Sequence record: LC546831.1
Reading direction: 5' to 3' (one strand)
DNA from: a plasmid
DNA: 64,000 bases
This document shows positions 1-64,000 of this stretch, one piece after another. The translations under genes and the position numbers were made by a program. The stretch's first letter is position 1. Each line of letters starts with the position of its first letter. A model generated the notes under the pieces. The model saw nothing but the letters and a program-made list of their open reading frames with translations. It had not been told where the DNA came from and made no database searches.

Positions 1-81
1 TAGACGTTTAATGACGGCTTCTGGCTGCTCGCGCATGATGAACGAGCAGATGTTGGTGTCGAGCATATAGGTCTTGTTCAC
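1..81 (-). CDS. vapC: VapC-family PIN toxin, N-terminal fragment (gene runs off the left edge). Probable GTG start at 81 overlapping the vapB stop
   Basis: Reverse translation of 81..1 gives VNKTYMLDTNICSFIMREQPEAVIKRL. This matches the VapC/MvpT N-terminus (MLKFMLDTNICI). Gives a 4-nt GTGA overlap with the upstream antitoxin. Confidence 0.6.
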   Translation of the reverse strand, partial: MNKTYMLDTNICSFIMREQPEAVIKRL

Positions 82-341
82 AGGTCAAATCGTCCTTCGT
101 CGCTGACCACGTCCGCACGCTCCGCCATAAAGTCCGGGTCGGCCTTATCCAGCTGCGCGAACGAACCCCAGGTCGGGCGGACGGGGCGCAGGATTATATT
201 ATCCCCTTCCCTGACGATCTCGAGCTCACTCACCCCCTCAAAGTCCAGATCGCGGGGCAGACGGATGGCGCGGTTGTTGCCGTTTTTAAAAATGGATACG
301 GTTCGCATGATGTCCTCCTGGTTTATGGCCTCATGGCCCAT
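78..341 (-). CDS. vapB: VapB/AbrB-SpoVT family antitoxin. Likely true start at M of MRTVSIFKNG, near 308
   Basis: MRTVSIFKNGNNRAIRLP motif is typical of VapB/MvpA. Immediately upstream of vapC on the same strand. Confidence 0.7.
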   Translation of the reverse strand: MGHEAINQEDIMRTVSIFKNGNNRAIRLPRDLDFEGVSELEIVREGDNIILRPVRPTWGSFAQLDKADPDFMAERADVVSDEGRFDL

Positions 342-593
342 CTACATAGGCTAAGTATATGCCGATGCATAGCATATGTATAGGACAAGGATATGCAGAT
401 GGCTGGCATATGGATATGTTTGCCCTATCCTTGCCTTCTTCTTTTTCAGCCAAGATCCGTTTTCTGCTAAAGCCGGATGCTAACTATCTAAGGTGAAGGT
501 GACTATGTGTTTACGCTGGCAGCCAAGCAACCTGAATGGTTTATCGTGATGTGCTCCGGCATACGTAAATCCTACACCGGAGCTAAGGAGTGA

Positions 594-1526
594 TTACTCC
601 TGAAGGTGCAGCTCCTTCAGATTCGTTTCAAAGTAATCAACATAAATTCGCTCATTTTTGGGCTTCATTATCAGCTGAATACCGTTGGGAACGGGCGGAC
701 ATGAGGCCCGGTAGGCGAACATCTCATCCTGGATATTCCGGAGCGTATAACCCAGTTGCTCTTCTTCTGCCCTTCCGGACACCCTGATGCCGGATAATTC
801 CTTCTCAACGTACTTTTTCAGCTTCTCGCTTCTTTTCATACTGCTGCGATTATCCAGAAACTGAAGCAAGAAATAGCGGATGACCGGCAGTGTGAACACC
901 ACATAGAAGAGGATCTCATTCAGCCCGGATTTCATGGAGATGCCGTAAACAAGCATCGCGACAGGCGAGACAATAAAAGCTGAAAGATAAAACACGTGCA
1001 GCACCTTCCTGAGCGATTTGTCCCAGCCGAGGTTTTTTCCGTGGCACAGGAGCGCCATTACGGCCAGCGGCGCGTCATACACCTTACTGACGTACCATCC
1101 CTCTTCGCCAAATCGCTTTCGTGCTTTTTCCGGACTGTCCCTGAAATAGGCAGCTGCCCGGATGATGTCATCCCGTGGGATCTCCTCCACCTTCAGGTCA
1201 TTGCGCCGGATGCCCAGTACCCGGCAGTCGTACATTTCCTGGATTGAGGCTGCCTTCCTGCGCAGTGCCGCGATGTGTCCGCTGATGATAATGTTAAAAG
1301 TAAGCACCAGGAGTCCATACAACCCCAGCAGTGAAGACAGCAGCTCTGAATCGACAAAGCCCCGGCTCCGGTTGTATACGGTAACGAGCGAAAGCAGGAG
1401 CGGCACGATGATGCTGAAGATAAAATTCAGCCTGTTCCAGTTTTTTACCCTGTCGTAAACACGGGCCTGCGCATACAGTAAATCCAGGTTTTCTCTGGTC
1501 GACTGGTTCGTGTAAATGGCATTCAT
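594..1526 (-). CDS. Multi-pass membrane protein (4-5 predicted TM helices). Candidate CBASS S-4TM-type effector
   Basis: Hydrophobic helices FIFSIIVPLLLSLVTVY, LLGLYGLLVLTFNIIISG, VLHVFYLSAFIVSPVAMLVYGI, ILFYVVFTLPVIRYFLLQF. Start is 3 nt downstream of the nucleotidyltransferase gene on the same strand. Confidence 0.45.
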   Translation of the reverse strand: MNAIYTNQSTRENLDLLYAQARVYDRVKNWNRLNFIFSIIVPLLLSLVTVYNRSRGFVDSELLSSLLGLYGLLVLTFNIIISGHIAALRRKAASIQEMYDCRVLGIRRNDLKVEEIPRDDIIRAAAYFRDSPEKARKRFGEEGWYVSKVYDAPLAVMALLCHGKNLGWDKSLRKVLHVFYLSAFIVSPVAMLVYGISMKSGLNEILFYVVFTLPVIRYFLLQFLDNRSSMKRSEKLKKYVEKELSGIRVSGRAEEEQLGYTLRNIQDEMFAYRASCPPVPNGIQLIMKPKNERIYVDYFETNLKELHLQE

Positions 1527-1529
1527 GGT

Positions 1530-2525
1530 TCACCCGTAAACAGGAAATAACGGCCCGAACACATCGCGCCATTTATTGATGGATTTTTCATACTCTTTGT
1601 TCTCCTCAAACCATCTCGCCTCCGATACCTTCTGCGCATCGAGATAACATCTGTCCGAAATCGCCTTACGCGCCTCGGCTGAAAGAGAGTTGATATCTCC
1701 CTGTATGCCTTTGGGATCGTTGACGGAGAACTGTACGTACAGACCGAGATGGCGGAAAAGCGCTTCCAGCTCCATATCGACAAACGATGAGCAGGCTGAC
1801 CTGCCGGCGTAATAGTCCAGAATCAGCGTCTCCAGCAGGTAGGAACTCATGGAGGGCATCGTCGGTCGCCGCTGCCAGTACTTGACTGCTCTGATGACAT
1901 TCAGCACATTGCCGTCATTCTGCACATTGACAGTTGTGACTCTGTCCCTGTCTTTGCGGGGGTCGGTAAACTTCCAGTGGCCTTTGCCGTCGGGGATCAG
2001 ATAGTAAGTCCGTCCAAAGGCATCTTCGCTGGTAATAAAGCAGGGTACGATGTCAAAATTCCAGTCCTTGCTGACCAGTTTCAGCGTGACGGCTTCCTGG
2101 TTACGCCTGATATCAGCTTGGGCGTATTGGGCAATGTCCTGCAGGCGGTTTTTAAAGGCATTCAGAATTCTGACGGAGCAGATAGTGTCAGCTCCGGAAT
2201 GCCGATACCCGTGCAGGCGCGACCCCTCGCCGGAAGAGGTCAGAGTGATCCGGTCACTCAGAACGTTATAGGTGGCACTCTGCGCGGATAAGCCGAACAT
2301 CAGATCGATATCGTCCAGAGGACGGATTTTGGTTCTTCTGGCAAAGGATCCAAAGGCAATATGGATCGCTGGATAACTCACCGGAAATTTATCGTCCTTC
2401 TCAAAATCATTCATCTTACCGATAAGCCAGTCGCGACTTGCACGCGCGTCATCGGTATCTGCCTTTTTGAGATTCACGGTATCTTTCATAAATTCGTTAA
2501 AGGCAGCTATTACTGTGGTCGCCAT
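1530..2525 (-). CDS. Nucleotidyltransferase of the cGAS/DncV-like (CD-NTase/SMODS) type
   Basis: GSFARRTKIRPLDDIDLMF (G-S...D-x-D) followed by a third acidic residue in NFDIVPCF, then KGHWKFTDP. About 330 aa, operonic with a TM protein. Confidence 0.5.
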   Translation of the reverse strand: MATTVIAAFNEFMKDTVNLKKADTDDARASRDWLIGKMNDFEKDDKFPVSYPAIHIAFGSFARRTKIRPLDDIDLMFGLSAQSATYNVLSDRITLTSSGEGSRLHGYRHSGADTICSVRILNAFKNRLQDIAQYAQADIRRNQEAVTLKLVSKDWNFDIVPCFITSEDAFGRTYYLIPDGKGHWKFTDPRKDRDRVTTVNVQNDGNVLNVIRAVKYWQRRPTMPSMSSYLLETLILDYYAGRSACSSFVDMELEALFRHLGLYVQFSVNDPKGIQGDINSLSAEARKAISDRCYLDAQKVSEARWFEENKEYEKSINKWRDVFGPLFPVYG

Positions 2526-3539
2526 GTTCAGTCCTTTAATTATTTATTGCAAAAGGCGCAGGGCTCTGACGTACATCTGCACACTCCAGTGCCCTGAAAG
2601 GGTCGAGACAGTTTATTCTTAGTTCCGCAAGTTCACTACCGTCTCGCTTTCTACAAGGCCTTGTAATTTACATGGGAAATAAGAGCCTCGCTCTTTTATT
2701 GAATTTAATGCAAGTGTTTTCAATTTTTAATGCCAAAAAAGCAATAATGCGATTATGTTTAAAATCAATCATTAGTATTGCATTATCAGCACAAATCCTT
2801 CTGCATTCCTCCTGAGATCCGAAAACTCCCAGAGACGGATCTTCCTGAACTCCTCCGGCGTACAGCTGCACGGAAACACAAGATGTAGCGGTGTTTACAG
2901 CTGATGATGACGCTATATGTTGTGTTCTCCCCCTGCCCCGTGACCCGGCGTGCGGCAGCGGATTTTGGTGCTTTGCTTATTTCCCCGGCGTGGTACACTT
3001 CCGGAAAGTTGTTATATGCCAGAAAGTCGGATCACACAGGAAAGGTGAATAGGTAATTTAATGGCGTGGTTATATGGCTGCTTATTATCATCTGGGTGAT
3101 TTTTACTGTATGGAACTGCGAGGGCGATCATCGTCACTGGCGTGATTGCGGGATGTGATAATTTCAATGGGGGTTTATGTGCAAGTCATGTGATATTGAC
3201 GCTAATTATTTTCACTCGGTTTATTGTGTGTATGACCATCTCGCAACTACTCACCACGTTTTATGGCTGCGCGATTCATCGAGAATTCCAAGCGGTTTGC
3301 TATCGAGGAATCTCCTTTCTTCTGCAGGTGATGTATTGGCCATATGGAATGCCCCTCCAGGAAAAGGATGGGCGCTTCGTATCCACGATAATGAAGCCAT
3401 TGACGAACGGCCAGACCCGCAGCGGGGGGATTTTGTCGATCTCAGTGATGAGGCAACAAGGTTTCAGATTCTTTTAGACCTTGGATGTTGACGTTTATAC
3501 AAGAGCTGGGCGGGATTTTGCACTTAATAAGGAACATAC

Positions 3540-4250
3540 ATGGGTGACTGGTTTATTGCCACCGAGGGCGTGAAAATCGTCAAAGACAGTCCAGGCCTGT
3601 GGCCGCAGATCATTACGGGGTTTGCGGCGTTGGGCGGCGTGTACCTGGCCCACTACTTAACCCGCTGGCGTGAGGAAAGAACGGCGGCGGCGAAGCAGGC
3701 CAGTGAGCGTCTTTTTATCGCCACGGAGCTGGTCTTTTTGCTGGAGCAGTTTGCCGAGGGTTGTGCCCAGGTAGCCACGGACCAGGGCGAGCCCGATCAG
3801 CAAGGTGAGTATTCCCCAGCGGTAAAGGCGCCTGAGCTGACTGTCCTGGATGTTTCGGGGGACTGGCGCACGCTTCCTCCGCTGATCATGTACCGGATTC
3901 GTGAGCTGCCCATACTGCAGAGCGAAGCCCGTCGGGATATTGCTGCAGCTGCAGAGCATAGTTGGGCTCCCTATCACAAAGAAGGTTTTCAGGAGCGTCA
4001 GTACCAGTATGCGCGCCTCGGGCTGAAGGCCCTGCTCCTCTCACGGCGCCTCCGCAAACTGGCCGGTCTGCCCGACACCCGCCTTGATGCGACGGAATGG
4101 TCTGCCCAGCCTGTCCTCTGGAAGGCGTGGCGGGAGGAGCGTAACAGACGTTCGGTTCAGGCAAGGCTGCGGCGGCAAACTATCGCACAGATGAATGTTG
4201 CCCTGCAGCAGAGCATAAAAAATAACAGCCTGTCGGGGAGGACGCCGTGA
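3540..4250 (+). CDS. Hypothetical protein with an N-terminal TM helix. Overlaps the start of the recombinase gene
   Basis: ORF with high-GC codon usage. 4-nt overlap with the downstream recombinase. Confidence 0.5.
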   Translation: MGDWFIATEGVKIVKDSPGLWPQIITGFAALGGVYLAHYLTRWREERTAAAKQASERLFIATELVFLLEQFAEGCAQVATDQGEPDQQGEYSPAVKAPELTVLDVSGDWRTLPPLIMYRIRELPILQSEARRDIAAAAEHSWAPYHKEGFQERQYQYARLGLKALLLSRRLRKLAGLPDTRLDATEWSAQPVLWKAWREERNRRSVQARLRRQTIAQMNVALQQSIKNNSLSGRTP

Positions 4251-5020
4251 ATTTGCCAGCCCAGTATACCCAGCCCCCGGCTTTACAGTTACCAGTGGCG
4301 ATTGATTATCCTGCTGCGCTTGCCCTGCGTCAGATGGCTCTTGTCCATGACGAACTGCCCAAATACCTGCTGGCGCCGGAGATCAGCGCCCTGCTCCACT
4401 ACGTACCGGACTTGCACCGTAAACTGTTGCTGGCCACCCTGTGGAACAGCGGCGCCCGGATCAACGAGGCACTGGCGCTGACGCGCGAGAATTTCTCGCT
4501 GGCGCCGCCCTACCCGTTCGTGCAGCTGGCCACCCTCAAGCAGCGCACGGAAAAGGCGACCCGCAGCGCCGGCCGGTTGCCGGCGGCCAGCACGCCGCCG
4601 CGCGTGGTGCCGCTGTCCGATCCGCAGTACGTGGCGCAGCTGCAGATGATGGTGGCCACGCTGAAAATTCCGCTCGAGCGCCGCAACGCGCGCACCGGCC
4701 GGATGGAAAAGGCGCGGCTGTGGACGATCACCGATCGGACGGTGCGCAGCTGGCTGGCGGAGGCGGTGGACGCCGCGGCGCGCGACGGGGTTACGTTCTC
4801 GGTGCCCGTCACTCCGCACACCTTCCGCCACAGCTACGCGATGCACATGCTGTATGCCGGCATTCCGCTCAAGGTACTGCAGGCGCTGATGGGGCACAAG
4901 TCGATCAGTTCGACGGAGGTCTACACCAAAGTCTTTGCGCTGGATGTGGCAGCGCGGCACCGGGTACAGTTCTCGATGCAGGAGACTGACGCGGTGGCAA
5001 TGCTTAAAGGATTGAACTGA
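4247..5020 (+). CDS. Short tyrosine site-specific recombinase (resolvase-like, ResD/Xer-type, no arm-binding domain)
   Basis: C-terminal HTFRHSYAMHMLYAGIPLKVLQALMGHKSISSTEVYTKV (R-H-R-Y catalytic region). 257 aa. Confidence 0.8.
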   Translation: MNLPAQYTQPPALQLPVAIDYPAALALRQMALVHDELPKYLLAPEISALLHYVPDLHRKLLLATLWNSGARINEALALTRENFSLAPPYPFVQLATLKQRTEKATRSAGRLPAASTPPRVVPLSDPQYVAQLQMMVATLKIPLERRNARTGRMEKARLWTITDRTVRSWLAEAVDAAARDGVTFSVPVTPHTFRHSYAMHMLYAGIPLKVLQALMGHKSISSTEVYTKVFALDVAARHRVQFSMQETDAVAMLKGLN

Positions 5021-5181
5021 ATAGCGTCGATTTTTAGTTTCATGCGGTTTGTGGCGATTTGCACCCGTTTAGCCTCAATTGCTAAGCGCACCACGGGAAA
5101 AAGAGGAATGGAGCTGGTTGCTACCGCCTTTCGTCGGAGGTATCGAATTTTCCGCAATTAGTGATAGTGTCGAGATAATCA

Positions 5182-5199
5182 GGTTTCGCATGCGAAATT
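5182..5199. promoter_or_regulatory. Operator-like palindrome copy 1 (GGTTTCGCATGCGAAATT, one arm mismatch), 5 nt upstream of the 5204 ORF
   Basis: Direct read of an inverted repeat. Confidence 0.6.
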
Positions 5200-5203
5200 T
5201 ATT

Positions 5204-5413
5204 ATGAAGGAGATGATGATGATTCAACCCCATCTTGGTCGTTATTCAACGGTCTGTTTGGTCTGTGCCATAATTAACGGATGTACCGTAGCTTACAATG
5301 GATTTTTCCGCTCAGGAGAGATGTCCATAGTTCTGAACTCACTTTTGGCTCTATCTTGTGTTGCATTGGTGTATGTCGGTATTGGCTTGGAAAAGGTGAG
5401 CAAATCGAATTGA
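5204..5413 (+). CDS. Small membrane protein (69 aa, 2 TM)
   Basis: RBS-like AAGGAG region before the start. Hydrophobic segments. Palindrome just upstream. Confidence 0.45.
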   Translation: MKEMMMIQPHLGRYSTVCLVCAIINGCTVAYNGFFRSGEMSIVLNSLLALSCVALVYVGIGLEKVSKSN

Positions 5414-5417
5414 TGAC

Positions 5418-5433
5418 GTTTCGCATGCGAAAC
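5418..5433. promoter_or_regulatory. Operator-like palindrome copy 2, GTTTCGCATGCGAAAC (perfect)
   Basis: Direct read. Confidence 0.65.
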
Positions 5434-5479
5434 TTTTCTAAATGCATTTGGTAGTGGAATTTACAAGGAGGATGTACGA

Positions 5480-5668
5480 ATGGAGAGATTACATTCAGCG
5501 GTGTTTTCTGTACTGCTATTGATTATGGCATGTTTGTTTTTTGGTCTGTATTGGTACGGCGATGATAGTCTGCGCCCTTCCCTGATAACGATAGTATTCG
5601 CCGTCATCAGTCTCACTGGCGGAGTTCTAACCATGATCAGCTATGCGTTGTCTGCAAGGAAAAACTAG
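5480..5668 (+). CDS. Small membrane protein (62 aa, 2 TM)
   Basis: RBS AAGGAGG before the ATG. Hydrophobic. Confidence 0.45.
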   Translation: MERLHSAVFSVLLLIMACLFFGLYWYGDDSLRPSLITIVFAVISLTGGVLTMISYALSARKN

Positions 5669-5683
5669 TTTCGCATGCGAAAC
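5668..5683. promoter_or_regulatory. Operator-like palindrome copy 3 (perfect)
   Basis: Direct read. Confidence 0.65.
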
Positions 5684-5821
5684 CTCTATTGTGACGAGAA
5701 AGCTATGTTGGAGTATCCTGCTCCTTTACTGGTTTAATGACTAACGCGCTGCGCTTGTTAACTGCGGCACGCCTGCGAAATGATTTCGCCAGGCTTTTCC
5801 GCAGTATCCCCTCTTCCTAAA

Positions 5822-5837
5822 GTTTCGCATGCGAAAT
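5822..5837. promoter_or_regulatory. Operator-like palindrome copy 4 (GTTTCGCATGCGAAAT)
   Basis: Direct read. Confidence 0.6.
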
Positions 5838-5958
5838 TCCTCCATATTTTTAAATATCTTTATTGATATTTGATTTATTGTGAGCTATATTCTCTGTACT
5901 GATAGTGGAAAGCCACTATCGACTCTCTGGCGCAAAGCCATACTCAAAGGAGAATGTC

Positions 5959-6300
5959 ATGCAACACAATGCACTCGTTGGTCGACTGATCACTCAGCCT
6001 GTCTTTGTAGTCAAAGACGACACACGGTTCTGCCGTTTCACCGTAGCTGAACTGAGAAAACGCAGTGGTAACCAAACCAAAATCGAATTCACCGCTTTTG
6101 ATGCCGTAGCCTCGCATATTGCCGATAAGTGCCTGGTCGGCGATACCGTTTCCATCAATTTCACCATCACCAATGCTGTCTATGAGTCGGATGGTGTTAA
6201 TCATCATGGCTATCGGTTTCAGGCGACGTTGGTTGAATTCGTTGCCGCCGGCAAACAGCGCCGTGAGCAAGTGAGTCAACGTATTGGACAAGGTCGTTAA
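5959..6300 (+). CDS. SSB-like OB-fold single-stranded DNA-binding protein (short plasmid type). Start taken at MQHNAL, which has an AAGGAG RBS
   Basis: VGRLITQPVFVVKDDTRFCRFTVAE...EFTAFDAVASHIADKCLVGDTVSINFTI...HGYRFQATLVEF mirrors the SSB OB-fold pattern (VGNLG.DPE.R....G..V..F.LA...). Confidence 0.5.
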   Translation: MQHNALVGRLITQPVFVVKDDTRFCRFTVAELRKRSGNQTKIEFTAFDAVASHIADKCLVGDTVSINFTITNAVYESDGVNHHGYRFQATLVEFVAAGKQRREQVSQRIGQGR

Positions 6301-6307
6301 CTTCCCG

Positions 6308-6323
6308 GTTTCGCATGCGAAAC
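6308..6323. promoter_or_regulatory. Operator-like palindrome copy 5 (perfect)
   Basis: Direct read. Confidence 0.65.
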
Positions 6324-6349
6324 TGACCTAACTACCAGAGGTCGAGTTT

Positions 6350-6616
6350 ATGTCGATTTATATGGAATTACGCTGCGAACTCCGAGGGGAGTTACCAATT
6401 AACGAGTCAAAATGTTGGTCAGAAGTTGACCGCAGCCTGTGGGCAATGGCATTAAACACCCATGAGTCTACAGAACAGACCACAACAGAACTTTTAAGCA
6501 AGGCCACCCATGCCGGTTGGCAAAGTATTAATGGTGATTGGATATGCCCTGGCTGCCAAGAAAATCTGGCATTAACAGAGCAGATGCAGGCAGTCGCCGA
6601 AAGGCATGACCAATAA
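6350..6616 (+). CDS. Hypothetical 88-aa protein with a CxxC pair (CPGC)
   Basis: ORF behind the palindrome. Confidence 0.4.
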   Translation: MSIYMELRCELRGELPINESKCWSEVDRSLWAMALNTHESTEQTTTELLSKATHAGWQSINGDWICPGCQENLALTEQMQAVAERHDQ

Positions 6617-6624
6617 CAGTCTTA

Positions 6625-6640
6625 GTTTCGCATGCGAAAC
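6625..6640. promoter_or_regulatory. Operator-like palindrome copy 6 (perfect), 20 nt upstream of the parA ATG
   Basis: Direct read. Confidence 0.65.
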
Positions 6641-6660
6641 TTTTGAAGAGGATTTCTAAG

Positions 6661-7503
6661 ATGACAGCGAAAGTAATCACGATTTGTTCACAAAAAGGTG
6701 GCATCGGTAAGACCTTTGCCACAACGGAAATAGCGGCAGAGCTGCAGCGTCGCAGCTATCGGACATGTGCAGTTGATGGGGATTGGATGAGCGCGCTGAC
6801 GTCGCGCCAATTCCCCGATGGCCTGCCGCTGGAAATCGATGCCAATCCTTCAGGGCGCGTTCTTACGCCGGGCACCGCACACGTCAATCGCATCTATGGG
6901 GAAGAACCCTTTGAGCCGCTGCGGCTGCATGATGGCCGTGGATTTATGGGGGCGACGGAACAGCTGAACGATATCAACAACCGCAACTCCGATTGTATCT
7001 ACGATTTCCGCGCCCGCTTCGCGGAGCTGCGCGACCAATTTGACTATATCCTGATTGACTCGTCGCCAGTCTGGTCAAACTTGCTGATGGCCAATCACCT
7101 GGTCGCCGATTATCTGTTGATCCCAACGCTGTTGGAAAAAACATCCCGCCTCGGCGCCGAAAAACACCTGCGCACGTTGAAGAAAATCAAGGAGCGGTAT
7201 AACCCAGACCTCAAACTGCTGGGGATCGTGGTTACTCAGGCGACGGTGGCCAACTATAAGAAAGAAGTGCTGGGTGGTCGTTATGCGAGTGTCGATACCG
7301 AGAATCTCAAGATGTTGCTGGAGATCCTGGAAGAGAATGGTTTCGGGCCGGAGCATTTGCTGGAGATTATTCCCTATGTTCAAACCAAGGTCCGTGAAGC
7401 CATTGAGTTGAACTACACCATGAAAGAATACGCGCCGGACAGCCCATTGGTGGCTCGTTATGACGCGCTGGTTGACACTATCATTGCACGGACAGGGGGC
7501 TGA
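6661..7503 (+). CDS. parA: ParA/Soj-family partition ATPase
   Basis: Deviant Walker A CSQKGGIGKT. About 280 aa. Followed by a ParB gene. Confidence 0.85.
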   Translation: MTAKVITICSQKGGIGKTFATTEIAAELQRRSYRTCAVDGDWMSALTSRQFPDGLPLEIDANPSGRVLTPGTAHVNRIYGEEPFEPLRLHDGRGFMGATEQLNDINNRNSDCIYDFRARFAELRDQFDYILIDSSPVWSNLLMANHLVADYLLIPTLLEKTSRLGAEKHLRTLKKIKERYNPDLKLLGIVVTQATVANYKKEVLGGRYASVDTENLKMLLEILEENGFGPEHLLEIIPYVQTKVREAIELNYTMKEYAPDSPLVARYDALVDTIIARTGG

Positions 7504-7507
7504 CACG

Positions 7508-8644
7508 ATGGCCAAAAATTTCAAAGCCCAAATGCGTGAAAAGCGCGAAAAGGCCGCTTCACCGCAAACGCAGGTTGAAACTCCCGCAGTCGAACGCGAA
7601 CTGGCGTTACCGCGTAATGACCTGAACCAGAACGAGCTGAAGGTCAACCGGGCTGAGCACGAGGACCCTGCGGGTCAGATAATTCGTGTTCCAATCGATG
7701 ATGTCTACGCTATTGACCAGGTTCGCCCCGAAGACGACTTTGATGATGAAGTTATCGACGGGATGAAACAAACCTACGGCGACTTCGGCATTTTATCACC
7801 TCCTCGTTGTTTCCCCCGCGATAAGCGCGGATATCGCATTTGGTTGGGTGAAACGCGAGTGCGTTCTGCAAAGAAAAAAGGGGATTTGTTCATCGACATT
7901 TATGTCGGCCTGCCGCCTGAAAATGAGAAGAAGCGCATCTATGGGCAGCTGATCGAAAATCTTCACCAGTCTGGGTTAAAACCGTTAGCCACAGCAATAC
8001 AGCTGCAGGCACTTCGCGATGTGCATGGTGAAACTCAGGAGTCGATGTCTCGTATTTTGGGTAAACCCAAAACGTTCATCAGTAAACACATGCGGTTGAT
8101 TGATGCGCCGGCGCCGGTCATCGCTCTGCTGAAAGAAAAGGTGACCAAAGATGTCGACCTGGTCTATACGCTGTGCCAAATCAACGATATCAGTCCAGAG
8201 AGCGTTGATAAACTGGCCAAACTGGTTCGGGATGGGAAGCTCACGCGCCAGGGAGCGATTAAAGAGCTGAACGTCCTGAAGGGCAAGCCGCCAAAGAACC
8301 CGCCGCCTCCGGCGCCATCAACCAACTCCGGGACAGAAACTCAGGAAGAGAACCGTAACAAAGATGTATTGACGGAACATCCGGGAACTTCGACGAATCA
8401 AACCGGCAACACCGCCGGCGAACAGCAGAATGCCGGCAACGAACAGACCCATAAGACGCAACCGCTACAGGGCGAGTCTAACGTCAAAATCACTCGTGTC
8501 ATGGTGAAGTTTGAGGGGGGGGAAGGCTATTTGCTGACTGACCGGATACCCGAGGAATATGGCCAGGTTTGGATAGCGCTGCCGTTAGGTGAACTGTGCA
8601 TCGATGCCGCAGAAATATCTATCCTGGGGATCAAAGAGGTATAG
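7508..8644 (+). CDS. parB: ParB-family partition/DNA-binding protein
   Basis: ParB N-terminal domain with GETRVRSA (GxxRxxA). HTH SMSRILGKPKTFISKHMRLID. Downstream of parA. Confidence 0.8.
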   Translation: MAKNFKAQMREKREKAASPQTQVETPAVERELALPRNDLNQNELKVNRAEHEDPAGQIIRVPIDDVYAIDQVRPEDDFDDEVIDGMKQTYGDFGILSPPRCFPRDKRGYRIWLGETRVRSAKKKGDLFIDIYVGLPPENEKKRIYGQLIENLHQSGLKPLATAIQLQALRDVHGETQESMSRILGKPKTFISKHMRLIDAPAPVIALLKEKVTKDVDLVYTLCQINDISPESVDKLAKLVRDGKLTRQGAIKELNVLKGKPPKNPPPPAPSTNSGTETQEENRNKDVLTEHPGTSTNQTGNTAGEQQNAGNEQTHKTQPLQGESNVKITRVMVKFEGGEGYLLTDRIPEEYGQVWIALPLGELCIDAAEISILGIKEV

Positions 8645-9082
8645 ATGAGTAAAGCGCTGTTTGCAGACCTGGCGGAGCAGTTTTTATCCGTCGCAGTCAA
8701 AACCTGGGTGATACGTTCAGAATTACCGGCCGCTGCTGCGGCCGATGTTTTGCTTACCACTGCAATCCAGCAGGGCTTCCTGGAAGACCGTGGACGCCCT
8801 TTATTGGGTAATACACTCAATGAGTGGGGGAAGAACAAGAAATACCCGCGATGGGCCATACAGAGCGCTATGGCTCTCCTTTTGGCTGATGGGTGGAAAC
8901 CCGTCACCCATCCTGAATGGGCTGCCTATGCGGCTATACACGTTCAGTCTAAAAAGGGGGGATCGCTCACCCAACTCCTCGATGTTTTGCCGGAAGGGCT
9001 GGACATTGATGTGGCGGCAGGTTGGATCTGCGCGGCGACGGAAGACGCTGCCAGATATCATGATAGGAAAAAGCTGCGATGA
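8645..9082 (+). CDS. Hypothetical protein (145 aa)
   Basis: ORF contiguous with parB. Confidence 0.4.
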   Translation: MSKALFADLAEQFLSVAVKTWVIRSELPAAAAADVLLTTAIQQGFLEDRGRPLLGNTLNEWGKNKKYPRWAIQSAMALLLADGWKPVTHPEWAAYAAIHVQSKKGGSLTQLLDVLPEGLDIDVAAGWICAATEDAARYHDRKKLR

Positions 9083-9399
9083 CGTTTTCTGATATTGAGG
9101 CCGCACTGTCCAGTACCGGGCGGCGTGCTTACGCCGGCGTCATTTTAGCTTTCCTGCTTGATGCTCACGATCGTGGTGCTGGTCTGGTCGAGAAGCACAC
9201 TGTGGTGGAGAATGTCGGGATCACCGACACCAATGTTTCGGCGGTGGCGCGGCGCCTGGAGGAACAAGGGATAATCGAGATCCTCTACTGGGATACAAAA
9301 TCCGAGAGTCCCACATGGTCCAGCCTACGGAACGGTGCTTGGTCAGCCCCCGGATATCGTCTGCTGCCAGCTGTACTGCAGTTGTATCGTCGTTGCTGA
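9079..9399 (+). CDS. Small winged-helix-like DNA-binding protein (106 aa)
   Basis: NVGITDTNVSAVARRLEEQGII resembles a wHTH. 4-nt overlap with the upstream ORF. Confidence 0.4.
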   Translation: MTFSDIEAALSSTGRRAYAGVILAFLLDAHDRGAGLVEKHTVVENVGITDTNVSAVARRLEEQGIIEILYWDTKSESPTWSSLRNGAWSAPGYRLLPAVLQLYRRC

Positions 9400-9407
9400 A
9401 TGACAAG

Positions 9408-9423
9408 GTTTCGCATGCGAAAC
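9408..9423. promoter_or_regulatory. Operator-like palindrome copy 7 (perfect)
   Basis: Direct read. Confidence 0.65.
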
Positions 9424-9457
9424 TCACCTGAGGACACAGATACGTAAAGGAACCCGT

Positions 9458-10786
9458 ATGAAACTGGTAACGAAGAAATCACCCAGAGGTCGACTGTTCG
9501 ATGAGTTATCGCCTGAACAGGCGACGGCGGTAGGCAACGTTTGTGGCAAAGGACGCGTTACTTCGCTGGTTGAAAAACAGTTGGCTGAAGAGGTGCTGAG
9601 AAGCATGCGTGATAATGATCTTTGGCTGTCTTGCGGTTGCCGCACGACTGCAGAAGATCGGCCACTTAACACCGTCTGTAACCGCGACGGATCTTTGTTC
9701 CTGGTGAATTTCAGCGGAGAGCACAGCTCGGATTGTCCGCTGTATCGTTCAAAGCGGGGTGATGATGGCACAGGGCAGGGCGGCGGGCGCCGAACAGCCG
9801 GCGCCGTGCGCATTGATTTTCGCTCTTTCTTGCCGCGAGACGATAATGGGGCTCGTATCGCTGGGCCGGCGAAGACAAACAGTCATGGCAAAGACAAAAC
9901 AAGTCGGCGCCGTATACCCGCGTTGGCACGCCTGCTGCTGACCTTGATCGAGGCCGCTGGGCTTAATCGCATCGAACCGGTTTACCCTCAGCCAGGACAA
10001 ACCAAAACGCAGGCGCTCAATGCGGTGAAGTTGGTTACCGAGATGGAGCACTTTGCCCAGGGTCGTCCTCTGAGCGAGATTGTATTCTTCGACCCCTGGC
10101 TGAAACAAGAACGGCTCGATGCGCGCATGCGTGAACTTGAAAACGAGGGTAAAGCCTGGCCTGCAGGGAGAGCACGAACTTTCTACCAGATCCTGTTCTC
10201 TGAGCAGGTGACACAAGATGAGGTCGTTTTCAAAAGTAAGTTCGGTGAGACAATATTCCGGCCCGAAAAGCGAGTGAGCATCAACGGCGAGGTTGATGGT
10301 CATCGGGAGAAATACTGGGTGATCCTGATGTACCGGCGCAATGATGCTGGTACGGTCGTTTGCCGCGATGCTTATGCGCATGCGCTCTTTGATTACGCCT
10401 GCCCGGTTCCGGTCGACAGTAACCTTGAACGTGAAACCATTAACTCCATCATTACTGGGGGGAAGTGGCTGCAGAGTTCAGGCTATGAGTTATCCCTTAA
10501 CAAACCGCTGTTCGATATCACTGTGGACCTTGATGGCGAGGAGCGTTTTGTTTTGCCTGACTTCCTTTTGACTGTCAAACACCCTGGGCGGGTGCGAACG
10601 TCGGAGCTTGTTATCGAGACGATGGGGTATACTGATGATGACTACGTCGAACGCAAAGCGAATCAGCATAAGGGTATGAGGGAATTGGGGTTGTTGCTGA
10701 AAGATCCCCCTTATTGGCCGGCACCGGCCGATAAGCGTGATGCATTTGCACGGTATTTGTATGGGCGAATTTCGCACTTAAAATAG
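9458..10786 (+). CDS. Conserved hypothetical protein (442 aa)
   Basis: Long ORF with an RBS, behind palindrome copy 7. Confidence 0.5.
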   Translation: MKLVTKKSPRGRLFDELSPEQATAVGNVCGKGRVTSLVEKQLAEEVLRSMRDNDLWLSCGCRTTAEDRPLNTVCNRDGSLFLVNFSGEHSSDCPLYRSKRGDDGTGQGGGRRTAGAVRIDFRSFLPRDDNGARIAGPAKTNSHGKDKTSRRRIPALARLLLTLIEAAGLNRIEPVYPQPGQTKTQALNAVKLVTEMEHFAQGRPLSEIVFFDPWLKQERLDARMRELENEGKAWPAGRARTFYQILFSEQVTQDEVVFKSKFGETIFRPEKRVSINGEVDGHREKYWVILMYRRNDAGTVVCRDAYAHALFDYACPVPVDSNLERETINSIITGGKWLQSSGYELSLNKPLFDITVDLDGEERFVLPDFLLTVKHPGRVRTSELVIETMGYTDDDYVERKANQHKGMRELGLLLKDPPYWPAPADKRDAFARYLYGRISHLK

Positions 10787-10813
10787 AAATTAATATTTAA
10801 ATAAGGATATCGA

Positions 10814-11245
10814 ATGATGAAAAAGCTATCGGAAAAAATGCTTGATTTTGCATTGGCACGGCCATACATGTGTTTAACTCTCAGCATAGTGTTTTTATTT
10901 TTGTGTGCTGCCAAAGGGGTAGAGTATATGGTTAATGGAAGACATTTAACACCATTGCTAATATCCATTTTGGCATGTGCAATTGGTGGGCTATTTTTCG
11001 TTTACTTTTATATGCGCCATACTTTAGCAATGAGTAGAACTTATAACTTTTTGTTAAATAATAGGAATTCTATTGCGGAGGGAGTTGCGGTGGACCACCT
11101 AAGGGCATTGGCAAAGAGTCATGCTGTTGAGAAAGAATTCGATGATTATTTTTCGTCGAAGAAACACCCTCAAAAAATTGAAGTTTTCGTGAATAAGATA
11201 AGCGAATTCGCCATGAAAAAACTCAAAGATAATTCACGTTCTTGA
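10814..11245 (+). CDS. Membrane protein on a low-GC insert (143 aa)
   Basis: Two hydrophobic helices. Local GC clearly lower than the flanks. Confidence 0.45.
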   Translation: MMKKLSEKMLDFALARPYMCLTLSIVFLFLCAAKGVEYMVNGRHLTPLLISILACAIGGLFFVYFYMRHTLAMSRTYNFLLNNRNSIAEGVAVDHLRALAKSHAVEKEFDDYFSSKKHPQKIEVFVNKISEFAMKKLKDNSRS

Positions 11246-11341
11246 TATGCACCAAAATGCTACATGTCTCTTTTTAGAGACATTGCAGATATTAACGAAC
11301 GCTTTATGATGACGCGAACAACCTTACTTTGAGGCCTTCGT

Positions 11342-11545
11342 ATGAATCATTACCCCGCTGAATATGCAGAAAATATCAATGCCCTGAAAAACGGGCAGGG
11401 CGTTGTTCGAATCGAATCATGGATGCCCGACGAGGTTATTGGGAAACTCATCCGCCGAAAACTGGAACAGGCGGAGGGCGCCGATATTACGGTGACGTAT
11501 ACGGTGATCACGGATGAAATGCAGCAGGCGGCCCACAATTTCTGA
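11342..11545 (+). CDS. Hypothetical small protein (67 aa)
   Basis: ORF with an upstream RBS-like sequence. Confidence 0.35.
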   Translation: MNHYPAEYAENINALKNGQGVVRIESWMPDEVIGKLIRRKLEQAEGADITVTYTVITDEMQQAAHNF

Positions 11546-11859
11546 CCACTCTCCTCTGAATAAGGCCGTCGCTGCGCTCCGCTCTTTTCTGATTCCGCCT
11601 GGCGGCGGCCACCTCCCGAACACCGTCATATCCCTATAGCGGGCCTGCAGCCCGATGACATCTTGCCATACCCCGGCCTTGGCGGGGCGACGGCATGCCG
11701 TCTTCAAGCGGCTTTCGCGGCATATCCTTGCCGCGCGCGGCGGCGGTATTCCACGTCCGCTTGACCCGCGGCGGTGCCTGGCCGCGCTGACATCGGGCCG
11801 CAGGGAACGGGTGCCGCACCGGCACCCTCCTGCCGTCCCTTGTCAGACGAGGAACGCTT

Positions 11860-12504
11860 ATGTCCCGCTATGTGTTGGGTGACTCCGTACAAGTCATGTC
11901 TTCTTTCCCTGCCGGCAGTATCGACTTTATTCTGACCGATCCTCCATACCTGGTTGGTTTTACCGATCGCTCCGGGCGCTCGATCGCCAACGATACGAAC
12001 CCTGACTGGGTGCTGCCGGCGAGCCGGGAAATGTTTCGGGTGCTCAAACCCAATAGCCTGATGGTGAGCTTCTATGGTTGGAACCGCATCGATGCCTTTG
12101 TCGGCGCCTGGAAGGCCGCTGGCTTCCGTATCGTTGGCCACCTGGTGTTTACCAAGCAATATGCCTCGAAATCCGCGTTTGTCGGCTATCAACACGAGAG
12201 CGCTTATATCCTGGCGAAAGGTAGGCCGGCACTGCCGGCACAACCTCTCGCTGATGTGCAGAGTTGGCAATATACCGGCAACCGCCACCACCCGACCGAG
12301 AAACCCGTTTCCAGCCTGCGACCGCTGATCGAGTCCTTTACCCAGCCTGGCGCCATTGTTCTCGATCCGTTCGCCGGCTCCGGTTCGACCTGCGTCGCCG
12401 CTGCCTTGTCCGGGCGCCGCTATATTGGCATCGAGCTGTTACCTGACTACCACGCTACGGGCTGTCGTCGCCTGGCTGCGCTGCGCGGCCGGCGCGCGGC
12501 ATAA
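11860..12504 (+). CDS. Orphan beta-class DNA N6-adenine/N4-cytosine methyltransferase
   Basis: Motif IV ILTDPPYL near the N-terminus and motif I FAGSGSTCVAA near the C-terminus. No adjacent restriction gene. Confidence 0.75.
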   Translation: MSRYVLGDSVQVMSSFPAGSIDFILTDPPYLVGFTDRSGRSIANDTNPDWVLPASREMFRVLKPNSLMVSFYGWNRIDAFVGAWKAAGFRIVGHLVFTKQYASKSAFVGYQHESAYILAKGRPALPAQPLADVQSWQYTGNRHHPTEKPVSSLRPLIESFTQPGAIVLDPFAGSGSTCVAAALSGRRYIGIELLPDYHATGCRRLAALRGRRAA

Positions 12505-12518
12505 GGGGAGGGATACCG

Positions 12519-12740
12519 ATGAACTATCAGGGCCATGAGAAATTACGCGCCGACGTGGCGGCGCTGTCAAACGACATGTGGGAGCTGCATTTGCGATTGA
12601 GGGAACTGGTCAGCACGCATTTCTGGAACAGCGATGTATTGGCCGATCGTCTGGCCGGCCACATTCTGCGTGATGCGCACGATCGCTTCCTTGAGGTCTG
12701 CAAAGCTGTCAACGAACTGGATCACCATTTCAGGGAATAG
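12519..12740 (+). CDS. Hypothetical small protein (73 aa)
   Basis: ORF directly after the MTase. Confidence 0.35.
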   Translation: MNYQGHEKLRADVAALSNDMWELHLRLRELVSTHFWNSDVLADRLAGHILRDAHDRFLEVCKAVNELDHHFRE

Positions 12741-13161
12741 TGGAAAGCAATACCGGGCGGGCAAGGGAGCCTGCCCGGATCACCAGGCGGTATCACGGTC
12801 GGCCGCCGCAGCGTATCGAACGCCGCCCGACCGTGATACCGCCACGCGGCAATTGCCGGCGTCGCCGGCGCCGCAAAGGGCGCAGGCTGGGCCTGCCTAC
12901 ACCTCTCTAAATCCACTTCCTCTGCCGCTGCTGCGTAGTGACGGCCTGTGCCGTCCCCAAACGCTAGTCCGGCTCGGTTGTGTTCAAGCGCCGCGGTGCT
13001 CGCCGTCGGCACCCGTTCGCACCCGTTACGGGCATTCAGCCGCGCAACGGGCTTGCGCTGCGGCTTTGACGGCGCCCTTGACCACTGCCCTCAAGGCCGG
13101 CCTTTCGAATGGGTACGGCACCGGCCGGTGTCGCAAACCCTGAAACTGTGGAGGTAGTCCC

Positions 13162-13587
13162 ATGCAACATGCTCATTCCGTCAACCTGCAGGTGTGTGAA
13201 GCCGATCGTCTGTCATTCCTGCCGTACCTGTTCGACGGCGATTTCCTGCGCGCTGAAATGCAAATTTACGCCACCGCCGATCGCTACTTGTCGGGTTACA
13301 ACGGTGGGTTCTGGCATTTCATCCGCCTGCCGAATGGCGGCGGGTATATGGCGCCGGATATTGATCAGGTGACGTTGAGCAATGCCGATAACTGGTTCGA
13401 AAAAACCATCAGCGGCGATGCCGCCGGCATTATCTTGACGTCGCTGGTCATTAACCGCCGCTGCTGGTTCCATCACGACCGCGGCAATGCCGGCATGGTG
13501 CAAATGTATATCCAGCGGGAAGACCAGTTGAAAACCTACATCGATACGCACCCGGAACGGGCTGATATCTGGCGCGCCCTGGACTGA
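13162..13587 (+). CDS. KlcA/ArdB-family antirestriction protein
   Basis: RLSFLPYLFDGDFLRAE...YNGGFWHFIRLPNGGGYMAPD matches my recollection of ArdB/KlcA conserved blocks. About 140 aa. Confidence 0.65.
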   Translation: MQHAHSVNLQVCEADRLSFLPYLFDGDFLRAEMQIYATADRYLSGYNGGFWHFIRLPNGGGYMAPDIDQVTLSNADNWFEKTISGDAAGIILTSLVINRRCWFHHDRGNAGMVQMYIQREDQLKTYIDTHPERADIWRALD

Positions 13588-13589
13588 CT

Positions 13590-13618
13590 GAAGGCGGCGG
13601 GTCTGTTTGCCCCGCCTT
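13590..13618 (+). terminator. Putative rho-independent terminator
   Basis: GGCGGCGGG...CCCGCC stem followed by TTG/A. Confidence 0.4.
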
Positions 13619-14184
13619 GAACAACAACACAGAAACCCGAGGTTGCCCATGAAACTGGATGAAGAAACCCAAAAACGTCTGCGTCGATACCAGGCGATCA
13701 TCAATGAAGACCGTCTGCAATATGGATTATCCCCGCTGACATTACCGCAAGTGGTCGCCGCCGTTTTTGAATATCTGGCAGATCAGCCGTGCATCTTCTT
13801 GCGCGGGGTGTTTATTCGACAGTAATGCTGGACTTGCCGTGTAGCCTTACATCAGTGGGGCTACCTGACGCCGCGGGAAAAACCCTGTCACCTGCGGTGA
13901 CTGGCAGAAGAGAGCGGCGGCGATGCCGCCGCCTCCAGCTGCCAACAATGACTGCATACCCGTGCTGCAGCAGTGAGGCATCTACCGAGGTAAGAAAGAT
14001 TGATGAAGGGTATCCACTATGAAAAGGAACACGTCTTCCGGTTATAAAAGGAATAACTGCTTGTTTATAAGAACAGTGTTTGGAAAGTAGTGGGTGGCCA
14101 CCCTTCTATTGCCATAACACATCACATTATCGGGATAGTTGGACAAAGGGGGGAGAGGGGAAAAAAACGAGGGCTTGGGGCAAT

Positions 14185-14430
14185 GGCCGGTCGAATGACC
14201 GTCCAGCAGACCTACTCAACCAAGACGCCCGTATGCGGGCGTCAGGTTTCGCCGAACCCGCACGCGGTTTCGGCCTGTCGGTTAGGGTCTCCAAGCCAAC
14301 GGCAACACCCGCGCTTGCTGCCGGCGTCGCCGGCGCCGCTTTCACTGCTCGTCGTTCGGACGACGAGCGCTAAGGTCGCCCCAGCGTTCGCTGCCGCGCC
14401 CGCTGTGTCGGGTTGATCCGTGTTCAACCT
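14185..14430 (+). repeat. Structured leading-region repeat, partial copy 1. Homologous only to the 5-prime half of copies 2-4
   Basis: GTCCAGC..CCTACTC..CGCCGAAC..GGTTTCGG..TAGGGTCT..AAGCCA..CGCTTGC.GCCGGC..GCCGGCGCC.CTTTCACTG.TCG..CGCTAAGG.CGCCCC aligns with copy 2. Confidence 0.5.
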
Positions 14431-14660
14431 TCCAGAGTGCTTTAGCCGCAGTAAGTCTTCCCGCCGCAACTGATAACAGCACAACGCCTCGCTTAAACAC
14501 CAAGGGGTGTATGAACTCCGCCAAAAACTTTTTCCTCCCTTCGGTCAAAAAAACTTTTTGTCTCCGCCCCTTGGTGCCGCTCTTCGCCGTGCTGAATCAG
14601 TTTATTGCGACGGCGAATACTCACAGCGGCATCAGTTATCACCCCACGGAGGATTTCAAC

Positions 14661-14954
14661 ATGGCTCAACAAAACGTCAAAGGCGCGACATCGAAGCCTA
14701 CAGCAGCATCAGCACTTAAAAACGGCGGTCGTTCTGACCTGCAGGTGTATGAGCTGTTTCTCGCTGTGCAGCGCGCCTGCGGTGGCCGTTCAACCGGCAC
14801 GAGTGAGCCGCCGTCCGTACCGGCTGATGCCGAGTATCTGGTCATCGATCAGGGGGAGTTTGACTCTCTGGCCGTTTGGCTGGTCGAGGGGGTTCCGGTC
14901 GCCGCCAGCGATGAAATGAACCTGACGCACTGGGTGATCAGCGCAGGGCAGTAA
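14661..14954 (+). CDS. Hypothetical protein (98 aa), N-terminus MAQQNVKGAT
   Basis: RBS GGAGG before the ATG. First gene after repeat copy 1. Confidence 0.5.
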   Translation: MAQQNVKGATSKPTAASALKNGGRSDLQVYELFLAVQRACGGRSTGTSEPPSVPADAEYLVIDQGEFDSLAVWLVEGVPVAASDEMNLTHWVISAGQ

Positions 14955-15039
14955 AAAGCAGGGTTGCCCCTGCTCCTAACCGCCGGTCTGGACGCCAATC
15001 TGACCGGTTTGACAGTAATAACTATTGGAGAGAAATCAC

Positions 15040-17118
15040 ATGTCTGACATCGATACTAAAGCACCTGCAAAACCAAAATCAACCGCCAAGAAAAGCCCGG
15101 CCAAGGCTGCATCAGCCAAAACCGCAGCGGCGAAGTTTGTTGAAGCTGCGCTGGACAAGGCTGAGCGTAAAAATCTCATGCTCAAAGAGATCACCTTTAC
15201 TGATCAGAATGCGCGTATTACCCCTCGCACTCAGGACGAGATCGAGGAGATGGCAACCAGTATCGAGGCCACAGGCCTGTTGCAGAACCTCGTCGTACAC
15301 CGCATGGCGGATGGTCGATACGGTGCGGCTGCCGGTGAGACCCGCCGCCTTGGTATGGATTTGTTGATGGTGCAAGGGCGTTCAGCTGCTGGCGTACCGG
15401 TAACGCCGGAGTTTATCGTCCCTGTTTTAGTCGTCGATGAGCAGGACGCCTATGCGATTTCTGTTGCGGAGAACGTGCGCCGCACCAATCTGCAACCTGC
15501 CGATCAGCTCGAAAATATGCGTAAGCTGGCTGAGAACGGAACCCCGGCCGAACAGATCGCTGCCATCCTCGGCTTCAGCACCCTGCATGTTAAAAAATGC
15601 CTTAAGTTGACAACCGTAGCCCCTGCGCTGCTGGAGCTGCTGAAAACGAATCAAATCAATTTTGACCAGCTGGCGGCGCTGGGTGCGACGGATGATCATC
15701 TGCGCCAGATTCAGGCATGGGATAAAGGTAAATATGACGACCACTTCCGCACACCAAAGGCGTTACGAAAAATAGTGCTGGCCGACGAGGTTTCGGCCGC
15801 AGACAGCCAGTTGGTTAACTTTGTTGGGATTGATGCCTATCAAGCAGCAGGCGGTGAGATCCGCGAGGAGATGTTCGTTGACGATGTCATTCTAACCGAC
15901 CCATTGAAGCTGGAAACGCTGGCGATCGCCAAGCTGCAAGCGGTGGCGGATGATGTGGCGAAAAATGAAGGGTGGGCATGGGCTGTTGGCCGTACTCGTG
16001 AGGCGCAACGTTATACCGACGATGAGAAGACATTCGTAGTCCCTTGGGTAACCACGAGGCTGACCAGCGAGCAGCAGGCAGAAATGGATCAGCTGCTCGC
16101 TGAGCAAGAATTGCTGGATGACATGTTTGATACTGCTGAACTCGATGCAGACGATGAATGGGAACATGCGCCACGCGTTGAGCAGATTGAGACGCGTATC
16201 AACGAAATAAACGCAGCTGCAGAACTCAACAACTGGCCGTCAGAAGTTCGTGCGACGGCAGGCATAATCGCTTATCTGAAAGATGGCCAGATCCAAATCC
16301 AACGTGGCTTGATGAAAGTGGAGGACATCAAGCAACAAGAGAAAGCCAACCGCGAAGAAATCAAGAAGAACACCCCACCGTCAGAAAAGGGGCTGTCCCA
16401 AGTCTTGGTGAGCAGTTTATCCGCCGAACGCACTTTAGCCGTGTCAGCGGCGCTGGCGCAGAACACCAACGTCGCGATTGCACTCCATACGTTCACGCTG
16501 GCGCGGCGGGTGTTCGACGCGGGATATTTCTATGTGTTGCACACCTCTGTAGAAAGCATGCGCAGCGGCTGCTTATCCCAGTCAGAAGAGGCTGGTAGCG
16601 CGAGTGGCATCGCCAACCTGAAACTGAACGAGATGCATGAGAGCTGGCTGAACCAATTCCCGGATAATTGGAGCGAAAGTTTTGAGTGGCTGCTGGCGTG
16701 GCCACAGGGTGACGTTCTCGGGTTATTGGCATACTGCGTTTCCCACGGCCTCGATGGCCGAGACAGTTATCTCAAGGATAAGCGGGTTGGCACCAAGCTG
16801 GATTCGGTAGAAAAAGCCCTCGATTTCCAGATCGGGGAATGGTGGAAACCGACTGCCGCGAACTTCTTCTCACGGATCGGCAAAGACCAAATCGTGGACG
16901 CCCTCAATAGCGCCGGTGAAATCGGGAAGGCAAAAGATGCCGAGGGTATGAAACGTAAAGAAGCCGCCGAATTCGCCGCTGCGGTGTTGAGCGAAACAGG
17001 TTGGTTGCCGAGCTGCATGGCACCGCAGCCGCAGGCCGAATCGGAAAGCCGGGCTGATGCCACTGCCAGTGCCACGAACGCCAACGATACTGACGCTGAC
17101 GACAGCGCTGCCGCCTAA
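15040..17118 (+). CDS. Large ParB-like nuclease domain protein of F-plasmid leading regions
   Basis: N-terminal ParB/Srx block LLQNLVVHRMADGRYGAAAGETRRLGMDLL. About 690 aa with an acidic tail. Located upstream of psiB as in F. Confidence 0.75.
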   Translation: MSDIDTKAPAKPKSTAKKSPAKAASAKTAAAKFVEAALDKAERKNLMLKEITFTDQNARITPRTQDEIEEMATSIEATGLLQNLVVHRMADGRYGAAAGETRRLGMDLLMVQGRSAAGVPVTPEFIVPVLVVDEQDAYAISVAENVRRTNLQPADQLENMRKLAENGTPAEQIAAILGFSTLHVKKCLKLTTVAPALLELLKTNQINFDQLAALGATDDHLRQIQAWDKGKYDDHFRTPKALRKIVLADEVSAADSQLVNFVGIDAYQAAGGEIREEMFVDDVILTDPLKLETLAIAKLQAVADDVAKNEGWAWAVGRTREAQRYTDDEKTFVVPWVTTRLTSEQQAEMDQLLAEQELLDDMFDTAELDADDEWEHAPRVEQIETRINEINAAAELNNWPSEVRATAGIIAYLKDGQIQIQRGLMKVEDIKQQEKANREEIKKNTPPSEKGLSQVLVSSLSAERTLAVSAALAQNTNVAIALHTFTLARRVFDAGYFYVLHTSVESMRSGCLSQSEEAGSASGIANLKLNEMHESWLNQFPDNWSESFEWLLAWPQGDVLGLLAYCVSHGLDGRDSYLKDKRVGTKLDSVEKALDFQIGEWWKPTAANFFSRIGKDQIVDALNSAGEIGKAKDAEGMKRKEAAEFAAAVLSETGWLPSCMAPQPQAESESRADATASATNANDTDADDSAAA

Positions 17119-17150
17119 CTGACAAGGAGCTGCCGCCCTCGGGCGGCAGA
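17119..17150 (+). terminator. Hairpin (attenuator or terminator)
   Basis: CTGCCGCCCTCGGGCGGCAG inverted repeat. Confidence 0.35.
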
Positions 17151-17159
17151 ATAAGCATC

Positions 17160-17624
17160 ATGAAAAACCAAAAATTGAGCCTTTCGCAGTTAGCCGTGAT
17201 GAGTGCCTTTGAGCTGGAACAGTATCGTGATCGGGGCAGTGAGGCGCGGCGGCAGCTGAACAATATTGTGCTTGGCCAGATTGAGCTGCCGGATGGGTGG
17301 AGCGCCGTTGCGGAGGAGGCAAGCGAGTTTTGCGGGCAGGTGCCTGTTGTTTGCCGGATCAGTCCACGGGGGGATGACAATCTGGCCATATTCCTGTGCA
17401 GTGCCGGGAATGAAGTGCCGGAATGGTCAGCTTTTCTCCCATTCCAGGAAACAACAAATGAGGCAGACCAGGGCAATCGCGTCGCCTGGTTACACACTGC
17501 GGAGAATTTTGACCCGGATACGGTCAACAAGGTGTTGGCGACTGTCGGCGATTACTATCGGCACGGGTTTAACCAGCCAGCACAGCTGGCCACCGCGCTG
17601 CGGATGGGAGGGCTGTGCGTATGA
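17160..17624 (+). CDS. psiB: Plasmid SOS-inhibition protein PsiB
   Basis: SLSQLAVMSAFELEQYRDRGSEARRQLNNIVLGQIELPDGW aligns with F PsiB [41 protein letters not shown]. Confidence 0.8.
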   Translation: MKNQKLSLSQLAVMSAFELEQYRDRGSEARRQLNNIVLGQIELPDGWSAVAEEASEFCGQVPVVCRISPRGDDNLAIFLCSAGNEVPEWSAFLPFQETTNEADQGNRVAWLHTAENFDPDTVNKVLATVGDYYRHGFNQPAQLATALRMGGLCV

Positions 17625-18358
17625 TCCCGAACAGTCACGCTCTGGTATCGATCAATGAATATCAGCATGCCGCCGTCCATGCCGTAGCATTGGTCGAAAG
17701 TAAAAAAAAGAGGGGAAAGCGGCTCGCTGAATTTCCGTATGCCAAAGCCTTTTTCAAGGTGTTGAACAACGGGCGGGGGCAGATTCTATCAACCGACATT
17801 CGCCTCATTTCATCCAACTATTTTCCTGATGAGCGGGGCGGCGCATCCATTGCGCAGTATGTTGCGGCACTGGACACGTTGATCGAAAGTGGTGGCCAAT
17901 ACAACCCGCTTCCTCTGTCTGGGGATGTCGCTGCCAAGCTGTTTCCGGCCTACGGTGCTCTTTGCCGCGAACGGCGTGAACGTCAGTGGGATATGAAATC
18001 CGAGCGTAAAGAACGCCGGCGCTCACGGGAAGAACAGCAAAAGCGCCGGCGATACCAAAACCGACTTGCGCAAGCTGACGTCGAGCTGGCGTTTGTAACG
18101 CCGAGTACAGTAGGGGCATGGTATACGCGCTGGAGTAAACAGGACATTTACGAAGACGATCTGGTCGAGAGCGTGCTGGTATGGATTGAACAGTTCCCGT
18201 GCATGGCAGAAAGCGGGCTTCAGCGCCACAAAAGTGACGCTTTGTGGAGAGTCATTGAGCGGTTGACTCAGGTCGAAACTAACTTTACCGAGACTGAACG
18301 TGTTTTTAATTCTCTGATCATTCCAAACAAGTTACGGGCATTTGATTGCGATGCCTAA
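17615..18358 (+). CDS. psiA: PsiA
   Basis: LAEFPYAKAFFKVLNNGRGQILSTDIRLISS matches F PsiA LAEYPYAGAFFRCLNGSRRISLTDLRFF. Overlaps the psiB stop. Confidence 0.8.
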   Translation: MRMIPNSHALVSINEYQHAAVHAVALVESKKKRGKRLAEFPYAKAFFKVLNNGRGQILSTDIRLISSNYFPDERGGASIAQYVAALDTLIESGGQYNPLPLSGDVAAKLFPAYGALCRERRERQWDMKSERKERRRSREEQQKRRRYQNRLAQADVELAFVTPSTVGAWYTRWSKQDIYEDDLVESVLVWIEQFPCMAESGLQRHKSDALWRVIERLTQVETNFTETERVFNSLIIPNKLRAFDCDA

Positions 18359-18416
18359 ATAAAGGTAATGTAGTGTATATCGGGTGTTAATATAATAAAT
18401 TATTTGGGGGCGTAAT

Positions 18417-18800
18417 ATGTTAGGGTTTATTGTAGCTGTTTTGATAATGTCATGCGCTATTGCTTTTGTGACAAAACAGGCAAAAAATGGTGCATTTACT
18501 AGATTTAACAAGCGATTAAGTGCTATATGCAATGTTGGCTTGTTGTATTCTGGACTAATATTTATTTTGGTGTCTGTTGTATTTAACGCATTTTATGGAG
18601 CGGAAAATACTCCTGTGGAAACTCTGAATTCGCCTTTCTCAAACGTTGTTAGCGGAATGGGTGAGATGGCCTCTCAGTTGTCCAATGTATTGATGTATTT
18701 GGGAGTTTTTTGTTCGGTTGCTTCCTTTCCATTGAAACTATTGATTAATAGGGATGGAAGTAGCGGTGATGATGATAAACAAGATGAGGGGGCATTATGA
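18417..18800 (+). CDS. Membrane protein on a low-GC insert (127 aa)
   Basis: Three hydrophobic helices. AT-rich. Confidence 0.4.
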   Translation: MLGFIVAVLIMSCAIAFVTKQAKNGAFTRFNKRLSAICNVGLLYSGLIFILVSVVFNAFYGAENTPVETLNSPFSNVVSGMGEMASQLSNVLMYLGVFCSVASFPLKLLINRDGSSGDDDKQDEGAL

Positions 18801-19015
18801 ATAATTTAGAAATTGACCGGAGTGTCACGGGGGATCTGGTCACTGAGTTAAAGAAATATGGCAGTAAAACAGTGACTGTTATGCAATCCTACGATGAACT
18901 AGCTGACCGTCACTACAAGCCTCGCCCCGCGTTCCGTGACTGGGTGCGTCGGTTGAAAGAAGGTGAGCGATTGCCCAGGGGCCGGTATTTTAACGGGCCA
19001 AAAAAGAAAGCATAG
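18797..19015 (+). CDS. Small basic protein (72 aa)
   Basis: 4-nt overlap with the upstream ORF. Terminator follows. Confidence 0.4.
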   Translation: MNNLEIDRSVTGDLVTELKKYGSKTVTVMQSYDELADRHYKPRPAFRDWVRRLKEGERLPRGRYFNGPKKKA

Positions 19016-19025
19016 TAATAACAAG

Positions 19026-19048
19026 GCGCCTGGCGGCGCCTTTTTCTT
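19026..19048 (+). terminator. Rho-independent terminator
   Basis: GCGCCTGGCGGCGCC followed by TTTTTCTTG. Confidence 0.6.
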
Positions 19049-19237
19049 GTCTGCTTATTGACCTGGCCCCTTTCCGCTCGTTAGGAAGCTTATCCACTCG
19101 GTGCGATGTGCATTCATTAGTGTCGGGAATTCGCTGCGTGTTTAAGCTGCGGGGTAGCATCGGGTCTTTTCCTGGTTGGATTCGGCGTTTTCCTCGTTTT
19201 GAATACTGTGCCAACAGCTGCAAAAAACAATACGCCA

Positions 19238-19681
19238 GCTGGCGCTTCCTTCGGTGGCAGGCCGCAAGCGTCCAGCCATCAAGCCCTACTCGACTAATCG
19301 CCCGCCGGCGGGCGCCAAGTCTCGCCGAACTCCTTCGGGTTTCGGGCCGGCCGGCTAGGGTCTGAAAGCCAGGGTCAACAACCTGCGCTTGCAGCCGGCT
19401 ATGCCGGCGCCACTTTCACTGTTCGCCGCTGTGCCGGCGATCGCTAAGGGCGCCCCGGCGTTTCGCCGGGTCGGGTATGTTCCTGCTCATCTCACCGTTG
19501 GTTATCTCTCATCGGCCTCACGCGGCCGCTTTTGTAGCACCGTCGCCCGGTTGCCCGCAAGGGAGGATAAATCGCCGCAAGCGGCGCCCTTGCTGTCCCC
19601 CGTTCGCCGTCGCTACTTCCGCTTTTTCGCCGCGCAAGGTTCCGACGAGAGATAGATAACCCACCCAGCAAGGAGAACAGC
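19238..19681 (+). repeat. Structured leading-region repeat copy 2 (candidate Frpo/ssi-type ssDNA promoter)
   Basis: About 445 bp, near-identical to copies 3 and 4. Dense inverted repeats, e.g. GGTTATCTCTCATCGG pairing with CCGACGAGAGATAGATAACC. Ends at the ATG of a + strand ORF. Confidence 0.55.
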
Positions 19682-20128
19682 ATGAACACACAGAACGTCA
19701 ACATCAACGTCAACACCGCCACGAAGGAACACTCTGGGAGATATGAAACGGCGGGATTGTGCGAACCAGAGGCCCCGGAGCCTTGGGAAAAGCCCGGCGT
19801 GCAATATCCTGCTGCCGTGCGCGCGTTGGAAATGGAGTTTATTTACTTAGACGACCTGAATGAACTGTATGCGCAAAGCAGCACGTCACCCGACGAGCTG
19901 GAGCAGGCTCTCTATGTGATTTTCGGCCGAATGACAGAGCTTGTCCAAAGCTGCGGGGCTGATTATAAGCAGCCTGACAAGCCGAGGGTTTCATACGAGA
20001 TGGCCAAATACTGGATCAGGGGGCAACGGGTAGCGCAGCAATGTTTCGGGGAAATCGGTCAGCGCGCCTGGGAGCATGCACGTTACAGACTGGCGTTCGA
20101 GTTGGCGGTGGAGTATTCGTACAACTGA
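19682..20128 (+). CDS. Hypothetical protein (148 aa). N-terminus MNTQNVNINVNTATKEHSGRY is encoded within the repeat
   Basis: ORF with RBS AAGGAG. Shares DKPRV.Y...W...C.E.G motif with the 23757 ORF. Confidence 0.5.
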   Translation: MNTQNVNINVNTATKEHSGRYETAGLCEPEAPEPWEKPGVQYPAAVRALEMEFIYLDDLNELYAQSSTSPDELEQALYVIFGRMTELVQSCGADYKQPDKPRVSYEMAKYWIRGQRVAQQCFGEIGQRAWEHARYRLAFELAVEYSYN

Positions 20129-20151
20129 CCAGCTTAAAGATATTTTTATCA

Positions 20152-20176
20152 AAAAGACCTGTTAACAGGTCTTTTG
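20152..20176 (+). terminator. Rho-independent terminator
   Basis: AAAAAGACCTGTTAACAGGTCTTTT perfect hairpin. Confidence 0.6.
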
Positions 20177-20224
20177 GGTGATATAATAAGACCTGTTAAG
20201 TGGTCATATTAAGTCGAGGATACT

Positions 20225-20476
20225 ATGCCAAATATCATTCTGAGTGACACAAGTGCGAGCATCAGCGAGCTGAAGAAAAACCCTATGGAAACCGTTGGCG
20301 CCGGTGCCGGTTTTCCAGTGGCCATCCTGAACCGCAATCAGCCTGCATTCTATTGCGTGCCGGCGGCGCTCTATGAGCAAATGCTCGATGCCCTCGATGA
20401 TCAGGATCTGGTGAGATTGGTCAATGAGCGCCGTAGCGAAGCGCTGGTTGATATCGATCTGGATCAGTTCGCATGA
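20225..20476 (+). CDS. Phd/YefM (StbD-like) antitoxin
   Basis: 83 aa. 4-nt overlap with the downstream RelE-like gene. N-terminal fold typical of Phd/YefM. Confidence 0.7.
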   Translation: MPNIILSDTSASISELKKNPMETVGAGAGFPVAILNRNQPAFYCVPAALYEQMLDALDDQDLVRLVNERRSEALVDIDLDQFA

Positions 20477-20760
20477 CGTATACGGTCAAATTTCGTGAAT
20501 CCGCGCTGAAAGAGTGGGGCAAGCTGGACAAGTCGCTACAGCAGCAGTTCGCTAAAAAGCTGAAAAAATGCTGCGAGAACCCGCATATACCCTCGGCAAA
20601 ACTACGGGGGATGCCGGGGTGTTACAAAATCAAGCTGCGCGCCTCGGGTTTTCGTCTGGTTTATGAGGTGATCGACGATTGCCTGATTATCGCGGTGGTT
20701 GCCGTTGGCAAACGTGAGCGCGGTGATGTGTACCAGTTGGCCAGCGAACGTCTTAAGTGA
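20473..20760 (+). CDS. RelE/ParE-superfamily toxin (StbE/RelE-like)
   Basis: 95 aa. RLVYEVIDDCLIIAVVAVGKRERGDVY C-terminal block typical of RelE/StbE. Confidence 0.7.
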   Translation: MTYTVKFRESALKEWGKLDKSLQQQFAKKLKKCCENPHIPSAKLRGMPGCYKIKLRASGFRLVYEVIDDCLIIAVVAVGKRERGDVYQLASERLK

Positions 20761-20766
20761 ACAGAT

Positions 20767-21090
20767 GTGCCTAAGCACAAGAGCTATTCAAATGAGGTGA
20801 GGTTAATAACAATGCTGGTATTGGGATTAGTTGGTTTCTTGGTGTGGATGCTTTCAATTCTTTATATTGGATTTTCAGCAACCATACTTTGGTCGTGGTT
20901 TATTGTGCCTTTTGGCATAACGCCTATCAATTTGGCGTGGGCTATCGGCCTAGCTTGCCTGTTTGGATTGGGAAGGGGAATTCCCCGTTCGTCAGAAGAT
21001 AATGATAAATTATTTTCAGAATTGCTGATGCCGTATATAAGTACAACATTACTTCTTATTATTGGGTATATTTCGCATATTTTTATGTAA
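20767..21090 (+). CDS. Small membrane protein on a low-GC insert (about 100 aa)
   Basis: Three hydrophobic helices. Very AT-rich. Confidence 0.4.
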   Translation: MPKHKSYSNEVRLITMLVLGLVGFLVWMLSILYIGFSATILWSWFIVPFGITPINLAWAIGLACLFGLGRGIPRSSEDNDKLFSELLMPYISTTLLLIIGYISHIFM

Positions 21091-21095
21091 ACAAT

Positions 21096-21584
21096 ATGAT
21101 AGGTGAAAAAATGAAGACGATCAGACCGGAAATTTTTGAGAAGCTTCGAGACAAGTCAACCGCGGCGAAATACCTGCAGCCCGGCAAATGTGGTTTTCAT
21201 ACTGCGACAGGTTCCCGCCGATTGTTCATCGGGGAGACAACTCGCCAATACTGGACGCGCGAAAAGTATGAAAGCCCCGAGGTCGGGAACACGGAAGCCT
21301 ATGTAAACTACAGACTCGACCAGGCATCAGGTGATCTTGCTCCGGAGGAAAGAGAGGTTCCCGTTTGCCTGAAGGGGGAGGAAGGGGATGAGCATACGCC
21401 GGTGCTTTGCTATATGACGTTGCCGGTGAAAAAGAAGGGGGTTACTACTGAGGAATTCCTGGCGGAAGTCGAAGACAAGCTGACACTGACGCTGGCCGTT
21501 CAGTATGTCTATGATTGCCTGGAGGCTGAACGGCGAGAGCGCGCTACCGGCGGGTCTGATGAGATTATCATCAATGACTTCTGA
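21096..21584 (+). CDS. Hypothetical protein (162 aa, acidic)
   Basis: ORF with RBS. Confidence 0.45.
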   Translation: MIGEKMKTIRPEIFEKLRDKSTAAKYLQPGKCGFHTATGSRRLFIGETTRQYWTREKYESPEVGNTEAYVNYRLDQASGDLAPEEREVPVCLKGEEGDEHTPVLCYMTLPVKKKGVTTEEFLAEVEDKLTLTLAVQYVYDCLEAERRERATGGSDEIIINDF

Positions 21585-21598
21585 TAGGGAGGTATAGA

Positions 21599-21952
21599 GT
21601 GGGGAAAAATGTCTTTACTATTAAACATGAATACTCAAATATCGACTTCTCCGCACTGACTGATTCAGAGTTGACGGAGTTGATAAAACGCGCAATGACT
21701 GAATTTCAAAACAGACTGAATAATCCTGTATTTGAAAATAGAAGAGAAGAAAGGAAGGTTGTATATTCACCTTCGGCGCGACAATTGACATTTATAGAAA
21801 ATTGTCTTTCAGGTGGATATGTTCACGCATCAATGAAAGACGAGTATAAAGCATTAGCTAAAGAGTTTTCGGAATGGTTCACGAGTAAGGGATACCCTAC
21901 AGATTTACGGGGTTCTGATTTTGAGCGCTGGAAACGCTATTACCAAAAGTGA
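21599..21952 (+). CDS. Hypothetical protein (117 aa)
   Basis: ORF with RBS GGGAGG. Confidence 0.45.
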   Translation: MGKNVFTIKHEYSNIDFSALTDSELTELIKRAMTEFQNRLNNPVFENRREERKVVYSPSARQLTFIENCLSGGYVHASMKDEYKALAKEFSEWFTSKGYPTDLRGSDFERWKRYYQK

Positions 21953-22172
21953 GTATGTAATCTTTACACTGCCGAACAGGCAGCTTAGAAACTCTGGGTT
22001 AATAACGAAAATATACTGCCGTACAGGCAGATGCATCAATATTCAGCGAGTATATTAACAACAAAAAAAAGCACCTGATGGGTGTTTTTTTGGTTTTCAT
22101 GTGCACCTGTTAGGTGTATTATTGCATTGTTGTTAAGCAGATGACAATTTTCAATAAAAGAGGGTGAAGAAT

Positions 22173-22412
22173 ATGTCTAAATATCAACTCCGTAAGCTAA
22201 ATGTAAACTCTTTAGCGGTTTCCTACGATACCAAAAAAGAGTTCGATAATTTTTCTACACTGCGTGACGCAATTAATGCTGATAAAAGTCTGTTCTTTGG
22301 GAAAGGCTTCCATGTGTTGGACACAGATAACAATATCATCTTCGATGATAAGGCTGTGGAGCATTTAGGCGCTCAATTTACGCTGAAGCAGGCAATTTTT
22401 AACTATAGCTGA
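22173..22412 (+). CDS. Hypothetical protein (about 80 aa)
   Basis: ORF with RBS AGAGGGTGAAG. Confidence 0.4.
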   Translation: MSKYQLRKLNVNSLAVSYDTKKEFDNFSTLRDAINADKSLFFGKGFHVLDTDNNIIFDDKAVEHLGAQFTLKQAIFNYS

Positions 22413-22421
22413 GGTGAGAGT

Positions 22422-22952
22422 ATGAACGCGGACGAGTTTAAAAGAATTGTCCTGCAGAATGGGCCGGTATTGCAAGCGTGTAAAAAGCCTAAAACCCTTG
22501 TAGAAGCGATGACCTCCAATTTTGCATTGGCGAATAGTGACATTAATTGGAAATTTCATAGCGGATTGGCTTTTGCCTGGCTTATGGGGAGCACGGTTGC
22601 CGCTTCTAGACTGAATCGTCTAAACAAGAATCGTCGATCGACAGTGCCCTTTTGTGAGGCGTGGGGCAGGGTGGCCAAACGGGATAACGGAAAGATCCAT
22701 ATTAATGAACGACGATTCACGCGCTGGTTATCGGTCGCGACGAACGACCTGGAAAAGTTTTATCAGGAAACCCTGAGAGCAATCGATGCGATGGATACCT
22801 ATTCCTCCCCGTTTTCGGTCGCTTCGTTGTATGAGCTCGCTCAGGATCTGGATAACGACTTCTATTACCAAAATAGCGAGCTTGAGCAAAAAGCCGTTGA
22901 ACGCTTTCGGGTGATCGCTGCAGAGCAATTCCTCAATGGCCAGGGTGCCTGA
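22422..22952 (+). CDS. Hypothetical protein (176 aa)
   Basis: ORF with RBS GAGGTGAGAG. Confidence 0.45.
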   Translation: MNADEFKRIVLQNGPVLQACKKPKTLVEAMTSNFALANSDINWKFHSGLAFAWLMGSTVAASRLNRLNKNRRSTVPFCEAWGRVAKRDNGKIHINERRFTRWLSVATNDLEKFYQETLRAIDAMDTYSSPFSVASLYELAQDLDNDFYYQNSELEQKAVERFRVIAAEQFLNGQGA

Positions 22953-23024
22953 ATGAGCTGTATGTTCCCCACGTCAGTGGGGTGAGTGTTACGTTCCCCG
23001 CGACAGTGGGGAGGAAATCGTATT

Positions 23025-23252
23025 ATGCATAATGAAATATTGTCTGAAGCCCAGGCTGCTCTGGGCCTGAACAAGCAGGATATGGCGCGCGCCCTGGGCG
23101 TTCATTACAACACCTACGGAAAGTGGTCGCGCGGTGAGCAAAATCCGCCGGCGGCCGTTTATACCGCAATTAACATGCTTCTTTTTCTTAAAGAAAAACA
23201 GCTTGTTGCGGAGTGGCTTTACAGGAATGAATCTTTCAAACAGATTCGGTGA
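23025..23252 (+). CDS. XRE-family HTH transcriptional regulator (about 75 aa)
   Basis: QDMARALGVHYNTYGKWSRGEQNP helix-turn-helix. Confidence 0.55.
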   Translation: MHNEILSEAQAALGLNKQDMARALGVHYNTYGKWSRGEQNPPAAVYTAINMLLFLKEKQLVAEWLYRNESFKQIR

Positions 23253-23299
23253 TCTGCCGATCGCCGGTGCCTATCAAAATACCTTTCTTAAACTTCCTA

Positions 23300-23756
23300 T
23301 GAGCTTCCTCCGGTGGCCGGCCGCAAGCGTCCAGCCATCGAGCCCTACTCGACTAGCCGCCCGCGCGCGGGCGCCAAGTCTCACCGAACCCGCGTAGCGG
23401 TTTCGGGCCTGCCGGCTAAGGTCTGAAAGCCAACATCAACAACACCAAGGTCAACAGCATGCGCTTGCTGCCGGCGATGCCGGCGCCGCTTTAACTGTTC
23501 GTCGCCTGGCGACGAACGTTGAGGACGCCCCGGCGTTTCGCCGTGTCGGGTGTGTTCCTGCTCATCTCACCGGTGGTTATCTCTCATCGGCCCTTACGCG
23601 GCCGCTTTTGTAGCACCGTCGCCCGCGTGCCCGCAAGGGTGAAATGCACGCCGCAAGCGGCGCCCTTGCGTTCCCCCGTTCGCCGTCGCTACGTCAGCTT
23701 TTCGCCGCGCAAGGTTCCGACGAGAGATAAATCAACCACCGAAGAGGGATACCAGC
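23300..23756 (+). repeat. Structured leading-region repeat copy 3 (candidate ssDNA promoter)
   Basis: Aligns with copies 2 and 4 along its whole length. Confidence 0.55.
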
Positions 23757-24179
23757 ATGAACACACAAAACGTCAACGTCAAAACCGCCACGAAGGAACG
23801 CTCTGAAAGATATGGGTGGACGGAAGCCTATGGTTGGGGCTTGTCGCCTGCTGAACGCATTTCTGAGCAACAGGGCTATCTGAAAGAGCTGCGCCATTTT
23901 AACGATCAGTGGAAACCGGAAAGAGCGCAGCGGCTGATGGAACTGCTGATGACCATCGCCGATAACGTGCTGGACTCGGTGACGAACTGGAAAGACGTGG
24001 GCGCTTTTGGTGATAAACCCCGCGTTCCTTACATGATCGTTCGTTGCTGGCTGGACGCGATGGCGTTGGCGCCAGAGATGTGCGGCGAAATGGGCAGCAA
24101 CGCCGTGGCGTATGTGCTCGAAAAATTGGAGGGGAAATTTGAGTTTGAATGCGCGATGACCCGGATGGATCACCCATAA
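23757..24179 (+). CDS. Hypothetical protein (140 aa), N-terminus MNTQNVNVKTATKERSERY. Paralog of the 19682 ORF
   Basis: Shared N-terminus and DKPRVPY motif. Confidence 0.5.
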   Translation: MNTQNVNVKTATKERSERYGWTEAYGWGLSPAERISEQQGYLKELRHFNDQWKPERAQRLMELLMTIADNVLDSVTNWKDVGAFGDKPRVPYMIVRCWLDAMALAPEMCGEMGSNAVAYVLEKLEGKFEFECAMTRMDHP

Positions 24180-24238
24180 ATTTTACCGGCCGGGCGGCGG
24201 TGCTGCTGCCCGGCCTATCACGAGAAGGAGATAAGACT

Positions 24239-24655
24239 ATGAAACAGAGCATCAACACCGCCGCCAAAGGATCGCCTGATGATTGGGATGTAAAAGCCTG
24301 CCTGTTCGTTACTCAAGAGATCGGCCGCTTTTCTGTCAAATTCTCGGCGCCTTGCATCGGGGGCACTGTGAACCTGAGTTGCAGCCACATCACCAACGCC
24401 TGCAATCCATTTGATGCAGTAATGCGATTTGCGCACGAAACCAGCGCGAAGGGCTGCACGGTGTACGCCGTGGAACAGGTCGAGCCTGTGCGCCCTGTTT
24501 GCCTGAGCACAGCCGGGTATCGCTTTATGCAAAAAGGCTTCATCTGGCTGTGTCTTGATACCGGCGTGATCGTCGAAGTGTCAGAGGATGGCCGGATGCG
24601 GCGCGGGGATGATGGCTGCACGTTGCCGTACTACGGCACGTTAACCCGCATTTAA
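24239..24655 (+). CDS. Cysteine-rich hypothetical protein (138 aa, start taken at MKQSIN)
   Basis: RBS GAGAAGGAG. 10 Cys residues. Confidence 0.45.
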   Translation: MKQSINTAAKGSPDDWDVKACLFVTQEIGRFSVKFSAPCIGGTVNLSCSHITNACNPFDAVMRFAHETSAKGCTVYAVEQVEPVRPVCLSTAGYRFMQKGFIWLCLDTGVIVEVSEDGRMRRGDDGCTLPYYGTLTRI

Positions 24656-24690
24656 CCGATGGAAAACCACCCTAACAGAGGAGAAAAACG

Positions 24691-25038
24691 ATGTATCAGA
24701 CCGAAATCAGCACTGAAAACCGCATGTTGTGGGATGCCAGCACCGAGGCCTCTTATTGGCAGCTAAGGGAGCAAGAAGCACGCACAGAAATCGTGGAGAT
24801 CACCCTGACGGAGTTTATGGACGCGATCGCGGTGTTGTACCCGAAAGACTGGGAGGGAGACGCACATAGCGAAACTTTCAAGCTGGCCGAAATGTACTGC
24901 GGGGACGTTACCTACATTTTCGCCAAAGTCGGCGATCGCTATTTTAAGTTCCGTGACGTGGTGACGTTATCGCATAGCGCCATTTTGGCGCGGATCAATA
25001 AGGAGGTGCTAAACCGGGAAACGAAGACTCAGAAATGA
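24691..25038 (+). CDS. Hypothetical protein (115 aa)
   Basis: RBS AGAGGAG. Confidence 0.45.
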   Translation: MYQTEISTENRMLWDASTEASYWQLREQEARTEIVEITLTEFMDAIAVLYPKDWEGDAHSETFKLAEMYCGDVTYIFAKVGDRYFKFRDVVTLSHSAILARINKEVLNRETKTQK

Positions 25039-25125
25039 AAAAAGCAGCGTTTCCGCTGCTCTCTCATGCCGGTTTACCCCTGAGAAAGCTAGACCGGCGT
25101 TCTATCAAACTACATGGAGTATCGA

Positions 25126-25391
25126 CCATGAAATCGAAAGACCCGAGCATCATGACAGTAACTGACGAGTATGTAAAGCGCCTGCAGGCAGAGTGCGATC
25201 ATGTGAAGCGCCAGCGGCGGATCGCGCGCGGCGATATAGCCGCCGCCGACGTCGATCCGGATCTGCGGTCGTTCGGGCGTCATATCGCCGGGTGTGTCCG
25301 CAAGGGCAAATCAGTCCGGGTGCCGTCGATGCGGGGCAGTGAGTGGGGGCACGTTCTGCGTGCGCTGGAGTTAACGCGGGCAATGGCCTGA
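25126..25391 (+). CDS. Hypothetical small basic protein (start uncertain, 25035 or 25126)
   Basis: ORF followed by the hairpin GCCCCGAAACCGGGGC. Confidence 0.35.
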
Positions 25392-25443
25392 TAACGCGAG
25401 CCGCCCCGAAACCGGGGCGGCTATTCACTGACCCGGAGGTTAA

Positions 25444-26244
25444 TTGATGTCACAACTCTCTTTTGATGCCCTGTTTTCTGTGCCCGTCGATGCGGTGCGC
25501 CCGGCGGAAAAGAACGTCAGGGCTGATGCTTTAGAACAGCCAAAACCCGCCGACCCTGTACCAGGACGGAAACGGACAATCACCGGCGATGATCCGCGGA
25601 AGGCGTTTTTGAGTACGTTTCGTGAAACGGCGCGTAATCACCATCGGTACGAGGTTTTCAGCGATTTCGTGAAGTTGGCGGCCTGTGCTTTGGAGAATGC
25701 CTGTTTAAAGTCGCCGGATATCGAGGCGGAGTATATGGCCACAATACAACGCTATGAGAAGGCAGACGCGCAGCGCATGGCGCAGCTGCTTTCGTGGCTG
25801 GTCATCGGGCTGGAGCAGAATATGGGGGATTTTCTCGGCTCACTGTTTATGGAGCTGGAGCTGGGCAGCGGCCACATCGGCCAGTTTTTCACGCCGTTCC
25901 ATCTTTCTGAGCTGATGGCGGGACTGGTGGCCGGTGATCGGCTGGCGGCGCTGGAAAATGAGCCGTATATCACGCTGTCCGAACCGACCAGCGGCGCGGG
26001 CGGGATGGTGATCGCGTTTGCCAAAGTGATGCTGGCGCGCGGCTATAACCCGCAAACGCAGCTGCGCGCCGACTGCGTGGACATCGATCCGGTGGCGGCG
26101 CGGATGTGTTACATCCAGCTGTCGCTGTTGGGTATCCCGGCGCGCGTGGTGATCGGCAACAGCCTGACACTGAAGTATCAGCGCGAGATGTATACACCGT
26201 TTTGGTATCGCGTGACGTCCACGCGCTGGCCGATGTATCGCTAA
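25444..26244 (+). CDS. HsdM/N6-MTase-like protein. Has motifs FFTP and SGAGG but no recognisable NPPY/DPPY catalytic motif
   Basis: GQFFTPFHLSELMAG and SEPTSGAGGMV. VVIGNSLT sits where NPPF would be expected. Confidence 0.5.
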   Translation: MMSQLSFDALFSVPVDAVRPAEKNVRADALEQPKPADPVPGRKRTITGDDPRKAFLSTFRETARNHHRYEVFSDFVKLAACALENACLKSPDIEAEYMATIQRYEKADAQRMAQLLSWLVIGLEQNMGDFLGSLFMELELGSGHIGQFFTPFHLSELMAGLVAGDRLAALENEPYITLSEPTSGAGGMVIAFAKVMLARGYNPQTQLRADCVDIDPVAARMCYIQLSLLGIPARVVIGNSLTLKYQREMYTPFWYRVTSTRWPMYR

Positions 26245-26580
26245 CAACAGAGGCGGGCAGGGGGATCCTGCCCGATAACGCATGGCAGAAGAAAATGAAA
26301 CGCCGGCGTTACTGGGCGAATTGACCGACCGGGGCGGGAACCGCTAGGCACTGTGCAACTCGACGCCTGAAGGATGCGGTGCACTATTACGCGTGAGCCT
26401 GGCAGCAAAGAGGGTGCCGGTACAAAAGGCAGAATAAGAACAGAGTACGGCGCCTGCGGCGCCGTTCTTATTCCTCATTCCCGTTCTGAGTGTGCCCACT
26501 TGTTATGTCGGCATGTACTTGTTTGTCGTCCTACCACTCTTATTTCCCCGCACCAGGTGTAAAAAACCATTCCACAAGAA

Positions 26581-27028
26581 CTGGCGCTTCCTTCGGTGGC
26601 CGGTCGCAAGCGCCCAGCCATCAAGCCCTACTCGACTAGCCGCCCGCGCGCGGTCGCCAAGTCTCGCCGAACCCCTTCGGGTTTCGGGCCAGCCGGCTAG
26701 GGTCTGAAAGCCAACATCAAGGTCAACCCCCTACGCTTGCAGCCGGCGATGCCGGCGCCGCTTTAACTGTTCGTTGCCTGGCAACGAACGCTAAGGACGC
26801 CCCGGCTTGTCGCCGTGTCGGGTGCGTACCTGCTCATATTGCCGGTGGCTATCTCTCATCGGCCCTTACGCGGCCGCTTTTGTAGCACCGTCGCCCGGTT
26901 GCCCGCAAGGGTGAAATGCACGCCGCAAGCGGCGCCCTTGCTGTCCCCCGTTCGCCGTCGCTACGTCAGCTTTTTGCCGCGCAAGGTTCCGACGAGAGAT
27001 AGATAACCCACCCAGGAAGGAGAACAGC
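26581..27028 (+). repeat. Structured leading-region repeat copy 4 (candidate ssDNA promoter)
   Basis: Near-identical to copies 2 and 3. Confidence 0.55.
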
Positions 27029-27313
27029 ATGAACACACGAAACGTCAAAGTCCAAACCGCCACGAAGGAACACTCTGAAAGATACGGGGAAAAGATCATC
27101 GCTGATTTGGATTCGTTGCTGCAGAAAACAAGCCGGGCGCTGTTTAAGTTTCAGAAAAATGCGAACAGAAGTGCACTCGGCATTCAAACAGCTGCGCTGA
27201 GCCAGGAACTTGAAATATTGGTGAAGGGAGTACCGGCCATCCCGGATATTCAGGAAAGAGTGAATAAGGTGGCCGAACTGCTGCACATTATGGAAGATTT
27301 TTCGGCCCAATAA
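27029..27313 (+). CDS. Hypothetical protein (94 aa), N-terminus MNTRNVKVQTATKEHSERY
   Basis: N-terminus encoded within the repeat. Rest unrelated to the other two. Confidence 0.5.
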   Translation: MNTRNVKVQTATKEHSERYGEKIIADLDSLLQKTSRALFKFQKNANRSALGIQTAALSQELEILVKGVPAIPDIQERVNKVAELLHIMEDFSAQ

Positions 27314-27397
27314 TAACAGTGGCCATTTAATTAGTGAGTAAGGCTGGTTAATCCAGCTATTCACCGCACACATACATCAGAAAGAAAGGAGAATATC

Positions 27398-28225
27398 ATG
27401 CGTCTGACTTCCCGTTTCGGCCGTTATAACGCCATCCGTAAAGACCGCCCGTTAACCAACGACGAATTAATGAACGTGGTGCCGAGCGTGTTTTCTGAAG
27501 ATAAACACGATTCGCGCAGTGACCGTTATACCTACATCCCCACCATTACGCTGCTGGATAAATTACGTGAGGAAGGTTTTCAGCCGTTTTATGCCTGCCA
27601 GACACGCGTTCGGGATGAAAGCAAACGCGGCCATACCAAACACATGCTGCGGCTGCGCCGGGAAAATATGATTGCCTCCGGCAATAAGGAAGTGCCCGAA
27701 ATCGTATTGTTGAACAGCCACGACGGGAGCAGCAGTTACCAAATGATCCCCGGCATGTTCCGCTATGTCTGCGCCAACGGCATGGTATTTGGTCAATCGT
27801 TCGGTGATGTCAGAGTGCCGCATAAAGGCGACGTAGTCGGGCAGGTGATTGAGGGGGCTTATGAAGTGCTAGGTATATTTGACCGCGTCGATAATGATCT
27901 CGATACCATGAAATGCATTTCACTGACCGAGCGCGACCAGGAATTGTTTGCGCGGGCGGCGTTAAGTTATCGCTACGAGTATGAAGATAAATCCCCAATC
28001 AAGCCGTCCCAGGTTTTGCGTCCGCGTCGGCGTGAAGATTACGGCAATGATTTATGGACGACATTCCAGCGCGTTCAGGAAAACATGATTAAAGGCGGAT
28101 TACCCGGTAAAAGCGCTACCGGGAAAAATACCCGGACTCGGGCGGTCAACGGTATCGATGGCGATATAAAACTGAACCGTGCGTTATGGTTGATTGCGGA
28201 TGAATTCAAAAACCGAATGAAATAA
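27398..28225 (+). CDS. DUF932-family protein (F leading-region orf273-like)
   Basis: MRLTSRFGRYNAIRKDRPLTNDELMNVVPSVFSEDKHDSRSDRYTYIPT...FQPFYACQTRVRD...HTKHMLRLRR matches the DUF932 consensus as I recall it. Confidence 0.7.
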   Translation: MRLTSRFGRYNAIRKDRPLTNDELMNVVPSVFSEDKHDSRSDRYTYIPTITLLDKLREEGFQPFYACQTRVRDESKRGHTKHMLRLRRENMIASGNKEVPEIVLLNSHDGSSSYQMIPGMFRYVCANGMVFGQSFGDVRVPHKGDVVGQVIEGAYEVLGIFDRVDNDLDTMKCISLTERDQELFARAALSYRYEYEDKSPIKPSQVLRPRRREDYGNDLWTTFQRVQENMIKGGLPGKSATGKNTRTRAVNGIDGDIKLNRALWLIADEFKNRMK

Positions 28226-28326
28226 CAGAGTGCCCCGGTAATGACGCCCATCAATACCGGGGCCGAACACTGCTACAGAACGTACAGTTAACACAGCGCG
28301 GACAGTATGAAATAACGAGGTGAAAG

Positions 28327-28623
28327 ATGCAAACGGAAAATTTACGGGTATGCAGTACGGCGCATTTTACATCGGAAGATAACGAGCTGTTAGCGACAAT
28401 GGCAGGGCAGGCGGCTTTTAGTTCCTGGGTGGTTAACATCCAGTACGGTTATATTCTGGTGCTGACGGATTATCGCTGGCGGCTGCGGGTATTAAAGTCA
28501 CAAGGAGCGTCAAAGGCGCTGAGGTGGTTTTTAATTCATCAGATAAAATATCACCGTATAGGCTACATCCATTTTGATTGTGATGCGCCCATTCTCCCCG
28601 GTCACGAAGTTTTTGAATGGTAG
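28327..28623 (+). CDS. Hypothetical protein (98 aa)
   Basis: ORF with RBS GAGGTGAAAG. Confidence 0.4.
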   Translation: MQTENLRVCSTAHFTSEDNELLATMAGQAAFSSWVVNIQYGYILVLTDYRWRLRVLKSQGASKALRWFLIHQIKYHRIGYIHFDCDAPILPGHEVFEW

Positions 28624-28908
28624 CGCGCTGATAAGAGCCGTCCCCATCGAGGGGGCGTCTCTTATTCTCCCCGCCCGCCCAGCGGGAAATAAATTTCCCG
28701 CTCCCGCTGCCCCAAAGGGGCGCCCAGGTTAGCACCAAAAAACGGTAACGTTTTTTGGTGGTGTCCGTTAACTCTGCGATCCGCTTACCCACATCTACAC
28801 AATCGACGTTATTTCACCTTCACCCGGTGAAATAACCGCTCCCGTTCGTTTCCCATTAAGGTGATGGGAAACTTCACTGGCTTTGTCTTATGTGCATATG
28901 TGGATAAA

Positions 28909-29379
28909 CTACGGGTTCTGGACGAGGAGGGGTTGCTGCTTGCTGGCTTTTATCGCCCGGTAGGTCTTTTCGATTTTGCTTGCATACTTATAACGTCGTT
29001 GCGCCTGCTTAGGCGAATCTTTAAATCCTGCATTATAAGCACCTACTGCCTGCCAGGTCGCTCCCCACTTCTTAAAGGCAATCGCGAGATAATAAGCACC
29101 GGTGTAGATGTTCATGCACGGATCTTGCTTCAGGTGCCGTTCTGAAACCCCTATCGATGAGAGCGAGTTAAAGTGCTGGGAGTCAATTTGCATTAACCCC
29201 ACGCCGTACCCTGTTGTAGGATTTGGACCGATAGCCACGGGATTAAACCGTGACTCGTTCCATGAAATAGCACGTAGCAGATCCGGGTCGATGTGATAAT
29301 CACGACCCGCCATGTCAAAACAATCAGCCATAGCGGCCGTTGAACTGAATAGCATTAACACTGCGATGAGGTTCTTCAT
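28909..29379 (-). CDS. Soluble lytic transglycosylase (F gene X/orf169-like, IagB/PilT family) with a signal peptide
   Basis: ESRFNP...GLMQIDSQH...AYNAG SLT-domain motifs. Adjacent to oriT as in F. Confidence 0.8.
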
Positions 29380-29399
29380 GTTATCCTTAAAATCCCTAG

Positions 29400-29800
29400 C
29401 CCTGGTGAAAATCTAGCCTTTTCGGGATCTCGAGTCAACAAATTCGCGCTCTTTGGGTTAACAGCATCACACCCCACGCAAAAATTCTTTTTGCAGATAA
29501 TTCCATTATAAACAATGTGATAGCGTTATTTTTAAAGATATGGTTTGAGTTAATGAACTTTAAGTGAATCGCTTGTGATTTACTGGTGATTCGTATAAAA
29601 ATCATATTTGGATTCGCATGTGATTCATTCTATAAAATACAGTAAGTTATATGATAAATTGTGAAACAATTGCAGAAAGTGATTCGTCTATGAATTGTGT
29701 AATCACTTGTTAATATGGCTAAAAACTGATATATGAATCGTCAGTGAATCATTATTTGCGATTCGAGAATTCAAAATAACTTATCGTGATGGAGTGAAAA
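29400..29800. other. oriT: oriT region. F-type nic motif on the minus strand at about 29462..29484, with the nick between complements of 29468/29469. Upstream of it an array of GANTC-containing repeats (GTGATTCG / CGAATCAC) that look like TraM/TraY binding sites
   Basis: Minus strand reads TTTTTGCGTGGGGTGT|GATGCTG. F reads TTTGCGTGGGGTGT|GGTGCTTT. AT-rich. Sits between gene X and traM. Confidence 0.65.
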
Positions 29801-29809
29801 GTAACCTAA

Positions 29810-30190
29810 ATGGCTAAAGTTCAAATTTATCTTTCAGATGAAACTTATAAGGACATAGAGCAACAGCTTATCACACATCGAGGAGAAAAGGGGCGTCAGG
29901 AGTCATTCTCTTCTTTTTCATCAATGTTGTTAGAACTTGGATTGAGAGTTTATAAAGCTCAACGAGAATCCGTTGCAGACCCATTTGATCAAACGTCATT
30001 TAATAAAACTCTATTAGAGAATGTGTTGCTCACCAGTTTTACTATGTCAAAACTTCTGGGTATTAACTCTCACAATACTGAAATACAAGGGTTGTCACAC
30101 TTTGTGATGAGAGACATGGTTAATGATATTAAAACGAAGACTTCTGATGAAATGTTAAAAATATTTACAGTGAAAGACGAATTTGAGTGA
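29810..30190 (+). CDS. traM: TraM (relaxosome accessory protein)
   Basis: MAKVQIYLSDETYKDIEQQL...SFSSMLLELGLRVYKAQ aligns with F TraM MAKVNLYISNDAYEKINAII...SATASMLLELGLRVHEAQ. Confidence 0.85.
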   Translation: MAKVQIYLSDETYKDIEQQLITHRGEKGRQESFSSFSSMLLELGLRVYKAQRESVADPFDQTSFNKTLLENVLLTSFTMSKLLGINSHNTEIQGLSHFVMRDMVNDIKTKTSDEMLKIFTVKDEFE

Positions 30191-30221
30191 TAACTAGGGG
30201 GGCGTCGCCCGACGCCTTCCC

Positions 30222-31967
30222 TTATAAAATCTCGTTTATTTTACTATTAATTTCTGATGTTCGTACCGGTTTAATAAGAACTGGCACACCATCAATTTCC
30301 TTTTCATTTGAGTAGGCAGTAATAAATATAAATGGTGTGTGCTTATTAGGTCCTTCCTCTCTTCTTATATATTTGAATAATTGGTCTCCGTTCATCATTG
30401 GCATTTGTAAATCCGATAAAATAACATCATAAGGCTTTCGCATTAACTTCTCTATTGCTCGATTTACTGATGATATTGACTCTCCACGATACCCACAGCT
30501 GTTTAGAGTGGATGTCATCACGGAACAAGTTAACTCATTATCATCAATAAACAATATATTTATACCTTTATGCATCGCTTCAATTGTGTTATCACTTAGA
30601 ACAATATCGCTAACATCAACATTTGATATTTCGACTGGGAGCTGAACTGTAAAGGTAGTCCCTATGCCTAGCTCACTGCTCAAGTGGATATTACCGTTCA
30701 TAGCTCGTATAACACCCTCAACTATAGCCAACCCCATGCCTGAACCAGGTATCCGAGATGTAGGGTTATCTATCCGTATGAATGGTTGGAAAATAGTTTT
30801 AAATTTCTCTTTAGGGATACCTATGCCAGTGTCAGATATCTGTATCGTAAGTGTGCTATTCTTATGTGATTTTGTTATTTGGCATGTAACCGTAATTAAC
30901 CCTGCTTCCGTATACTTGAATGCATTAGTTAGCAAGTTTTCAACTACTTGTGATATTCTTGCAGAGTCACTTTTTATAAATACGTTGGGGCACTCTACCA
31001 AACTTGCTTTTAGATTATCTGATTTGTATTTCGAGTTGCAATCTGAAACTATGTTGCTTATAAGTGCTGCTATATTAAAATCGGATTTGTTTATTTTTAC
31101 TGCGCCATTATCGATCTGAGCATACTCTGACAGATCACTCATTTGTCTCTCAATTTGAGTGGCAGCGTTTTCTAGTCTACGTATTACTAGTTCATCGACT
31201 TTCTTATCTTTCGTGTTCATTATTAATTCAATTGAACCCACGATAGCTTGTAATGATGTTCTTAGTTCATGGCCAAGTTTCCCAAGGAATGCATTTTTAT
31301 TATTGAATGATTTTTTCTCAGAATCTAACTGTTTATTAATAAGAATGATTTGCCTAAAAGATAGAGATACCATAATAAGCAATAAGAGATATAAGGTGAT
31401 AATCGGTATCTTTATTGAACTCCATTTGTTCAGGTAGTCCTCATGAAGGATAGTTCTTTGCCTAACTTCGGCATGATCTGATATAGCGATCAGGTTTTTG
31501 TTCTCAATACTTATATCTTCAATATCTTTCAGGATGATCTCGTAATTCGTATTTTGTGAATTTAGCTCTTGGTCAATTTCATTCAATATGCTGTTGATTT
31601 TCGAAATTGACTCCGCATACCCTTGCTCCTCGTATAGGTAACGAGTTGACATGCTCTTGTTTAGTAACACATTGGACCCAGAAAATAGTAAGTCCAGGTC
31701 TTGTTGTAAACCCTGCTTATCATCAATCTTTAGACGCAATTGCCTTTCTGTCCTGGCACCGAAAGCTGCAAGCCGAATTGAAAATTTTGCAATCGCCCAT
31801 GCGTAGTTTTCCTGTGGGCCAGCAGAGTTAATATTGTGCATTGATGAGAAATAGCGGTCATACATCCAGAAAAATGCCGAACTCAGTACGACCAAAACAA
31901 CAATGTATTGTGTTATGATACGTTTCAGTTTCATTTTGGATCTACCGTTATATGTTCTACTTGCCAT
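30222..31967 (-). CDS. Hybrid sensor histidine kinase (2 TM N-terminal sensor, HisKA, HATPase_c, C-terminal receiver)
   Basis: H-box LGKLGHELRTSLQAI. G-boxes ISDTGIGIP and GSGMGLAIV. Receiver ILFIDDNE...ILSDLQMPMMNG. Confidence 0.8.
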   Translation of the reverse strand: MASRTYNGRSKMKLKRIITQYIVVLVVLSSAFFWMYDRYFSSMHNINSAGPQENYAWAIAKFSIRLAAFGARTERQLRLKIDDKQGLQQDLDLLFSGSNVLLNKSMSTRYLYEEQGYAESISKINSILNEIDQELNSQNTNYEIILKDIEDISIENKNLIAISDHAEVRQRTILHEDYLNKWSSIKIPIITLYLLLLIMVSLSFRQIILINKQLDSEKKSFNNKNAFLGKLGHELRTSLQAIVGSIELIMNTKDKKVDELVIRRLENAATQIERQMSDLSEYAQIDNGAVKINKSDFNIAALISNIVSDCNSKYKSDNLKASLVECPNVFIKSDSARISQVVENLLTNAFKYTEAGLITVTCQITKSHKNSTLTIQISDTGIGIPKEKFKTIFQPFIRIDNPTSRIPGSGMGLAIVEGVIRAMNGNIHLSSELGIGTTFTVQLPVEISNVDVSDIVLSDNTIEAMHKGINILFIDDNELTCSVMTSTLNSCGYRGESISSVNRAIEKLMRKPYDVILSDLQMPMMNGDQLFKYIRREEGPNKHTPFIFITAYSNEKEIDGVPVLIKPVRTSEINSKINEIL

Positions 31968-32431
31968 ACAAATCGCGAGTAAAAAATAGGTTTGTTAAGC
32001 TCTTCATAATGTTCATCTAAAGGATATATTACGAAGTAGGGACCAAAGTCGCGCACTTTTAACGGGGTATCATTTCTTTTGCTTGCAAGGATAATGTTGT
32101 ACTTATCAACATCACTCATCGGAATGTCTACCCAATAGTCGTTTAAGGCATGGACTCGTACTATTTTTCCCGTTATGCCAACTTCTGTGAGTATGTCTTT
32201 GAAGCTTGTCCCGGTAAATTTTTCTTTCGGTGTCCAGGCAGTTGACGTCGTTATTGATGTCTTTGGTAGGGCATCCATCATAGCTTTCGTTAAAGTGACC
32301 GTGGTTTGTGTACTCCCATCAGTTACTCTCAGGTCACCTATCGGACGATCCTCTGCTTTCGTAATTATTGAGAAAAGACCAATAAACATAATTGCAGCAT
32401 ATTTTTTAAGCGTTTTCATAATAGCTCTCAA
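31931..32431 (-). CDS. Secreted/periplasmic protein of unknown function (signal peptide)
   Basis: N-terminal KKYAAIMFIGLFSIITKA signal. Operonic, overlaps neighbours. Confidence 0.5.
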   Translation of the reverse strand: MRAIMKTLKKYAAIMFIGLFSIITKAEDRPIGDLRVTDGSTQTTVTLTKAMMDALPKTSITTSTAWTPKEKFTGTSFKDILTEVGITGKIVRVHALNDYWVDIPMSDVDKYNIILASKRNDTPLKVRDFGPYFVIYPLDEHYEELNKPIFYSRFVWQVEHITVDPK

Positions 32432-33395
32432 ATTTCTTTTCTATGTATTGAATTAGTGACGGATTGTTGCTTTCATGCATCCCATTGACTTTTTCACTGC
32501 CAATATAAACGGAGGTGCAGTTATTATAGTATTTGCTACGTAACTCTGGCTGTATTGATGTGAAAATGCAAAATGTAGGAATGTTGTAGCCAGCAGCTAC
32601 ATGTAGAGCAGATGAATCGCAAGTGTATAGGTATGATGAGTTAGCAATCATTTCTATGTACTGTCTTGTACTTTTACACATGCTTGTTACATTAAAGTAT
32701 TTAGAATGATTCGATATTCCAAACCCGTATACTGGTAATCTAAATTTTTCATAAAGCATCGTGACAATTTTGTCATGATGCTTCTCAGGGATCGATCTGA
32801 GCTTAGTGCTGGCATACGGGCAGAATAATATATATTTGCTTTTTTTATTCTGAGGGATGGCTCGCTTTAACCAGGTGTTTCTCTTCCAGTCTTCATCTAT
32901 TGAGTTATAGTCTAACCCTATGGTTTTCATGAAAAAATCATGCATTTCTAGTTCATTGAAGTCCTTCCAATACACCTGATTACCAATATCTACATTGGTA
33001 TCATTTGGAGATATGTCCTGCAATGAAAATGGCATGTATTCTATTTTGCTTATGATTTCCTTAGCTTCATAGTATATGTCGTTTACATATTTTGCGCAGT
33101 TTTTTGGCCGAATTACCCGGATTCTAATCTGGTCATTAATTTTTTTTATTGCTTCTAATGCACTGATGCCTATGATTGAATCACCAAGCGTAACACCCAT
33201 TCCGTTTATTATCGTTAAGTCACGCGTCAATCTGTAGTCTATCGTGAAGTTTCTCAATGCACTGTTTAGTACCAAGCTACTGTTCAGCTTGGTCAGTTCA
33301 CGTTCAATGGGACTGTATATTAAATCGAATGCAGAGACTATATCTGTTGAATTCAATAATAAACTGCCATTGTTTTGTGAAATGTCAATGTTCAT
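32406..33395 (-). CDS. Glycosyltransferase family 9-like protein (heptosyltransferase fold)
   Basis: N-terminal GMGVTLGDSIIGISALEAIKK and C-terminal YTCDSSALHVAAGYNIPTFCIF resemble the GT9 blocks (ALGDV... / DSGLMHLAAALG.P.VALFG). Confidence 0.5.
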   Translation of the reverse strand: MNIDISQNNGSLLLNSTDIVSAFDLIYSPIERELTKLNSSLVLNSALRNFTIDYRLTRDLTIINGMGVTLGDSIIGISALEAIKKINDQIRIRVIRPKNCAKYVNDIYYEAKEIISKIEYMPFSLQDISPNDTNVDIGNQVYWKDFNELEMHDFFMKTIGLDYNSIDEDWKRNTWLKRAIPQNKKSKYILFCPYASTKLRSIPEKHHDKIVTMLYEKFRLPVYGFGISNHSKYFNVTSMCKSTRQYIEMIANSSYLYTCDSSALHVAAGYNIPTFCIFTSIQPELRSKYYNNCTSVYIGSEKVNGMHESNNPSLIQYIEKKFESYYENA

Positions 33396-34249
33396 GGTCT
33401 ACTTGAAAAGTATTTGTCTACTAGAGCTTGAATCGAGTTAATCCTTAGCGGTTTACTATATGGTCCAAGGACATCGAAATCATTAACGGCAGATGCAATT
33501 TCCCTATCTATATTTTCACCCACTTGGCCAGTGAGTATGATGATCATTGCATTTGGCTTTTCTGATTGTCGGATTTTTTGAACTAGATCGTAGACTGAAT
33601 GGTCTCTAACGACCCAGTCTAAAATGTAAGCGTCATATGGTTTTGTTACTGCAGATTTAAGCAAGCTATCAATATCGACGAAGATATCAATATGATACTC
33701 TTTTCCCTGCATTATCCCTCTAATGCTTTCAACTATCGCAACATCATCATCAAGGATAGCTATCCTGGGATGCTTTCTTGTGAGCACTGTAGAGTCGATG
33801 GATATCATGCTAACCCCACGCTTTGACTCCATGTAGAGCTGGTTCTCTTGAATTTCCTCTGTCTTAAAAACGTGCCATATGTCATTTATTTTTACTGCGG
33901 AATAGGTTCTGGGTTCGTCCTGCCCGACACCCAAAAGATATGCTTCGCACTCTATCTCTGCACTGTTGATGTCCAGAACGGCACTAACCTTATCAGCAAA
34001 GCCTGACTCGATAATCATGTAGAACTGACTCATCGTGAGACCTACTGAAACCACAACGCTTTGGAGTTGGGAGACTTCCCACTGAGCTTGCCCCTTTAGT
34101 TTTTTATGGGCTTGAGATGGGGATATTGATAGCACGCTTCTTACGTGGTCTACGTGCTTATGCTTTGCGATCCCCTGCATGTTAAGCATCAGCGAAACAA
34201 CATCCCCTATATTTGAACCACTTATGTATTTCTCGTTGGCTTCGCTCAT
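33392..34249 (-). CDS. Response-regulator-like protein with a C-terminal receiver domain and an N-terminal HTH-like region (atypical domain order)
   Basis: Receiver IAILDDD...AYILDWVVRD...IIILTGQ in residues 170-285. N-terminal VRSVLSISPSQAHKKLKG is HTH-like. Confidence 0.55.
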   Translation of the reverse strand: MSEANEKYISGSNIGDVVSLMLNMQGIAKHKHVDHVRSVLSISPSQAHKKLKGQAQWEVSQLQSVVVSVGLTMSQFYMIIESGFADKVSAVLDINSAEIECEAYLLGVGQDEPRTYSAVKINDIWHVFKTEEIQENQLYMESKRGVSMISIDSTVLTRKHPRIAILDDDVAIVESIRGIMQGKEYHIDIFVDIDSLLKSAVTKPYDAYILDWVVRDHSVYDLVQKIRQSEKPNAMIIILTGQVGENIDREIASAVNDFDVLGPYSKPLRINSIQALVDKYFSSRP

Positions 34250-34557
34250 TTTATGCTCTCTGAATTACATTCTTGTTCTTTTGGCAAGTCTAATAAAAGC
34301 GAAGAAAAAGGCAATAAAAACAAAAACTTTAGTGCAGTTTGCCTTCCAAAAAATGTCGTATTTGGATTGAAAATATATAAAGATTTCCTTAAACAACATA
34401 AAATATCTTTACATGTTGCTTCTCGATAGTGCATGATTGCGTCTAACGATAATCTTCTCTGCCATGATTGCGTCTGGGGAATCGATTCTTCGCTGGTGTT
34501 TGTAGGTTAGGTTGCTTTTGTTTGAACCAACAATATTAGCCATTAGGTTGATTTTTA

Positions 34558-34953
34558 ATGAAAAATCAAAAATCAAAATCAGAACATGAATATCCGGCGA
34601 TCCGCATAACCATAGATATATCGTCGGACACGAACAGAAAGCTCTCCTTATCCGCCAAACGGTCAGGTAGAGCTAAACGTCAGGAAGCGGGGATACGCCT
34701 ATCCGACCACTTGGATAGCTTCATTGATATCTCGACTGACGCAATACAGCTTTCTAAGCTTCAACTGGAACCTGACGCTGAATATCCAGCGATTAGTATA
34801 ACTGTCGATATATCGTCTGAAACAAACAGAAAACTCTCTTTATCGGCCAAGCGATGGGGTAGAGCGAAACGTCAAGAGGCGGTAATACGGTTAGATCATC
34901 ATTTAGATATCATTACAGATATTGCTACGGAGGGTAAAAGATTTCTGAGGTAA
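34558..34953 (+). CDS. traY: TraY (tandem ribbon-helix-helix oriT-binding protein)
   Basis: 131 aa with an internal tandem repeat EYPAIRITIDISSDTNRKLSLSAKRSGRAKRQEAGIRL / EYPAISITVDISSETNRKLSLSAKRWGRAKRQEAVIRL. Sits just upstream of traA. Confidence 0.75.
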   Translation: MKNQKSKSEHEYPAIRITIDISSDTNRKLSLSAKRSGRAKRQEAGIRLSDHLDSFIDISTDAIQLSKLQLEPDAEYPAISITVDISSETNRKLSLSAKRWGRAKRQEAVIRLDHHLDIITDIATEGKRFLR

Positions 34954-35052
34954 CAACGCCAACACCAGGGGAACTACTAATCATAATTTATTAACTTCGA
35001 TGCAATTGAAAGGAGGTGAATACACAAGAAAGTTCGTGAATATCAGTTCTAT

Positions 35053-35466
35053 ATGCAAAACACACGTTTTCTGAATGTTAATTTCAAAAGGATATATGCA
35101 ATGAATGCTTCATTAAGCGCTCAGGGTTCTGCTATTGCCCAACGCCAGGGAATCTCACTAAGCAAGATGTTCTCACGTCAACGAGTGGTGAATTTCCTCA
35201 AACTGGTTCTGCCTTTTGCTGTGCTGACCGCGTTGTTCCCGCAACTGGCCCTGGCAGCCGGGGCTTCCGGTGACTTGCTTAAAACGGGTGACGATACCGT
35301 TAAGCAGACAGCCGGCAGCGGCTCCACCATGTACAAGTGGATCATCCTCGGTGAGGTCGTGACCGGGCTGTGCCTCTATGTCTTCACGCACAGCTTCAAG
35401 TTCCTGTTCGGCTTCATCATCCTGTCCATCATCGGCAACGTCGGCATGAAGGTCGCCGGCTACTGA
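35053..35466 (+). CDS. traA: F-type propilin TraA
   Basis: C-terminal mature region AGASGDLLKTGDDTVKQT...KWIILGEVVTGLCLYVFTHSFKFLFGFIILSIIGNVGMKVAGY matches F pilin. Confidence 0.85.
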   Translation: MQNTRFLNVNFKRIYAMNASLSAQGSAIAQRQGISLSKMFSRQRVVNFLKLVLPFAVLTALFPQLALAAGASGDLLKTGDDTVKQTAGSGSTMYKWIILGEVVTGLCLYVFTHSFKFLFGFIILSIIGNVGMKVAGY

Positions 35467-35475
35467 GGAGGCATT

Positions 35476-35781
35476 ATGTCGGGAGACGATATCAATCTTT
35501 ACCGTTTCCCGAAAACACTGAACAACCAGGGCCGCTGGTTTGGTTTAACCCCTGACGAATTAATTCCCATTGTGCTTTCTGCCTGCTGGTTCTTTTGGCA
35601 GGGCAAACAGATTGCGGGAATTATCGTGGCGGCTCTGGTTTATCTGGCAATACGCAAGGTTAAAAAAGGGAAGGGCAGCGTCTGGTTGCGCGATTTGGCG
35701 TACTGGTATCTGCCCACCTTTATGTTGCGTGACCTTTATAAAAAAGTGCCGCCTTCGTGTTTTCGGCAATGGATTAAATAG
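35476..35781 (+). CDS. traL: TraL
   Basis: YRFPKTLNNQGRWFGLTPDELIP...WLRDLAYWYLPTFMLRDLYKKVPPSCFRQWIK aligns with F TraL. Confidence 0.9.
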   Translation: MSGDDINLYRFPKTLNNQGRWFGLTPDELIPIVLSACWFFWQGKQIAGIIVAALVYLAIRKVKKGKGSVWLRDLAYWYLPTFMLRDLYKKVPPSCFRQWIK

Positions 35782-35790
35782 GGTGAGGGA

Positions 35791-36357
35791 ATGAAACATT
35801 CAGCCAGACTTAATTCCAACAGGATTATCGCCCTGAGTTTCGTGTTACTCGGTGTGCTGTTATTCCTTAGCATTGTTTCTAACGTCATTCTCTCCGTAAC
35901 CAATTACAAACTGCAGGGTGATCGTCAGGTCGTCGCCGTACCCATGTTGTTCAAGGCGCCGTTTGCGATTTCAGAGAACAGTATGGACGCCGGCTATCTC
36001 GAGCAGATGGCGCTGAGCTTTGTCTCACTTCGTCTCAACGTCTCCCCTGAGACGGTTGATGCCTCGCATCAATTTCTGCTCACGATGGTCAAACCCGCCG
36101 CACAGAAGGAACTCAAGCTGACGATGGCCAAGGAGGCCAACCAAATCAAAAAGAATGACGTTAATGCGGCGTTCTTTAAAACCGGTGTTCGCGTCTATCC
36201 CGCAGAAGGCCGGGTCGATATCCGCGGTGAACTCAAAACCTGGTTCGGCGACAGCAAGCCGGACTCGGTGCTCAAGCATTACGCCCTCTATATCGACAGA
36301 ACTGACGGCGTGACCTGGCTGGCCAAATTTGTCGAGGTATCCGATGAAAACAAATAA
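35791..36357 (+). CDS. traE: TraE
   Basis: 188 aa. PMLFKAPFAISENSMDAGYLEQMALSF...VNAAFFKTGVRVYP...LKTWFGDSKP aligns with F TraE. Confidence 0.9.
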   Translation: MKHSARLNSNRIIALSFVLLGVLLFLSIVSNVILSVTNYKLQGDRQVVAVPMLFKAPFAISENSMDAGYLEQMALSFVSLRLNVSPETVDASHQFLLTMVKPAAQKELKLTMAKEANQIKKNDVNAAFFKTGVRVYPAEGRVDIRGELKTWFGDSKPDSVLKHYALYIDRTDGVTWLAKFVEVSDENK

Positions 36358-37090
36358 CCCCGTCCACGGATGGCTGATTGCCTGTGCGCTAACCGCTGCC
36401 GGCACTGCACAGGCCGGCACGGTGCTGGCGCCGGTCACCATTCCTTTGCAGAACGGCAGTCAGGCGGCCGTGGCGCTCAGCAACAGCGAACCCAACCTGT
36501 TCAACGTCCCCGGCGACAGTGTGCTGGCAGTATCCGGCGTTGACGAGAACCTGGTGCGGTATGAACCGACCGCCAACGGCGGGTTGGTGCTCAGTACGCT
36601 CAACAAAAAGCCTTTCACCTTCGTCATTGAAACCGAGCGCGGGATGAATTTCTCCATTCGCGCAGTCCCACGCGCCGGCAGTGGCCGCACGTTCCAGCTG
36701 GTCAGTGGTGATCGTGGCGTGTCCGAGCCGGCCCGGATCTGGGAACAGTCACAGCCGTATGAGTCGATGCTGGTCGACCTCAACCGGTCACTGATGGAAG
36801 GGCGGTTGCCGGTAGGTTATGGCCAGGTGCCTGTGACCGCCGAGCAGCTGGCAGCGCCTTACGGCCTGCGTGCCGAGGCTGCCCAGGTCTGGAAAGGCCA
36901 CAACCTCAAGGTGGTGCGCTTTACCGTCAGTAATCCCGGCACGTCCCCGCGCTGGGTGAACGAGCACGATTTCTGGACGGCGGGAGTGCGTGCGGTGATG
37001 TTCGACACGCCAACCCGCCAGATTGTTGCCGGCGGTCGTGCAGGTGTGTGGATCACCTTCTCCGGGGAGGCAGCCGATGGCCAACATTAA
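36329..37090 (+). CDS. traK: TraK (VirB9-like)
   Basis: Position, size and signal peptide. Confidence 0.8.
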   Translation: MSRYPMKTNNPVHGWLIACALTAAGTAQAGTVLAPVTIPLQNGSQAAVALSNSEPNLFNVPGDSVLAVSGVDENLVRYEPTANGGLVLSTLNKKPFTFVIETERGMNFSIRAVPRAGSGRTFQLVSGDRGVSEPARIWEQSQPYESMLVDLNRSLMEGRLPVGYGQVPVTAEQLAAPYGLRAEAAQVWKGHNLKVVRFTVSNPGTSPRWVNEHDFWTAGVRAVMFDTPTRQIVAGGRAGVWITFSGEAADGQH

Positions 37091-38474
37091 TGTCATCGTC
37101 AAACGCAAACAGTTCCTGTGGGCTGGCGGCGTTGCGCTGGCGCTTGCAGCGGCCGTTGGCGTGGGCTGGTACGTCTCGCAGGACAGTGAGAGTGAACCGA
37201 CGCAGGCCAGCGAACCGGCCCCTGACATGACCGGGGTGGTTGACAACACCTTCGGCGAGCGGGCGACCGAAAACGCCATCACGCAAACCCAGGTGGCGCA
37301 GGCCGAAATCAACAAGCAGTTCTCCTCGCTGCGTCAGGAGATCGACATGCTGAGTAAGGCGCACCAGGAAGACCAGAAGCGCATCAGCACACTGGAAGAC
37401 GAAAACCGCAAGCTCAATAACCAGACAGGTGGCGACGGGAGCCCAACACCAGGGAGCACCACGCCCGGCGCCACCGCCATTCCCCCTCTTGCTGCCGGTG
37501 TGACGCCGGAAGGTGAGCCGATGCCGTCAGCTTTCCCTCCGGCGCCAGGCGGCCCGGTGCCGCCGCCAACCGCCTTCTATCCGGGGCGCGGCGCGGTTCC
37601 TCCGCCGGTGGTGGACTACACGCCTGTTCCGGTGCCGGGCCAGCTGTATCGCAAGGTGCTGCGCCCGAAAGACGCCGGGAAACCAAAGAAAAAGTACCCC
37701 TATATCCCGACCGGCAGCTTCGCCAAATCGATCCTGATTGAGGGGGCGGATGCCAACGCATCGGTAACTGGGAACACTGCCACGGTGCCGATGCAGGTGC
37801 GGTTGACCGGCCGGATCGAGATGCCGAACAGCAAGACCTACGACGCGACCGGCTGCTTTATCAGCATGGAGGCCTACGGTGACGTCTCCAGCGAACGTGC
37901 CATCGTGCGCACCCGCAAAATCAGCTGCATTCGGGGGGACGACATTATCGATCAGGACATCGACGGTCATGTCAGCTTTATGGGCAAGAACGGCGTCAAG
38001 GGCGAGGTGGTGATGCGTAACGGCAAAATCCTCGGCTTTGCCTGGGGCGCCGGATTCCTTGATGGGTTAGGTGAAGGTGCCGGCCGGGCGGCGCAGCCGA
38101 CCGTTGGCCTGGGCGCAACGGCCAGCATGGGCGCTGGCGACATTGCCAAATCGGCCCTGGGCGGGGGCGCCAGCAAGGCTGCATCGACCCTCAGCGACTA
38201 CTACATCAAGCGCGCCGAACAGTATCACCCGGTTATTCCGATCGGTGCCGGCAATGAGGTCACGGTGGTGTTCCAGGAAGGCTTCCAGATGAAAACCATC
38301 GAGGAAGTGGCGGCGGAAAAAGAGAGCCGACAGCAGGCGCAGACCGACGGGGGCGATCAGTCCAAGTCCGGGCAGAACCTGAACGGCTTCAACACCGATC
38401 AGATGCTGAACCATCTTGGCAAGGTTGATCCGGCCCAGTTCGGACTAGGCACATCAACAACAGGAGAGCGGTGA
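37077..38474 (+). CDS. traB: TraB (VirB10-like)
   Basis: MANINVIVKRKQ matches the F TraB N-terminus (MASINTIVKRKQ). Pro-rich region. Confidence 0.85.
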   Translation: MANINVIVKRKQFLWAGGVALALAAAVGVGWYVSQDSESEPTQASEPAPDMTGVVDNTFGERATENAITQTQVAQAEINKQFSSLRQEIDMLSKAHQEDQKRISTLEDENRKLNNQTGGDGSPTPGSTTPGATAIPPLAAGVTPEGEPMPSAFPPAPGGPVPPPTAFYPGRGAVPPPVVDYTPVPVPGQLYRKVLRPKDAGKPKKKYPYIPTGSFAKSILIEGADANASVTGNTATVPMQVRLTGRIEMPNSKTYDATGCFISMEAYGDVSSERAIVRTRKISCIRGDDIIDQDIDGHVSFMGKNGVKGEVVMRNGKILGFAWGAGFLDGLGEGAGRAAQPTVGLGATASMGAGDIAKSALGGGASKAASTLSDYYIKRAEQYHPVIPIGAGNEVTVVFQEGFQMKTIEEVAAEKESRQQAQTDGGDQSKSGQNLNGFNTDQMLNHLGKVDPAQFGLGTSTTGER

Positions 38475-38478
38475 CACC

Positions 38479-39015
38479 ATGAATAACAACGATAGACCCA
38501 CTATCCAGCATTTCGATGACTTTCCCTTTACGGGGGGCGTTTCTGCAGAAATCGGGAACCTCGTCGTCTGTGGCCGAACCGGCGCGGGGAAAACAACGCT
38601 GATGCAGTCCATCGTGGATAAATACAGCGCGGATGCCGTGCGAATGACGGGGTTATATGTCTTTTTATTGCTGGCCTGGTGGGGTGGTTGGCTTGCGCTC
38701 GATGCGTGGCGCATTGAGAACCTGCTGACCGATGCCGACAAGTGGGCCGGTTTTCGGCGTGACATCCTCTGGTGTGCGGGGTCGGCGGCGCTCTCCTTAA
38801 TTTTCTTAATGACGGGTCCCAACAAAAAATCCTCTGTTTACGCACTGTCATTATGCCTGGCACTGATAGTGCCCATCTCGGTCGCAATCGTTGCCGGGAG
38901 TTCTTTCATTCACTGGGAATTTGATGTGCCGGCGTTCTTGATGGCGCATACGTGCGCCGGATGGGTAATGACTCTGGCTGTACCGTTAGTGACTTTTTTC
39001 TCTGTCAGGATTTAA
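38479..39015 (+). CDS. TraP-like inner-membrane protein. N-terminus carries a Walker-A-like GRTGAGKTT
   Basis: In the traP/trbD slot of the F order. 3-4 TM helices at the C-terminus. Confidence 0.45.
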   Translation: MNNNDRPTIQHFDDFPFTGGVSAEIGNLVVCGRTGAGKTTLMQSIVDKYSADAVRMTGLYVFLLLAWWGGWLALDAWRIENLLTDADKWAGFRRDILWCAGSAALSLIFLMTGPNKKSSVYALSLCLALIVPISVAIVAGSSFIHWEFDVPAFLMAHTCAGWVMTLAVPLVTFFSVRI

Positions 39016-39024
39016 GGAGACTCA

Positions 39025-39579
39025 ATGAAAACGCACATCATGAAATCACTGCTTTTACTCCCCGCCTTGGGTGGCGTGCTACTGCTGGCCGGTTGTGCCG
39101 GCGTCAGCAGCGAGTTCGGCTGTAACGCCACCACCTCCGACAGCTGCATGACGATGGAGCAGGCCAACGAGAAAGCCAAGTCACTGGAAGAGGGCGGCGG
39201 AGCAAAGCCGGCTGCAGCCGCATTGCCTCGCCTGGCTGACGGCGACTTTGCGGCGATTGGTCGGGATACCGGCCCGGTGCCGGTTGCGGTCGGCCGTTCG
39301 TCGCGCTTGCTGCCCCGTCAGGGGGCAGCCTCCCCGGCACCAATGGTGCCTGCGTATCCGGCGATCGCTGCGCCGGCCTCCATCGTGACGACCGTCAGCA
39401 CCTGCACCTTACCACGCTGTGCCGGTGTCGGTAGCACCCGCCCGGCCCGCCAGGCCGAGCAGACCGCACAGTTGTGGATCGCGCCCTGGATTGACAGCCA
39501 GGACGTCTATCACCAGCCGGGCAAGGTGCTGTTCGTGGTTAAACCGGCCGTCTGGGGCAAGCCCCAGTCAGTGTATTGA
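39025..39579 (+). CDS. traV: TraV lipoprotein
   Basis: Lipobox LLAGCAG. Position between traB and traC. Confidence 0.8.
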   Translation: MKTHIMKSLLLLPALGGVLLLAGCAGVSSEFGCNATTSDSCMTMEQANEKAKSLEEGGGAKPAAAALPRLADGDFAAIGRDTGPVPVAVGRSSRLLPRQGAASPAPMVPAYPAIAAPASIVTTVSTCTLPRCAGVGSTRPARQAEQTAQLWIAPWIDSQDVYHQPGKVLFVVKPAVWGKPQSVY

Positions 39580-39591
39580 CAGGAGCCCTTC

Positions 39592-42222
39592 ATGAATTTG
39601 CTCGACAAGGTCACCCATACGGCCAACAGCCTGCTGTCGGCGCTCAAAATGCCCGATGCGTCCAGTCAGGCTAACCAGCTGCTCGGCGATATGCGTTTCC
39701 CGCAGCTGAGCAGCCTGTTGCCTTATCGTGATTATGATGAAAGCTCGGGGCTGTTCATCAATGACGGCTCTATCGGTTTCATGCTGGAAGTGCAGCCGCT
39801 GACCGGCGCCAGCCCGACCGAGGTGCTGGCGATTGAGAGCCTGCTGCGTACCAAACTGCCGCGCGGCGTACCGCTGTCCATCCATCTGATGTCCAGCAAG
39901 CGCGTGGGCAACCATATCGAGTCCGGCCTGCGTGATTTCTCCTGGTCAGGACGGGATGCCGACAAGTTCAACGCCATCACCCGCGCCTATTACCTGTCGG
40001 CGGCCGAAGATCGCTTTTCCTTGCCGCCTGGTGTCGATATTCCGTTGACCCTGCGTAATTACCGGGTATTCATCTCGATGTGCATCAAGGCCAAGAGAAA
40101 TAACAAGGCGGCCTTTGTGCAAATGGAGAACCTGGTCAAGGTGCTGCGCGCGTCATTGATGGGTGCAAAGATGCCTACCCGAACCGTTGATGCGGATGAC
40201 TTTATCAACGTGGTCGGCGAGATGATCAATCACGACCCCGATCAGCTGTATGACACGCCGCGTACCCTCGACCCGTACCAGGATCTGAACTTCCAGTGCA
40301 TCGACAACGGCTTCGGTATGAACGTCTATCCTGACTGCCTCAAGATAAATTTGCGTAGTGCAGGCAGAGAAAGCGAGAGCGTGGCTCGCGTGATGAATTT
40401 CCAGCTGGAAAAGAACCCCGATATTGCGTTCCTGTGGGCCAGCGCTGACAACTACGGCAACCTGCTGTATCCCGAGCTGTCGATCGCGTGCCCGTTCATC
40501 ATCACGCTGACGATGGTGGTCGAGGAGCAGGAGAAAAATCAGTTCGAAGCTAACCGCAAATACCTCGACCTCGAGAAGAAATCCCGCACGTCATACGCCA
40601 AGGTGTTCCCTAACGTGGTGGAGGAGGCCAAAGAGTGGGGGGACTTGCGCCAGAGACTCTCTACCAACCAGACTGCGCTGGCCTCTTACTTCTATAACGT
40701 CACGGTATTTTGCGAAGACAACGATAACGTGGCGCTGCGCTGTGAGCAGGATGTGATCAATACCTATCGCAAGAACGGTATCGACTTGATCGCCCCACGT
40801 TTCAAGCAGCACTGGAACTTCCTCGCCTGCCTGCCATTCATGGCCCATCACGGTGTACTGGACGACCTGCGCAAGCACGGCGCGGTACATCGGGCAGAGA
40901 CGCTGAACGTGGTCAATCTGATGCCGGTGGTGGCCGACAACCGCCTGGCGCCGGCCGGGCTGTTGGCGCCCACCTACCGTAACCAGCTGGCGTTTATCGA
41001 TATCTACTCTGAAGTCATGGACAACACCAACTACAACATGGCGGTATGTGGCACATCCGGCGCCGGCAAGACCGGGTTGATCCAGCCGATGATACGCAGC
41101 GTGCTTGATACTGGCGGTGTGGCCTGGGTCTTTGATATGGGCGACGGTTACAAATCGCTTTGCGAGAACATGGGCGGGGTCTATATCGACGCACAGACGC
41201 TCAAATTTAATCCCTTTGCCAACATCGTGGACATTGATGAATCCGCCGAGCGTGTTCGCGACCAGTTGTCTGTTATGGCCAGCCCTAACGAAAAGTTGGG
41301 TGATGTCGCTGAGTCCTTGCTGCTGATGGCCGTCAAAGCTGCATGGATAGCCAAATCGACGCATGCGCGTATCGATGACGTAGTGGACTTCCTCAAGGAG
41401 TCTATGGACGACAGCGAATTAAGCAAAACCCCAGAGGTACGCAGAGATTTACATGCAATGGTCATTCTGCTCGACAAATATACCCAGGATGGCATTTACG
41501 GTGATTTCTTCAATTCCGACGAACCAACGTTACGTGACGACGCCAACATGGTGGTACTGGAGTTGGGTAGCCTGAAGTCGCGCCCTAATCTTCTTATTGC
41601 CGTTATGTTCTCGCTCATCATCTATATCGAAGGACGAATGTACCAGTCTTCCCGCTCGGCCAAGAAACTGTGCGTGATTGATGAAGGTTGGAAGTTACTC
41701 GATTTCAAAACCGAAAAAGTGGGTGACTTCATCGAAGAAGGCTACCGCACGGCACGCCGCCATTATGGTGCGTACATCACCATTACTCAGAATATCAAGG
41801 ATTTCGAGTCTGAGTCTGCGAGTAAGGCTGCGAAAGCTGCCTGGGCCAACTCTTCCTACAAAATCATCCTGATGCAGGAAGCACAGGCCTTCAAGAAATA
41901 TAACCAAGAATATCCGGATAACTTCAGTCAGCTGGAGAAGGATGTCATCGCTCGGTTCCAGTCAGCCAAGGATCAGTGGTTCAGTTCATTCATGTTGATG
42001 GTCGCGGGTCGCAGTTCCTGGCACCGACTGTTTGTCGATCCACTCAGTCGGGCAATGTACTCCTCGCAAGGCAAAGACTTTGAGTTTATCCAGAGCCGCC
42101 GTGAGCAAGGGGTATCTGTGCACGATGCCGTTTACGCGCTGGCGCAACGCAACTTCGCCGAAGAAATGGCCCGGTTGGAACAGTGGGTCGAACTGCAGGC
42201 TAACCGGAGGATGGCGGCATGA
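39592..42222 (+). CDS. traC: TraC (VirB4-like ATPase)
   Basis: 876 aa. Walker A GTSGAGKTG. Position. Confidence 0.9.
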   Translation: MNLLDKVTHTANSLLSALKMPDASSQANQLLGDMRFPQLSSLLPYRDYDESSGLFINDGSIGFMLEVQPLTGASPTEVLAIESLLRTKLPRGVPLSIHLMSSKRVGNHIESGLRDFSWSGRDADKFNAITRAYYLSAAEDRFSLPPGVDIPLTLRNYRVFISMCIKAKRNNKAAFVQMENLVKVLRASLMGAKMPTRTVDADDFINVVGEMINHDPDQLYDTPRTLDPYQDLNFQCIDNGFGMNVYPDCLKINLRSAGRESESVARVMNFQLEKNPDIAFLWASADNYGNLLYPELSIACPFIITLTMVVEEQEKNQFEANRKYLDLEKKSRTSYAKVFPNVVEEAKEWGDLRQRLSTNQTALASYFYNVTVFCEDNDNVALRCEQDVINTYRKNGIDLIAPRFKQHWNFLACLPFMAHHGVLDDLRKHGAVHRAETLNVVNLMPVVADNRLAPAGLLAPTYRNQLAFIDIYSEVMDNTNYNMAVCGTSGAGKTGLIQPMIRSVLDTGGVAWVFDMGDGYKSLCENMGGVYIDAQTLKFNPFANIVDIDESAERVRDQLSVMASPNEKLGDVAESLLLMAVKAAWIAKSTHARIDDVVDFLKESMDDSELSKTPEVRRDLHAMVILLDKYTQDGIYGDFFNSDEPTLRDDANMVVLELGSLKSRPNLLIAVMFSLIIYIEGRMYQSSRSAKKLCVIDEGWKLLDFKTEKVGDFIEEGYRTARRHYGAYITITQNIKDFESESASKAAKAAWANSSYKIILMQEAQAFKKYNQEYPDNFSQLEKDVIARFQSAKDQWFSSFMLMVAGRSSWHRLFVDPLSRAMYSSQGKDFEFIQSRREQGVSVHDAVYALAQRNFAEEMARLEQWVELQANRRMAA

Positions 42223-42650
42223 CAGGCAGTGAACTGCAGGTGATTGAGCAGGGGAGCGCGGGCGGACAACGGTCAGACCGCCAGCTGGCGCTATGGGGCA
42301 GCGGCGCGGTGGTACTGGCCGTGCTGCTGAGCAGCCTGGTGGCGCTGTGGCTGGTGCAGCGCCAGCCGGTGATTGTCACGTTCAACATGAAGCAGACCAT
42401 GGAAGCGTTCTATGAGAGCGCTGGGAAAAAAGCGCTGCCCCCGGAACAAAGCAAACAACTGGCAGAACGGTTTACCGGTGCGCTGGAGGCCAGTATCACG
42501 CACTACCAGCAGCGCAACAACGTGATCATTCTGGTATCGCCGGCGGTTGTGGGCGGGGCTAAAGACGTGACGCGCGAGTTGCAGCGGGATATTGCTGCCC
42601 GCATGCAGCAGGGCAATATCGTCCGGGTAGGTAAGGAGGCAAACCTATGA
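42219..42650 (+). CDS. trbI: TrbI
   Basis: Size and position. N-terminal TM. Confidence 0.7.
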   Translation: MTGSELQVIEQGSAGGQRSDRQLALWGSGAVVLAVLLSSLVALWLVQRQPVIVTFNMKQTMEAFYESAGKKALPPEQSKQLAERFTGALEASITHYQQRNNVIILVSPAVVGGAKDVTRELQRDIAARMQQGNIVRVGKEANL

Positions 42651-43477
42651 ATAGTTCAGCAATAAGTTTTATGGCGGGCTTTATTCTTTGTTTAATAGTC
42701 ATGTTCGCTTCGAGCCGGTTGATGGTTCAAACGCCAGCCACCATTACGGCGGCTCCAGTGGTGTTTACCCCGGCGCAGCAGGAGGCTATCGGCTCGCTTG
42801 CCCGCGATTACCTGCTGGCGCACCCGGACATCCTGCTGCAGATGAGCGAGAAGCTGGAGGCACAGCAACAGACCGCGGCCAATCGCACGGTGCAAACCGC
42901 GTTGACCACGCAGCCGGAACTGCAGGCGACGTTATTGCACGATCCTGCGACGCCGGTAGTGCATCCTGACGGCGGCGTGACCGTGGTGCAGTTTTTTGAC
43001 TATCAGTGCATCTGGTGCGCGCGTATGGCGCCGGTGGTGGCCGACTTTGTGCGAGACAATCCCGATGTGCGTTTCGTGTTCAAGGAATTCCCCATTTTCG
43101 GCAGTCGCTGGCCGATGTCGGTGCAGGCGGCACGCACCGGCCTGACGCTGTGGCACCTTAAGGGTGGTGACGCCTATCTGGCCTACCACAATGCGGTGTT
43201 TGCTTCCGGTGAGAACGAAGGTCGGTTGTCGCAACCCACGCTTAATGCGGCACTCCTGGCGGCCGGCACCGCGCCGATGACCGTACTGCCCGAGACGGAG
43301 AAAACGCTGCTGGCCACACGCGAGCTGGCCCAGCAGCTGAATATCAGCGGCACCCCCGCCTTTATTGTTATGCCGACCCGTGATGCGCAGGCGGAGCAGG
43401 TGACGCCGCTGTACGGCGCCGTGGATGTGAAGGCGTTGCAGTCTGCGGTCGCACAGGCAAAAGCAGGAGGCCACTGA
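42647..43477 (+). CDS. DsbC/DsbG-like thiol:disulfide interchange protein (thioredoxin fold)
   Basis: CxxC in DYQCIWCARMAP. N-terminal TM/signal. Confidence 0.7.
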   Translation: MNSSAISFMAGFILCLIVMFASSRLMVQTPATITAAPVVFTPAQQEAIGSLARDYLLAHPDILLQMSEKLEAQQQTAANRTVQTALTTQPELQATLLHDPATPVVHPDGGVTVVQFFDYQCIWCARMAPVVADFVRDNPDVRFVFKEFPIFGSRWPMSVQAARTGLTLWHLKGGDAYLAYHNAVFASGENEGRLSQPTLNAALLAAGTAPMTVLPETEKTLLATRELAQQLNISGTPAFIVMPTRDAQAEQVTPLYGAVDVKALQSAVAQAKAGGH

Positions 43478-44112
43478 TGCGCGTTGTCTGCCTGGTGTTC
43501 TCCTTATCACTGCTGCCTTGCATGGCGGTGGCCAAAGACTTCGGCACCTGGGGCGACCTGTACCCGGTTGCCGAGCCGGACATGCTGCAGACCATTCACG
43601 AACGGCTGACCGAATTGCAGCGCAGCGGCCGTTGGGATGAGGAAATGACGGCGTTCAAAGAGCGCACCGTGAAGCACAGCCAGCGGCCTGAGCCGGTCGC
43701 CGGCATCGGCAAGACCGAACGCTATGCCGAACGCTTCTTCGATCCGAGCGTACAGCTCTCTTCTGACCTGAAAGACGACAAGGGGCGAGTCTTTGCCCGC
43801 AAGGGCGACGTTATCAACCCGCTGGCCACCGTGCCGTTCGCGCAGACGCTGTATTTCATCGACGGCGACGATCCGCAGCAGGTTGCCTGGATGAAGGCGC
43901 AGCAGCCAGAGACCCTGATGGTGAAGATCATTTTGGTCAACGGCGACGTTCCCAAAACCTCTGCCGCGCTGGACAGCCGTATCTACTTCGATCAGGGAGG
44001 GGCGCTGTCGCGCCGGTTCGGGCTGACGACGGTACCGGCGCGCATCACGGCGGCGCCGAGCGGCCTGCGGCTGCGTATCGAATCCATTCCTGCCGCCGGC
44101 AGCACGAACTGA
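43477..44112 (+). CDS. traW: TraW
   Basis: 211 aa. Signal peptide. FGTWGDLYPVAEPD typical TraW N-terminal block. Confidence 0.8.
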   Translation: MRVVCLVFSLSLLPCMAVAKDFGTWGDLYPVAEPDMLQTIHERLTELQRSGRWDEEMTAFKERTVKHSQRPEPVAGIGKTERYAERFFDPSVQLSSDLKDDKGRVFARKGDVINPLATVPFAQTLYFIDGDDPQQVAWMKAQQPETLMVKIILVNGDVPKTSAALDSRIYFDQGGALSRRFGLTTVPARITAAPSGLRLRIESIPAAGSTN

Positions 44113-44123
44113 AGGGGAACAAT

Positions 44124-44501
44124 ATGTTTGTGACACGTAAACGTTTTATTGCGACCGAGAATCAGCTGCAGAGCTGTCGCCAATTGCTGGCCGCGCGCCA
44201 CGGCGAGTTGATGGCCATCCGCCAGGCGGCATCGGCAAAGGGGGGGATCTACAAATGCATTCTTGAGTGCCGTGAGGTCGCCCACGAGCTGCGTGAACAG
44301 CTGCCTGCCGAACAGAACGGTCATGGCCCTTATCTGTTCGACAAGCTGGCGCTTATCGATAGCTTGCTGAGCACCCTGGCTGCGTTATTGCCGCCGCAGG
44401 ATGAAGCACGTCCCACCGCCCGGATGGTTGCCGCCGGTGATGTGCAAGAGATTTACCGGGGAACGCAGTGGGCGACGCATTGCCAGGAGCATCGCGTATG
44501 A
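44124..44501 (+). CDS. Small hypothetical protein between traW and traU (overlaps the traU start)
   Basis: RBS AAGGGGAAC. Exactly fills the traW-traU gap. Confidence 0.4.
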   Translation: MFVTRKRFIATENQLQSCRQLLAARHGELMAIRQAASAKGGIYKCILECREVAHELREQLPAEQNGHGPYLFDKLALIDSLLSTLAALLPPQDEARPTARMVAAGDVQEIYRGTQWATHCQEHRV

Positions 44502-45496
44502 CCCGGTGCTGGCTCTCGGCGTTGCTGGTCGTGGCAGGCCTGTTTTCGGCACCGTCTCAGGCAGCGGATGCGGCCTGTCAGGGGCGCTTTGTTAACCCGA
44601 TCACCGATATCTGCTGGCGCTGCATCTTCCCGCTCTCGATTGGGAGCATTCCGGTCGGGAAAGGGGATTTGCCGGATACCAGTAATCCGGGCAGCCCTAT
44701 TCAGTTTTGCCCGGCACCGCCGCCGATTTTTCAACGTATCGGGATGGCGATGGGGTACTGGGAGCCGATGGCCATGACTGACGTGACCCGTTCGCCGGGC
44801 TGCATGGTCAATCTGGGCGGCTTTAGTATCAATCTCGGCAAGATTGGCACCGGCACGGGGGGCAGCAGTGGTAAAGGGGACGTGACCACCGCGTTCTATC
44901 ACGTCCACTGGTACAAGTACCCGCTGACCTACTGGCTGAACATCATCACGTCAGTGGGCTGCCTGCAGGGTGGCGACCTGGATATTGCCTATCTGTCGGA
45001 AATCGATCCGACCTGGGTGGACAGCAGCCTGACCACCATTCTCAATCCGGAGGCGGTGGTCTTTGCCAACCCACTGGCGCAGGGAGCCTGCGCGGCCGAC
45101 GCCATTGCCAGCGGCTTCCATCTGCCGCTCGACGCATTGTTCTGGTGCGCCGGCAGTCAGGGGTCGATGTACCCGTTCAACGGCTGGGTCGCCAAGGAAA
45201 TCAGTCCGCTGCAGTCGTCAGTTCTGGTCTCGGAAAAGATGGCGTTCAAGCTGCACCGCCAGGGACAAATCATGGAGTCCATCGGCAAAGACCGGGCGGT
45301 CTGTTTCGAGTATCCGTCACCGATCATGCCGAAAGAGCGCTGGCGTTATCAGATGGTGAACATGTACCCGGACAGCGCCCGCTGTCACCCGATGGGGCGC
45401 AGCGTGATGCGCTGGGAGGTGGGCCACAACTCACCGGCCAGCAAGAAGAACTTCGGCTACGTCATGTGGCGCAAGCGCAACTGCGTCTTTTTATAA
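44498..45496 (+). CDS. traU: TraU
   Basis: About 330 aa. Signal peptide. Cys-containing conserved blocks. Position. Confidence 0.85.
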   Translation: MTRCWLSALLVVAGLFSAPSQAADAACQGRFVNPITDICWRCIFPLSIGSIPVGKGDLPDTSNPGSPIQFCPAPPPIFQRIGMAMGYWEPMAMTDVTRSPGCMVNLGGFSINLGKIGTGTGGSSGKGDVTTAFYHVHWYKYPLTYWLNIITSVGCLQGGDLDIAYLSEIDPTWVDSSLTTILNPEAVVFANPLAQGACAADAIASGFHLPLDALFWCAGSQGSMYPFNGWVAKEISPLQSSVLVSEKMAFKLHRQGQIMESIGKDRAVCFEYPSPIMPKERWRYQMVNMYPDSARCHPMGRSVMRWEVGHNSPASKKNFGYVMWRKRNCVFL

Positions 45497-45506
45497 GGAG
45501 AAAGTC

Positions 45507-46181
45507 ATGACGACATACAGCAAGGCGACAGGGCTGCTGACAGTGCTCCTGACGGGGGCAACCGTACCGATGATCGCTGTCGGGCAAACGGCGGCAGATC
45601 CTGTTGCTACCGCACAGCAGCAGGCGACCGTCCAGGTGGACAGCAACCGGGCATGGCTGCGCGAGCAGGAAAAACGCTCGGCTGACTTGCACCAAAACAC
45701 CCCGGTGCCGGAGTTCCTGCGTAATCAACCGCCGCGTTCTCTGGCACAGGACGACCAGTCTTTTATTGACCAGCTGGCAGCAAAGCAGCGTCAGGACGCC
45801 GCCGAACAACCGGCCGAGGGCGCGCTGTACTTCGTGTCCTTCGCTATTCCCGAGGAAGGTATGCGCCGCATGCTGCAAGAGGCGCGTCGTTTCGGTATTC
45901 CGGCCACGTTGCGCGGCATGGTGAATGGCGACATGCGCGTAACGGTGCAGCGGGTGCAAAAACTGGTGGAAGCGGGCGGCATCGACGGCGTGCAAATCGA
46001 CCCGCAGCCCTACAGCCAGTTCGGCATCACCGCCGTGCCAGCGCTGGTCGTGCGCTGCGCGGCCGGCTTCGATGTGGTGCGCGGCAATCTGCTGATGACG
46101 CAGGCGCTGAAGAAGGTCGCCAAAGACGGCGATTGTGCCGCCACGGCTCAGGCGCTGCTGGACAAGGAGAGCGGAAAATGA
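45507..46181 (+). CDS. trbC: TrbC
   Basis: Size, signal peptide and position. Confidence 0.75.
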   Translation: MTTYSKATGLLTVLLTGATVPMIAVGQTAADPVATAQQQATVQVDSNRAWLREQEKRSADLHQNTPVPEFLRNQPPRSLAQDDQSFIDQLAAKQRQDAAEQPAEGALYFVSFAIPEEGMRRMLQEARRFGIPATLRGMVNGDMRVTVQRVQKLVEAGGIDGVQIDPQPYSQFGITAVPALVVRCAAGFDVVRGNLLMTQALKKVAKDGDCAATAQALLDKESGK

Positions 46182-48082
46182 CCCACCTGGTGAAGTCACT
46201 GCCCGGACTGCTGGCAACACATGCCCTGGTGCTGGGGACGTTTATCTTCGCCACCGGCGATTGCCGGGCGGAAGGTGATGACGTGTTCCAGACCGGCAGC
46301 GAGTTTGCCAAACAGATCGCCGGTCAGGGTACAGGTACGCTGCAGAACACCAACCCGGCGAACGTGTTGCCGAACTACACCGACAACCCGAAAGAAAAAG
46401 GCTATTACGGCGGCGTGACGGCCGGGGATGCCAACAATCTCAAGACCGACGGCGGCACCGCATGGGGCCAGACCGAGGTCGGGCAGGCGGTGACCGATTC
46501 GGTGCTCAAGAACCCCAAGGAGCCGATTTCTCACGATGCGCCCTTTATTCAGGCTGGCAAGGAGATTGAAGGCAAGGCCGAGAGCATCGTCGGCAAGACC
46601 GGCCCGGACTGCAAGGCCGAACAGGTAACCCGCAGTGAGTTCACCCGGCATGTGTGCGAGCGTGATACGGCGGTGATGCGTACCTGCGAACGTGCCACCG
46701 ACATCGGTGGCCACTATGAGACCCGTTATGAAGACCGTAACGCGCACATCGACAAATCGATGATCCGTTGGTGGAAAGAGGGCAACCGCATTCACGGCAC
46801 CTTTACGGCGCCGTTTACCGGCAAGCTCACTACGGGTTCGATATACCTCGAGCTGCAGGACGATCTGCACAGCTATGGCGTGCCGCTGGCCTTTTCACTG
46901 CTGGGGAATGAGGTGCGCTATGGGCGTCAGGACTGGGGCAGTCGGCCGCTGAACGTCGGTAACGTCACGCTCACGCAGGGTCAGCAGGTCGATATATTCC
47001 TCACGATGGACCCCGGTGGCCACCTGGATACCTTTCTGGATGCGATGGTCAGGCAGCTGAGCGGCGGCGGGGGCGGCTCGCCGATGGTGTTCTACGTGAA
47101 GTTCGACGGCAGTTCGTCGGTGCAGGTTTGGGTGCCGACCACGTCGACGCCGGCCGACTGTCCACTGGCACAGGAAGCCGGGGCGGTGAAGGTCAATACC
47201 GTCTGCAGTGAGCCGGGCGGCGAGCGAACCGTTACGGTCAACGGCCAGACCTATCCGGTGTGGGCCAGCTGCTGGCGCTTTACCGATACCTATCGGTTGC
47301 AGGAGGCCGGCCAGGGCAGCTGCGACGCCTATGCCAACAATCCGGCCTGTACCATCGCTACGCACGGCTGCGCCTTCTCTGATGAGTATGGCCAGTGCCT
47401 GCACGAGAACGTGACCTACTCCTGCGAAACCCGCACCACCGGTAACGTGATGCTGTGCGGTGGCCAGATGTACTGCCTGGACGGGGAGTGCGACAAGGCG
47501 CAGAAGGGCACTCAGGGTAACGACTTTGCGCACGCCGTTTCCGAGCTGGCCGCGGTGGCGGCCGCCGGCAAGGACGTGGCGGCGCTGAACGGTATCGATG
47601 TGCGCGCCTTCACCGGTAAGGGACAGTCCTGCCGCAAGGCATTTGCCGGTTTCAGCGACTGCTGCAAGGACTCCGGGTGGGGTAACAGCGTCGGGTTGGC
47701 GCACTGCGACAGCGAAGAGAAGGCGCTGGGCAAGGCGAAAGAGAACAAATTGACCGTCAGCGTCGGCGAATACTGCAGCAAGAAAGTGCTGGGTGTCTGC
47801 CTGCAGAAGAAGCGCAGCTACTGCCAGTTCGACAGCAAGCTGGCGCAGATTGTTCAGCAGCAGGGGCGCGCGTGGCAGCTGGGTATCGGCTTTGGCGCCG
47901 CAAAATCACCGGACTGCCGGGGTATTACCGTAGATGAGTTGCAGCGCATCAACTTCGACCAGCTGGACTTCGCCAATTTCTATGAAGACCTGATGAAGAA
48001 CCAGAAGGTGCCCGAAGACGCGGCCCTGCTGGAAAAGGTGAAGAAGCAAATTGCAGATCGCATGACGGAGGCAGCCAAGTGA
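46178..48082 (+). CDS. traN: TraN (cysteine-rich outer-membrane mating-pair stabilisation protein)
   Basis: Signal peptide. More than 20 Cys residues clustered at the C-terminus. Position. Confidence 0.85.
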   Translation: MTHLVKSLPGLLATHALVLGTFIFATGDCRAEGDDVFQTGSEFAKQIAGQGTGTLQNTNPANVLPNYTDNPKEKGYYGGVTAGDANNLKTDGGTAWGQTEVGQAVTDSVLKNPKEPISHDAPFIQAGKEIEGKAESIVGKTGPDCKAEQVTRSEFTRHVCERDTAVMRTCERATDIGGHYETRYEDRNAHIDKSMIRWWKEGNRIHGTFTAPFTGKLTTGSIYLELQDDLHSYGVPLAFSLLGNEVRYGRQDWGSRPLNVGNVTLTQGQQVDIFLTMDPGGHLDTFLDAMVRQLSGGGGGSPMVFYVKFDGSSSVQVWVPTTSTPADCPLAQEAGAVKVNTVCSEPGGERTVTVNGQTYPVWASCWRFTDTYRLQEAGQGSCDAYANNPACTIATHGCAFSDEYGQCLHENVTYSCETRTTGNVMLCGGQMYCLDGECDKAQKGTQGNDFAHAVSELAAVAAAGKDVAALNGIDVRAFTGKGQSCRKAFAGFSDCCKDSGWGNSVGLAHCDSEEKALGKAKENKLTVSVGEYCSKKVLGVCLQKKRSYCQFDSKLAQIVQQQGRAWQLGIGFGAAKSPDCRGITVDELQRINFDQLDFANFYEDLMKNQKVPEDAALLEKVKKQIADRMTEAAK

Positions 48083-48873
48083 AAACACGCGGGACTTCAA
48101 ATTTCAATTTGGCGGCACGCGGGTTGGCCAACCGCAGGGCGGCAGCGTTGTTGGGTATGAGCCTGCTGGGCGCGGCGTTCACTGCGCAGGCCGGCGGCTG
48201 GCAGTGGTATGAGCGGGAGGCCAAACCCGCTGACGAAGATATACCACTGCCGGCTGCAGCCCCGGCCGCACCGGCCGGGGCACTGGAAAAGCTGCAGCTG
48301 CTGCAGCAGTCGCTCAAGGAGAAGCTGGCGGACGCCATCCTGTACCCCAGTACCGAGAACTTCGTGAAGTTCTTCCAGATGCAGAACTACTTCACCCAGC
48401 AGGCGGGACTATTTGAGCGCTCCGCTCAGCGCGCGTTCCTAGCGCACCCGGAGCTGGATTACAACCTGAAACACAGTCATTACAACGGCACGGTAAAGAG
48501 CCAGTTGGCGGCCGATTTCGCTGCCCAGCGCGAGGCCATCGGCCAGCTGGCGCAGCGTTATGGCGTGATGCTGTTTTATCGCGGCGCCGAGCCTATCGAC
48601 GGCCAGCTGGTGAGCGTGGTGAAGGGCTTTCGGGATAGCTACGGGCTGTCGGTGGTGCCGGTGACCGTTGACGGGGTGGTTAACCCTGCGATGCCGGAGA
48701 GCCGGCGTGATGCGGGGCAGGCGCAGCGGTTGGGTGTCAGTCACTTCCCGGCACTGATGCTGGTTGATCCGCGCAGCGGGGCGGTCAAGCCGCTGGCCTA
48801 CGGCTTTATCAGTCAGGACGACCTGGCGCGGCAATTCCGCGACGTGTTAACCGATTTCAAACCGAACTATTAA
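48079..48873 (+). CDS. traF: TraF (thioredoxin-like, no CxxC)
   Basis: Size and position. Signal peptide. No CxxC. Confidence 0.75.
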   Translation: MKTRGTSNFNLAARGLANRRAAALLGMSLLGAAFTAQAGGWQWYEREAKPADEDIPLPAAAPAAPAGALEKLQLLQQSLKEKLADAILYPSTENFVKFFQMQNYFTQQAGLFERSAQRAFLAHPELDYNLKHSHYNGTVKSQLAADFAAQREAIGQLAQRYGVMLFYRGAEPIDGQLVSVVKGFRDSYGLSVVPVTVDGVVNPAMPESRRDAGQAQRLGVSHFPALMLVDPRSGAVKPLAYGFISQDDLARQFRDVLTDFKPNY

Positions 48874-48883
48874 AGGAACGTGA

Positions 48884-49198
48884 ATGCGTAAATTCAAATT
48901 TCCCCAGGTTGACGTTGCCGGCATGTGGATGGTCGGGCTGGGTTTGTGGTGCAACATGATAGCGGGCTGCGTCTGGTCTTTGCCTGATTTTGCCTGGGGG
49001 CTGGCCAAGCTGTTAGCCGTCAGCCTGATAGTTATCGGCGGCTATCGCATTCTGGATGCTATTGCGACCCGCGTGGCGGATGAAAGGCTGGCACCTGAGA
49101 AGGCGGCCTATCGTGCGCAGCATGGTGATACTGAAAGCACCGATGCGTCGCGGGCGGATGAACCTGTTCAGGAGAAGCCCCATGCACCAACGCACTGA
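48884..49198 (+). CDS. traQ: TraQ (pilin chaperone)
   Basis: FKFPQVDVAGMWMVGLGLWCNMIA matches F TraQ FSLPRLDVPGMWVFSLGVWFHIVA. Confidence 0.75.
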   Translation: MRKFKFPQVDVAGMWMVGLGLWCNMIAGCVWSLPDFAWGLAKLLAVSLIVIGGYRILDAIATRVADERLAPEKAAYRAQHGDTESTDASRADEPVQEKPHAPTH

Positions 49199-49736
49199 GC
49201 GAATGATGATGACATTACTGGCGCTGCTCGGCTTGGGCATGTCGACAGCCAACGCGAGCACGCGCGATGAGATTGCTCAGCTGCAGCATTCAGCGCAGCA
49301 GCGGGCACAGGCGGGAACGGCGACCGATAGCCGCGCCGCCGCCCCTCAACCGGCACGGTGGCTGACACTCAGCAACGGGGCGCGCGTCAACCTCAATGAC
49401 TGGACGGTGGTGCTGTTCATGCAGGGACACTGCGGCTATTGCCAGAAGTTCGATCCGCTTATCAAGGCAATGTCTGCACAGCACGGCTTCCCGCTGTTTG
49501 TTTACACCTTCGACGGCCAGGGCGACCAGACGTTTCCCGAAGCCATTCCGGCGCCACCGGACGTGATGCGCACCTTCTTCCCCGGCCTGCCGGTGGCCTC
49601 GCCGACGACGTTTTTGGTGAATGTGCATACGCTGGCGACGTACCCCCTTATCCAGGGGGCGGCGGATGAAGCCGGCTTTATGGCGCGGCTCGATACGGTG
49701 TTGCAAGACGCAACGATGCGGGGAGGTGCACGATGA
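49182..49736 (+). CDS. trbB: TrbB (periplasmic thioredoxin-like disulfide isomerase)
   Basis: CxxC in HCGYCQKF. Signal peptide. Position before traH. Confidence 0.75.
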   Translation: MHQRTERMMMTLLALLGLGMSTANASTRDEIAQLQHSAQQRAQAGTATDSRAAAPQPARWLTLSNGARVNLNDWTVVLFMQGHCGYCQKFDPLIKAMSAQHGFPLFVYTFDGQGDQTFPEAIPAPPDVMRTFFPGLPVASPTTFLVNVHTLATYPLIQGAADEAGFMARLDTVLQDATMRGGAR

Positions 49737-51103
49737 CACGCAGGCTGACACAGTTGTGCTGTGGCGTGGTGATCGGGTTGTTTGTCGGCGCCGCCTCGGC
49801 CGACATGAACAGCGACATGAACCACTTTTTCGACAAGCTGGGGTTTGAATCCAACACTACCATGCCGGGCGTCTGGCAGGGGCAGGCCGCCGGTTATGCC
49901 TCCGGCGGCTCCATCTATGCGCGCACCGGGGTGCGTCAGGTACAGCTGGTGTCGATGACGTTGCCGGATATCAATGCCGGCTGCGGCGGTATCGATGCCT
50001 ACCTGGGATCGTTCAGCTTTATCAATGGCGAACAGCTGCAGCGCTTTACCAAACAGATCATGTCGAACGCCGCCGGCTACTTCTTTGACCTTGCGCTGCA
50101 GACTACGGTGCCGGAGCTGAAGGATGCCAAGGACTTCATCCAGAAGATGGCCAGCGACATCAACAGCATGAACATGAGCAGCTGTCAGGCCGCTCAGGGT
50201 ATTGTCGGCGGGCTGTTCCCGCGCACCCAGGTCTCGCAGCAGAAGGTCTGTCAGGATATCGCCGGGCAGTCGAACATCTTCGCCGACTGGGCGGCATCCC
50301 GTCAGGGTTGTACGGTGGGCGGGCAGGGCGAATCGGTACGCGACCGTGCCGGGGAGAAGGACAAGGAACGCGTCTCCAAAAACATCAACATCATGTGGGA
50401 TGCGCTTTCCAAAAATCAGATGTTCAGCGGCAACAAGGAGCTGAAAGAGTTTGTGATGACGCTGACCGGCTCACTGGTTTTTGGCGCCAACGGCGAAATT
50501 ACCCCACTGGCGCCGAAAACCACCGACCAGAGCATTATCCGGGCGCTGATGGAAGGCGGCACGGCGCGCATCTATCACTGCAATGACAGCGACAAGTGCT
50601 TGAAAGTGGTGGCCGACAGCAGCGTCACCATTAGCCCGGAACGGGCACTTAAGGGTCAAATTCTCGACATGCTGACCAGCATCAAGAGCAAGGCGCGGGA
50701 CGATGTGCCGCTGACCGAAAAGGAAAAGGGGCTGATTTCCGGCACGCATGTGCCGTTGCTGACCTACCTGGTCGACCCGCAGATGCTGGGTGTCGATAAC
50801 TCGCTGGTCTACAGTCTGGCGGATTACGTCGGCTACGACATCATGCTGCAGTACCTGCAAGAGCTGATGAGCGGCGCCCGCGCCATGCTGGCGGTGGGCA
50901 ACTACCCGGAGGCGACGATGGAGCAAATCAACAGCAACTTCACTCAGGCCAACCAGCTGCTGGCCTCGCTGCAGTCCCGGGTGCAGGTGCAGACCGATGC
51001 GCTGCTGGTTGTTGACCAGCAGATGCGTTACATGCGCCAGCAGGTGTCGGCACGCATGCTGACGCGTTATCAGGACAATTATCGTTTCGGGGGAGGTCAA
51101 TAA
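49733..51103 (+). CDS. traH: TraH
   Basis: 456 aa. Signal peptide. Position. Confidence 0.85.
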   Translation: MTRRLTQLCCGVVIGLFVGAASADMNSDMNHFFDKLGFESNTTMPGVWQGQAAGYASGGSIYARTGVRQVQLVSMTLPDINAGCGGIDAYLGSFSFINGEQLQRFTKQIMSNAAGYFFDLALQTTVPELKDAKDFIQKMASDINSMNMSSCQAAQGIVGGLFPRTQVSQQKVCQDIAGQSNIFADWAASRQGCTVGGQGESVRDRAGEKDKERVSKNINIMWDALSKNQMFSGNKELKEFVMTLTGSLVFGANGEITPLAPKTTDQSIIRALMEGGTARIYHCNDSDKCLKVVADSSVTISPERALKGQILDMLTSIKSKARDDVPLTEKEKGLISGTHVPLLTYLVDPQMLGVDNSLVYSLADYVGYDIMLQYLQELMSGARAMLAVGNYPEATMEQINSNFTQANQLLASLQSRVQVQTDALLVVDQQMRYMRQQVSARMLTRYQDNYRFGGGQ

Positions 51104-53925
51104 TGGCAGCAGAAATCTACGTTATCGGCGGCGGTGACTGGATGCGCGAGACCCTCAATGCGGTAGCGGCGTTCCTGCATTCCGACAGCTGGTACTACAT
51201 ACGTCATGTGGGCACACTGGCCGGCCTCTATGTCCTGATGGTGCAGTGGATACGCACGCACGACATCATGCATATCCTGACCTGGATTTTTGTGTTGATA
51301 GGCGTTGCCATAGTAGTGAGCAGTGGACCGCGGGTGCAGGTCGTCGATATCACCAACCCGCGGGACGTCTATGTCGTCGATAATGTGCCGCTGGGCATCA
51401 CCCTGCCGGCATCGCTGTTTACCCAGTTCGGCATGCTAATGGTGCGAGGCTATGAGGTGGTATTCAGTCAGCCGGATGTGGCGACCTACAGTCAAACCGG
51501 CATGCTGTTCGGCTCTTCTTTAATGGCGCGCAGCACCGACTTTACCGCGCAAAACCCGGAGCTGACCGACCTGTTTGCCGATTATGTGCAGAACTGCGTG
51601 ATTGGCGACATCCTGCTAAACCGCAAATACAGCCTGAACGAGCTGATGAACTCGGCTGACCCGTACACGCTCATCTTCAGTAAGCCGAGCCCGCTGCGCG
51701 GTCTGTTCGGCAAGGACGGCAAGTTCATGACCTGCGAGCAGGCGGCTGCGCCGCTCAAGAACATGCTGGGTCTGGAAGGGCAGACCGGCAGCCCGACCTG
51801 GCATTACTATGCCCGTCAGCTGTTCGGCGGAAAACCGGATGCCGACCTGCTGTTCGGCCAACTGCTCGGCAACAGCTACCAATATTTTTACCAGAACAAG
51901 AACTCGGCCTCCGACATCATCAAGCAAAACGTGGTGATGAACGGCTTGCGCAGCGGAATACTCAGCTACGCCTCGCGCAGTAACGACACCGCCGGCATGC
52001 TCAATATCGCTACCACCTCGGCGCTGGAGAAACAGCGGCTGTCGCAGGCCACCATGGGCCAGGTGGCGATGCGCATGTTGCCGACCCTGCATGTGGTGAT
52101 GATGGGGATCATGATGGGCGTATTCCCAATGATCATCCTTGTGGGGCTGGTTAATCAGGGTTGGCAGGTATTCAAGGGCTACGTGTTCGCCTGGCTGTGG
52201 CTGATGAGTTGGCCGCTGCTGTACGCCATCCTCAACAGTGCCATGACCTTCTACGCCCGCAAGATGGGCAGCCCGGTGGTGCTGGCCAACCTGTCGGTGG
52301 TGCAGCTGAACTACTCAGACATCGCCACCACGGCGGGGTATATCTCGATGTTTATCCCGTTCATCTCCTGGTATATCGCCATTGGTCTGGGCAACGCACT
52401 GAACAGCATCGGCCACTCGTTCAACAACGCGGCGGCCGGCGCCAGCAGTGCGGCAGCGAGCACCACGACGGACGCCAACTACAGCTTCAACAACATGCAG
52501 TCGGATAACGTCACCGGCAGCACCTGGGATACCAACAGCGTGGTGCGCACCGGGCAGATGACCAAACAGCTGGGCACCGGCGGCAGCCAGACCCGGACCG
52601 CCGACGGCAGCCAGGTGTTCGATGCTACCGGCTCGACGTCGCGCATTCCGGTAGATATTGGCGTGACGCGCCAAATCTCGACGGCGCAGCAGCAAATGGC
52701 GCGTGAAGCGGAGAGCCAGGCAGAAACGGCGATGCACGGCTTTAACAGTAATATCAGCAGCGCCTGGACGCAGCTGTCGCAGTTCACTGGCCAACGTGGC
52801 AGTAGCGATACGATGACCAGCGGTGCCGATACGGCGCAGAACAGCCAGTCCAGCATCGCCGCGCACAAGATGGCCAGCGCGGTGGACAGCTATGCCAAGG
52901 CCAACAATATCAGCCATGAACAGGCCACCAGTGAATTGGCACAACGTTCTGGCGATGTTTCATGGGGATGGGATGCTCGTGCGGGGGTTCGCGGGAGCGC
53001 TGGCTTGAGCGTCCTGGGCAATGGCGTGACAGCAGAAGGTTATGCCGGCGCACATGTTGGTGGGAAGCAATCCGATACAGATTCACACTCTGCGAGCAGT
53101 GGGACGCGAGGAAGCAACGATGCGCGGCATGATCAGAGTGCCCAGGCTGCAGCTGACTTCAAGGAAGGTATGGATTATCTGACCAGCCATCGTACCAGTC
53201 AGTCCGGTGGTCACACGGACAATAATGCTGACTCACGTATCGACCAGCTATCCGCATCGTTGGCCGGTGCCAAGAGCAGTTACGAGCAGTACAGCAGCGC
53301 GCATACCCGCAGCCATGAACTGTCCGAGCAGGCATCCCGTACCGAAAGTCTCAGCGGCGATATGCGCGAGAACCTGAGCCAGCAGTTTGCTCAGTATGTG
53401 ATGCAGCGTTCTCCGGATGATGCCGGCAACATTTTAACAGGGCACTCGTCAGAAGCAGCTGCTGCCCGTCAACAACTGGCGCGCGAGTTTGTACGTGACC
53501 AAGTGGCTCCGCAGGTTGATGCGCAGTATCAATCAAATCGGCAAGGATTGGGGGCTTCGTTGGGAGCGGTGAGTGGTGGAGGTGGCTCTGGTGGTATCAA
53601 CAAGGATTATCAGAACCATCAGGGGGAAATAGAAAAACGCACAGAGGAAGCTGGCATTAAAAATAATGTCAGTGAACAGGTTGGTGGCATGATGAAGGAT
53701 AATTATGAGGCACAGGGAAATGTCCAAGATAAGATTTCAGGGCAGAAAGAAAATATAGATATATCGAGAGATAATCTTAAGCAGAATCATGCGGATGAAT
53801 CGAAAATACAAAATGACAAATACATAAAAGAAGTGGACAATCAGAAGTTATTACGTGCAAGTCAAGATAAGAGTATTTCTAGGGGTAAAGCTCAAGCTGA
53901 TAAAGCTTCGAAAGAATCAGATTAA
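51103..53925 (+). CDS. traG: TraG (mating-pair stabilisation / entry-exclusion target)
   Basis: 940 aa. N-terminal polytopic domain. Position. Confidence 0.85.
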   Translation: MAAEIYVIGGGDWMRETLNAVAAFLHSDSWYYIRHVGTLAGLYVLMVQWIRTHDIMHILTWIFVLIGVAIVVSSGPRVQVVDITNPRDVYVVDNVPLGITLPASLFTQFGMLMVRGYEVVFSQPDVATYSQTGMLFGSSLMARSTDFTAQNPELTDLFADYVQNCVIGDILLNRKYSLNELMNSADPYTLIFSKPSPLRGLFGKDGKFMTCEQAAAPLKNMLGLEGQTGSPTWHYYARQLFGGKPDADLLFGQLLGNSYQYFYQNKNSASDIIKQNVVMNGLRSGILSYASRSNDTAGMLNIATTSALEKQRLSQATMGQVAMRMLPTLHVVMMGIMMGVFPMIILVGLVNQGWQVFKGYVFAWLWLMSWPLLYAILNSAMTFYARKMGSPVVLANLSVVQLNYSDIATTAGYISMFIPFISWYIAIGLGNALNSIGHSFNNAAAGASSAAASTTTDANYSFNNMQSDNVTGSTWDTNSVVRTGQMTKQLGTGGSQTRTADGSQVFDATGSTSRIPVDIGVTRQISTAQQQMAREAESQAETAMHGFNSNISSAWTQLSQFTGQRGSSDTMTSGADTAQNSQSSIAAHKMASAVDSYAKANNISHEQATSELAQRSGDVSWGWDARAGVRGSAGLSVLGNGVTAEGYAGAHVGGKQSDTDSHSASSGTRGSNDARHDQSAQAAADFKEGMDYLTSHRTSQSGGHTDNNADSRIDQLSASLAGAKSSYEQYSSAHTRSHELSEQASRTESLSGDMRENLSQQFAQYVMQRSPDDAGNILTGHSSEAAAARQQLAREFVRDQVAPQVDAQYQSNRQGLGASLGAVSGGGGSGGINKDYQNHQGEIEKRTEEAGIKNNVSEQVGGMMKDNYEAQGNVQDKISGQKENIDISRDNLKQNHADESKIQNDKYIKEVDNQKLLRASQDKSISRGKAQADKASKESD

Positions 53926-54477
53926 GTGATGGGGGATTTTATGGATAAGGCCACTTTAGAAAAAGAGGCAACACAGCTGAAGTCGATCATTGTTAACGGT
54001 GAGTTGACGGTTCCTTCGTTTTGGGACTGTGTATGGCCGGGGTTACTTATGAGTGCATGGATGGTTATATGTCCTTTTGTTGCATTTGAAATGACTTCTG
54101 AGGTTTATAGTGACTCACTGACAGCTATAGCTGGAGGTGCTTTCATAGGTTTGATTTTTACTGTTTTCACTTTCAATATTCGGTCGCTATACCTGGCTGT
54201 GCCAAAAAAATTCACGGCTGAGTCTAGGTTTTTTAGTGCTCTGCAAAGGAAAGTACGAGTGTACTATATTGCTTATATGCTCTTCGTTGCATTGTCGGCA
54301 TATTTTGCAACTTACTCTAATGTAGTGACTCTTTTCTATTTTGGCCCATTGATAGTTTCCTTTGTTTTCATCATGGTAATTGGCTTGATGGACGTGAATC
54401 GTTATCGTGTCCCTGCGCTCTCCGCTGTATTTCAAATGCTAAAAGCCAGGAAGAGCGGAGGTGTCAGTGAGCTTTAA
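53926..54477 (+). CDS. TraS-like inner-membrane entry-exclusion candidate (low GC)
   Basis: 4 TM helices, about 180 aa, between traG and traD as traS is in F. Sequence not conserved. Confidence 0.45.
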   Translation: MMGDFMDKATLEKEATQLKSIIVNGELTVPSFWDCVWPGLLMSAWMVICPFVAFEMTSEVYSDSLTAIAGGAFIGLIFTVFTFNIRSLYLAVPKKFTAESRFFSALQRKVRVYYIAYMLFVALSAYFATYSNVVTLFYFGPLIVSFVFIMVIGLMDVNRYRVPALSAVFQMLKARKSGGVSEL

Positions 54478-56674
54478 CGCTAAAGACATGACGCAGGGTG
54501 GGCAGATTGCCTTCATGCGTCTGCGTATGTTTGCCCAGATTGGCAACTTGATATTTTATGGCCTGTTCATTGCGTTTCTTATCGTGGCGGTCAATGTTCT
54601 CTTGTGGCGCAATTCGATTCAAAACCTCACCAACGGTCTGATTTACTGGTGGGTACGAATGCTCGACAGTTGGCCAAGTATTACGCCATCTGAGTCGGTG
54701 TATCACTTTGAATATTACGGTAGAGAGTTAGTTTATACCGCCAGTCAGGCACTGACTGATCGTTACGTCGTATATTGCGGGCAGCTGGTTTGGCGTGAGG
54801 CTCTTTTTGCAGCTGGTGCTGGCGTCGCGACTTGTGTGGTTGGCGGTGTCATTACAGTTTGGGTATTGGGCCGTCAGGGCAAGCAGCAAAGTCAGGACGA
54901 AGTCACAGGCGGCCGCACACTGACTGACAAGCCTGCCGACGTCGCCAAAATGCTCCGTCGTGACAACCAGGCGTCGGATATCCATATCGACGCGCTGCCG
55001 CTGGTCAAAGACTCAGAAATCAAGAACATCCTGCTGCAGGGCAGCGTGGGGACCGGTAAATCGGTCACCATGCGCAAGCTGATGGACTATGCGCGGGCGC
55101 GCGGCGACATGGTGGTGGTGTACGACAAATCCTGTGACTTCATCAAGGACTACTACGATCCCAAAATCGACAAGGTGCTCAACCCGCTCGATGGGCGCTG
55201 CGTGTCCTGGGATCTGTGGTCGGAGTGCCTGACGCTGCAGGACTTTGAGAACGTAGCCGATATTCTTATTCCGATGAGCGGCAGCGAAGATCCGTTCTGG
55301 CAGGGTTCGGCCCGCACCATCTATGCGGAAGCGGCCAACCGTATGCGTAACGATCCGGATCGCAGCTACGCCAAGCTGCTCAATACGCTGCTGTCTATCG
55401 ACCTGCCGCGTCTGCGCGCTTATCTGGAAGGCACACCGGCGTCGAACCTGGTGGACGGTAAAATCGAGAAGACCGCCATCTCCATCCGTTCGGTGCTGAC
55501 GAACTACGCCAAATCGATTCGCTACCTGCAGGGCATCGAGTCGCTGGGTGACACATTCACTATCCGCGACTGGATGCGCGGCGTGCAGGACGGTGGCAAA
55601 AACGGCTGGCTGTTCCTGACCTCGAATGATGACAGCCACAAATCCCTCAAACCGCTGATCTCCATGTGGTTGTCGGTGGCTTCACACAGTTTGCTCTCGA
55701 TGGGCGTCAACCTTAATCGCCGGGTGTGGATCTTTGCTGACGAACTGCCGACGTTGCATAAGCTGCCGGATCTGGTCTCACTTATCCCGGTGACACGCAA
55801 GTTTGGCGGATGTTTCGTACTGGGTATCCAGTCGTATGCCCAGCTGCAGGACATTTATGGCGTCAAGTCGGCCGCTTCCCTGATTCAGGTTCTCAACACC
55901 CGATTCTTCTTCCGCTCCCCCGATAAAGAAACCGCAGAGTTCGCCGCCGGTGAAATCGGCGAGAAGGAGCAGAAAAAAGCCTCCGAACAATACTCCTACG
56001 GCGCTGACCCGGTCAGAGACGGGGTGTCGTTGGGTAAGGACAAAGAGCGCGAAGGGTTGGTGAGCTACAGCGATATTCAGTCACTGCCCGATCTGTGCTG
56101 TTACATCACGCTTCCTGGCCCCTATCCAGCGATAAAAATGAAGCTCAAGTTCCAAAAGCGCAACCAGAAGGCCCCACCATTTATCGAGCGTAAGCTCGAC
56201 CTAGAGGCAGATAACCGTCTGGAGACAGCGCTGGATGGACGTGAACTGGTGCTCGGCAATGTTAGTGCGCTCTTCGCGCCGCTGGAAGAGAGCCATCAGA
56301 CCGTGACAGCACCGGGGACCGCCAGGATAACGGACAAAGGCGATAAGAAGCCTGTAACCGGGCAAGCTGACAGCGACAAACCGGCGATATCGACTGCGGC
56401 CAACACGACGGGTGCCGCCACTTCAGGCGGCGGTACGGAACAGGAACTCAAGCCCAGGGTGGAAGAGGCCGAGCAGTTGCCGCCGGGGATCAGTGGCGAC
56501 GGCGAAGTTGTGGACATCGCACAGTATGAAGCCTGGCAGGCGCAGCAGCAGGGTATGGGGCAGCAAGCCATGCAGCGCCGGGAAGAGACCAATATCAATA
56601 TTGACAGGCATCGACGAGAACTGGCCGAAGTTCATCACGGAGATAGTGAGCCTTGGGAGGATCTGCATCGATGA
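54461..56674 (+). CDS. traD: TraD type IV coupling protein
   Basis: 2 N-terminal TM helices. Walker A LLQGSVGTGKS. Gln-rich C-terminal tail. Confidence 0.9.
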   Translation: MSVSFNAKDMTQGGQIAFMRLRMFAQIGNLIFYGLFIAFLIVAVNVLLWRNSIQNLTNGLIYWWVRMLDSWPSITPSESVYHFEYYGRELVYTASQALTDRYVVYCGQLVWREALFAAGAGVATCVVGGVITVWVLGRQGKQQSQDEVTGGRTLTDKPADVAKMLRRDNQASDIHIDALPLVKDSEIKNILLQGSVGTGKSVTMRKLMDYARARGDMVVVYDKSCDFIKDYYDPKIDKVLNPLDGRCVSWDLWSECLTLQDFENVADILIPMSGSEDPFWQGSARTIYAEAANRMRNDPDRSYAKLLNTLLSIDLPRLRAYLEGTPASNLVDGKIEKTAISIRSVLTNYAKSIRYLQGIESLGDTFTIRDWMRGVQDGGKNGWLFLTSNDDSHKSLKPLISMWLSVASHSLLSMGVNLNRRVWIFADELPTLHKLPDLVSLIPVTRKFGGCFVLGIQSYAQLQDIYGVKSAASLIQVLNTRFFFRSPDKETAEFAAGEIGEKEQKKASEQYSYGADPVRDGVSLGKDKEREGLVSYSDIQSLPDLCCYITLPGPYPAIKMKLKFQKRNQKAPPFIERKLDLEADNRLETALDGRELVLGNVSALFAPLEESHQTVTAPGTARITDKGDKKPVTGQADSDKPAISTAANTTGAATSGGGTEQELKPRVEEAEQLPPGISGDGEVVDIAQYEAWQAQQQGMGQQAMQRREETNINIDRHRRELAEVHHGDSEPWEDLHR

Positions 56675-59600
56675 TGAGTATTGGTCAAGTTGGCCCCGCC
56701 GGTAAAGCCGGCGACTACTACACCCATCAGGACAACTACTACGTGCTGGGCAGCATGGACGAACGCTGGGTGGGTCAGGGCGCAGAAGCGTTGGGTTTAA
56801 CTGGCAAGGTGGACGTCAAAGATTTCGTGGCCGTGCTGGAAGGCAAGTTACCGGACGGCAGTGACCTGACCCGCATGGTCGGTGGCGAGAATAAACACCG
56901 CCCCGGCTATGACCTGACGTTTTCGGCGCCCAAAAGCGTATCCATCATGGCGATGTTGGGCGGCGACAAACGCCTTATCGCGGCGCATAACCACGCGGTA
57001 GAGGTCGCGGTGCGCGAGGTGGAGAAACTGGCCTCGACCCGCAGTATGACCGAGGGCGTATCCGAGACCAGGCTGACCGGCAACCTGGTGGTGGCGTTGT
57101 TTAACCACGATACGTCGCGCGACCTTGACCCACAGATGCACACGCATGCGGTGGTGGCCAACGTCACGCAGCATGACGGCAAGTGGCAGACGCTGTCCTC
57201 CGATACGGTCGGCAAGACCGGGTTTATCGAGAGCGTGTATGCCAATCAGGTGGCTTTCGGGCAGATATACCGCCATGTGCTGCGTCAGGATACGGAAGCC
57301 ATGGGGTATCAAACCGAGAACGTCGGGCCGCACGGCATGTGGGAGTTTAAAGGTATGGAGAACGTAATTGACGTGTTCTCCAAACGCAACCACGCCATCG
57401 ACGCCGCCGCCGGCCCAGATGCCTCACTCAAATCACGCGATATGGCGACGCTCGACACCCGCAAAGCCAAGGTCGCCAGCGATCCGGCTGCCCTGGCGGT
57501 CGAGTGGCTGCAGGAAATGAAATCCGCCGGCTTTGATGCCAAAGCCTATCTGGCGGAGGCGCAGTCTCGCACGATGGTGACGCTGTCCCCGACGCCGCTG
57601 GAAGCGGGGGGGGACGCGCTTGTCGACCAGGCGGTGGGACAAGCCATCTCGGCGCTGTCTGACCGGCAGGTCAACTTCACGCACAACCAGGTGGCCAACA
57701 AGGCCATCAGCTATCTCTCCGGGGAGCCGGGCATGCTGGACGCGGTACGCGACGGCATCGACCGCGCCATCGAGCGCGAGCAGCTTATTCCGCTCGACAA
57801 GGAGAAAGGCGTATTTACCTCCGATATTCATCTGCTCGATGAGCTGAGCGTGGCGCAGCTCAGCCGCACGCACCTTGACGAGAGTGCGGTGGTGATAGGC
57901 GCGCCAAAGTCTGACCCGCGCACCGGCAGCATGCCAACCTACAGCGATGCCGTGCAGCAGCTGGCGCAACATGCGCCGGCGATGGCGGTGTTGTCAGGCA
58001 TTGGGGGCGCATCGGTAAATCGTTCCCGCGTGGCGGAAGTGGTGGAGCTGGCACGCGAGCAGGGCCGCGACGCCACCGTGTTGACCGTTGACCGGCAGTC
58101 ACAGCAGTATCTGCAGCAAAGCGTCCATCTTGATGAAGGCCGCGTGGTGACGCGCGCCGCGCTCGGCAGCGAGGCGCTGTTTGCGCCGAACAGCACGCTG
58201 GTCGTTGATCAGGCGGAAAAACTGACGCTCAAGGAGACCGTAGCGCTGCTGGATGGCGCCGTGCGTAACAACGTGCAGCTGGTGCTGATGGATACCGAAA
58301 AGCGCAAGGGGACGGGCAATGCGCTTGCCGTCATGAAGGAGGCCGGTGTACCCCGCTATCAGTTCAGTGGCCGTCAGGCGGTGCCGGCGGAGGTGGTAAG
58401 CGAGCCGGACAAGGCCCAGCGCTTCGGTCAGTTGGCCAAAGGCGTGGTGCAGGTATTGGCTGAAGACCGGTCGGCGGTCGCGCAGGTAAACGGCCCGGCC
58501 GACCAGCGGATGTTGACGGCCATGATCCGTGACGAGCTGAAAGATACCGGGCTGCTGGGACGGGAAGAGACCACCGTGACGACGCTGACACCGGTATGGC
58601 TGGACAGCAAAAATCGGGGCGCCATCGATACCTACCGGGAAGGCATGGTGATGGAGCGCTGGGATGCGGAGAGCCGGCAGCGCGAGCGGTTCGTTATCGA
58701 CCGGGTCGGTGCGCAAACGCGCAACCTGGTGTTGCGTAACGCCGAGGGTGAAAAACAGCGGCTTGCCGTCAAAGAGGTGGACAAGGACTGGTCGTTGTTC
58801 CGGGCCGGTACGATGGGTGTTGCCGACGGCGAACGCCTGCGGGTGCTGGGTCAGGAAGGACGGGGCAAGGATGCGCTGAAGGCCGGCACGGCGCTGACGG
58901 TTGTTCGTGCCGGCGCCGGCGAGCTGCAGGTAAAAGTGGCCGGCGAGCCGGATGCGACGCAGAAGCCGGAGACCCGGACGCTCGCGGTCGGCAGCGACGT
59001 CTTCAGCGCCGTCAAGGTGGCGCCGGCGTATGTGGAAAGCCTCGGCGCGTCGGTGAGCAGTACGGCGGCGGTCTATGCCGCGGTGAAGAAAAACGAGCTT
59101 AACAGCGCCACGCTGAGTGGCATCGCGCGCAGCGGCGGGCACATCACCCTCTATTCAGCGCTCGATGCGCGCAAGACGCAGGAGAAAGTCGCCCAGCATC
59201 CGGCGTACCGCCTGGCAGGCGAGCAGGTCAAACAACTGGCCGGTGAGGAGGGGCTTGATGCCGCGATCGCCGGGCAGAAAACATCTCTGTTTACCCCGGC
59301 ACAGCAGGCCATTCATCTGGCCATTCCGACGCTGGAAGGAGATAGCGTCGCGTTTGGCCAGGCCAAACTGCTGGCCGGTAGCCTCAGTTTTGCGGCCAAA
59401 GGCGTGTCGATGGAAGCCATCCAGGCGGAAATCGAGGCGCAGGTCAAACGCGGGGAGCTGCTGCAAGTGGATGTCGCGCCCGGTGTTGGGGCGGATTTGC
59501 TGGTCTCGCGCGCCAGCTTCGAGGCAGAGAAAAGCATTATTCGTCTGATCGCCGACGGAAAAGACAGTATGCCGGCGCTGATGAGTGAGTCGGCGAGAAA

Positions 59601-61953
59601 TCAACTGGCATCAAGTCAAAGCTCGCTTACACAGGGGCAGAAAGAGAGTGTTGACCTCATTCTCGGTACGACCGACCGGTTTGTGGCCATCCAGGGCTAT
59701 GCCGGTGTGGGGAAAACCACCCAGTTCAAGGCGGTGCTCGCCGGGATAGAGCAGTTGCCTGAAAGCGAGCGGCCCCGCGTCGTGGGGCTGGCGCCGACGC
59801 ACCGTGCGGTGGGTGAAATGCAGGCAGCCGGCGTCGATGCGCAAACACTGGCGTCGTTCCTGCACGATGAGGGGCTGAAGGTCGCCGGCGGCGAGAAACC
59901 GGACTACCGCAACACGCTGTTCGTGGTGGATGAGAGTTCGATGGTCGGCAACAGCGACATGGCGCGCGCCTACGCGTTGATTGCCGAGGGCAACGGCCGT
60001 GCGGTGATGAGCGGTGACGAAGCCCAGCTGGAAGCGATTGCGCCGGGCGCGCCGTTCCGGCTGGCGCAGGGGCGCAGCGCCATCGATATGGCGGTCATGA
60101 AAGAGATTGTGCGCCAGACCCCCGAGCTGAAGCCGGCGGTGTACAAGATGATTGATAACGATGTGCCTGGTGCGCTGGACGTGGTGCGCGCCGTGGCGCC
60201 GGCCAACGTGCCCCGACAAGCTGATGCCTGGGTGCCGGCGCAGTCGGTCGTTGAATACCCCACCAATGGGCCGGATAACATACATGCCGCGATTGTCAGC
60301 GATTATCTGGGGCGCACCGAGGCAGCCCGGCAGGATACGCTGATCATCACCCACCTTAATGCCGACCGGCACATCATCAATGCCGGTATTCACCAGGAAC
60401 GTAAAGCGGCGGGCGAGCTGAAGGGGGCGTCCGTCAATCTGCCCATCCTTGAGACCGCCAATATCCGTGACGGCGAGCTGCGCAAGCTGGACACCTGGGC
60501 GCGTCACCGGGACGCCGTCGTCCTGCTGGATAACACCTACTACCGGATGGCCGACATCGACAGTCAGTCCCGTACCGTCAGCCTGCAGGACAGCGAGGGC
60601 AATACCCGGCAGTTTTCCCCCGCCAGTGCGGTGCGCGAAGGCGTCACGTTGTACAACCCGCGCACCATCGAGGTAAACGTGGGCGACCGCATGCGCTTCT
60701 CCAAATCAGACGTCGAGCGCGGGCATGTGGCCAACAGCACCTGGACGGTCAAGGCGATAAAAGGTGACATGGTCACGCTGTCCGATGGACAACAGACCCG
60801 TACCGTCAATCCCCGCGAGCAGCAACAAGACCGGCACGTCGATTTGGCCTATGCCATCACCGCCCACGGTGCCCAGGGTGCCAGCGAACGTTTTGCCATC
60901 ACACTCGAGGGGGTGGAATGCGGGCGTGAGCCGCTGGTCAACCGGGCGTCGGCCTATGTGGCGCTCTCGCGCGCCAAGGAGCACGTGCAGGTGTACACCG
61001 ACAACGAAGCCGGGTGGCTGAACGCCATTGGCAAGGCGAAGGCGCGCACCACGGCCCATGATGCGGTGCTGGGGATGGCGCCGGGCAGCCAGAAAGCGGC
61101 CGCCGACCTCTACGGCAAAGCGGTCTCTTTATCTGATAACGCGCTGGGACGCGCGGTGCTGCGCGGAAGCCAGCTTACCGGCGACACGCTGGCGCACTAT
61201 GTGTCTCCGGGTAAGAAGTATCCGCAGCCCCACGCCATGCTGCCGATGTATGACGCCAACGGCAAACCGGCAGGCGCTTGGCTGGCGCCTCTAGCGGACA
61301 CTCAGGGGAAAAGCGTCGGGGGACTGCCGACGCAGGGGCGAGTGTTCGGCAGTGACAGCGCGCAGTTCGTGGCGCTGCAGGGGAGCCGCAACAACGAGAC
61401 CAGGCTGGCCGGGACGATGCAGGAGGGTATCCGGCTGGCGGCACGCTATCCCGACAGTGGCGTGGTGGTACGCCTGCAGGGTGACGACGTGCCGTTCAAC
61501 CCCCAGGCGATGACCGGTGGCAGGGTGTGGGTGAACGACGAGACGCTCAAGGCCACTGCACGGGAGAGCGGCGCGTCCGACAATGTCATTAAATTGCCGG
61601 AGAGCCCGGAAGAACGCCTGCAGCGTGAACTGCAGGCGCAGGCCGACAAACTGGGCCGTGAACCGAACGCCCCTGACCCGCAGCGGCTGGCCGGGCTTAA
61701 CGATGAGCAGCTACGTGCGTTGCTTGCGCGCGGCGAACTGCGCGCCGAGGACGTGAAAGACCGTCTGCCGGAGGCGGTCATGCGGGAGGTGATGGGTCAG
61801 GATGTGGCACAGCGGATCGATGCCGCTGTCCGCCAGGTGGCGCGCGAGCCGGTATCGACTCGCAGCCGGCTGCAGCAGGATGAACAGAACCTGGTGCGGG
61901 ATACCCATGCGGAGCGGGAACTGAACAAAGAGAAAACCCTGGGCGGCGACTGA
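56671..61953 (+). CDS. traI: TraI relaxase-helicase (MOBF)
   Basis: MMSIGQVGPAGKAGDYYTHQDNYYVLGSM matches the F TraI N-terminus. Contains HTH..NVT (HxH-type) relaxase motifs. Helicase Walker A GYAGVGKTT. About 1760 aa. Confidence 0.9.
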   Translation: MMSIGQVGPAGKAGDYYTHQDNYYVLGSMDERWVGQGAEALGLTGKVDVKDFVAVLEGKLPDGSDLTRMVGGENKHRPGYDLTFSAPKSVSIMAMLGGDKRLIAAHNHAVEVAVREVEKLASTRSMTEGVSETRLTGNLVVALFNHDTSRDLDPQMHTHAVVANVTQHDGKWQTLSSDTVGKTGFIESVYANQVAFGQIYRHVLRQDTEAMGYQTENVGPHGMWEFKGMENVIDVFSKRNHAIDAAAGPDASLKSRDMATLDTRKAKVASDPAALAVEWLQEMKSAGFDAKAYLAEAQSRTMVTLSPTPLEAGGDALVDQAVGQAISALSDRQVNFTHNQVANKAISYLSGEPGMLDAVRDGIDRAIEREQLIPLDKEKGVFTSDIHLLDELSVAQLSRTHLDESAVVIGAPKSDPRTGSMPTYSDAVQQLAQHAPAMAVLSGIGGASVNRSRVAEVVELAREQGRDATVLTVDRQSQQYLQQSVHLDEGRVVTRAALGSEALFAPNSTLVVDQAEKLTLKETVALLDGAVRNNVQLVLMDTEKRKGTGNALAVMKEAGVPRYQFSGRQAVPAEVVSEPDKAQRFGQLAKGVVQVLAEDRSAVAQVNGPADQRMLTAMIRDELKDTGLLGREETTVTTLTPVWLDSKNRGAIDTYREGMVMERWDAESRQRERFVIDRVGAQTRNLVLRNAEGEKQRLAVKEVDKDWSLFRAGTMGVADGERLRVLGQEGRGKDALKAGTALTVVRAGAGELQVKVAGEPDATQKPETRTLAVGSDVFSAVKVAPAYVESLGASVSSTAAVYAAVKKNELNSATLSGIARSGGHITLYSALDARKTQEKVAQHPAYRLAGEQVKQLAGEEGLDAAIAGQKTSLFTPAQQAIHLAIPTLEGDSVAFGQAKLLAGSLSFAAKGVSMEAIQAEIEAQVKRGELLQVDVAPGVGADLLVSRASFEAEKSIIRLIADGKDSMPALMSESARNQLASSQSSLTQGQKESVDLILGTTDRFVAIQGYAGVGKTTQFKAVLAGIEQLPESERPRVVGLAPTHRAVGEMQAAGVDAQTLASFLHDEGLKVAGGEKPDYRNTLFVVDESSMVGNSDMARAYALIAEGNGRAVMSGDEAQLEAIAPGAPFRLAQGRSAIDMAVMKEIVRQTPELKPAVYKMIDNDVPGALDVVRAVAPANVPRQADAWVPAQSVVEYPTNGPDNIHAAIVSDYLGRTEAARQDTLIITHLNADRHIINAGIHQERKAAGELKGASVNLPILETANIRDGELRKLDTWARHRDAVVLLDNTYYRMADIDSQSRTVSLQDSEGNTRQFSPASAVREGVTLYNPRTIEVNVGDRMRFSKSDVERGHVANSTWTVKAIKGDMVTLSDGQQTRTVNPREQQQDRHVDLAYAITAHGAQGASERFAITLEGVECGREPLVNRASAYVALSRAKEHVQVYTDNEAGWLNAIGKAKARTTAHDAVLGMAPGSQKAAADLYGKAVSLSDNALGRAVLRGSQLTGDTLAHYVSPGKKYPQPHAMLPMYDANGKPAGAWLAPLADTQGKSVGGLPTQGRVFGSDSAQFVALQGSRNNETRLAGTMQEGIRLAARYPDSGVVVRLQGDDVPFNPQAMTGGRVWVNDETLKATARESGASDNVIKLPESPEERLQRELQAQADKLGREPNAPDPQRLAGLNDEQLRALLARGELRAEDVKDRLPEAVMREVMGQDVAQRIDAAVRQVAREPVSTRSRLQQDEQNLVRDTHAERELNKEKTLGGD

Positions 61954-62031
61954 CGCGCTGCGCTTGTCCAACGCCGCGCGAGACAGGCGACAAGCCCCTG
62001 CCTCACACGGCATTACCTAAAGGAAGAACGG

Positions 62032-62250
62032 ATGAACACAACCCAAAACGGATCAACGACGCAGGGCGTCTTGTTAAACGCAGCGGTCTTGCTGTCCGGG
62101 GCCGTGACGCTCTGGGGATATGTGCAGAGGGACGTGCTGAGCGACCTGCCGCTGTATTGGCGCAATGCGCTTGTCCCGTTGCCGCTGCTGGTCTTCATGA
62201 GCTTGAAGCACCTGCAGGCGTGGCTGAACAGGGCGGACAAACATGAGTAA
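62032..62250 (+). CDS. Small membrane protein (72 aa)
   Basis: RBS AAGGAAG. 2 TM helices. Confidence 0.4.
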   Translation: MNTTQNGSTTQGVLLNAAVLLSGAVTLWGYVQRDVLSDLPLYWRNALVPLPLLVFMSLKHLQAWLNRADKHE

Positions 62251-62797
62251 GGCACCGCGACTCCCCGCCCGCGTGTTTGGCGTTGCCGCCCTGGTGCTCA
62301 GCGGCTGGCTGCCGGCATCGCCCCTGTTGGCGGCGCCGGCGGTACAGGTGGGGTTTTCACCGGAAGGGTCGGCGCAGCAACTGGTACTGAGCGTTATCGG
62401 TGAGGCGCAGCGCGATATTCGCCTGATGGGGTACGCCTTTACCTCGCCGGAGGTGGCGCGGGCGCTGATTGCGGCGCACCGGCGCGGGGTGGGCATTTGG
62501 GTGGTGGTCGATGCGAAGGCCAATCAGAACGGCGCCGGCCGGGCGGCACTGAACCTGCTGGCCAACGCCGGCGTGAACGTCAGGACGGTCAACAGCTATA
62601 AGATTTTGCACGACAAGGTGATCGTTGTGGATGGCGTGACGATCGAGACGGGCAGCTTCAATTTCAGCCGAGCGGCACACCGCGCCAACTCGGAAAATGT
62701 GGTGGTGCTGCGCGACATGCCGGAAGTGGCCAAACAGTATATGGCGCACTGGCAATCCCGTTGGGCGCAGGGCCAGGACTGGCAGTCTACTTACTAA
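62243..62797 (+). CDS. nuc: PLD-family (HKD) secreted endonuclease, Nuc-like
   Basis: Signal peptide. Single HKD motif LHDKVIVVD. About 180 aa, like plasmid Nuc. Confidence 0.7.
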   Translation: MSKAPRLPARVFGVAALVLSGWLPASPLLAAPAVQVGFSPEGSAQQLVLSVIGEAQRDIRLMGYAFTSPEVARALIAAHRRGVGIWVVVDAKANQNGAGRAALNLLANAGVNVRTVNSYKILHDKVIVVDGVTIETGSFNFSRAAHRANSENVVVLRDMPEVAKQYMAHWQSRWAQGQDWQSTY

Positions 62798-63047
62798 GAA
62801 AGGAAATCGGATGGCAATGTTCGATCCGCACAGCGGAAAACTGCAGCAGGTACGCGAGGTAGGGGTCGTCTCAGAATTCGGAAAATAAAGCACGCTAGCG
62901 GTTGATCTGTCAGGTTGAAGCCTGAGAGGCCGAGCGCAGATCGTCAGAAAAGGCGAAAAACGATCCTAATCTGACGCAACATAGGTGGGGTGCCTGACGC
63001 CCGGTTGAGGCGTACTTCAACTGGACACCATTCCAGAAAGACCAAGC

Positions 63048-63842
63048 ATGGCATGGCCTGCCGCTGTCTTACCGTGCTTTATTTCCCGTTTTCTCTATCG
63101 ACCCCAGGTAGTGCGCTTCACCCCGCTGCAGCAGGACGTACTGAAATTTTTGGCATTGGTGTTGATGGTTGTCGATCACGCCAACCGCGCGCTGGGGCTA
63201 CATGAGCCGGTTCTTCTGCTGCTGGGGCGGGGAGCATTTCCGCTGTTCGCCTTGCTGTGGGGATACAACCTGGCGTCGCGGCCTGTCAGGCAGACGCAGG
63301 CGACTCGGCTGTGGATATGGGCTGTGGTTGCGCAGCCGGGTTATTGGCTGGTGATGCGTCATGACGGGCTGGCATTTACCGATCCGAATATTTTGTTCCT
63401 GTTCGCTGCCGTGACACAGGCGCTGGCCGTGGCGTCGTTGCCGATGCGCAAGGGCGCACCTAACCCGGTATTGGCCGGCGGCGTTTTGCTGGCGCTGTGG
63501 TGGGCGTATGGCGCCACAGACGGCAGTTACGGTACTGCCGGCGTTCTGTTGCTGTTGGCCAGTTATGGGCTGTGCGTTTCCCTGCCGGGGTACGTGACGG
63601 CCGTCTGGCCGGTGCGCGGGCTGGCGATCGTGGCCTGGCCGCTCTTGGTGCTGATGCTCAATGCCGAGCTGGGCGGCACGATGATGCTGGCCGGCCTGCT
63701 GCTGCCGGCAGTGCTCATCCTGGGGACGCTGCCTCTGGCGACGCCGTTCAATCAACAGCGACTGTTGCCGCGGGGGTTTTTCTTGTACGGCTATGTAGGG
63801 CACTTGTTGTTGCTGGCGTTGCTCGCCTGGTTGGTTCGTTAA
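63048..63842 (+). CDS. traX: TraX (F-pilin N-acetylase family membrane protein)
   Basis: LKFLALVLMVVDHANRALG resembles F TraX ALVLMVLDHIN. Polytopic. After traI. Confidence 0.7.
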   Translation: MAWPAAVLPCFISRFLYRPQVVRFTPLQQDVLKFLALVLMVVDHANRALGLHEPVLLLLGRGAFPLFALLWGYNLASRPVRQTQATRLWIWAVVAQPGYWLVMRHDGLAFTDPNILFLFAAVTQALAVASLPMRKGAPNPVLAGGVLLALWWAYGATDGSYGTAGVLLLLASYGLCVSLPGYVTAVWPVRGLAIVAWPLLVLMLNAELGGTMMLAGLLLPAVLILGTLPLATPFNQQRLLPRGFFLYGYVGHLLLLALLAWLVR

Positions 63843-64000
63843 GACGGTAAAAAAATCGATGATGCAGATCTCAGTATGTAGGGCAATATCCGCCAATATC
63901 ATATGTTCTGGACAGAAAAGATCGCTTTGAAGCTGCTAAGCCAAGGTTTTTGTAGTAGTCTCTGCTAAATGATCCTTTTTAGATCCTTGGGGAGGCTGGG

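Follow-up and report, generated by a model that had tools for sequence, protein, structure and literature searches.

CD-NTase and S-4TM Effector Genes Adjoin on the Plasmid

The sequence analyzed here is a 64,000-nucleotide stretch of plasmid record LC546831.1, referred to in the following as the window, which harbors close to its start two intact and adjoining open reading frames on the minus strand. The first of them, located at 1530..2525, begins with an ATG and encodes a CD-NTase (cGAS/DncV-like cyclase) of 331 aa, and the second one, at 594..1526 and likewise with an ATG start, encodes an S-4TM effector of 310 aa. Between the cyclase stop codon TGA (1532-1530) and the effector ATG at 1526 lie only the letters ACC, a gap of 3 nt. 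On the coding strand, the cyclase gene thus ends with GTTTACGGGTGA, followed by ACC and the effector start ATGAATGCC, and the effector can be described as translationally close-coupled to the cyclase. An earlier note on this DNA had claimed two minus-strand genes of 331 and 310 aa at a distance of 3 nt, and the ORF list gives the same coordinates and lengths. The comparison with the copy of the cassette from Escherichia coli (see below) yielded dN/dS ratios of 0.13 (cyclase) and 0.11 (effector), and purifying selection thus acts on both genes.

On either side, the genes are accompanied by sequence that is shared with other copies of the cassette. A 5′ region that is AT-rich and moves together with the cassette extends over 2526..2835 (minus strand), as delimited by GC content and homology limits, and approximately 300 nt upstream of the cyclase are conserved as a part of the cassette. 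The conserved 3′ flank, which covers the stretch from the effector stop toward vapB, was placed at 436..593 (minus strand) according to where the homology starts in other copies. Region 2526-2800 has a GC content of 37.5%, whereas the two genes have 51% and the window as a whole has 54%. Thus, the description of 2526..2800 as AT-rich was correct. Its designation as a promoter region is plausible, but a consensus scan of the minus strand of 2526-2800 detected no sigma-70 promoter. The promoter is presumed to be located within 2526..2835. A Shine-Dalgarno (SD) sequence, AAGGA, is situated 7 nt 5′ of the cyclase ATG.

The Cyclase Belongs to the CBASS CD-NTases

The cyclase aligns over residues 1-331 of 331 to the PADLOC Cyclase model PDLC00802 (E-value 8.9e-150) and also matches the Pfam model SMODS with an E-value of 5.7e-14 and 53 bits (cut-off 26.5). 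Overall, there were 31 PADLOC cyclase matches, and all of the 25 listed ones are CBASS cyclase models. The scores for the NCBIfam equivalogs CBASS_cyclase_a and CBASS_cyclase_b, 113.8 and 58.7 bits, are below the 200-bit cut-off; both represent other subfamilies of cyclases, and the CBASS membership is unaffected. SMODS was the sole family returned by Pfam at E ≤ 1, with no match to the NTP_transf_2, AbiEii, or ANT families. The protein constitutes a single domain without an AGS-C fusion and without a long disordered insert, and no transmembrane (TM) segments were found by hydropathy analysis.

The motifs that had been pointed out from the letters, namely a pol-beta-type G-S…D-x-D, NFDIVP, and KGHWKFTDP, are all present in the 331-aa protein, as GSFARRT (59-65), DDIDLMF (71-77), NFDIVP (156-161), and KGHWKFTDP (181-189). 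In an alignment of 41 homologues, no variation occurs at G59, S60, D72, D74, and D158, nor at W184, T187, D188, and P189 from the KGHWKFTDP block. Every residue that is invariant within the respective family is present in both of the full-length proteins, cyclase and effector.

An AlphaFold2 model of the cyclase, which was built on the 41 homologues, reached a mean pLDDT of 87.9 and a pTM of 0.81, with zero segments below pLDDT 50. When this model was compared to the PDB with Foldseek, CdnD from Pseudomonas aeruginosa came first (1.6e-16), and further matches included E. coli CdnC, CdnD from Enterobacter cloacae and Salmonella, an insect cGLR, human cGAS, MiD51, and DncV. Thus, the structure prediction, which had been proposed as a check, gave a CD-NTase fold that is most similar to those from clade D. 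Neither an antibiotic nucleotidyltransferase nor an MNT/AbiEii fold was present among the top 50 Foldseek matches. Taking these 50 folds and the Pfam result at E ≤ 1 together, the best matches are thus not the antibiotic NTases or AbiEii/MNT toxins which, according to the earlier note, would speak against a CBASS cyclase. Among solved structures, sequence comparison likewise ranked PaCdnD (6P82) best with 1.7e-15, followed by BcCdnD (9SA5) with 1e-9 and then E. cloacae CdnD. The cyclase therefore appears closest to clade D, as suggested by the best matches among solved structures, which are from clade D, and by the name CdnD12 of the operon from E. coli SLK172 discussed below.

The Effector Is a Predicted Four-Helix Membrane Protein

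The downstream gene product matches the PADLOC Effector 4TM model PDLC00717 over residues 1-307 (E-value 3e-164) and Pfam S_4TM with an E-value of 1.3e-46 and 159.8 bits (cut-off 26.9). Thus, the HMM search that had been suggested for SMODS/CD-NTase and S-4TM models returned both families and, in addition, full-length PADLOC models. Hydropathy analysis predicted TM segments at residues 30-53, 61-88, 174-198, and 205-224, which form two helical hairpins. According to the positive-inside rule and the distribution of K and R, residues 1-29, 89-173, and 225-310 are predicted to be cytoplasmic, which places all larger soluble parts of the effector in the cytoplasm. The AlphaFold2 model (pLDDT 81.2) is all-helical, and its TM segments are contained in four helices of 44-49 residues, which reach well past the membrane. 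Of the four to five TM helices assumed beforehand, four are thus supported by hydropathy as well as by the four long helices of the model, but a fifth is not. A Foldseek comparison of the effector model to the PDB yielded nothing significant (best E-value 0.25, TM-score ≤ 0.25), and "pore-forming" is thus to be taken as a family label. A literature search on S-4TM, Cap13, or 4TM effectors gave no relevant match.

Cyclase and Effector Genes Are Paired Across Phyla

At E ≤ 1e-5, the cyclase family comprises 2476 database proteins. The relatives are uniform in length and retain approximately 50% identity even in Clostridia, Bacteroidota, Cyanobacteria, and Ignavibacteria. Within 80 loci from GTDB species genomes, an effector homologue is present in 74, and in 71 it lies directly downstream on the same strand. 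This order of cyclase and then 4TM gene spans Proteobacteria, Firmicutes, Bacteroidota, Cyanobacteria, and other phyla. In the other phyla the homologues keep this two-gene architecture and are located on chromosomes and on integrative elements; an example is a Clostridium botulinum locus with SMODS and then S_4TM, which is flanked by integrase genes. The effector has diverged far more rapidly than the cyclase, with a median phmmer E-value of 3e-18 across the GTDB loci, and word-indexed searches gave only 58 effector matches. Truncated copies of both genes occur in the databases.

The operon in the window contains no ancillary cap genes, neither Cap2/Cap3 (E1-E2/JAB) nor HORMA/TRIP13 or others. 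On the downstream side, the effector is separated from vapBC by 250 nt of intergenic sequence, and among the upstream neighbors, which include a PDC-S67 candidate and a tyrosine recombinase, no PADLOC CBASS match was detected. As there is no CBASS accessory protein according to PADLOC nearby within the window, the system is a two-gene type I one, which agrees with the minimal (type I) CBASS suggested before.

The Cassette Is Widespread on Conjugative Plasmids

The vapB gene is located at 78-341 (minus strand) and gives a Pfam match to the MazE/AbrB antitoxins, and next to it a VapC-like PIN toxin (VNKTYMLDTNICSF…) is encoded, which is cut off by the start of the window after codon 27, so that the cassette indeed adjoins a vapBC pair, as the earlier note had stated. 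The same holds true for the conjugative nature of the plasmid: at 34-62 kb there is a tra block together with TraX and a TraI relaxase of 1766 aa, and pSMBC31-93K, the closest plasmid relative examined in detail, is typed MOBF/MPF_F. The window represents a Serratia-type F-like conjugative plasmid with the best long matches to Serratia marcescens plasmids, and the most similar species genome is that of S. bockelmannii S3 (99%).

The homology of the cassette with other plasmids extends from ~436-467 to ~2829-2839, and to 3088 in E. coli. On the 3′ side, it begins at 436-467 in Serratia, E. coli, Phytobacter, and other copies. From these shared limits it follows that approximately 2.4 kb, including the 5′ region, move as a unit. 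In PLSDB, 998 plasmids match the cassette, 805 over at least 80% of the query, and 751 are conjugative; the carriers are mostly Escherichia, Salmonella, and Klebsiella. The cassette is present in 672 of 5426 complete E. coli genomes, where it is plasmid-borne in 680 of 690 places, and no copy was found in a phage collection. In RefSeq, the two products are named "SMODS domain-containing nucleotidyltransferase" and "S-4TM family putative pore-forming effector."

The Cassette Is Nearly Identical to That of E. coli SLK172

A relative of the cassette is located at 34759-36690 on plasmid pSLK172-2 (NZ_CP017633) of E. coli SLK172, where it encodes WP_000246635.1 and WP_000991830.1. The cyclase from the window is 94% identical (310/331) to WP_000246635.1 and the effector 96% identical (297/310) to WP_000991830.1, which leaves 21 and 13 amino-acid substitutions, respectively. 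Like in the window, the pSLK172-2 cassette consists of two genes for proteins of 331 and 310 aa with a 3-nt junction, and its neighbors are also a recombinase and a PDC-S67-like gene, with vapB near. The E. coli copy differs in that three extra genes are located between the 4TM gene and vapB, and the backbones differ as well, with a Serratia F-like plasmid in the window and an E. coli F33/IncI1 hybrid in the case of pSLK172-2.

Type I CBASS operons have been screened in E. coli by the Kranzusch lab (preprint, bioRxiv 10.1101/2023.05.21.541620). In that work, EcCdnD12-4TM, which originates from E. coli SLK172, restricted phages from five families by a factor of at least 10,000 (10.1101/2023.05.21.541620; Richmond-Buccola et al., Cell Host Microbe 2024). 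The restriction by the SLK172 operon cloned alone was cyclase-dependent, escape mutations mapped to the prohead protease/scaffold and capsid genes, and no nucleotide product of EcCdnD12 was detected in vitro (10.1101/2023.05.21.541620). On the basis of strain name and architecture, it is very likely that the tested EcCdnD12-4TM operon is the pSLK172-2 locus. A literature search with the accession WP_000246635 returned no paper. A further occurrence of "CdnD12," in the E2-CBASS preprint, was discarded, as it reads EcCdnD plus the reference superscript 12 and is not a subclade name.

Comparison With Other CBASS Enzymes and Effectors

PaCdnD, BcCdnD, and E. cloacae CdnD are clade D enzymes, and BcCdnD produces cA3 (PMC13424991). 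The clade D cA3 synthases PaCdnD (6P82/6P8J) and BcCdnD (9SA4/9SA5) are the best matches of the cyclase by sequence and fold. They share its GS/DxD/D active-site layout, and the C-terminal motif W-R-x-x-F-G-x-x-F-P aligns as well, but identity amounts to approximately 22% only. The systems differ as well, since PaCdnD and BcCdnD are part of type III (HORMA/TRIP13, NucC) and type II (Cap2/Cap3, Cap4) systems, respectively, with nuclease effectors, whereas the system in the window is without ancillary genes and has a membrane effector instead. Other CBASS membrane effectors are the 2TM-SAVED protein Cap14 and the TM beta-barrel protein Cap15 (reported by Duncan-Lowey et al. 2021), and for these as for the S-4TM protein the presumed outcome is that the inner membrane is disrupted once the nucleotide signal is bound. 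In contrast to Cap14 and Cap15, the S-4TM protein has neither a SAVED nor a beta-barrel sensor domain but is predicted to be all-helical, and it has no solved structural relative.

Many CD-NTases are activated by the phage prohead protease, which cuts a disordered loop of approximately 30 residues (Hobbs and Kranzusch, 2026 preprint, PMC12991175). Such activation loops occur in approximately 18% of clade D only, and loop-less clade D enzymes do not respond to the protease (PMC12991175). In EcCdnG, DncV, and E. cloacae CdnD, the loop is surface-exposed, disordered, and approximately 30 residues long. Such protease-tripwire enzymes and EcCdnD12 have in common that sensing of late infection is tied to the phage prohead protease. 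The cyclase from the window differs from the tripwire enzymes in that its model has no segment below pLDDT 50 and its family alignment is almost without indels. A protease-tripwire loop was therefore rejected for this cyclase, as no disordered insert is predicted by AlphaFold2.

The Cassette as a Probable Abortive-Infection System and Alternative Explanations

Altogether, the profile matches, the CD-NTase fold, the active site, and the conserved pairing agree with the proposed reading as CBASS, with a cyclase and an S-4TM effector. The cassette is very probably a functional type I CdnD-4TM CBASS abortive-infection system, which forms a mobile unit of ~2.4 kb within a conjugative F-like plasmid of the Serratia type. 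A different assignment would be that of a pol-beta enzyme outside CBASS, i.e., an antibiotic NTase or AbiEii/MNT toxin, which is encoded next to an unrelated membrane protein. In its favor, the G-S…D-x-D motif alone is, to our knowledge, common to all pol-beta-fold NTases. However, SMODS alone is returned by Pfam at E ≤ 1, the 25 listed of the 31 PADLOC matches are all CBASS cyclase models, the top 50 folds are CD-NTases, cGAS/cGLRs, and MiD51 with ANT and MNT absent, and an S_4TM partner is found downstream in 71 of 80 loci, which makes this assignment hardly conceivable. Alternatively, the cassette might be a remnant, either decaying or silent, whose ORFs look intact but are unexpressed or non-functional. 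The missing consensus sigma-70 promoter upstream would fit with this, as would the truncated copies of both genes in the databases and the annotation of neighboring genes as pseudogenes in several RefSeq records. However, the ORFs are of full length and have kept all invariant family residues, the dN/dS ratios are 0.11-0.13, the upstream 300 nt are conserved within the cassette, and a good SD sequence precedes the cyclase, so that we regard such a remnant as very improbable.

Somewhat less remote, yet still improbable, is that the main role of the cassette is in plasmid maintenance or competition, either as an addiction-like toxic two-gene module or by the exclusion of rival mobile elements. 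The cassette sits in the stability region, between vapBC and the tyrosine recombinase (resolvase), the matching region of related plasmids holds toxin-antitoxin and candidate defense genes, 680 of the 690 places in E. coli genomes are on plasmids, and the phage collection was without a copy; all of this speaks for such a role. However, plasmid defense genes are commonly placed in such variable regions. In addition, the same two-gene module is found on chromosomes and integrative elements in other phyla, a labile antitoxin-like component is not evident, and the SLK172 operon cloned alone gives strong cyclase-dependent phage restriction.

As an abortive-infection system of the CBASS type, the cassette would operate as follows. 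In the uninfected cell, the cyclase would be held inactive. Late in phage infection it would be switched on, possibly by a cue that is linked to prohead/scaffold assembly, by analogy with EcCdnD12. The active site formed by G59-S60, D72-x-D74, and D158 would then produce a cyclic oligonucleotide, for which a trinucleotide is the best guess because cA3 is the product of PaCdnD and BcCdnD, the closest relatives of solved structure. The signal would presumably be recognized by the 4TM protein through its cytoplasmic helical parts, and this protein may then disrupt the inner membrane, so that a growth stop or cell death would precede the release of phage progeny. With modest confidence, we favor a non-proteolytic trigger of the cyclase, because no disordered insert is predicted and the family is almost without indels. 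A more far-reaching proposal is that the loop-less cyclase directly recognizes the assembling prohead or scaffold, that the cytoplasmic helices of the 4TM protein read the signal, and that the leader and the inverted repeat described below represent an undescribed expression control. Recognition rather than cleavage is proposed here because the cyclase is without a predicted activation loop; as a combination, these three parts are speculative and rather doubtful.

The cassette as such is already known, as it is widespread, annotated in RefSeq, and matched by a near-identical relative from the strain of the tested operon. It is nothing new in kind, since it is among the commonest plasmid-borne CBASS operons of Enterobacterales and since this relative from the tested strain exists. 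What the analysis documents is a Serratia-type conjugative plasmid that carries a probable broad-spectrum abortive-infection cargo. Plasmid-borne CBASS cargo of this kind bears on phage therapy and on the persistence of such plasmids.

A Conserved Leader Precedes the Cyclase Gene

In an alignment of seven enterobacterial copies, approximately 125 nt before the cyclase ATG are near-invariant. This leader stays near-invariant also in copies that have unrelated sequence upstream of it, as for example in Pectobacterium. A hairpin can be drawn at 2559-2596, and a CCUUU/AAAGG pairing over the SD sequence is possible. However, a structured RNA is not claimed for the leader: there is no Rfam match, the fold z-score is only -2.4, and no compensatory substitutions were found among the copies, where the changes break stem pairs. 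In distant homologues, no conservation of the leader was found. Further upstream, an inverted repeat, ATAATGCGAT/ATTGCATTAT, is located at 2744-2786.

Divergence of the Membrane Effector and Its Downstream Region

Comparison of the 80 loci with cyclase homologues from GTDB species genomes (L006–L085) revealed that the cyclase is about 50% identical across phyla, whereas the 4TM protein paired with it diverges much more rapidly (median phmmer E-value of 3e-18). In five loci with enough downstream sequence (L024, L029, L042, L043, and L044), no 4TM homologue was detectable, and here the effector may have been swapped for another one. The AlphaFold2 model of the S-4TM effector encoded in the window (594–1526, minus strand; model m9044078381cb) has a pLDDT of 81 and consists of four helices of 44–49 residues as well as short cytoplasmic helices. 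A comparison of this model with the PDB yielded no significant structural match, with a best E-value of 0.25 and TM-scores of at most 0.25.

A variable hotspot lies downstream of the 4TM gene, as observed in loci from related plasmids (L001, 1–8000; L002, 1–8000; L086, 36988–41250). In E. coli plasmids, three genes are inserted between the 4TM gene and vapB, two of them hypothetical and the third coding for an AAA ATPase, and in the Serratia plasmid pSMBC31-93K genes for a hypothetical protein, a KAP-family NTPase, and a RES NAD+ phosphorylase are located at this site. In the window, vapB, which encodes a MazE/AbrB-type antitoxin (78–341, minus strand), directly follows the 4TM gene without any inserted genes. 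It is followed by the gene of a VapC-like PIN toxin, of which codons 1–27 are present, whereby the remainder lies beyond the window start (pair at 1–341, minus strand).

Upstream Region of the CBASS Cassette

The CBASS 5' region (2526–2835, minus strand) has a GC content of 37.5%, and its final ~125 nt ahead of the cyclase ATG are almost invariant across the enterobacterial copies. It contains a hairpin (2559–2596, minus strand) and, further upstream, an inverted repeat (2744–2786, minus strand). A possible CCUUU/AAAGG pairing within this region would sequester the SD sequence. For this region, the Rfam search led to zero matches, covariation was absent among the copies, and no conservation was found in distant homologues.

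The adjoining stretch of ~700 bp (2840–3540), which extends from the cassette boundary to a PDC-S67-like gene, shows only patchy similarity to S. bockelmannii and E. coli plasmids and contains no ORF with a family match. The 104-aa ORF at 3177–3491 matched neither Pfam nor PADLOC. The product of the PDC-S67-like gene (3540–4250, plus strand) is 236 aa long, has a hydrophobic segment at its N-terminus, and matches PDC-S67, a phage-defence candidate in PADLOC (E-value of 7e-47). The stop of this gene is overlapped by the start of a tyrosine recombinase gene (4247–5020, plus strand; Pfam Phage_integrase), and the pair has a GC content of 62% compared to 51% for the CBASS genes. In the E. coli SLK172 plasmid pSLK172-2, a hypothetical-protein and integrase gene pair adjoins the CBASS cassette in the same relative position, and the integrase region of pMS15047A presents 79% DNA identity to window 4289–5008.

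Further along the plus strand (5905–17118), there are genes of the plasmid partition and leading-region type. These include a weak SSB-like ORF (5905–6300), ParA (6643–7503) and ParB/KorB (7460–8644) genes, an orphan type II N6/N4 DNA methyltransferase gene (11860–12504), and a gene for a 697-aa ParB-N protein (15025–17118).

Follow-up and report, generated by a model that had tools for sequence, protein, structure and literature searches.

Seven palindromes around parAB as a predicted dispersed centromere of an F-like Serratia marcescens plasmid

Introduction

The 12 OB operators of plasmid RK2 are distributed plasmid-wide among the promoters of replication, transfer and maintenance genes. 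KorB of RK2/RP4 is a centromere binder and a repressor in one and acts as a CTP-dependent sliding clamp (PMC11790492). Its operator has the sequence TTTAGCSGCTAAA, its ParA partner in the IncC-KorB pair is short, and it works with the clamp-locking partners KorA and TrbA. The IncP-9 plasmid NAH7 carries a four-gene par operon with KorB-like logic, parA-parB-parR-parC, whose ParB binds TTTCTCGCATGCGAGAAA (parS_NAH) in gel shift; six intergenic copies of this site are dispersed as far as the transfer genes, which NAH7 ParB activates (PMC12421886). The ParB of IncC plasmids (R55, pAR060302) binds TTTCACATGTGAAA in gel shift and needs flanking AAAC/GTTT arms, which make a 22-bp site; the 14 sites are scattered over the whole backbone and cause incompatibility (PMC10954446). 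Chromosomal parS, TGTTTCACGTGAAACA, is likewise a 16-bp palindrome, with GTTTC/GAAAC arms; several sites lie around parAB and, in some members, one lies inside parB. To our knowledge, Enterobacterales have no chromosomal ParABS.

The window analysed here, the whole 64-kb stretch of DNA, represents an F-like conjugative Serratia marcescens plasmid. We propose that a palindrome repeated around its parAB genes very probably comprises the parS/operator sites of the plasmid's only ParA-ParB system and is bound by its KorB-type ParB. The layout fits KorB, IncC ParB and NAH7 ParB; this is a system of an already known kind and reveals no new mechanism.

Results

A palindrome confined to the par module

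Seven matches to GTTTCGCATGCGAAAC were found in the window (listed without strand):

5183..5198: predicted ParB site 1, GTTTCGCATGCGAAAT, with a perfect 14-bp core; adjoins small membrane ORF 1 on its upstream side
5418..5433: predicted ParB site 2, a perfect 16-mer; lies 4 nt past the small ORF 1 stop and leaves 46 nt to small ORF 2
5668..5683: predicted ParB site 3, perfect; starts on the final base of the stop codon of small ORF 2
5822..5837: predicted ParB site 4, ending AAAT; the par-operon promoter follows, with its -35 25 bp downstream
6308..6323: predicted ParB site 5, perfect; between the SSB-like gene and orf88
6625..6640: predicted ParB site 6, perfect; in the 5' leader, 20 nt upstream of the parA ATG
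9408..9423: predicted ParB site 7, perfect; 8 nt past the orf106 stop, marking the 3' end of the par module

All seven copies reported in an earlier note on this DNA exist, although the first starts at 5183 and not at 5182. The 16-mer is perfect in five and ends AAAT in two, as had been described, and the 14-bp core TTTCGCATGCGAAA is perfect in all seven, those two included. A repeated palindrome thus lies in cis near the operon, with 7 copies in 4.2 kb against 0.36 matches expected in the window at up to three mismatches; none of 100 shuffles reached seven. By our own arithmetic, seven random sites would cluster inside 4.24 kb of 64 kb with p ~6e-7. No copy lies outside 5183-9423 in the window, where a search at up to five mismatches returned, beyond the seven, only 4-5-mismatch matches of a chance-level kind. 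Conservation among the palindromes of the window stops at 16 bp and does not extend into the flanks. The likeness of the GTTTC/GAAAC arms to chromosomal parS, pointed out previously, is a real family resemblance, but the spacer between the arms is 6 bp in our palindrome and 4 bp in the chromosomal site.

One promoter in a tightly packed gene array

The sites lie in or adjoin a module made up of a promoter, the SSB-like gene, orf88, parA, parB, orf145 and orf106, with two small ORFs upstream:

5204..5413, plus strand: small predicted two-helix membrane ORF 1, 69 aa from 5204
5480..5668, plus strand: small predicted two-helix membrane ORF 2, 62 aa
5771..5798, plus strand: intrinsic-terminator-like hairpin with TTTT, nested in a longer stem (5761-5805); -24.5 kcal/mol, z -4.78
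5863..5891, plus strand: predicted par-operon promoter, TTGATA-17-TATATT; 25 bp downstream of the site at 5822
5959..6300, plus strand: SSB-like gene, 113 aa, weak Pfam SSB match; the operon's first gene in Serratia plasmids
6350..6616, plus strand: orf88, without family match
6661..7503, plus strand: parA, Walker-type ATPase of 280 aa without an N-terminal DNA-binding extension; KGGIGKT
7508..8644, plus strand: parB, of KorB architecture (CTP-type N-domain motifs, KorB-type DNA-binding domain, SH3-like C-domain); predicted site binder
8645..9082, plus strand: orf145, accessory, kept in every enterobacterial homologue of the module; without family match
9079..9399, plus strand: orf106, conserved accessory winged-helix protein

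Small ORF 1 more likely starts at the ATG at 5219, which follows AAGGAG, and the terminator-like hairpin sets the small ORFs upstream apart, as a unit, from the par operon. The earlier note had placed each palindrome in a promoter position, 5-80 nt upstream of a plus-strand start. The spacing holds for five of the seven sites, with 5-20 nt to the ORF at 5204 or 5219, 46 nt to the ORF at 5480, 26 nt to orf88, 20 nt to parA (6661) and 34 nt to orf442. It does not hold for the site at 5822, where the SSB-like start at 5959 comes only after 121 nt, or for that at 5668, where no credible gene lies downstream and the hairpin comes next. Five of the seven sites lie 0-8 nt past the stop codon of the preceding gene; where genes on one strand are packed this closely, whatever sits between two of them automatically falls just upstream of a start. 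For most sites the promoter itself was not borne out: the only sigma-70-like promoter on the plus strand between 4900 and 9700 is the one beside the site at 5822, and a looser search beside every site gave, apart from this TTGATA promoter, only weak and inconsistent matches. At 6308, 6625 and 9408 the 20-34 nt between site and start codon hold a ribosome-binding site and leave no room for a promoter.

Conservation of the sites in related plasmids

Serratia plasmids whose ParB is 67-69% identical carry 7, 7 and at least 2 sites, and the number per plasmid is 7-9 in the Serratia clade versus 3-6 in relatives. Plasmids of Yersinia, Klebsiella, Providencia and Citrobacter, whose ParB is 40-47% identical, contain the core TTTCGCATGCGAAA in their par modules too: it is placed 15-17 nt ahead of parA, 0-8 nt past the final gene of the operon and, in many cases, within parB. 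In each of the 14 par loci examined, parA is preceded by a site at a distance of 15-48 nt. In family members whose upstream region is intact, a TTGATA -35 is again paired with a TATAxT-like -10 and followed by the same leader, and a site always lies 17-82 bp ahead of the -35. The last site lies 0-12 nt past the orf106 stop whether the next gene is orf442, a RES gene, umuD or an IS3; it tracks the end of the par operon and not the promoter of the 442-aa ORF. Further sites in family loci fall inside the parB coding sequence and between convergent genes. No sites were found outside the par region in NZ_CP027301 or Citrobacter P4, both near-complete relatives, whereas Yersinia p2_50K has one about 3 kb upstream of the module, across an IS91 insertion, and the rest within the par region.

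It is conceivable that each palindrome is instead the operator of a promoter of its own, through which ParB would switch every downstream gene separately (both small membrane ORFs, the SSB-like gene, orf88, parA, orf442), with partition secondary. ParB has the architecture of KorB, a site precedes every gene in the array, the site at 5822 adjoins a strong conserved promoter, and KorB, RA3 KorB, IncC ParB and NAH7 ParB regulate transcription from such sites (PMC11790492, PMC7414963, PMC10954446, PMC12421886). We nevertheless consider this KorB-style network unlikely, given the lone promoter, the short gaps at three sites, the constant position of the last site and the sites within parB and between convergent genes. 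In addition, promoters of rep, tra and leading-region genes carry no site, either in this window or in the three near-complete relatives. The earlier proposal of a global network with one site per promoter thus reduces to a single site beside a recognisable promoter, in a set that, one Yersinia site apart, is confined to the par module; operators distributed plasmid-wide, as in the KorB family, are not seen in the window.

Linkage of the palindrome to ParB genes

A public-genome scan with the 14-mer was followed by a screen for ParB genes. The first 120 loci listed held mostly single, chance-level copies, and 12 non-Serratia loci among them encode a ParB-family protein within the 8 kb of sequence retrieved. 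These 12 include Campylobacterota, in which sites lie 14-43 nt upstream of parA and also inside parB. Distant ParB genes in other phyla adjoin the core, often within parB, where it reads as [V/I]SHAK; the site read in frame, [V/I/L]SHAK, is encoded in the linker of 68 of 120 ParB homologues. That the site is tied to parB across phyla speaks against binding by a host transcription factor. We know of none with a TTTCGCATGCGAAA-type site.

The linkage also bears on the two accessory genes. That the small protein at 9079-9399 is a winged helix was confirmed, and this protein or orf145 might bind the palindromes as an operon repressor while ParB uses another centromere. The pair is kept in every enterobacterial homologue of the module, and related systems have a small DNA-binding third gene (the KorA-like ParR in NAH7, 053 in IncC). 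Against this, in Campylobacterota and at other distant loci the palindrome accompanies parA-parB alone, without a homologue of orf145 or orf106, the family loci scanned contain no other repeated palindrome that could serve ParB, and tested relatives bind near-identical palindromes through ParB (PMC10954446, PMC12421886). We therefore regard the winged-helix protein, which had been raised as an alternative binder, and orf145 alike as very unlikely candidates. Neither protein gave a KorA match, orf106 being a generic winged helix, though a functional analogue of KorA may exist. Orf145, orf88 and orf442 had no family or PDB match. Orf442 was compared with the NAH7 DUF1173 gene over only the first 47 residues of that gene, which was uninformative. 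A second, 692-aa ParB-like gene in the leading region is also an unlikely binder, as distant loci pair the site with parA-parB genes.

The position of five sites just past stop codons, the T-run after two of the seven and the terminator-like score of four in the promoter/terminator scan could alternatively point to RNA-level intercistronic hairpins that stabilise or terminate transcripts, or to REP-like filler, unrelated to ParB. The hairpin is however weak (-4.3 kcal/mol), loop and stem are invariant across diverged plasmids and phyla and do not co-vary, and one site precedes the promoter and is not part of the par transcript. Copies are confined to par modules and not scattered through any genome, and the first 120 loci listed show no dominant taxon and mostly one copy each. 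The widespread host REP-like element considered in the earlier note is not what these features describe, and we find a role at the RNA level extremely improbable.

A KorB-type ParB with a short ParA

The domain make-up of the proteins and the linkage of the site to ParB genes both support the identification of the KorB-like ParB at 7508-8644 as the likely binder. Three of its motifs, QVRP (71-74), GETRVRS (114-120) and ENLHQ (150-154), align to the nucleotide-binding motifs of Noc/Spo0J; their key residues are invariant in 29 homologues, although GETRVRS has a threonine for one arginine of the canonical GERRxRA. Noc and Spo0J are also the best PDB sequence matches of the N-domain/HTH, which is homologous to that of chromosomal ParB/Spo0J. 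A KorB-type DNA-binding domain and an SH3-like C-terminal dimerisation domain complete the protein. Pfam did not directly detect the KorB C-domain and the profile match to 1igq is weak (E 0.29), so we accept this domain on structure comparison, which confirmed a three-domain build shared with RK2/RP4 KorB (PMC11790492). The parB gene begins 5 nt past the end of parA. ParA matches AAA_31/CbiA, with an ATPase domain that begins at residue 4, and no second ParA is annotated in a 96%-identical relative.

Discussion

A close comparison is with IncC, whose core TTTCACATGTGAAA is one symmetric base pair apart from TTTCGCATGCGAAA (PMC10954446). The IncC ParB, 28% identical to the one described here, likewise combines ParB_N with a KorB domain; both systems have a short ParA, a small DNA-binding third gene after parAB, one site between promoter and parA and another beyond the operon. 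The present palindrome falls outside the IncC/IncA parS family, with G/C at symmetric positions 5 and 10 and flanks that are not conserved: IncC ParB depends on arms beyond the 16 bp at which conservation ends here, and its sites are found over the backbone where ours all lie at the par module (PMC10954446). The accessory genes differ too, 053 in IncC versus orf145 and winged-helix orf106. The NAH7 site shares the CGCATGCG centre and the TTTC/GAAA arms with our palindrome but is 18 bp long, with one extra base per half-site, and NAH7 ParB is only 22% identical; its third gene is KorA-like, that of our module a winged helix. From RK2/RP4 the locus differs in its operator sequence and in having no KorA homologue that we could find, though a short ParA is common to both. 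In contrast to chromosomal ParB/Spo0J, our ParB has the KorB SH3-like C-domain and is plasmid-borne.

The suggestion that the cluster upstream of parAB is a centromere is supported, and the site set is most likely a dispersed centromere. From the computed sites, their statistics and conservation, the ParB-gene linkage and the ParA and ParB domains, we infer binding, CTP clamping, segregation and repression as follows. ParB dimers would bind each palindrome by way of their helix-turn-helix domain, then clamp shut in a CTP-dependent manner and spread by sliding into the adjacent DNA. Seven loading sites over 4.2 kb could then yield a single ParB-coated partition complex covering the par operon, which ParA would move such that each daughter cell inherits the plasmid. 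The same binding probably autoregulates the operon by repressing the promoter at 5863-5891, since a site is found 25 bp ahead of the -35, two more fall within the transcribed leader and ParA itself lacks a DNA-binding domain. Across the family the distance from site to -35 varies from 17 to 82 bp, which makes an operator of fixed geometry unlikely and leaves repression as an indirect reading; as NAH7 ParB activates and does not repress (PMC12421886), any regulation by ParB here could have either sign.

A concrete centromere/operator sequence can thereby be assigned to a par module common to Serratia conjugative plasmids and many clinically important Klebsiella plasmids, and partition-based incompatibility among them becomes predictable. 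More tentatively, and with rather less than even confidence, TTTCGCATGCGAAA might represent a centromere class yet to be described, shared by several phyla, used by a single clade of KorB-type ParBs and often encoded within parB as [V/I]SHAK codons. Full-text literature searches surfaced the NAH7 and IncC papers and did not find the exact core described, and a search for a Klebsiella virulence-plasmid parS returned only an unrelated type Ib system on pESBL. If the class is real, unaltered copies of TTTCGCATGCGAAA would be present on the F-like and pADAP-like plasmids of Serratia, on hundreds of IncFIB/IncHI1B plasmids of Klebsiella (a genus with a ParB homologue in about 800 records), on plasmids of Yersinia, Providencia, Citrobacter and Pantoea, and in Campylobacterota and further proteobacterial elements. 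Where plasmids with nothing else in common share one and the same centromere, par-mediated incompatibility would be expected, or hijacking as by SGI1 on IncC. The 14-mer or the [V/I]SHAK peptide provides a simple marker for finding this par system. Finally, the recognition helix co-varies with the site, reading FVSTH in IncC ParB versus F/W-(I/V)-SKH in the ParB family of this plasmid, and Lys193, part of SK in our ParB where IncC has ST, is a candidate for the residue that switches specificity at the G/A base pair.

A palindrome repeated seven times at the par module

The 16-bp palindrome GTTTCGCATGCGAAAC was found exactly seven times in the window when up to three mismatches were allowed, at 5183, 5418, 5668, 5822, 6308, 6625 and 9408 (sites 1 to 7), against an expectation of 0.36; none of 100 shuffles reached seven at this threshold. 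The seven palindromes of the earlier note are thus confirmed, with the first starting at 5183 instead of 5182. Five of the seven are perfect 16-mers and the remaining two end in AAAT, and the 14-bp core TTTCGCATGCGAAA is perfect in those two as well. Extending the search to five mismatches added only matches with four or five, at chance level, and no conservation was found beyond the 16 bp. The sites lie among the following features.

4247-5020, + strand, tyrosine recombinase
5204/5219-5413, + strand, small membrane ORF 1
5480-5668, + strand, small membrane ORF 2
5959-6300, + strand, SSB-like gene
6350-6616, + strand, orf88
6661-7503, + strand, parA
7508-8644, + strand, parB
8645-9082, + strand, orf145
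9079-9399, + strand, orf106
9458-10786, + strand, orf442

Conjugative plasmids of Serratia marcescens, of MOBF/MPF_F type, match the region at 95-96% identity, and alignment to one of them, NZ_CP027301, indicates that the window spans most of the plasmid (maintenance region, leading region, tra genes and traI). Each of the upstream sites is followed by a short hydrophobic ORF (52-69 aa; window 5042-5668; NZ_CP027301 20284-21246). In NZ_CP027301 there are four ORFs of this kind and two more sites than in the window, where a deletion of ~0.5 kb has left two intact small ORFs and a remnant at 5042-5161. A ~3.8 kb segment at window 479-4284, which includes a 236-aa ORF at 3540-4250, is missing from the 96%-identical NZ_CP027301.

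The partition proteins

ParA has 280 aa and its ATPase domain starts at residue 4, so that it lacks the DNA-binding extension of the P1 and F ParA proteins. ParB matches the Pfam families KorB, HTH_ParB and ParB_N. Its QVRP, GETRVRS and ENLHQ segments align to the motifs for nucleotide binding in Noc and Spo0J, and the key residues of these three motifs are invariant among 29 homologues. Since its AlphaFold model superposes on three solved structures, ParB is, by predicted structure, a KorB-type ParB. The small protein encoded at 9079-9399 (orf106), described in the earlier note as a winged-helix protein, is confidently identified as such; no match was found for orf145.

The site accompanies parB across phyla

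Plasmids of S. plymuthica, S. entomophila and S. proteamaculans, with differing backbones (one is MOBP/MPF_I) and a ParB only 67-69% identical, carry the 16-mer unchanged, with its layout preserved. Four further Enterobacterales plasmids (Yersinia hibernica p2_50K, Klebsiella pneumoniae pKCTC2242 (IncFIB/IncHI1B), a Providencia plasmid and a Citrobacter IncFIC plasmid) share the parA-parB-orf145-orf106 module, their ParB being 40-47% identical, and about 800 Klebsiella plasmid records contain a ParB homologue. The core, here written ATTTCGCATGCGAAAT, is the same in all four, lying 15-17 nt upstream of parA and again 0-8 nt past the last operon gene, irrespective of the gene that comes next; three of the four have a copy within parB.

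Among 120 arbitrary public genome loci listed in a scan for the 14-mer, 12 outside Serratia have a ParB-family gene within the 8 kb fetched per locus, to which the screen was limited. The taxa include Sulfurovum, Sulfurimonadaceae, an epsilonproteobacterial symbiont, Rhodovulum, Trinickia, Nitrosovibrio and Rhodocyclaceae. At the three Campylobacterota loci, sites occur within parB and 14-43 nt before parA, and no homologues of orf145 or orf106 were found there. The presence of the site at distant loci that lack orf106 disfavors the alternative that the winged-helix protein binds the palindromes. ParB is the common denominator, and the linkage of site and parB across Serratia, Enterobacterales and other phyla upholds the earlier proposal of ParB as the candidate binder.

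In frame within parB, the site (xTT TCG CAT GCG AAA) encodes [V/I]-S-H-A-K, and one or two such motifs occur in a low-complexity linker in 68 of 120 ParB homologues; the motif is the DNA site seen through the protein sequence. It is read as ISHAKS or VSHAKS in a disordered linker, some homologues having two copies ~20 residues apart. The Serratia clade, window included, has no in-frame site in parB, and in four distant ParBs (L025, L112, L052 and L013) VSHAK is close to the N-terminus.

Transcription units and placement of the sites

The + strand from 4900 to 9700 yielded a single sigma-70-like promoter, TTGATA-17-TATATT at 5863-5891, starting 25 bp downstream of site 4 (5822). Sites 3 (5668) and 4 are separated by a strong hairpin of terminator type (5761-5805; -24.5 kcal/mol, z -4.8), its inner stem followed by TTTT. 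Together, promoter and hairpin suggest two units: an upstream one with the small ORFs and sites 1-3, and a par operon running from the 5863 promoter through the SSB-like gene, orf88, parA, parB, orf145 and orf106. In the latter, site 4 is upstream of the promoter, sites 5 and 6 occupy intergenic gaps and site 7 is 8 nt past the last stop codon.

The earlier note also considered one site per promoter, as in a KorB-style operator network. A reading of each palindrome as the operator of its own promoter is disfavored, since promoters are missing at most sites: the 20-34 nt between sites 5, 6 and 7 and the next start codon hold only a ribosome-binding site, with no space for a promoter. The position rules also argue against it, as sites follow stop codons (0-8 nt away for five of the seven) and stand past the last operon gene whatever comes next. 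Because the one-strand gene array is packed, a position just upstream of a start is expected for any intergenic element. A role as an RNA hairpin or REP-like element, the latter named in the earlier note as a refuting option, is likewise disfavored: the palindrome hairpin is weak (-4.3 kcal/mol), loop and stem do not vary, and copies occur upstream of a promoter and within coding sequence.

Family members whose upstream region is intact share a TTGATA -35 and a TATAxT-like -10, followed by a leader with ...GGCGAAA(A/C)GCC..ACTCACAGGAG; one site is always 17-82 bp upstream of this promoter and another always shortly before parA. ParB likely regulates the par operon, by repression or activation. 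The variable site-promoter spacing fits a loading and sliding clamp (PMC11790492) better than a fixed operator. The leader itself (window 5892-5958 and four relatives) is conserved as a short GC hairpin, GGCGAAA(A/C)GCC, and ACTCACAGGAG, then the first gene; Klebsiella and Citrobacter leaders contain a 28-aa ORF ending NISHAKS that overlaps the parA-proximal site.

A probable local, dispersed centromere

Three near-complete relatives have no site at replication, transfer or leading-region genes. The scan of NZ_CP027301, which covered the plasmid except for the first 2 kb, gave nine sites, all from the recombinase gene to the end of the par operon; Yersinia p2_50K (49 kb) has three, two at the par module and the third ~3 kb upstream with an IS91 insertion between; and Citrobacter P4 (100 kb less ~560 bp) has six in a 4.4 kb span around the par module. 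This distribution speaks against the KorB-style global operator network considered earlier and for the cluster as a centromere, and the system is thus predicted to be a local, dispersed one. In RK2, RA3, NAH7 and IncC, by contrast, sites reach other operons. Two further Citrobacter P4 sites, 60 bp apart (28585 and 28645), are at the 3' end of a RES-family gene after the par operon, one within this gene and the other between convergent genes.

Relation to known systems

The IncC plasmid pAR060302 encodes a KorB-domain ParB 28% identical to that of the window and carries CTTTCACATGTGAAAG both 48 nt before parA and past the operon. IncC ParB has been shown experimentally to bind its sites, of which 14 copies are scattered over the backbone with a demonstrated role in incompatibility (PMC10954446). 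The IncC core CTTTCACATGTGAAAG differs from the window core by one symmetric base pair, and the recognition helix reads FVSTHLSL in IncC ParB versus F/W-(I/V)-SKH in the window ParB's family; we infer that Lys193 may be tied to this G/A difference. NAH7 ParB binds TTTCTCGCATGCGAGAAA (PMC12421886). The kind of system is already well known. The exact core had no match in 8 million full texts, whose coverage leaves subscription journals outside, so the site of this widespread par module appears undescribed in the texts covered.

A second ParB-like gene (692 aa, no ParA partner), homologous to NZ_CP027301 30619-32697, lies in the leading region at ~15.0-17.1 kb, upstream of psiB-psiA, with no copy of the palindrome near it. 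The leading region also contains three direct repeats of ~510 bp, 84-89% alike, at 19239-19745, 23303-23816 and 26581-27088, deduced from cross-matches to NZ_CP027301; these may be single-strand promoter or initiation elements like those known in F-like leading regions.

Follow-up and report, generated by a model that had tools for sequence, protein, structure and literature searches.

What does a repeat of some five hundred nucleotides do when it stands four times in the leading region of a conjugative plasmid, each time at the start of a gene, and could it act as a promoter on DNA that enters the recipient as a single strand, as a preliminary description had proposed? The window analysed here, a stretch of 64 kb, is the leading region of an F-like (MPF_F/MOBF) Serratia plasmid, and each of the four copies (c0 to c3, Table 1) lies upstream of a plus-strand open reading frame in the region that is transferred first.

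Results

Extent of the copies and strand geometry

The four-copy repeat joined to plus-strand ORFs was confirmed by direct-repeat search, full-length alignment and a family profile. The direct repeats 19239-19745, 23298-23814 and 26581-27086 can be aligned end to end, and the profile places c1-c3 at 19233-19700, 23295-23775 and 26575-27047 (E about 1e-131). These three do stand as copies of one repeat, although "near-identical", as they had been called, is generous wording for a mutual identity of 82-88% with gaps counted. What had been taken for a degenerate half-copy at 14185-14430 is a full-length, diverged copy, c0, matched by the profile over 14170-14679 (E 5e-86) and about 52% identical to the other three. 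The orf97 start at 14511, given in the ORF listing and in related annotation, was rejected, as that ATG is internal to the c0 element.

An F-type nic/TraI recognition sequence with two mismatches to F lies on the minus strand (a match was found in 1 of 100 shuffled controls), which makes the minus strand the one that is transferred and also the one from which plus-strand genes are read. All genes downstream of the copies are on the plus strand and run toward oriT, and the geometry originally set out is thus right.

Table 1. Coordinates of the elements, their predicted parts and associated features in the 64-kb window
Feature	Position	Strand	Basis or remark
Copy c1	19233-19745	-	direct repeat, family profile; includes ~57 nt of conserved early coding sequence
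Copy c2	23295-23814	-	direct repeat, family profile
Copy c3	26575-27086	-	direct repeat, family profile
Copy c0	14150-14720	-	full-length, diverged; upstream of orf97, ParB-like gene, psiB, psiA
Main promoter hairpin c1 (predicted)	19475-19691	-	DNA fold; helices 1-5 with compensatory changes
Main promoter hairpin c2 (predicted)	23550-23766	-	DNA fold; compensatory changes
Main promoter hairpin c3 (predicted)	26822-27038	-	DNA fold; basal stem weaker than in other copies
Main promoter hairpin c0 (predicted)	14412-14670	-	DNA fold; apex 14516-14568 carries AAAAAGTTTTT...AAAAAGTTTTTG
Apex mini-hairpin GCGCCGCTTGCGGCG c1	19573-19587	-	in place of A/T-rich upper stem
Apex mini-hairpin equivalents	23649-23663 (c2), 26921-26935 (c3)	-	alignment
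Accessory GC-rich hairpins c1	19233-19474	-	3' of promoter hairpin on transferred strand; helices 9-15 covary
Accessory GC-rich hairpin module, other copies	23295-23549 (c2), 26575-26821 (c3), 14170-14411 (c0)	-	
Candidate -35 TTGCGG c1	19555-19560	-	putative, from alignment columns
Candidate -35 TTGCGG	23631-23636 (c2), 26903-26908 (c3)	-	
Candidate -35 TTGGTG c0	14498-14503	-	
Candidate extended -10 TGcTACAAA c1	19531-19539	-	putative
Candidate extended -10 TGcTACAAA	23607-23615 (c2), 26879-26887 (c3)	-	
Candidate extended -10 TGcTGTTAT c0	14473-14481	-	
Predicted transcription start window c1	19620-19630	+	-10 geometry, template-strand bulge; about 52-62 nt before ATG
Predicted transcription start equivalents	near 23697 (c2), near 26969 (c3)	+	-10 geometry, bulge
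ORF after c1, 148 aa	19682-20128	+	first 19 codons belong to repeat
ORF after c2, 140 aa	23757-24179	+	distant paralogue of 148-aa ORF
ORF after c3, 94 aa (orf94)	27029-27313	+	same place as F ygeA (95 aa)
DUF932 gene after orf94	27398-28225		
ORF after c0, 97 aa (orf97)	14661-14954	+	corrected start, MAQQNVKGATSKP...
Near-invariant block AACGTCAACGTCAAAACCGCC	23769-23789	+	codons 5-11 of c2; nucleic-acid-level conservation
Near-invariant block equivalents	19694-19720 (c1), 27041-27061 (c3)	+	alignment
F-type nic/TraI recognition sequence TGCGTGGGGTGT/GATGCTGT	29461-29480	-	2 mismatches vs F

Early codons

The repeat had been said to end exactly at the ATG, but ribosome binding site (RBS) and ATG sit within the basal stem of the predicted hairpin, and alignment bears out that conservation reaches beyond the ATGs (19682, 23757 and 27029) by about 57 nt, or 19 codons. 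The description of the products as three otherwise different proteins holds for that of c3 but not for those of c1 and c2, whose C-terminal parts are distantly paralogous; a Pfam search with the 148-aa ORF gave no match. The common N-terminus is conserved at the level of DNA, not of protein, and in F the stretch homologous to the near-invariant early-codon block is non-coding. A translational role of these codons may be envisaged.

A strand-biased, covarying hairpin

DNA folding shows the inverted repeats quoted earlier to be the lower stem and apex of a single long hairpin. In c1 its gene-near arm is the template arm, with the RBS and ATG in the basal stem, and the distal arm would be the non-template strand. 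The minus strand is more stable than both the plus strand and composition-matched shuffles, at -131 kcal/mol (z -4.2) against -113 kcal/mol (z -2.5) for c1 and -147.6 kcal/mol (z -6.8) against -122.5 kcal/mol for c2, and across all 13 divergent family members folded the transferred strand is the more stable by 11-29 kcal/mol, and its z-score is the more extreme. Where a pair is predicted on both strands, G.T outnumbers A.C by 79 to 39, an asymmetry of only about 2:1 among sequences that are not independent. In an alignment of 19 sequences 81% of cells are paired in the structure, against 71% in shuffles and 36-48% in slid controls, and 74 pairs carry compensatory changes, against 44.7 in shuffles (none of 500 shuffles reaches either value), the structure behind these counts having been derived from those same 19 sequences. 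When the whole window was scanned, the top GC-corrected minus-biased structure peaks were c0-c3 and two other sites upstream of leading-region operons. The 5' regions of the predicted mRNAs carry less structure than shuffled sequences (z +1.3 to +2.0).

We weighed whether the structure might instead act in plus-strand RNA, as a cis-regulatory leader, an insulator or terminator, or a hairpin that sequesters the RBS in read-through mRNA. Compensatory changes do not discriminate between strands, the RBS/ATG segment is paired with an upstream segment in the basal stem, a plus-strand hairpin followed by CTTTTGT scores as terminator-like in each of c1-c3, and the modelled accessibility from RBS to AUG is 0.33-0.51 in read-through RNA against 0.50-0.74 in hairpin-initiated RNA. 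That difference in accessibility is slight in c2 and c3, however, the plus strand folds worse in 13/13 members, G.T exceeds A.C at paired positions, an Rfam search gave no match, and homology and synteny with experimentally defined Frpo elements favour a role in DNA, so that we consider an RNA-level function very unlikely.

Candidate promoter boxes

The check for -35 and -10 boxes rebuilt by the hairpin yielded a candidate pair at shared alignment columns of the 19 family members. The distal arms carry a positionally conserved TTGnnn-N16-19-TGnTACnnn, which in c1 reads TTGCGG-18 nt-TGcTACAAA and points at the ORF, with its downstream half in a pre-melted internal loop: the TAC of the candidate -10 is paired and the following AAAAG faces the loop. 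The TTG is conserved at its columns in most members and the GCT of the -10 is invariant. The best sigma-70-like site of the distal arm falls at these same columns as the top-ranked site in 13 of the 19 and within the top three in most of the others, and in 18/19 the distal-arm hairpin reading outscores the duplex reading. No match to a conventional duplex promoter was found inside or just upstream of any copy. The candidate -35 agrees with the consensus at TTG only, and TACAAA is a weak -10 since it lacks T at the last position, which is usually critical. We infer the exact positions of the boxes, the start site and the single-strand specificity.

Relation to known Frpo and ssi elements

The family profile matches F Frpo1 (E 2.8e-8) and F Frpo2 (E 3.9e-7), and a canonical Frpo/ssi profile matches c0 at 14441-14691 (E 2.3e-8). 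The same canonical profile gave no match to c1-c3, nor did blastn against F, so their link to Frpo is transitive, via c0-like intermediates. Gene order agrees as well: Frpo1-ygeA-ygeB (DUF932) of F corresponds to c3-orf94-DUF932 here, within c3-orf94-DUF932-DUF5983-SLT-oriT, and Frpo2-...-ParB-psiB-psiA to c0-orf97-ParB-like-psiB-psiA. The accessory GC-rich hairpins are conserved in F Frpo too. Both F elements are needed in vivo for early expression (PMC9849209), and the start sites of pESBL class 1-3 ssDNA promoters have been mapped by RACE (PMC12672017).

Whereas c0 keeps the canonical A/T-rich upper stem, which Samuel et al. 2024 (PMC11541004) treated as an UP element, c1-c3 do not. They might therefore be decayed, silent Frpo derivatives that no longer fire on ssDNA, their genes being served by duplex promoters or read-through and the copies being kept by recombination. 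Besides the missing stem, the failure of the canonical profile and the weak -10 would fit such decay, and gene conversion could account for paralogues within the plasmid that are about as alike (82-88%) as each is to its S. plymuthica counterpart (86-87%). Yet the truncated-apex form is conserved in plasmids of Serratia, Yersinia, Erwinia, Pantoea and Citrobacter and in Frpo* 5/6 of Samuel et al., its stems carry compensatory changes, its transferred-strand folding bias equals that of the canonical forms, and it retains TTG and TGcTAC. With duplex promoter matches absent as noted above, and with terminator-like hairpins before c1 and c3 arguing against read-through expression, we regard silent derivatives as unlikely.

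Distribution

The element occurs in 2,424 plasmid records, 70% of them conjugative. The nine loci inspected come from F-type and MOBP/I-type plasmids; at all of them the element occupies the leading region in 2-6 copies, in one orientation, pointing at oriT and directly upstream of an ORF, and its distance to RBS and ATG is constant across the plasmids examined. Salmonella homologues had already been given as low-certainty "Frpo*" (PMC11541004, Suppl. Table 2), and Frpo* 5-7 of that table align with the plasmid copies. Many copies per plasmid in thousands of plasmids might also be expected of a selfish dispersed repeat (MITE/REP-like) or of a recombination scar with no function of its own. Against this, orientation and position are constant in every locus inspected, the structure covaries, the element has no associated transposase, and matches in reference genomes fall nearly all on plasmid-sized enterobacterial contigs, with no scatter outside leading regions; we give such an origin next to no credence.

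Discussion

We consider it probable that c0-c3 are Frpo/ssi ("class 1") ssDNA promoters of enterobacterial conjugative plasmids, acting by the mechanism below. The repeat, its strand geometry, the strand-biased covarying fold, the homology and synteny with F Frpo and the confinement to leading regions are observed; fold, boxes, distribution and homology together support the original interpretation of hairpin promoters on incoming ssDNA, their activity being predicted, and each computational check suggested with that interpretation had the outcome foreseen. In this model the minus strand would be nicked at about 29469 and enter the recipient 5' end first, with c3 about 2.4, c2 5.7, c1 9.8 and c0 14.8 kb from the nick. 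Before complementary-strand synthesis each element would fold into a hairpin of ~215 nt, or more in the case of c0, with several GC-rich accessory hairpins lying 3' to it. The gene-distal arm would serve as non-template strand, presenting TTGCGG, an imperfect 18-nt spacer and TGcTACAAA, the start region, like the downstream half of the -10, lying in the pre-melted internal loop and bulge. Host sigma-70 RNA polymerase would bind this hairpin as a mimic of duplex DNA and begin transcription about 55-60 nt before the ATG, using the gene-proximal arm as template and continuing into the ORF and its operon. The resulting mRNA would lack the distal arm and be unusually unstructured at the RBS and early codons, so prompt translation is expected. 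Synthesis of the complementary strand would then abolish the hairpin, and expression would end, the duplex reading of the region being the poorer promoter.

The elements could alternatively serve mainly in replication of the incoming strand, as ssi priming sites or as roadblocks that delay complementary-strand synthesis, like ssp2 of F. Frpo transcripts serve as primers for DNA synthesis in vitro (Masai and Arai 1997, according to the summary in PMC7690428). In vivo, ssp1/Frpo transcripts act as primers too, and conversion is stalled by the ssp2 hairpin (bioRxiv 10.64898/2026.01.09.698686). Each copy also has, on the side where DNA synthesis would arrive, a conserved and covarying set of GC-rich hairpins that spans ~240 nt. 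Priming and stalling supplement promoter function, however, and are no substitutes for it; neither alone would need an RBS and ATG fused at a fixed distance, or a transcribed leader selected to be unstructured. We therefore find a mainly replicative role unlikely. As hairpin promoters, the copies may also yield transcripts that prime complementary-strand synthesis, by analogy with F Frpo.

The sequence comparisons relate the four copies, diverged as they are, to the known Frpo/ssi hairpin promoters, an expected and already described kind of element. The novelty is anatomical and lies in the absence of the A/T-rich upper stem from c1-c3, the placing of RBS and ATG in the basal stem and the conservation of the N-terminus at the DNA level. 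As Frpo/ssi hairpin promoters, these elements would provide for the immediate transcription of incoming single-stranded plasmid DNA.

Four copies of one element, oriented toward oriT

We propose that the four copies (c0-c3) of a ~0.5-kb element, each upstream of a plus-strand ORF in the leading region, are Frpo/ssi-type elements, that is, hairpin promoters acting on single-stranded plasmid DNA. This interpretation, first offered in the preliminary description, is supported by the computational tests available to us. The element type is well known, and this branch of it has already been listed as candidates (Samuel et al. 2024); what stands out here is the ORF-embedded geometry together with an apex-less variant.

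The window takes in the leading region and the first part of the tra region of a Serratia marcescens F-like plasmid (MPF_F, MOBF; nearest record NZ_CP027301.1), with the tra genes and the leading genes psiB, psiA and DUF932 arranged as in F, and the neighbourhood of the copies also holds ArdB-like, methylase, psiB/psiA and toxin-antitoxin genes. The direct repeats c1-c3 reported initially are real and share 82-88% identity, gaps counted. The account of c0 as a degenerate half-copy is wrong: it is a full-length, diverged fourth copy (E 5e-86 with a profile of the family, meaning c0-c3 and their relatives on other plasmids) with ~52% identity to c1-c3. All four ORFs have a good Shine-Dalgarno sequence, lie on the plus strand and run toward oriT. 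The start of the ORF after c0 (orf97) that is consistent with the family, and that has a Shine-Dalgarno sequence, is ATG 14661 (MAQQNVKGATSKP...). The ATG at 14511, used in the ORF listing and in the annotation of a related record, lies inside the c0 element, 150 nt too far upstream (excess stretch 14511-14660 in the window; ORF at L001 15512-15955 in the related RefSeq record). As the nic lies on the minus strand, minus is the transferred (T) strand; it is the template of the four ORFs, and the copies enter in the order c3, c2, c1, c0. The copies thus share with class 1 promoters, one of the ssDNA promoter classes of enterobacterial plasmids, both the leading-region position and the use of the transferred strand as template (nic on minus, ORFs on plus and toward oriT). 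Copy-by-copy orthology between S. marcescens and S. plymuthica is inseparable from concerted evolution. Terminator-like GC hairpins with T-rich tails precede c1 by ~190 nt and c3 by ~110 nt on the plus strand, and would insulate the cassettes from the operons before them.

Coordinates of the elements and associated features (positions in the window unless a locus is named)
Feature	Position	Strand	Remarks
c0	~14150-14720		full-length diverged copy
c1	19233-19745		direct repeat
c2	23295-23814		direct repeat
c3	26575-27086		direct repeat
21-mer AACGTCAACGTCAAAACCGCC block	23769-23789, 27041-27061, 19694-19720; L002 19958-19977 and 14568-14587	+ in window	
F-type nic/TraI site TGCGTGGGGTGT/GATGCTGT	29461-29480	minus	between SLT gene and traM
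Class-2-like region	12745-13165	minus	upstream of antirestriction (ArdB/KlcA-like) gene 13162-13587
Class-3-like region	11560-11865	minus	upstream of DNA methyltransferase gene 11860-12504
Solitary type I-F CRISPR repeat TTACACTGCCGAACAGGCAGCTTAGAAA	21964-22095 (whole feature)	+	Rfam CRISPR-DR4, 37 bits
Phd/YefM-RelE/ParE toxin-antitoxin pair	20225-20760	+	directly after first ORF of c1 operon
Terminator-like hairpin before c1	19023-19042	+	T-rich tail
Terminator-like hairpin before c3	26447-26465	+	T-rich tail

The element matches 2,424 plasmid records, mainly of Klebsiella, Enterobacter, Serratia and Citrobacter, 70% of them conjugative; IncFII(K) plasmids of Klebsiella are among the carriers of the family. 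At all nine loci inspected, which include both F-type and MOBP/I-type plasmids, there are two to six copies, all in the leading region and in the same orientation toward oriT, and a conserved 26-nt pattern recurs in 37 stretches of species-representative genomes, nearly all on plasmid-sized enterobacterial contigs. The contrary reading raised at the outset, a mobile repeat scattered outside leading regions, therefore fails, as does a MITE- or REP-like repeat lying in both orientations, on the single orientation and leading-region confinement at the nine loci and on the plasmid-sized contigs. Exact 26-nt matches also lie on short contigs of three non-enterobacterial assemblies, L019 (Streptomyces luteosporeus, 1.3-kb), L035 (a Thiotrichaceae MAG) and L036 (a Geobacteraceae MAG), and are most simply put down to contamination or mis-binning.

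A conserved fold, favoured on the transferred strand

Folded as single-stranded DNA, c1 reaches -131 kcal/mol (z -4.2) on the minus strand versus -113 kcal/mol (z -2.5) on the plus strand. The stable fold anticipated for the transferred strand is a property of the family, the minus strand folding better than the plus in 13 of 13 members, by 11-29 kcal/mol and with the more extreme z (T-strand z -4.6 to -9.6), in a set drawn from Klebsiella, Enterobacter, Citrobacter, Pantoea, Erwinia, Yersinia and other Serratia plasmids. Nineteen sequences give a consensus fold with one ~215-260 nt hairpin and, on its 3' side in the T-strand sense, five shorter hairpins. In this consensus 81% of cells are paired versus 71% in shuffles, and 74 pairs show compensatory changes versus 44.7; none of 500 shuffles reaches either value, and slid controls are 36-48% paired. 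Compensatory changes cannot separate the two strands, but the pairs predicted on both strands include 79 G.T against 39 A.C, and the alignment energy is lower on the T strand (-233 vs -202); this strand test was run with RNA parameters and symmetric pair sets, alifold with DNA parameters having given too few pairs. Scanned along the whole window, minus-biased structure is strongest at c0-c3 and at two other operon-upstream sites of the leading region, with no such peak in the tra region. Rfam 15 at the gathering score has no match within the repeats, its sole match in the window being a CRISPR repeat (21964-21991). A further minus-biased peak (minus strand, 28600-28910; -74.6 vs -65.9 kcal/mol) sits between the DUF5983 and SLT genes, ~0.6 kb from nic; it comprises several near-perfect hairpins, such as CACCAAAAAACG-TTAC-CGTTTTTTGGTG, and is unrelated to the c0-c3 repeat.

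A candidate promoter within the hairpin

Transcription has to proceed along the T strand in the direction of its 5' end, and therefore the gene-proximal arm of the hairpin is the template; the distal arm, away from the gene, would take the non-template role, with its apex read first and its base last. Scanned without bias, the distal arm yields candidate sigma-70-like boxes, TTGCGG-18 nt-TGcTACAAA in c1-c3 and TTGGTG-19 nt-TGcTGTTAT in c0. In 13 of 19 members the site at these alignment columns scores highest, and in most others it is among the top three; TTG and TGCTAC rank among the most conserved blocks of the family alignment. In c1-c3 the boxes match only three of six and four of six positions, and the -10 has no T at its last position and is weak; we infer the assignment from the present analysis. 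In the fold TAC is paired, the AAAAG that follows lies opposite a 3-nt loop, and after two base pairs comes a 7-nt bulge of the template strand, GAAAAAG, so that pre-melting is predicted between about -9 and the start. Because the arms mismatch, the hairpin scores better as a promoter than the duplex, as it does in 18 of 19 members; in c2, for example, the hairpin reads TGcTACAAA where the duplex reads cgcTACGTC. As for initiation from conventional duplex promoters, an alternative named in the preliminary description, we find no match to such a promoter inside any of c0-c3. The predicted start lies ~52-62 nt upstream of each ATG, and mRNA beginning there would have less structure than shuffled sequences (z +1.3 to +2.0).

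Two other placements, one assigning the -10 to the conserved GTGCATTTCA bulge and one assigning the -35 to an upper-stem TTGCGG, were dropped because c1-c3 have no upper stem and no properly spaced partner hexamer is present; the unbiased scan sets the boxes lower in the stem. Each of c1-c3 also contains a plus-strand hairpin followed by CTTTTGT (e.g. 19513-19528), complementary to the candidate -10.

Relation to known single-strand promoters

A close parallel is offered by F Frpo1 (ssiD) and Frpo2 (Masai and Arai 1997; Couturier et al. 2023, PMC9849209), which likewise occupy the leading region and have the transferred strand as their template, and which are both needed in vivo for early expression (PMC9849209). 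In F Frpo as in c0-c3 the hairpin is long and imperfect and has a conserved bulge, GTGCATTTCACCC being identical in c2, c3 and F, and F Frpo and the family have in common the blocks TGACGTTTTG, CGCCGCAAGGGGC, GACGGT..GCT and GGCGGCGC..CCGGAACGG..GCTGCAAGC. The family profile matches Frpo1 (E 2.8e-8) and Frpo2 (E 3.9e-7) on the T strand, and a canonical Frpo/ssi profile matches c0 (E 2.3e-8) and leaves c1-c3 unmatched at E<=10, while blastn of c0-c3 against F finds no similarity, class 2 and class 3 regions included. The homology of c1-c3 to Frpo is thus transitive, since only the family profile, and not the canonical profile or blastn, links them to F. Gene order points the same way: c3-orf94-DUF932-DUF5983-SLT-oriT (orf94 being the 94-aa ORF after c3) mirrors F Frpo1-ygeA-DUF932-SLT-oriT, c0-orf97-ParB-like-psiB-psiA mirrors F Frpo2-ssb-yfjA-ParB-like-psiB-psiA, and the F-like order around the element is also found in Klebsiella, Enterobacter, Pantoea and Yersinia loci. 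The two systems differ in copy number (four here, two in F), in the 17-bp A/T-rich upper stem that c1-c3 lack, and in the position of the start codon, which in F follows the hairpin after a ~65-80 nt leader and here lies inside the basal stem, such that the homologue of the untranslated leader of F is translated in the Serratia copies. The activity of F Frpo has been shown experimentally, whereas c0-c3 are known here from sequence.

Several dispersed copies per leading region are also a feature of ssi1-3 of ColIb-P9 and of the class 1 promoters of pESBL (Bates 1999; Nasim 2004; Wen et al. 2025, PMC12672017), where, as here, each copy heads an operon of establishment or anti-defence genes. Likeness in sequence to these elements is visible by profiles only, and their common core, GGGG-[loop]-AAAAAGTTTT stem-[bulge CATxTC]-CCCC TGG, is retained only by c0. 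The starts of the ColIb/pESBL promoters were mapped by RACE, for pESBL in classes 1-3 (PMC12672017); those of c0-c3 are predicted.

Samuel et al. 2024 (PMC11541004, Suppl. Table 2) list five known Frpo/ssi sequences together with candidates of their own, among which 'Frpo* 5-7' (Salmonella enterica AAEPNF010000010.1), graded low-certainty by those authors (PMC11541004), are direct homologues of the c0-c3 family. These align with c0-c3 by blastn at 70-89% identity over 38-171 nt (E 1e-6 to 1e-13), and match the copies end to end from the RBS onward, the RBS-proximal GGTTAATCCATCTCTCGGTGAG stem included. The candidates were reported without structure conservation, the early-coding link or Serratia copies of this type.

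The A/T-rich upper stem (AAAAAGTTTT.. / ..AAAAAGTTTTG) is taken by Samuel et al. (PMC11541004) as a UP-like element. It is kept in c0 (14516-14568), which has the canonical core GGGG / AAAAAGTTTTT stem / bulge / CCCC, and is replaced in c1-c3 by GCGCCGCTTGCGGCG with the F-identical bulge GTGCATTTCACCC retained. The same loss of the apex is seen in Yersinia, Erwinia, Pantoea, Citrobacter and S. plymuthica copies and in the 'Frpo' 5/6' of Samuel et al., from an insect metagenome, which have a GC mini-hairpin instead; it is a common variant and no local accident. Since these other members have lost it too, the upper stem is probably not essential to the family, and the truncated-apex copies provide a natural test of the need for it.

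Another analogue is the minus-strand origin of the filamentous phages M13 and f1, where sigma-70 RNA polymerase takes a hairpin pair as a promoter mimic. There too the host RNA polymerase starts on folded ssDNA imitating -35 and -10; unlike c0-c3, that origin yields a short primer as its only product, has no downstream ORF, shares no homology and stands in another context.

The early coding segment is conserved as DNA

The ORFs after family members in six genera start MNTQNVNVKTA(T/A).E..ER(Y/W), and YgeA of F starts MSTRNIHVNTAS, like MNTRNVKVQTAT in the window. Such a shared N-terminus could be a protein motif, but we reject this as the main cause of conservation. The conservation acts at the DNA level, because variation is even over the codon positions (0.48, 0.38 and 0.55 bits), the 21-mer AACGTCAACGTCAAAACCGCC is near-invariant at all codon positions across genera, the reading frame shifts across this stretch in the Yersinia copies, and in F the homologous stretch goes untranslated, as leader separating the hairpin from ygeA or ssb. 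The RBS and ATG sit in the covarying basal stem (helix 1). Beyond them, no column pair of the early-coding segment reaches a mean probability of 0.3 in the 19 folds; a closing helix between this segment and the far end of the repeat was discarded, RNAalifold giving only four invariant pairs.

The simplest idea for the conservation of the early codons is that they would keep the translation-initiation region open. Sequestration of the RBS in read-through RNA is speculative; the effect has the expected direction in all four copies but is small. We also raise, as an unlikely possibility, that the Frpo unit of this branch goes beyond a mere promoter and is a complete, portable 'zygotic expression cassette'. 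In such a cassette the promoter hairpin would incorporate the RBS and start codon in its basal stem, and the first ~19 codons, with AACGTCAACGTCAAAACCGCC, whose F counterpart is non-coding leader, would be a nucleic-acid element grafted onto unrelated genes. This element might leave the translation start accessible when the mRNA begins at the hairpin and shut it off in read-through mRNA, or alternatively provide a binding or hand-off site. The cassette would work without the A/T-rich upper stem, the supposed UP element.

Other features of the leading region

Class 2 promoters (before ardA/klcA; F 'Frpo3'/ssp2) and class 3 promoters (before M.EcoGIX) follow the same logic, a GC-rich T-strand hairpin heading an operon (Wen et al. 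2025, PMC12672017; Fraikin et al. 2026 preprint; bioRxiv 10.1101/2025.04.03.647016); by sequence, c0-c3 are of another lineage. Both classes seem to be represented in the window. The class-2-like region is GC-rich and minus-biased (-130 vs -118 kcal/mol), and matches the 'Frpo* 1' of Samuel et al. (73% identity over 229 nt, E 7.6e-27), itself a relative of sequences matching the class 2/Frpo3/ssp2 region of F; it is probably a class-2-type ssDNA promoter. The class-3-like region is structured, with 68.5% identity over 178 nt (E 1e-11) to the region upstream of the F methylase, and is probably a class-3-type ssDNA promoter. The stretches 12840-13066 and 11702-11863 in these regions match sequences of class 2 or class 3 type.

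The solitary CRISPR repeat lies within the operon that c1 would drive. After it come 22 nt, then a truncated repeat core TACTGCCGTACAGGCAG (22014-22030) and then an intrinsic-terminator-like hairpin with a T7 run (~22065-22091). No cas genes lie near the repeat, and nine Serratia plasmids keep this feature, which has the look of a candidate RNA anti-CRISPR or mini-array and would be transcribed early after transfer. In the same operon the toxin-antitoxin pair lies directly downstream of the first ORF and would therefore be expressed zygotically with it.

Implications for plasmid establishment

These elements do not overturn current understanding. The four class-1-type elements, with the class-2-like and class-3-like hairpins, would split the ~18-kb leading region into separately driven operons. 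The 'Frpo*' branch has a covarying, strand-biased fold and profile homology to Frpo, which gives more confidence that ~2,400 plasmids put it to the same use. Single-strand promoters set which plasmid genes are on in the first minutes after transfer, among them those for anti-restriction, SOS inhibition, toxin-antitoxin systems and, here, possibly an RNA anti-CRISPR, and therefore influence the establishment of the plasmid in its new host.
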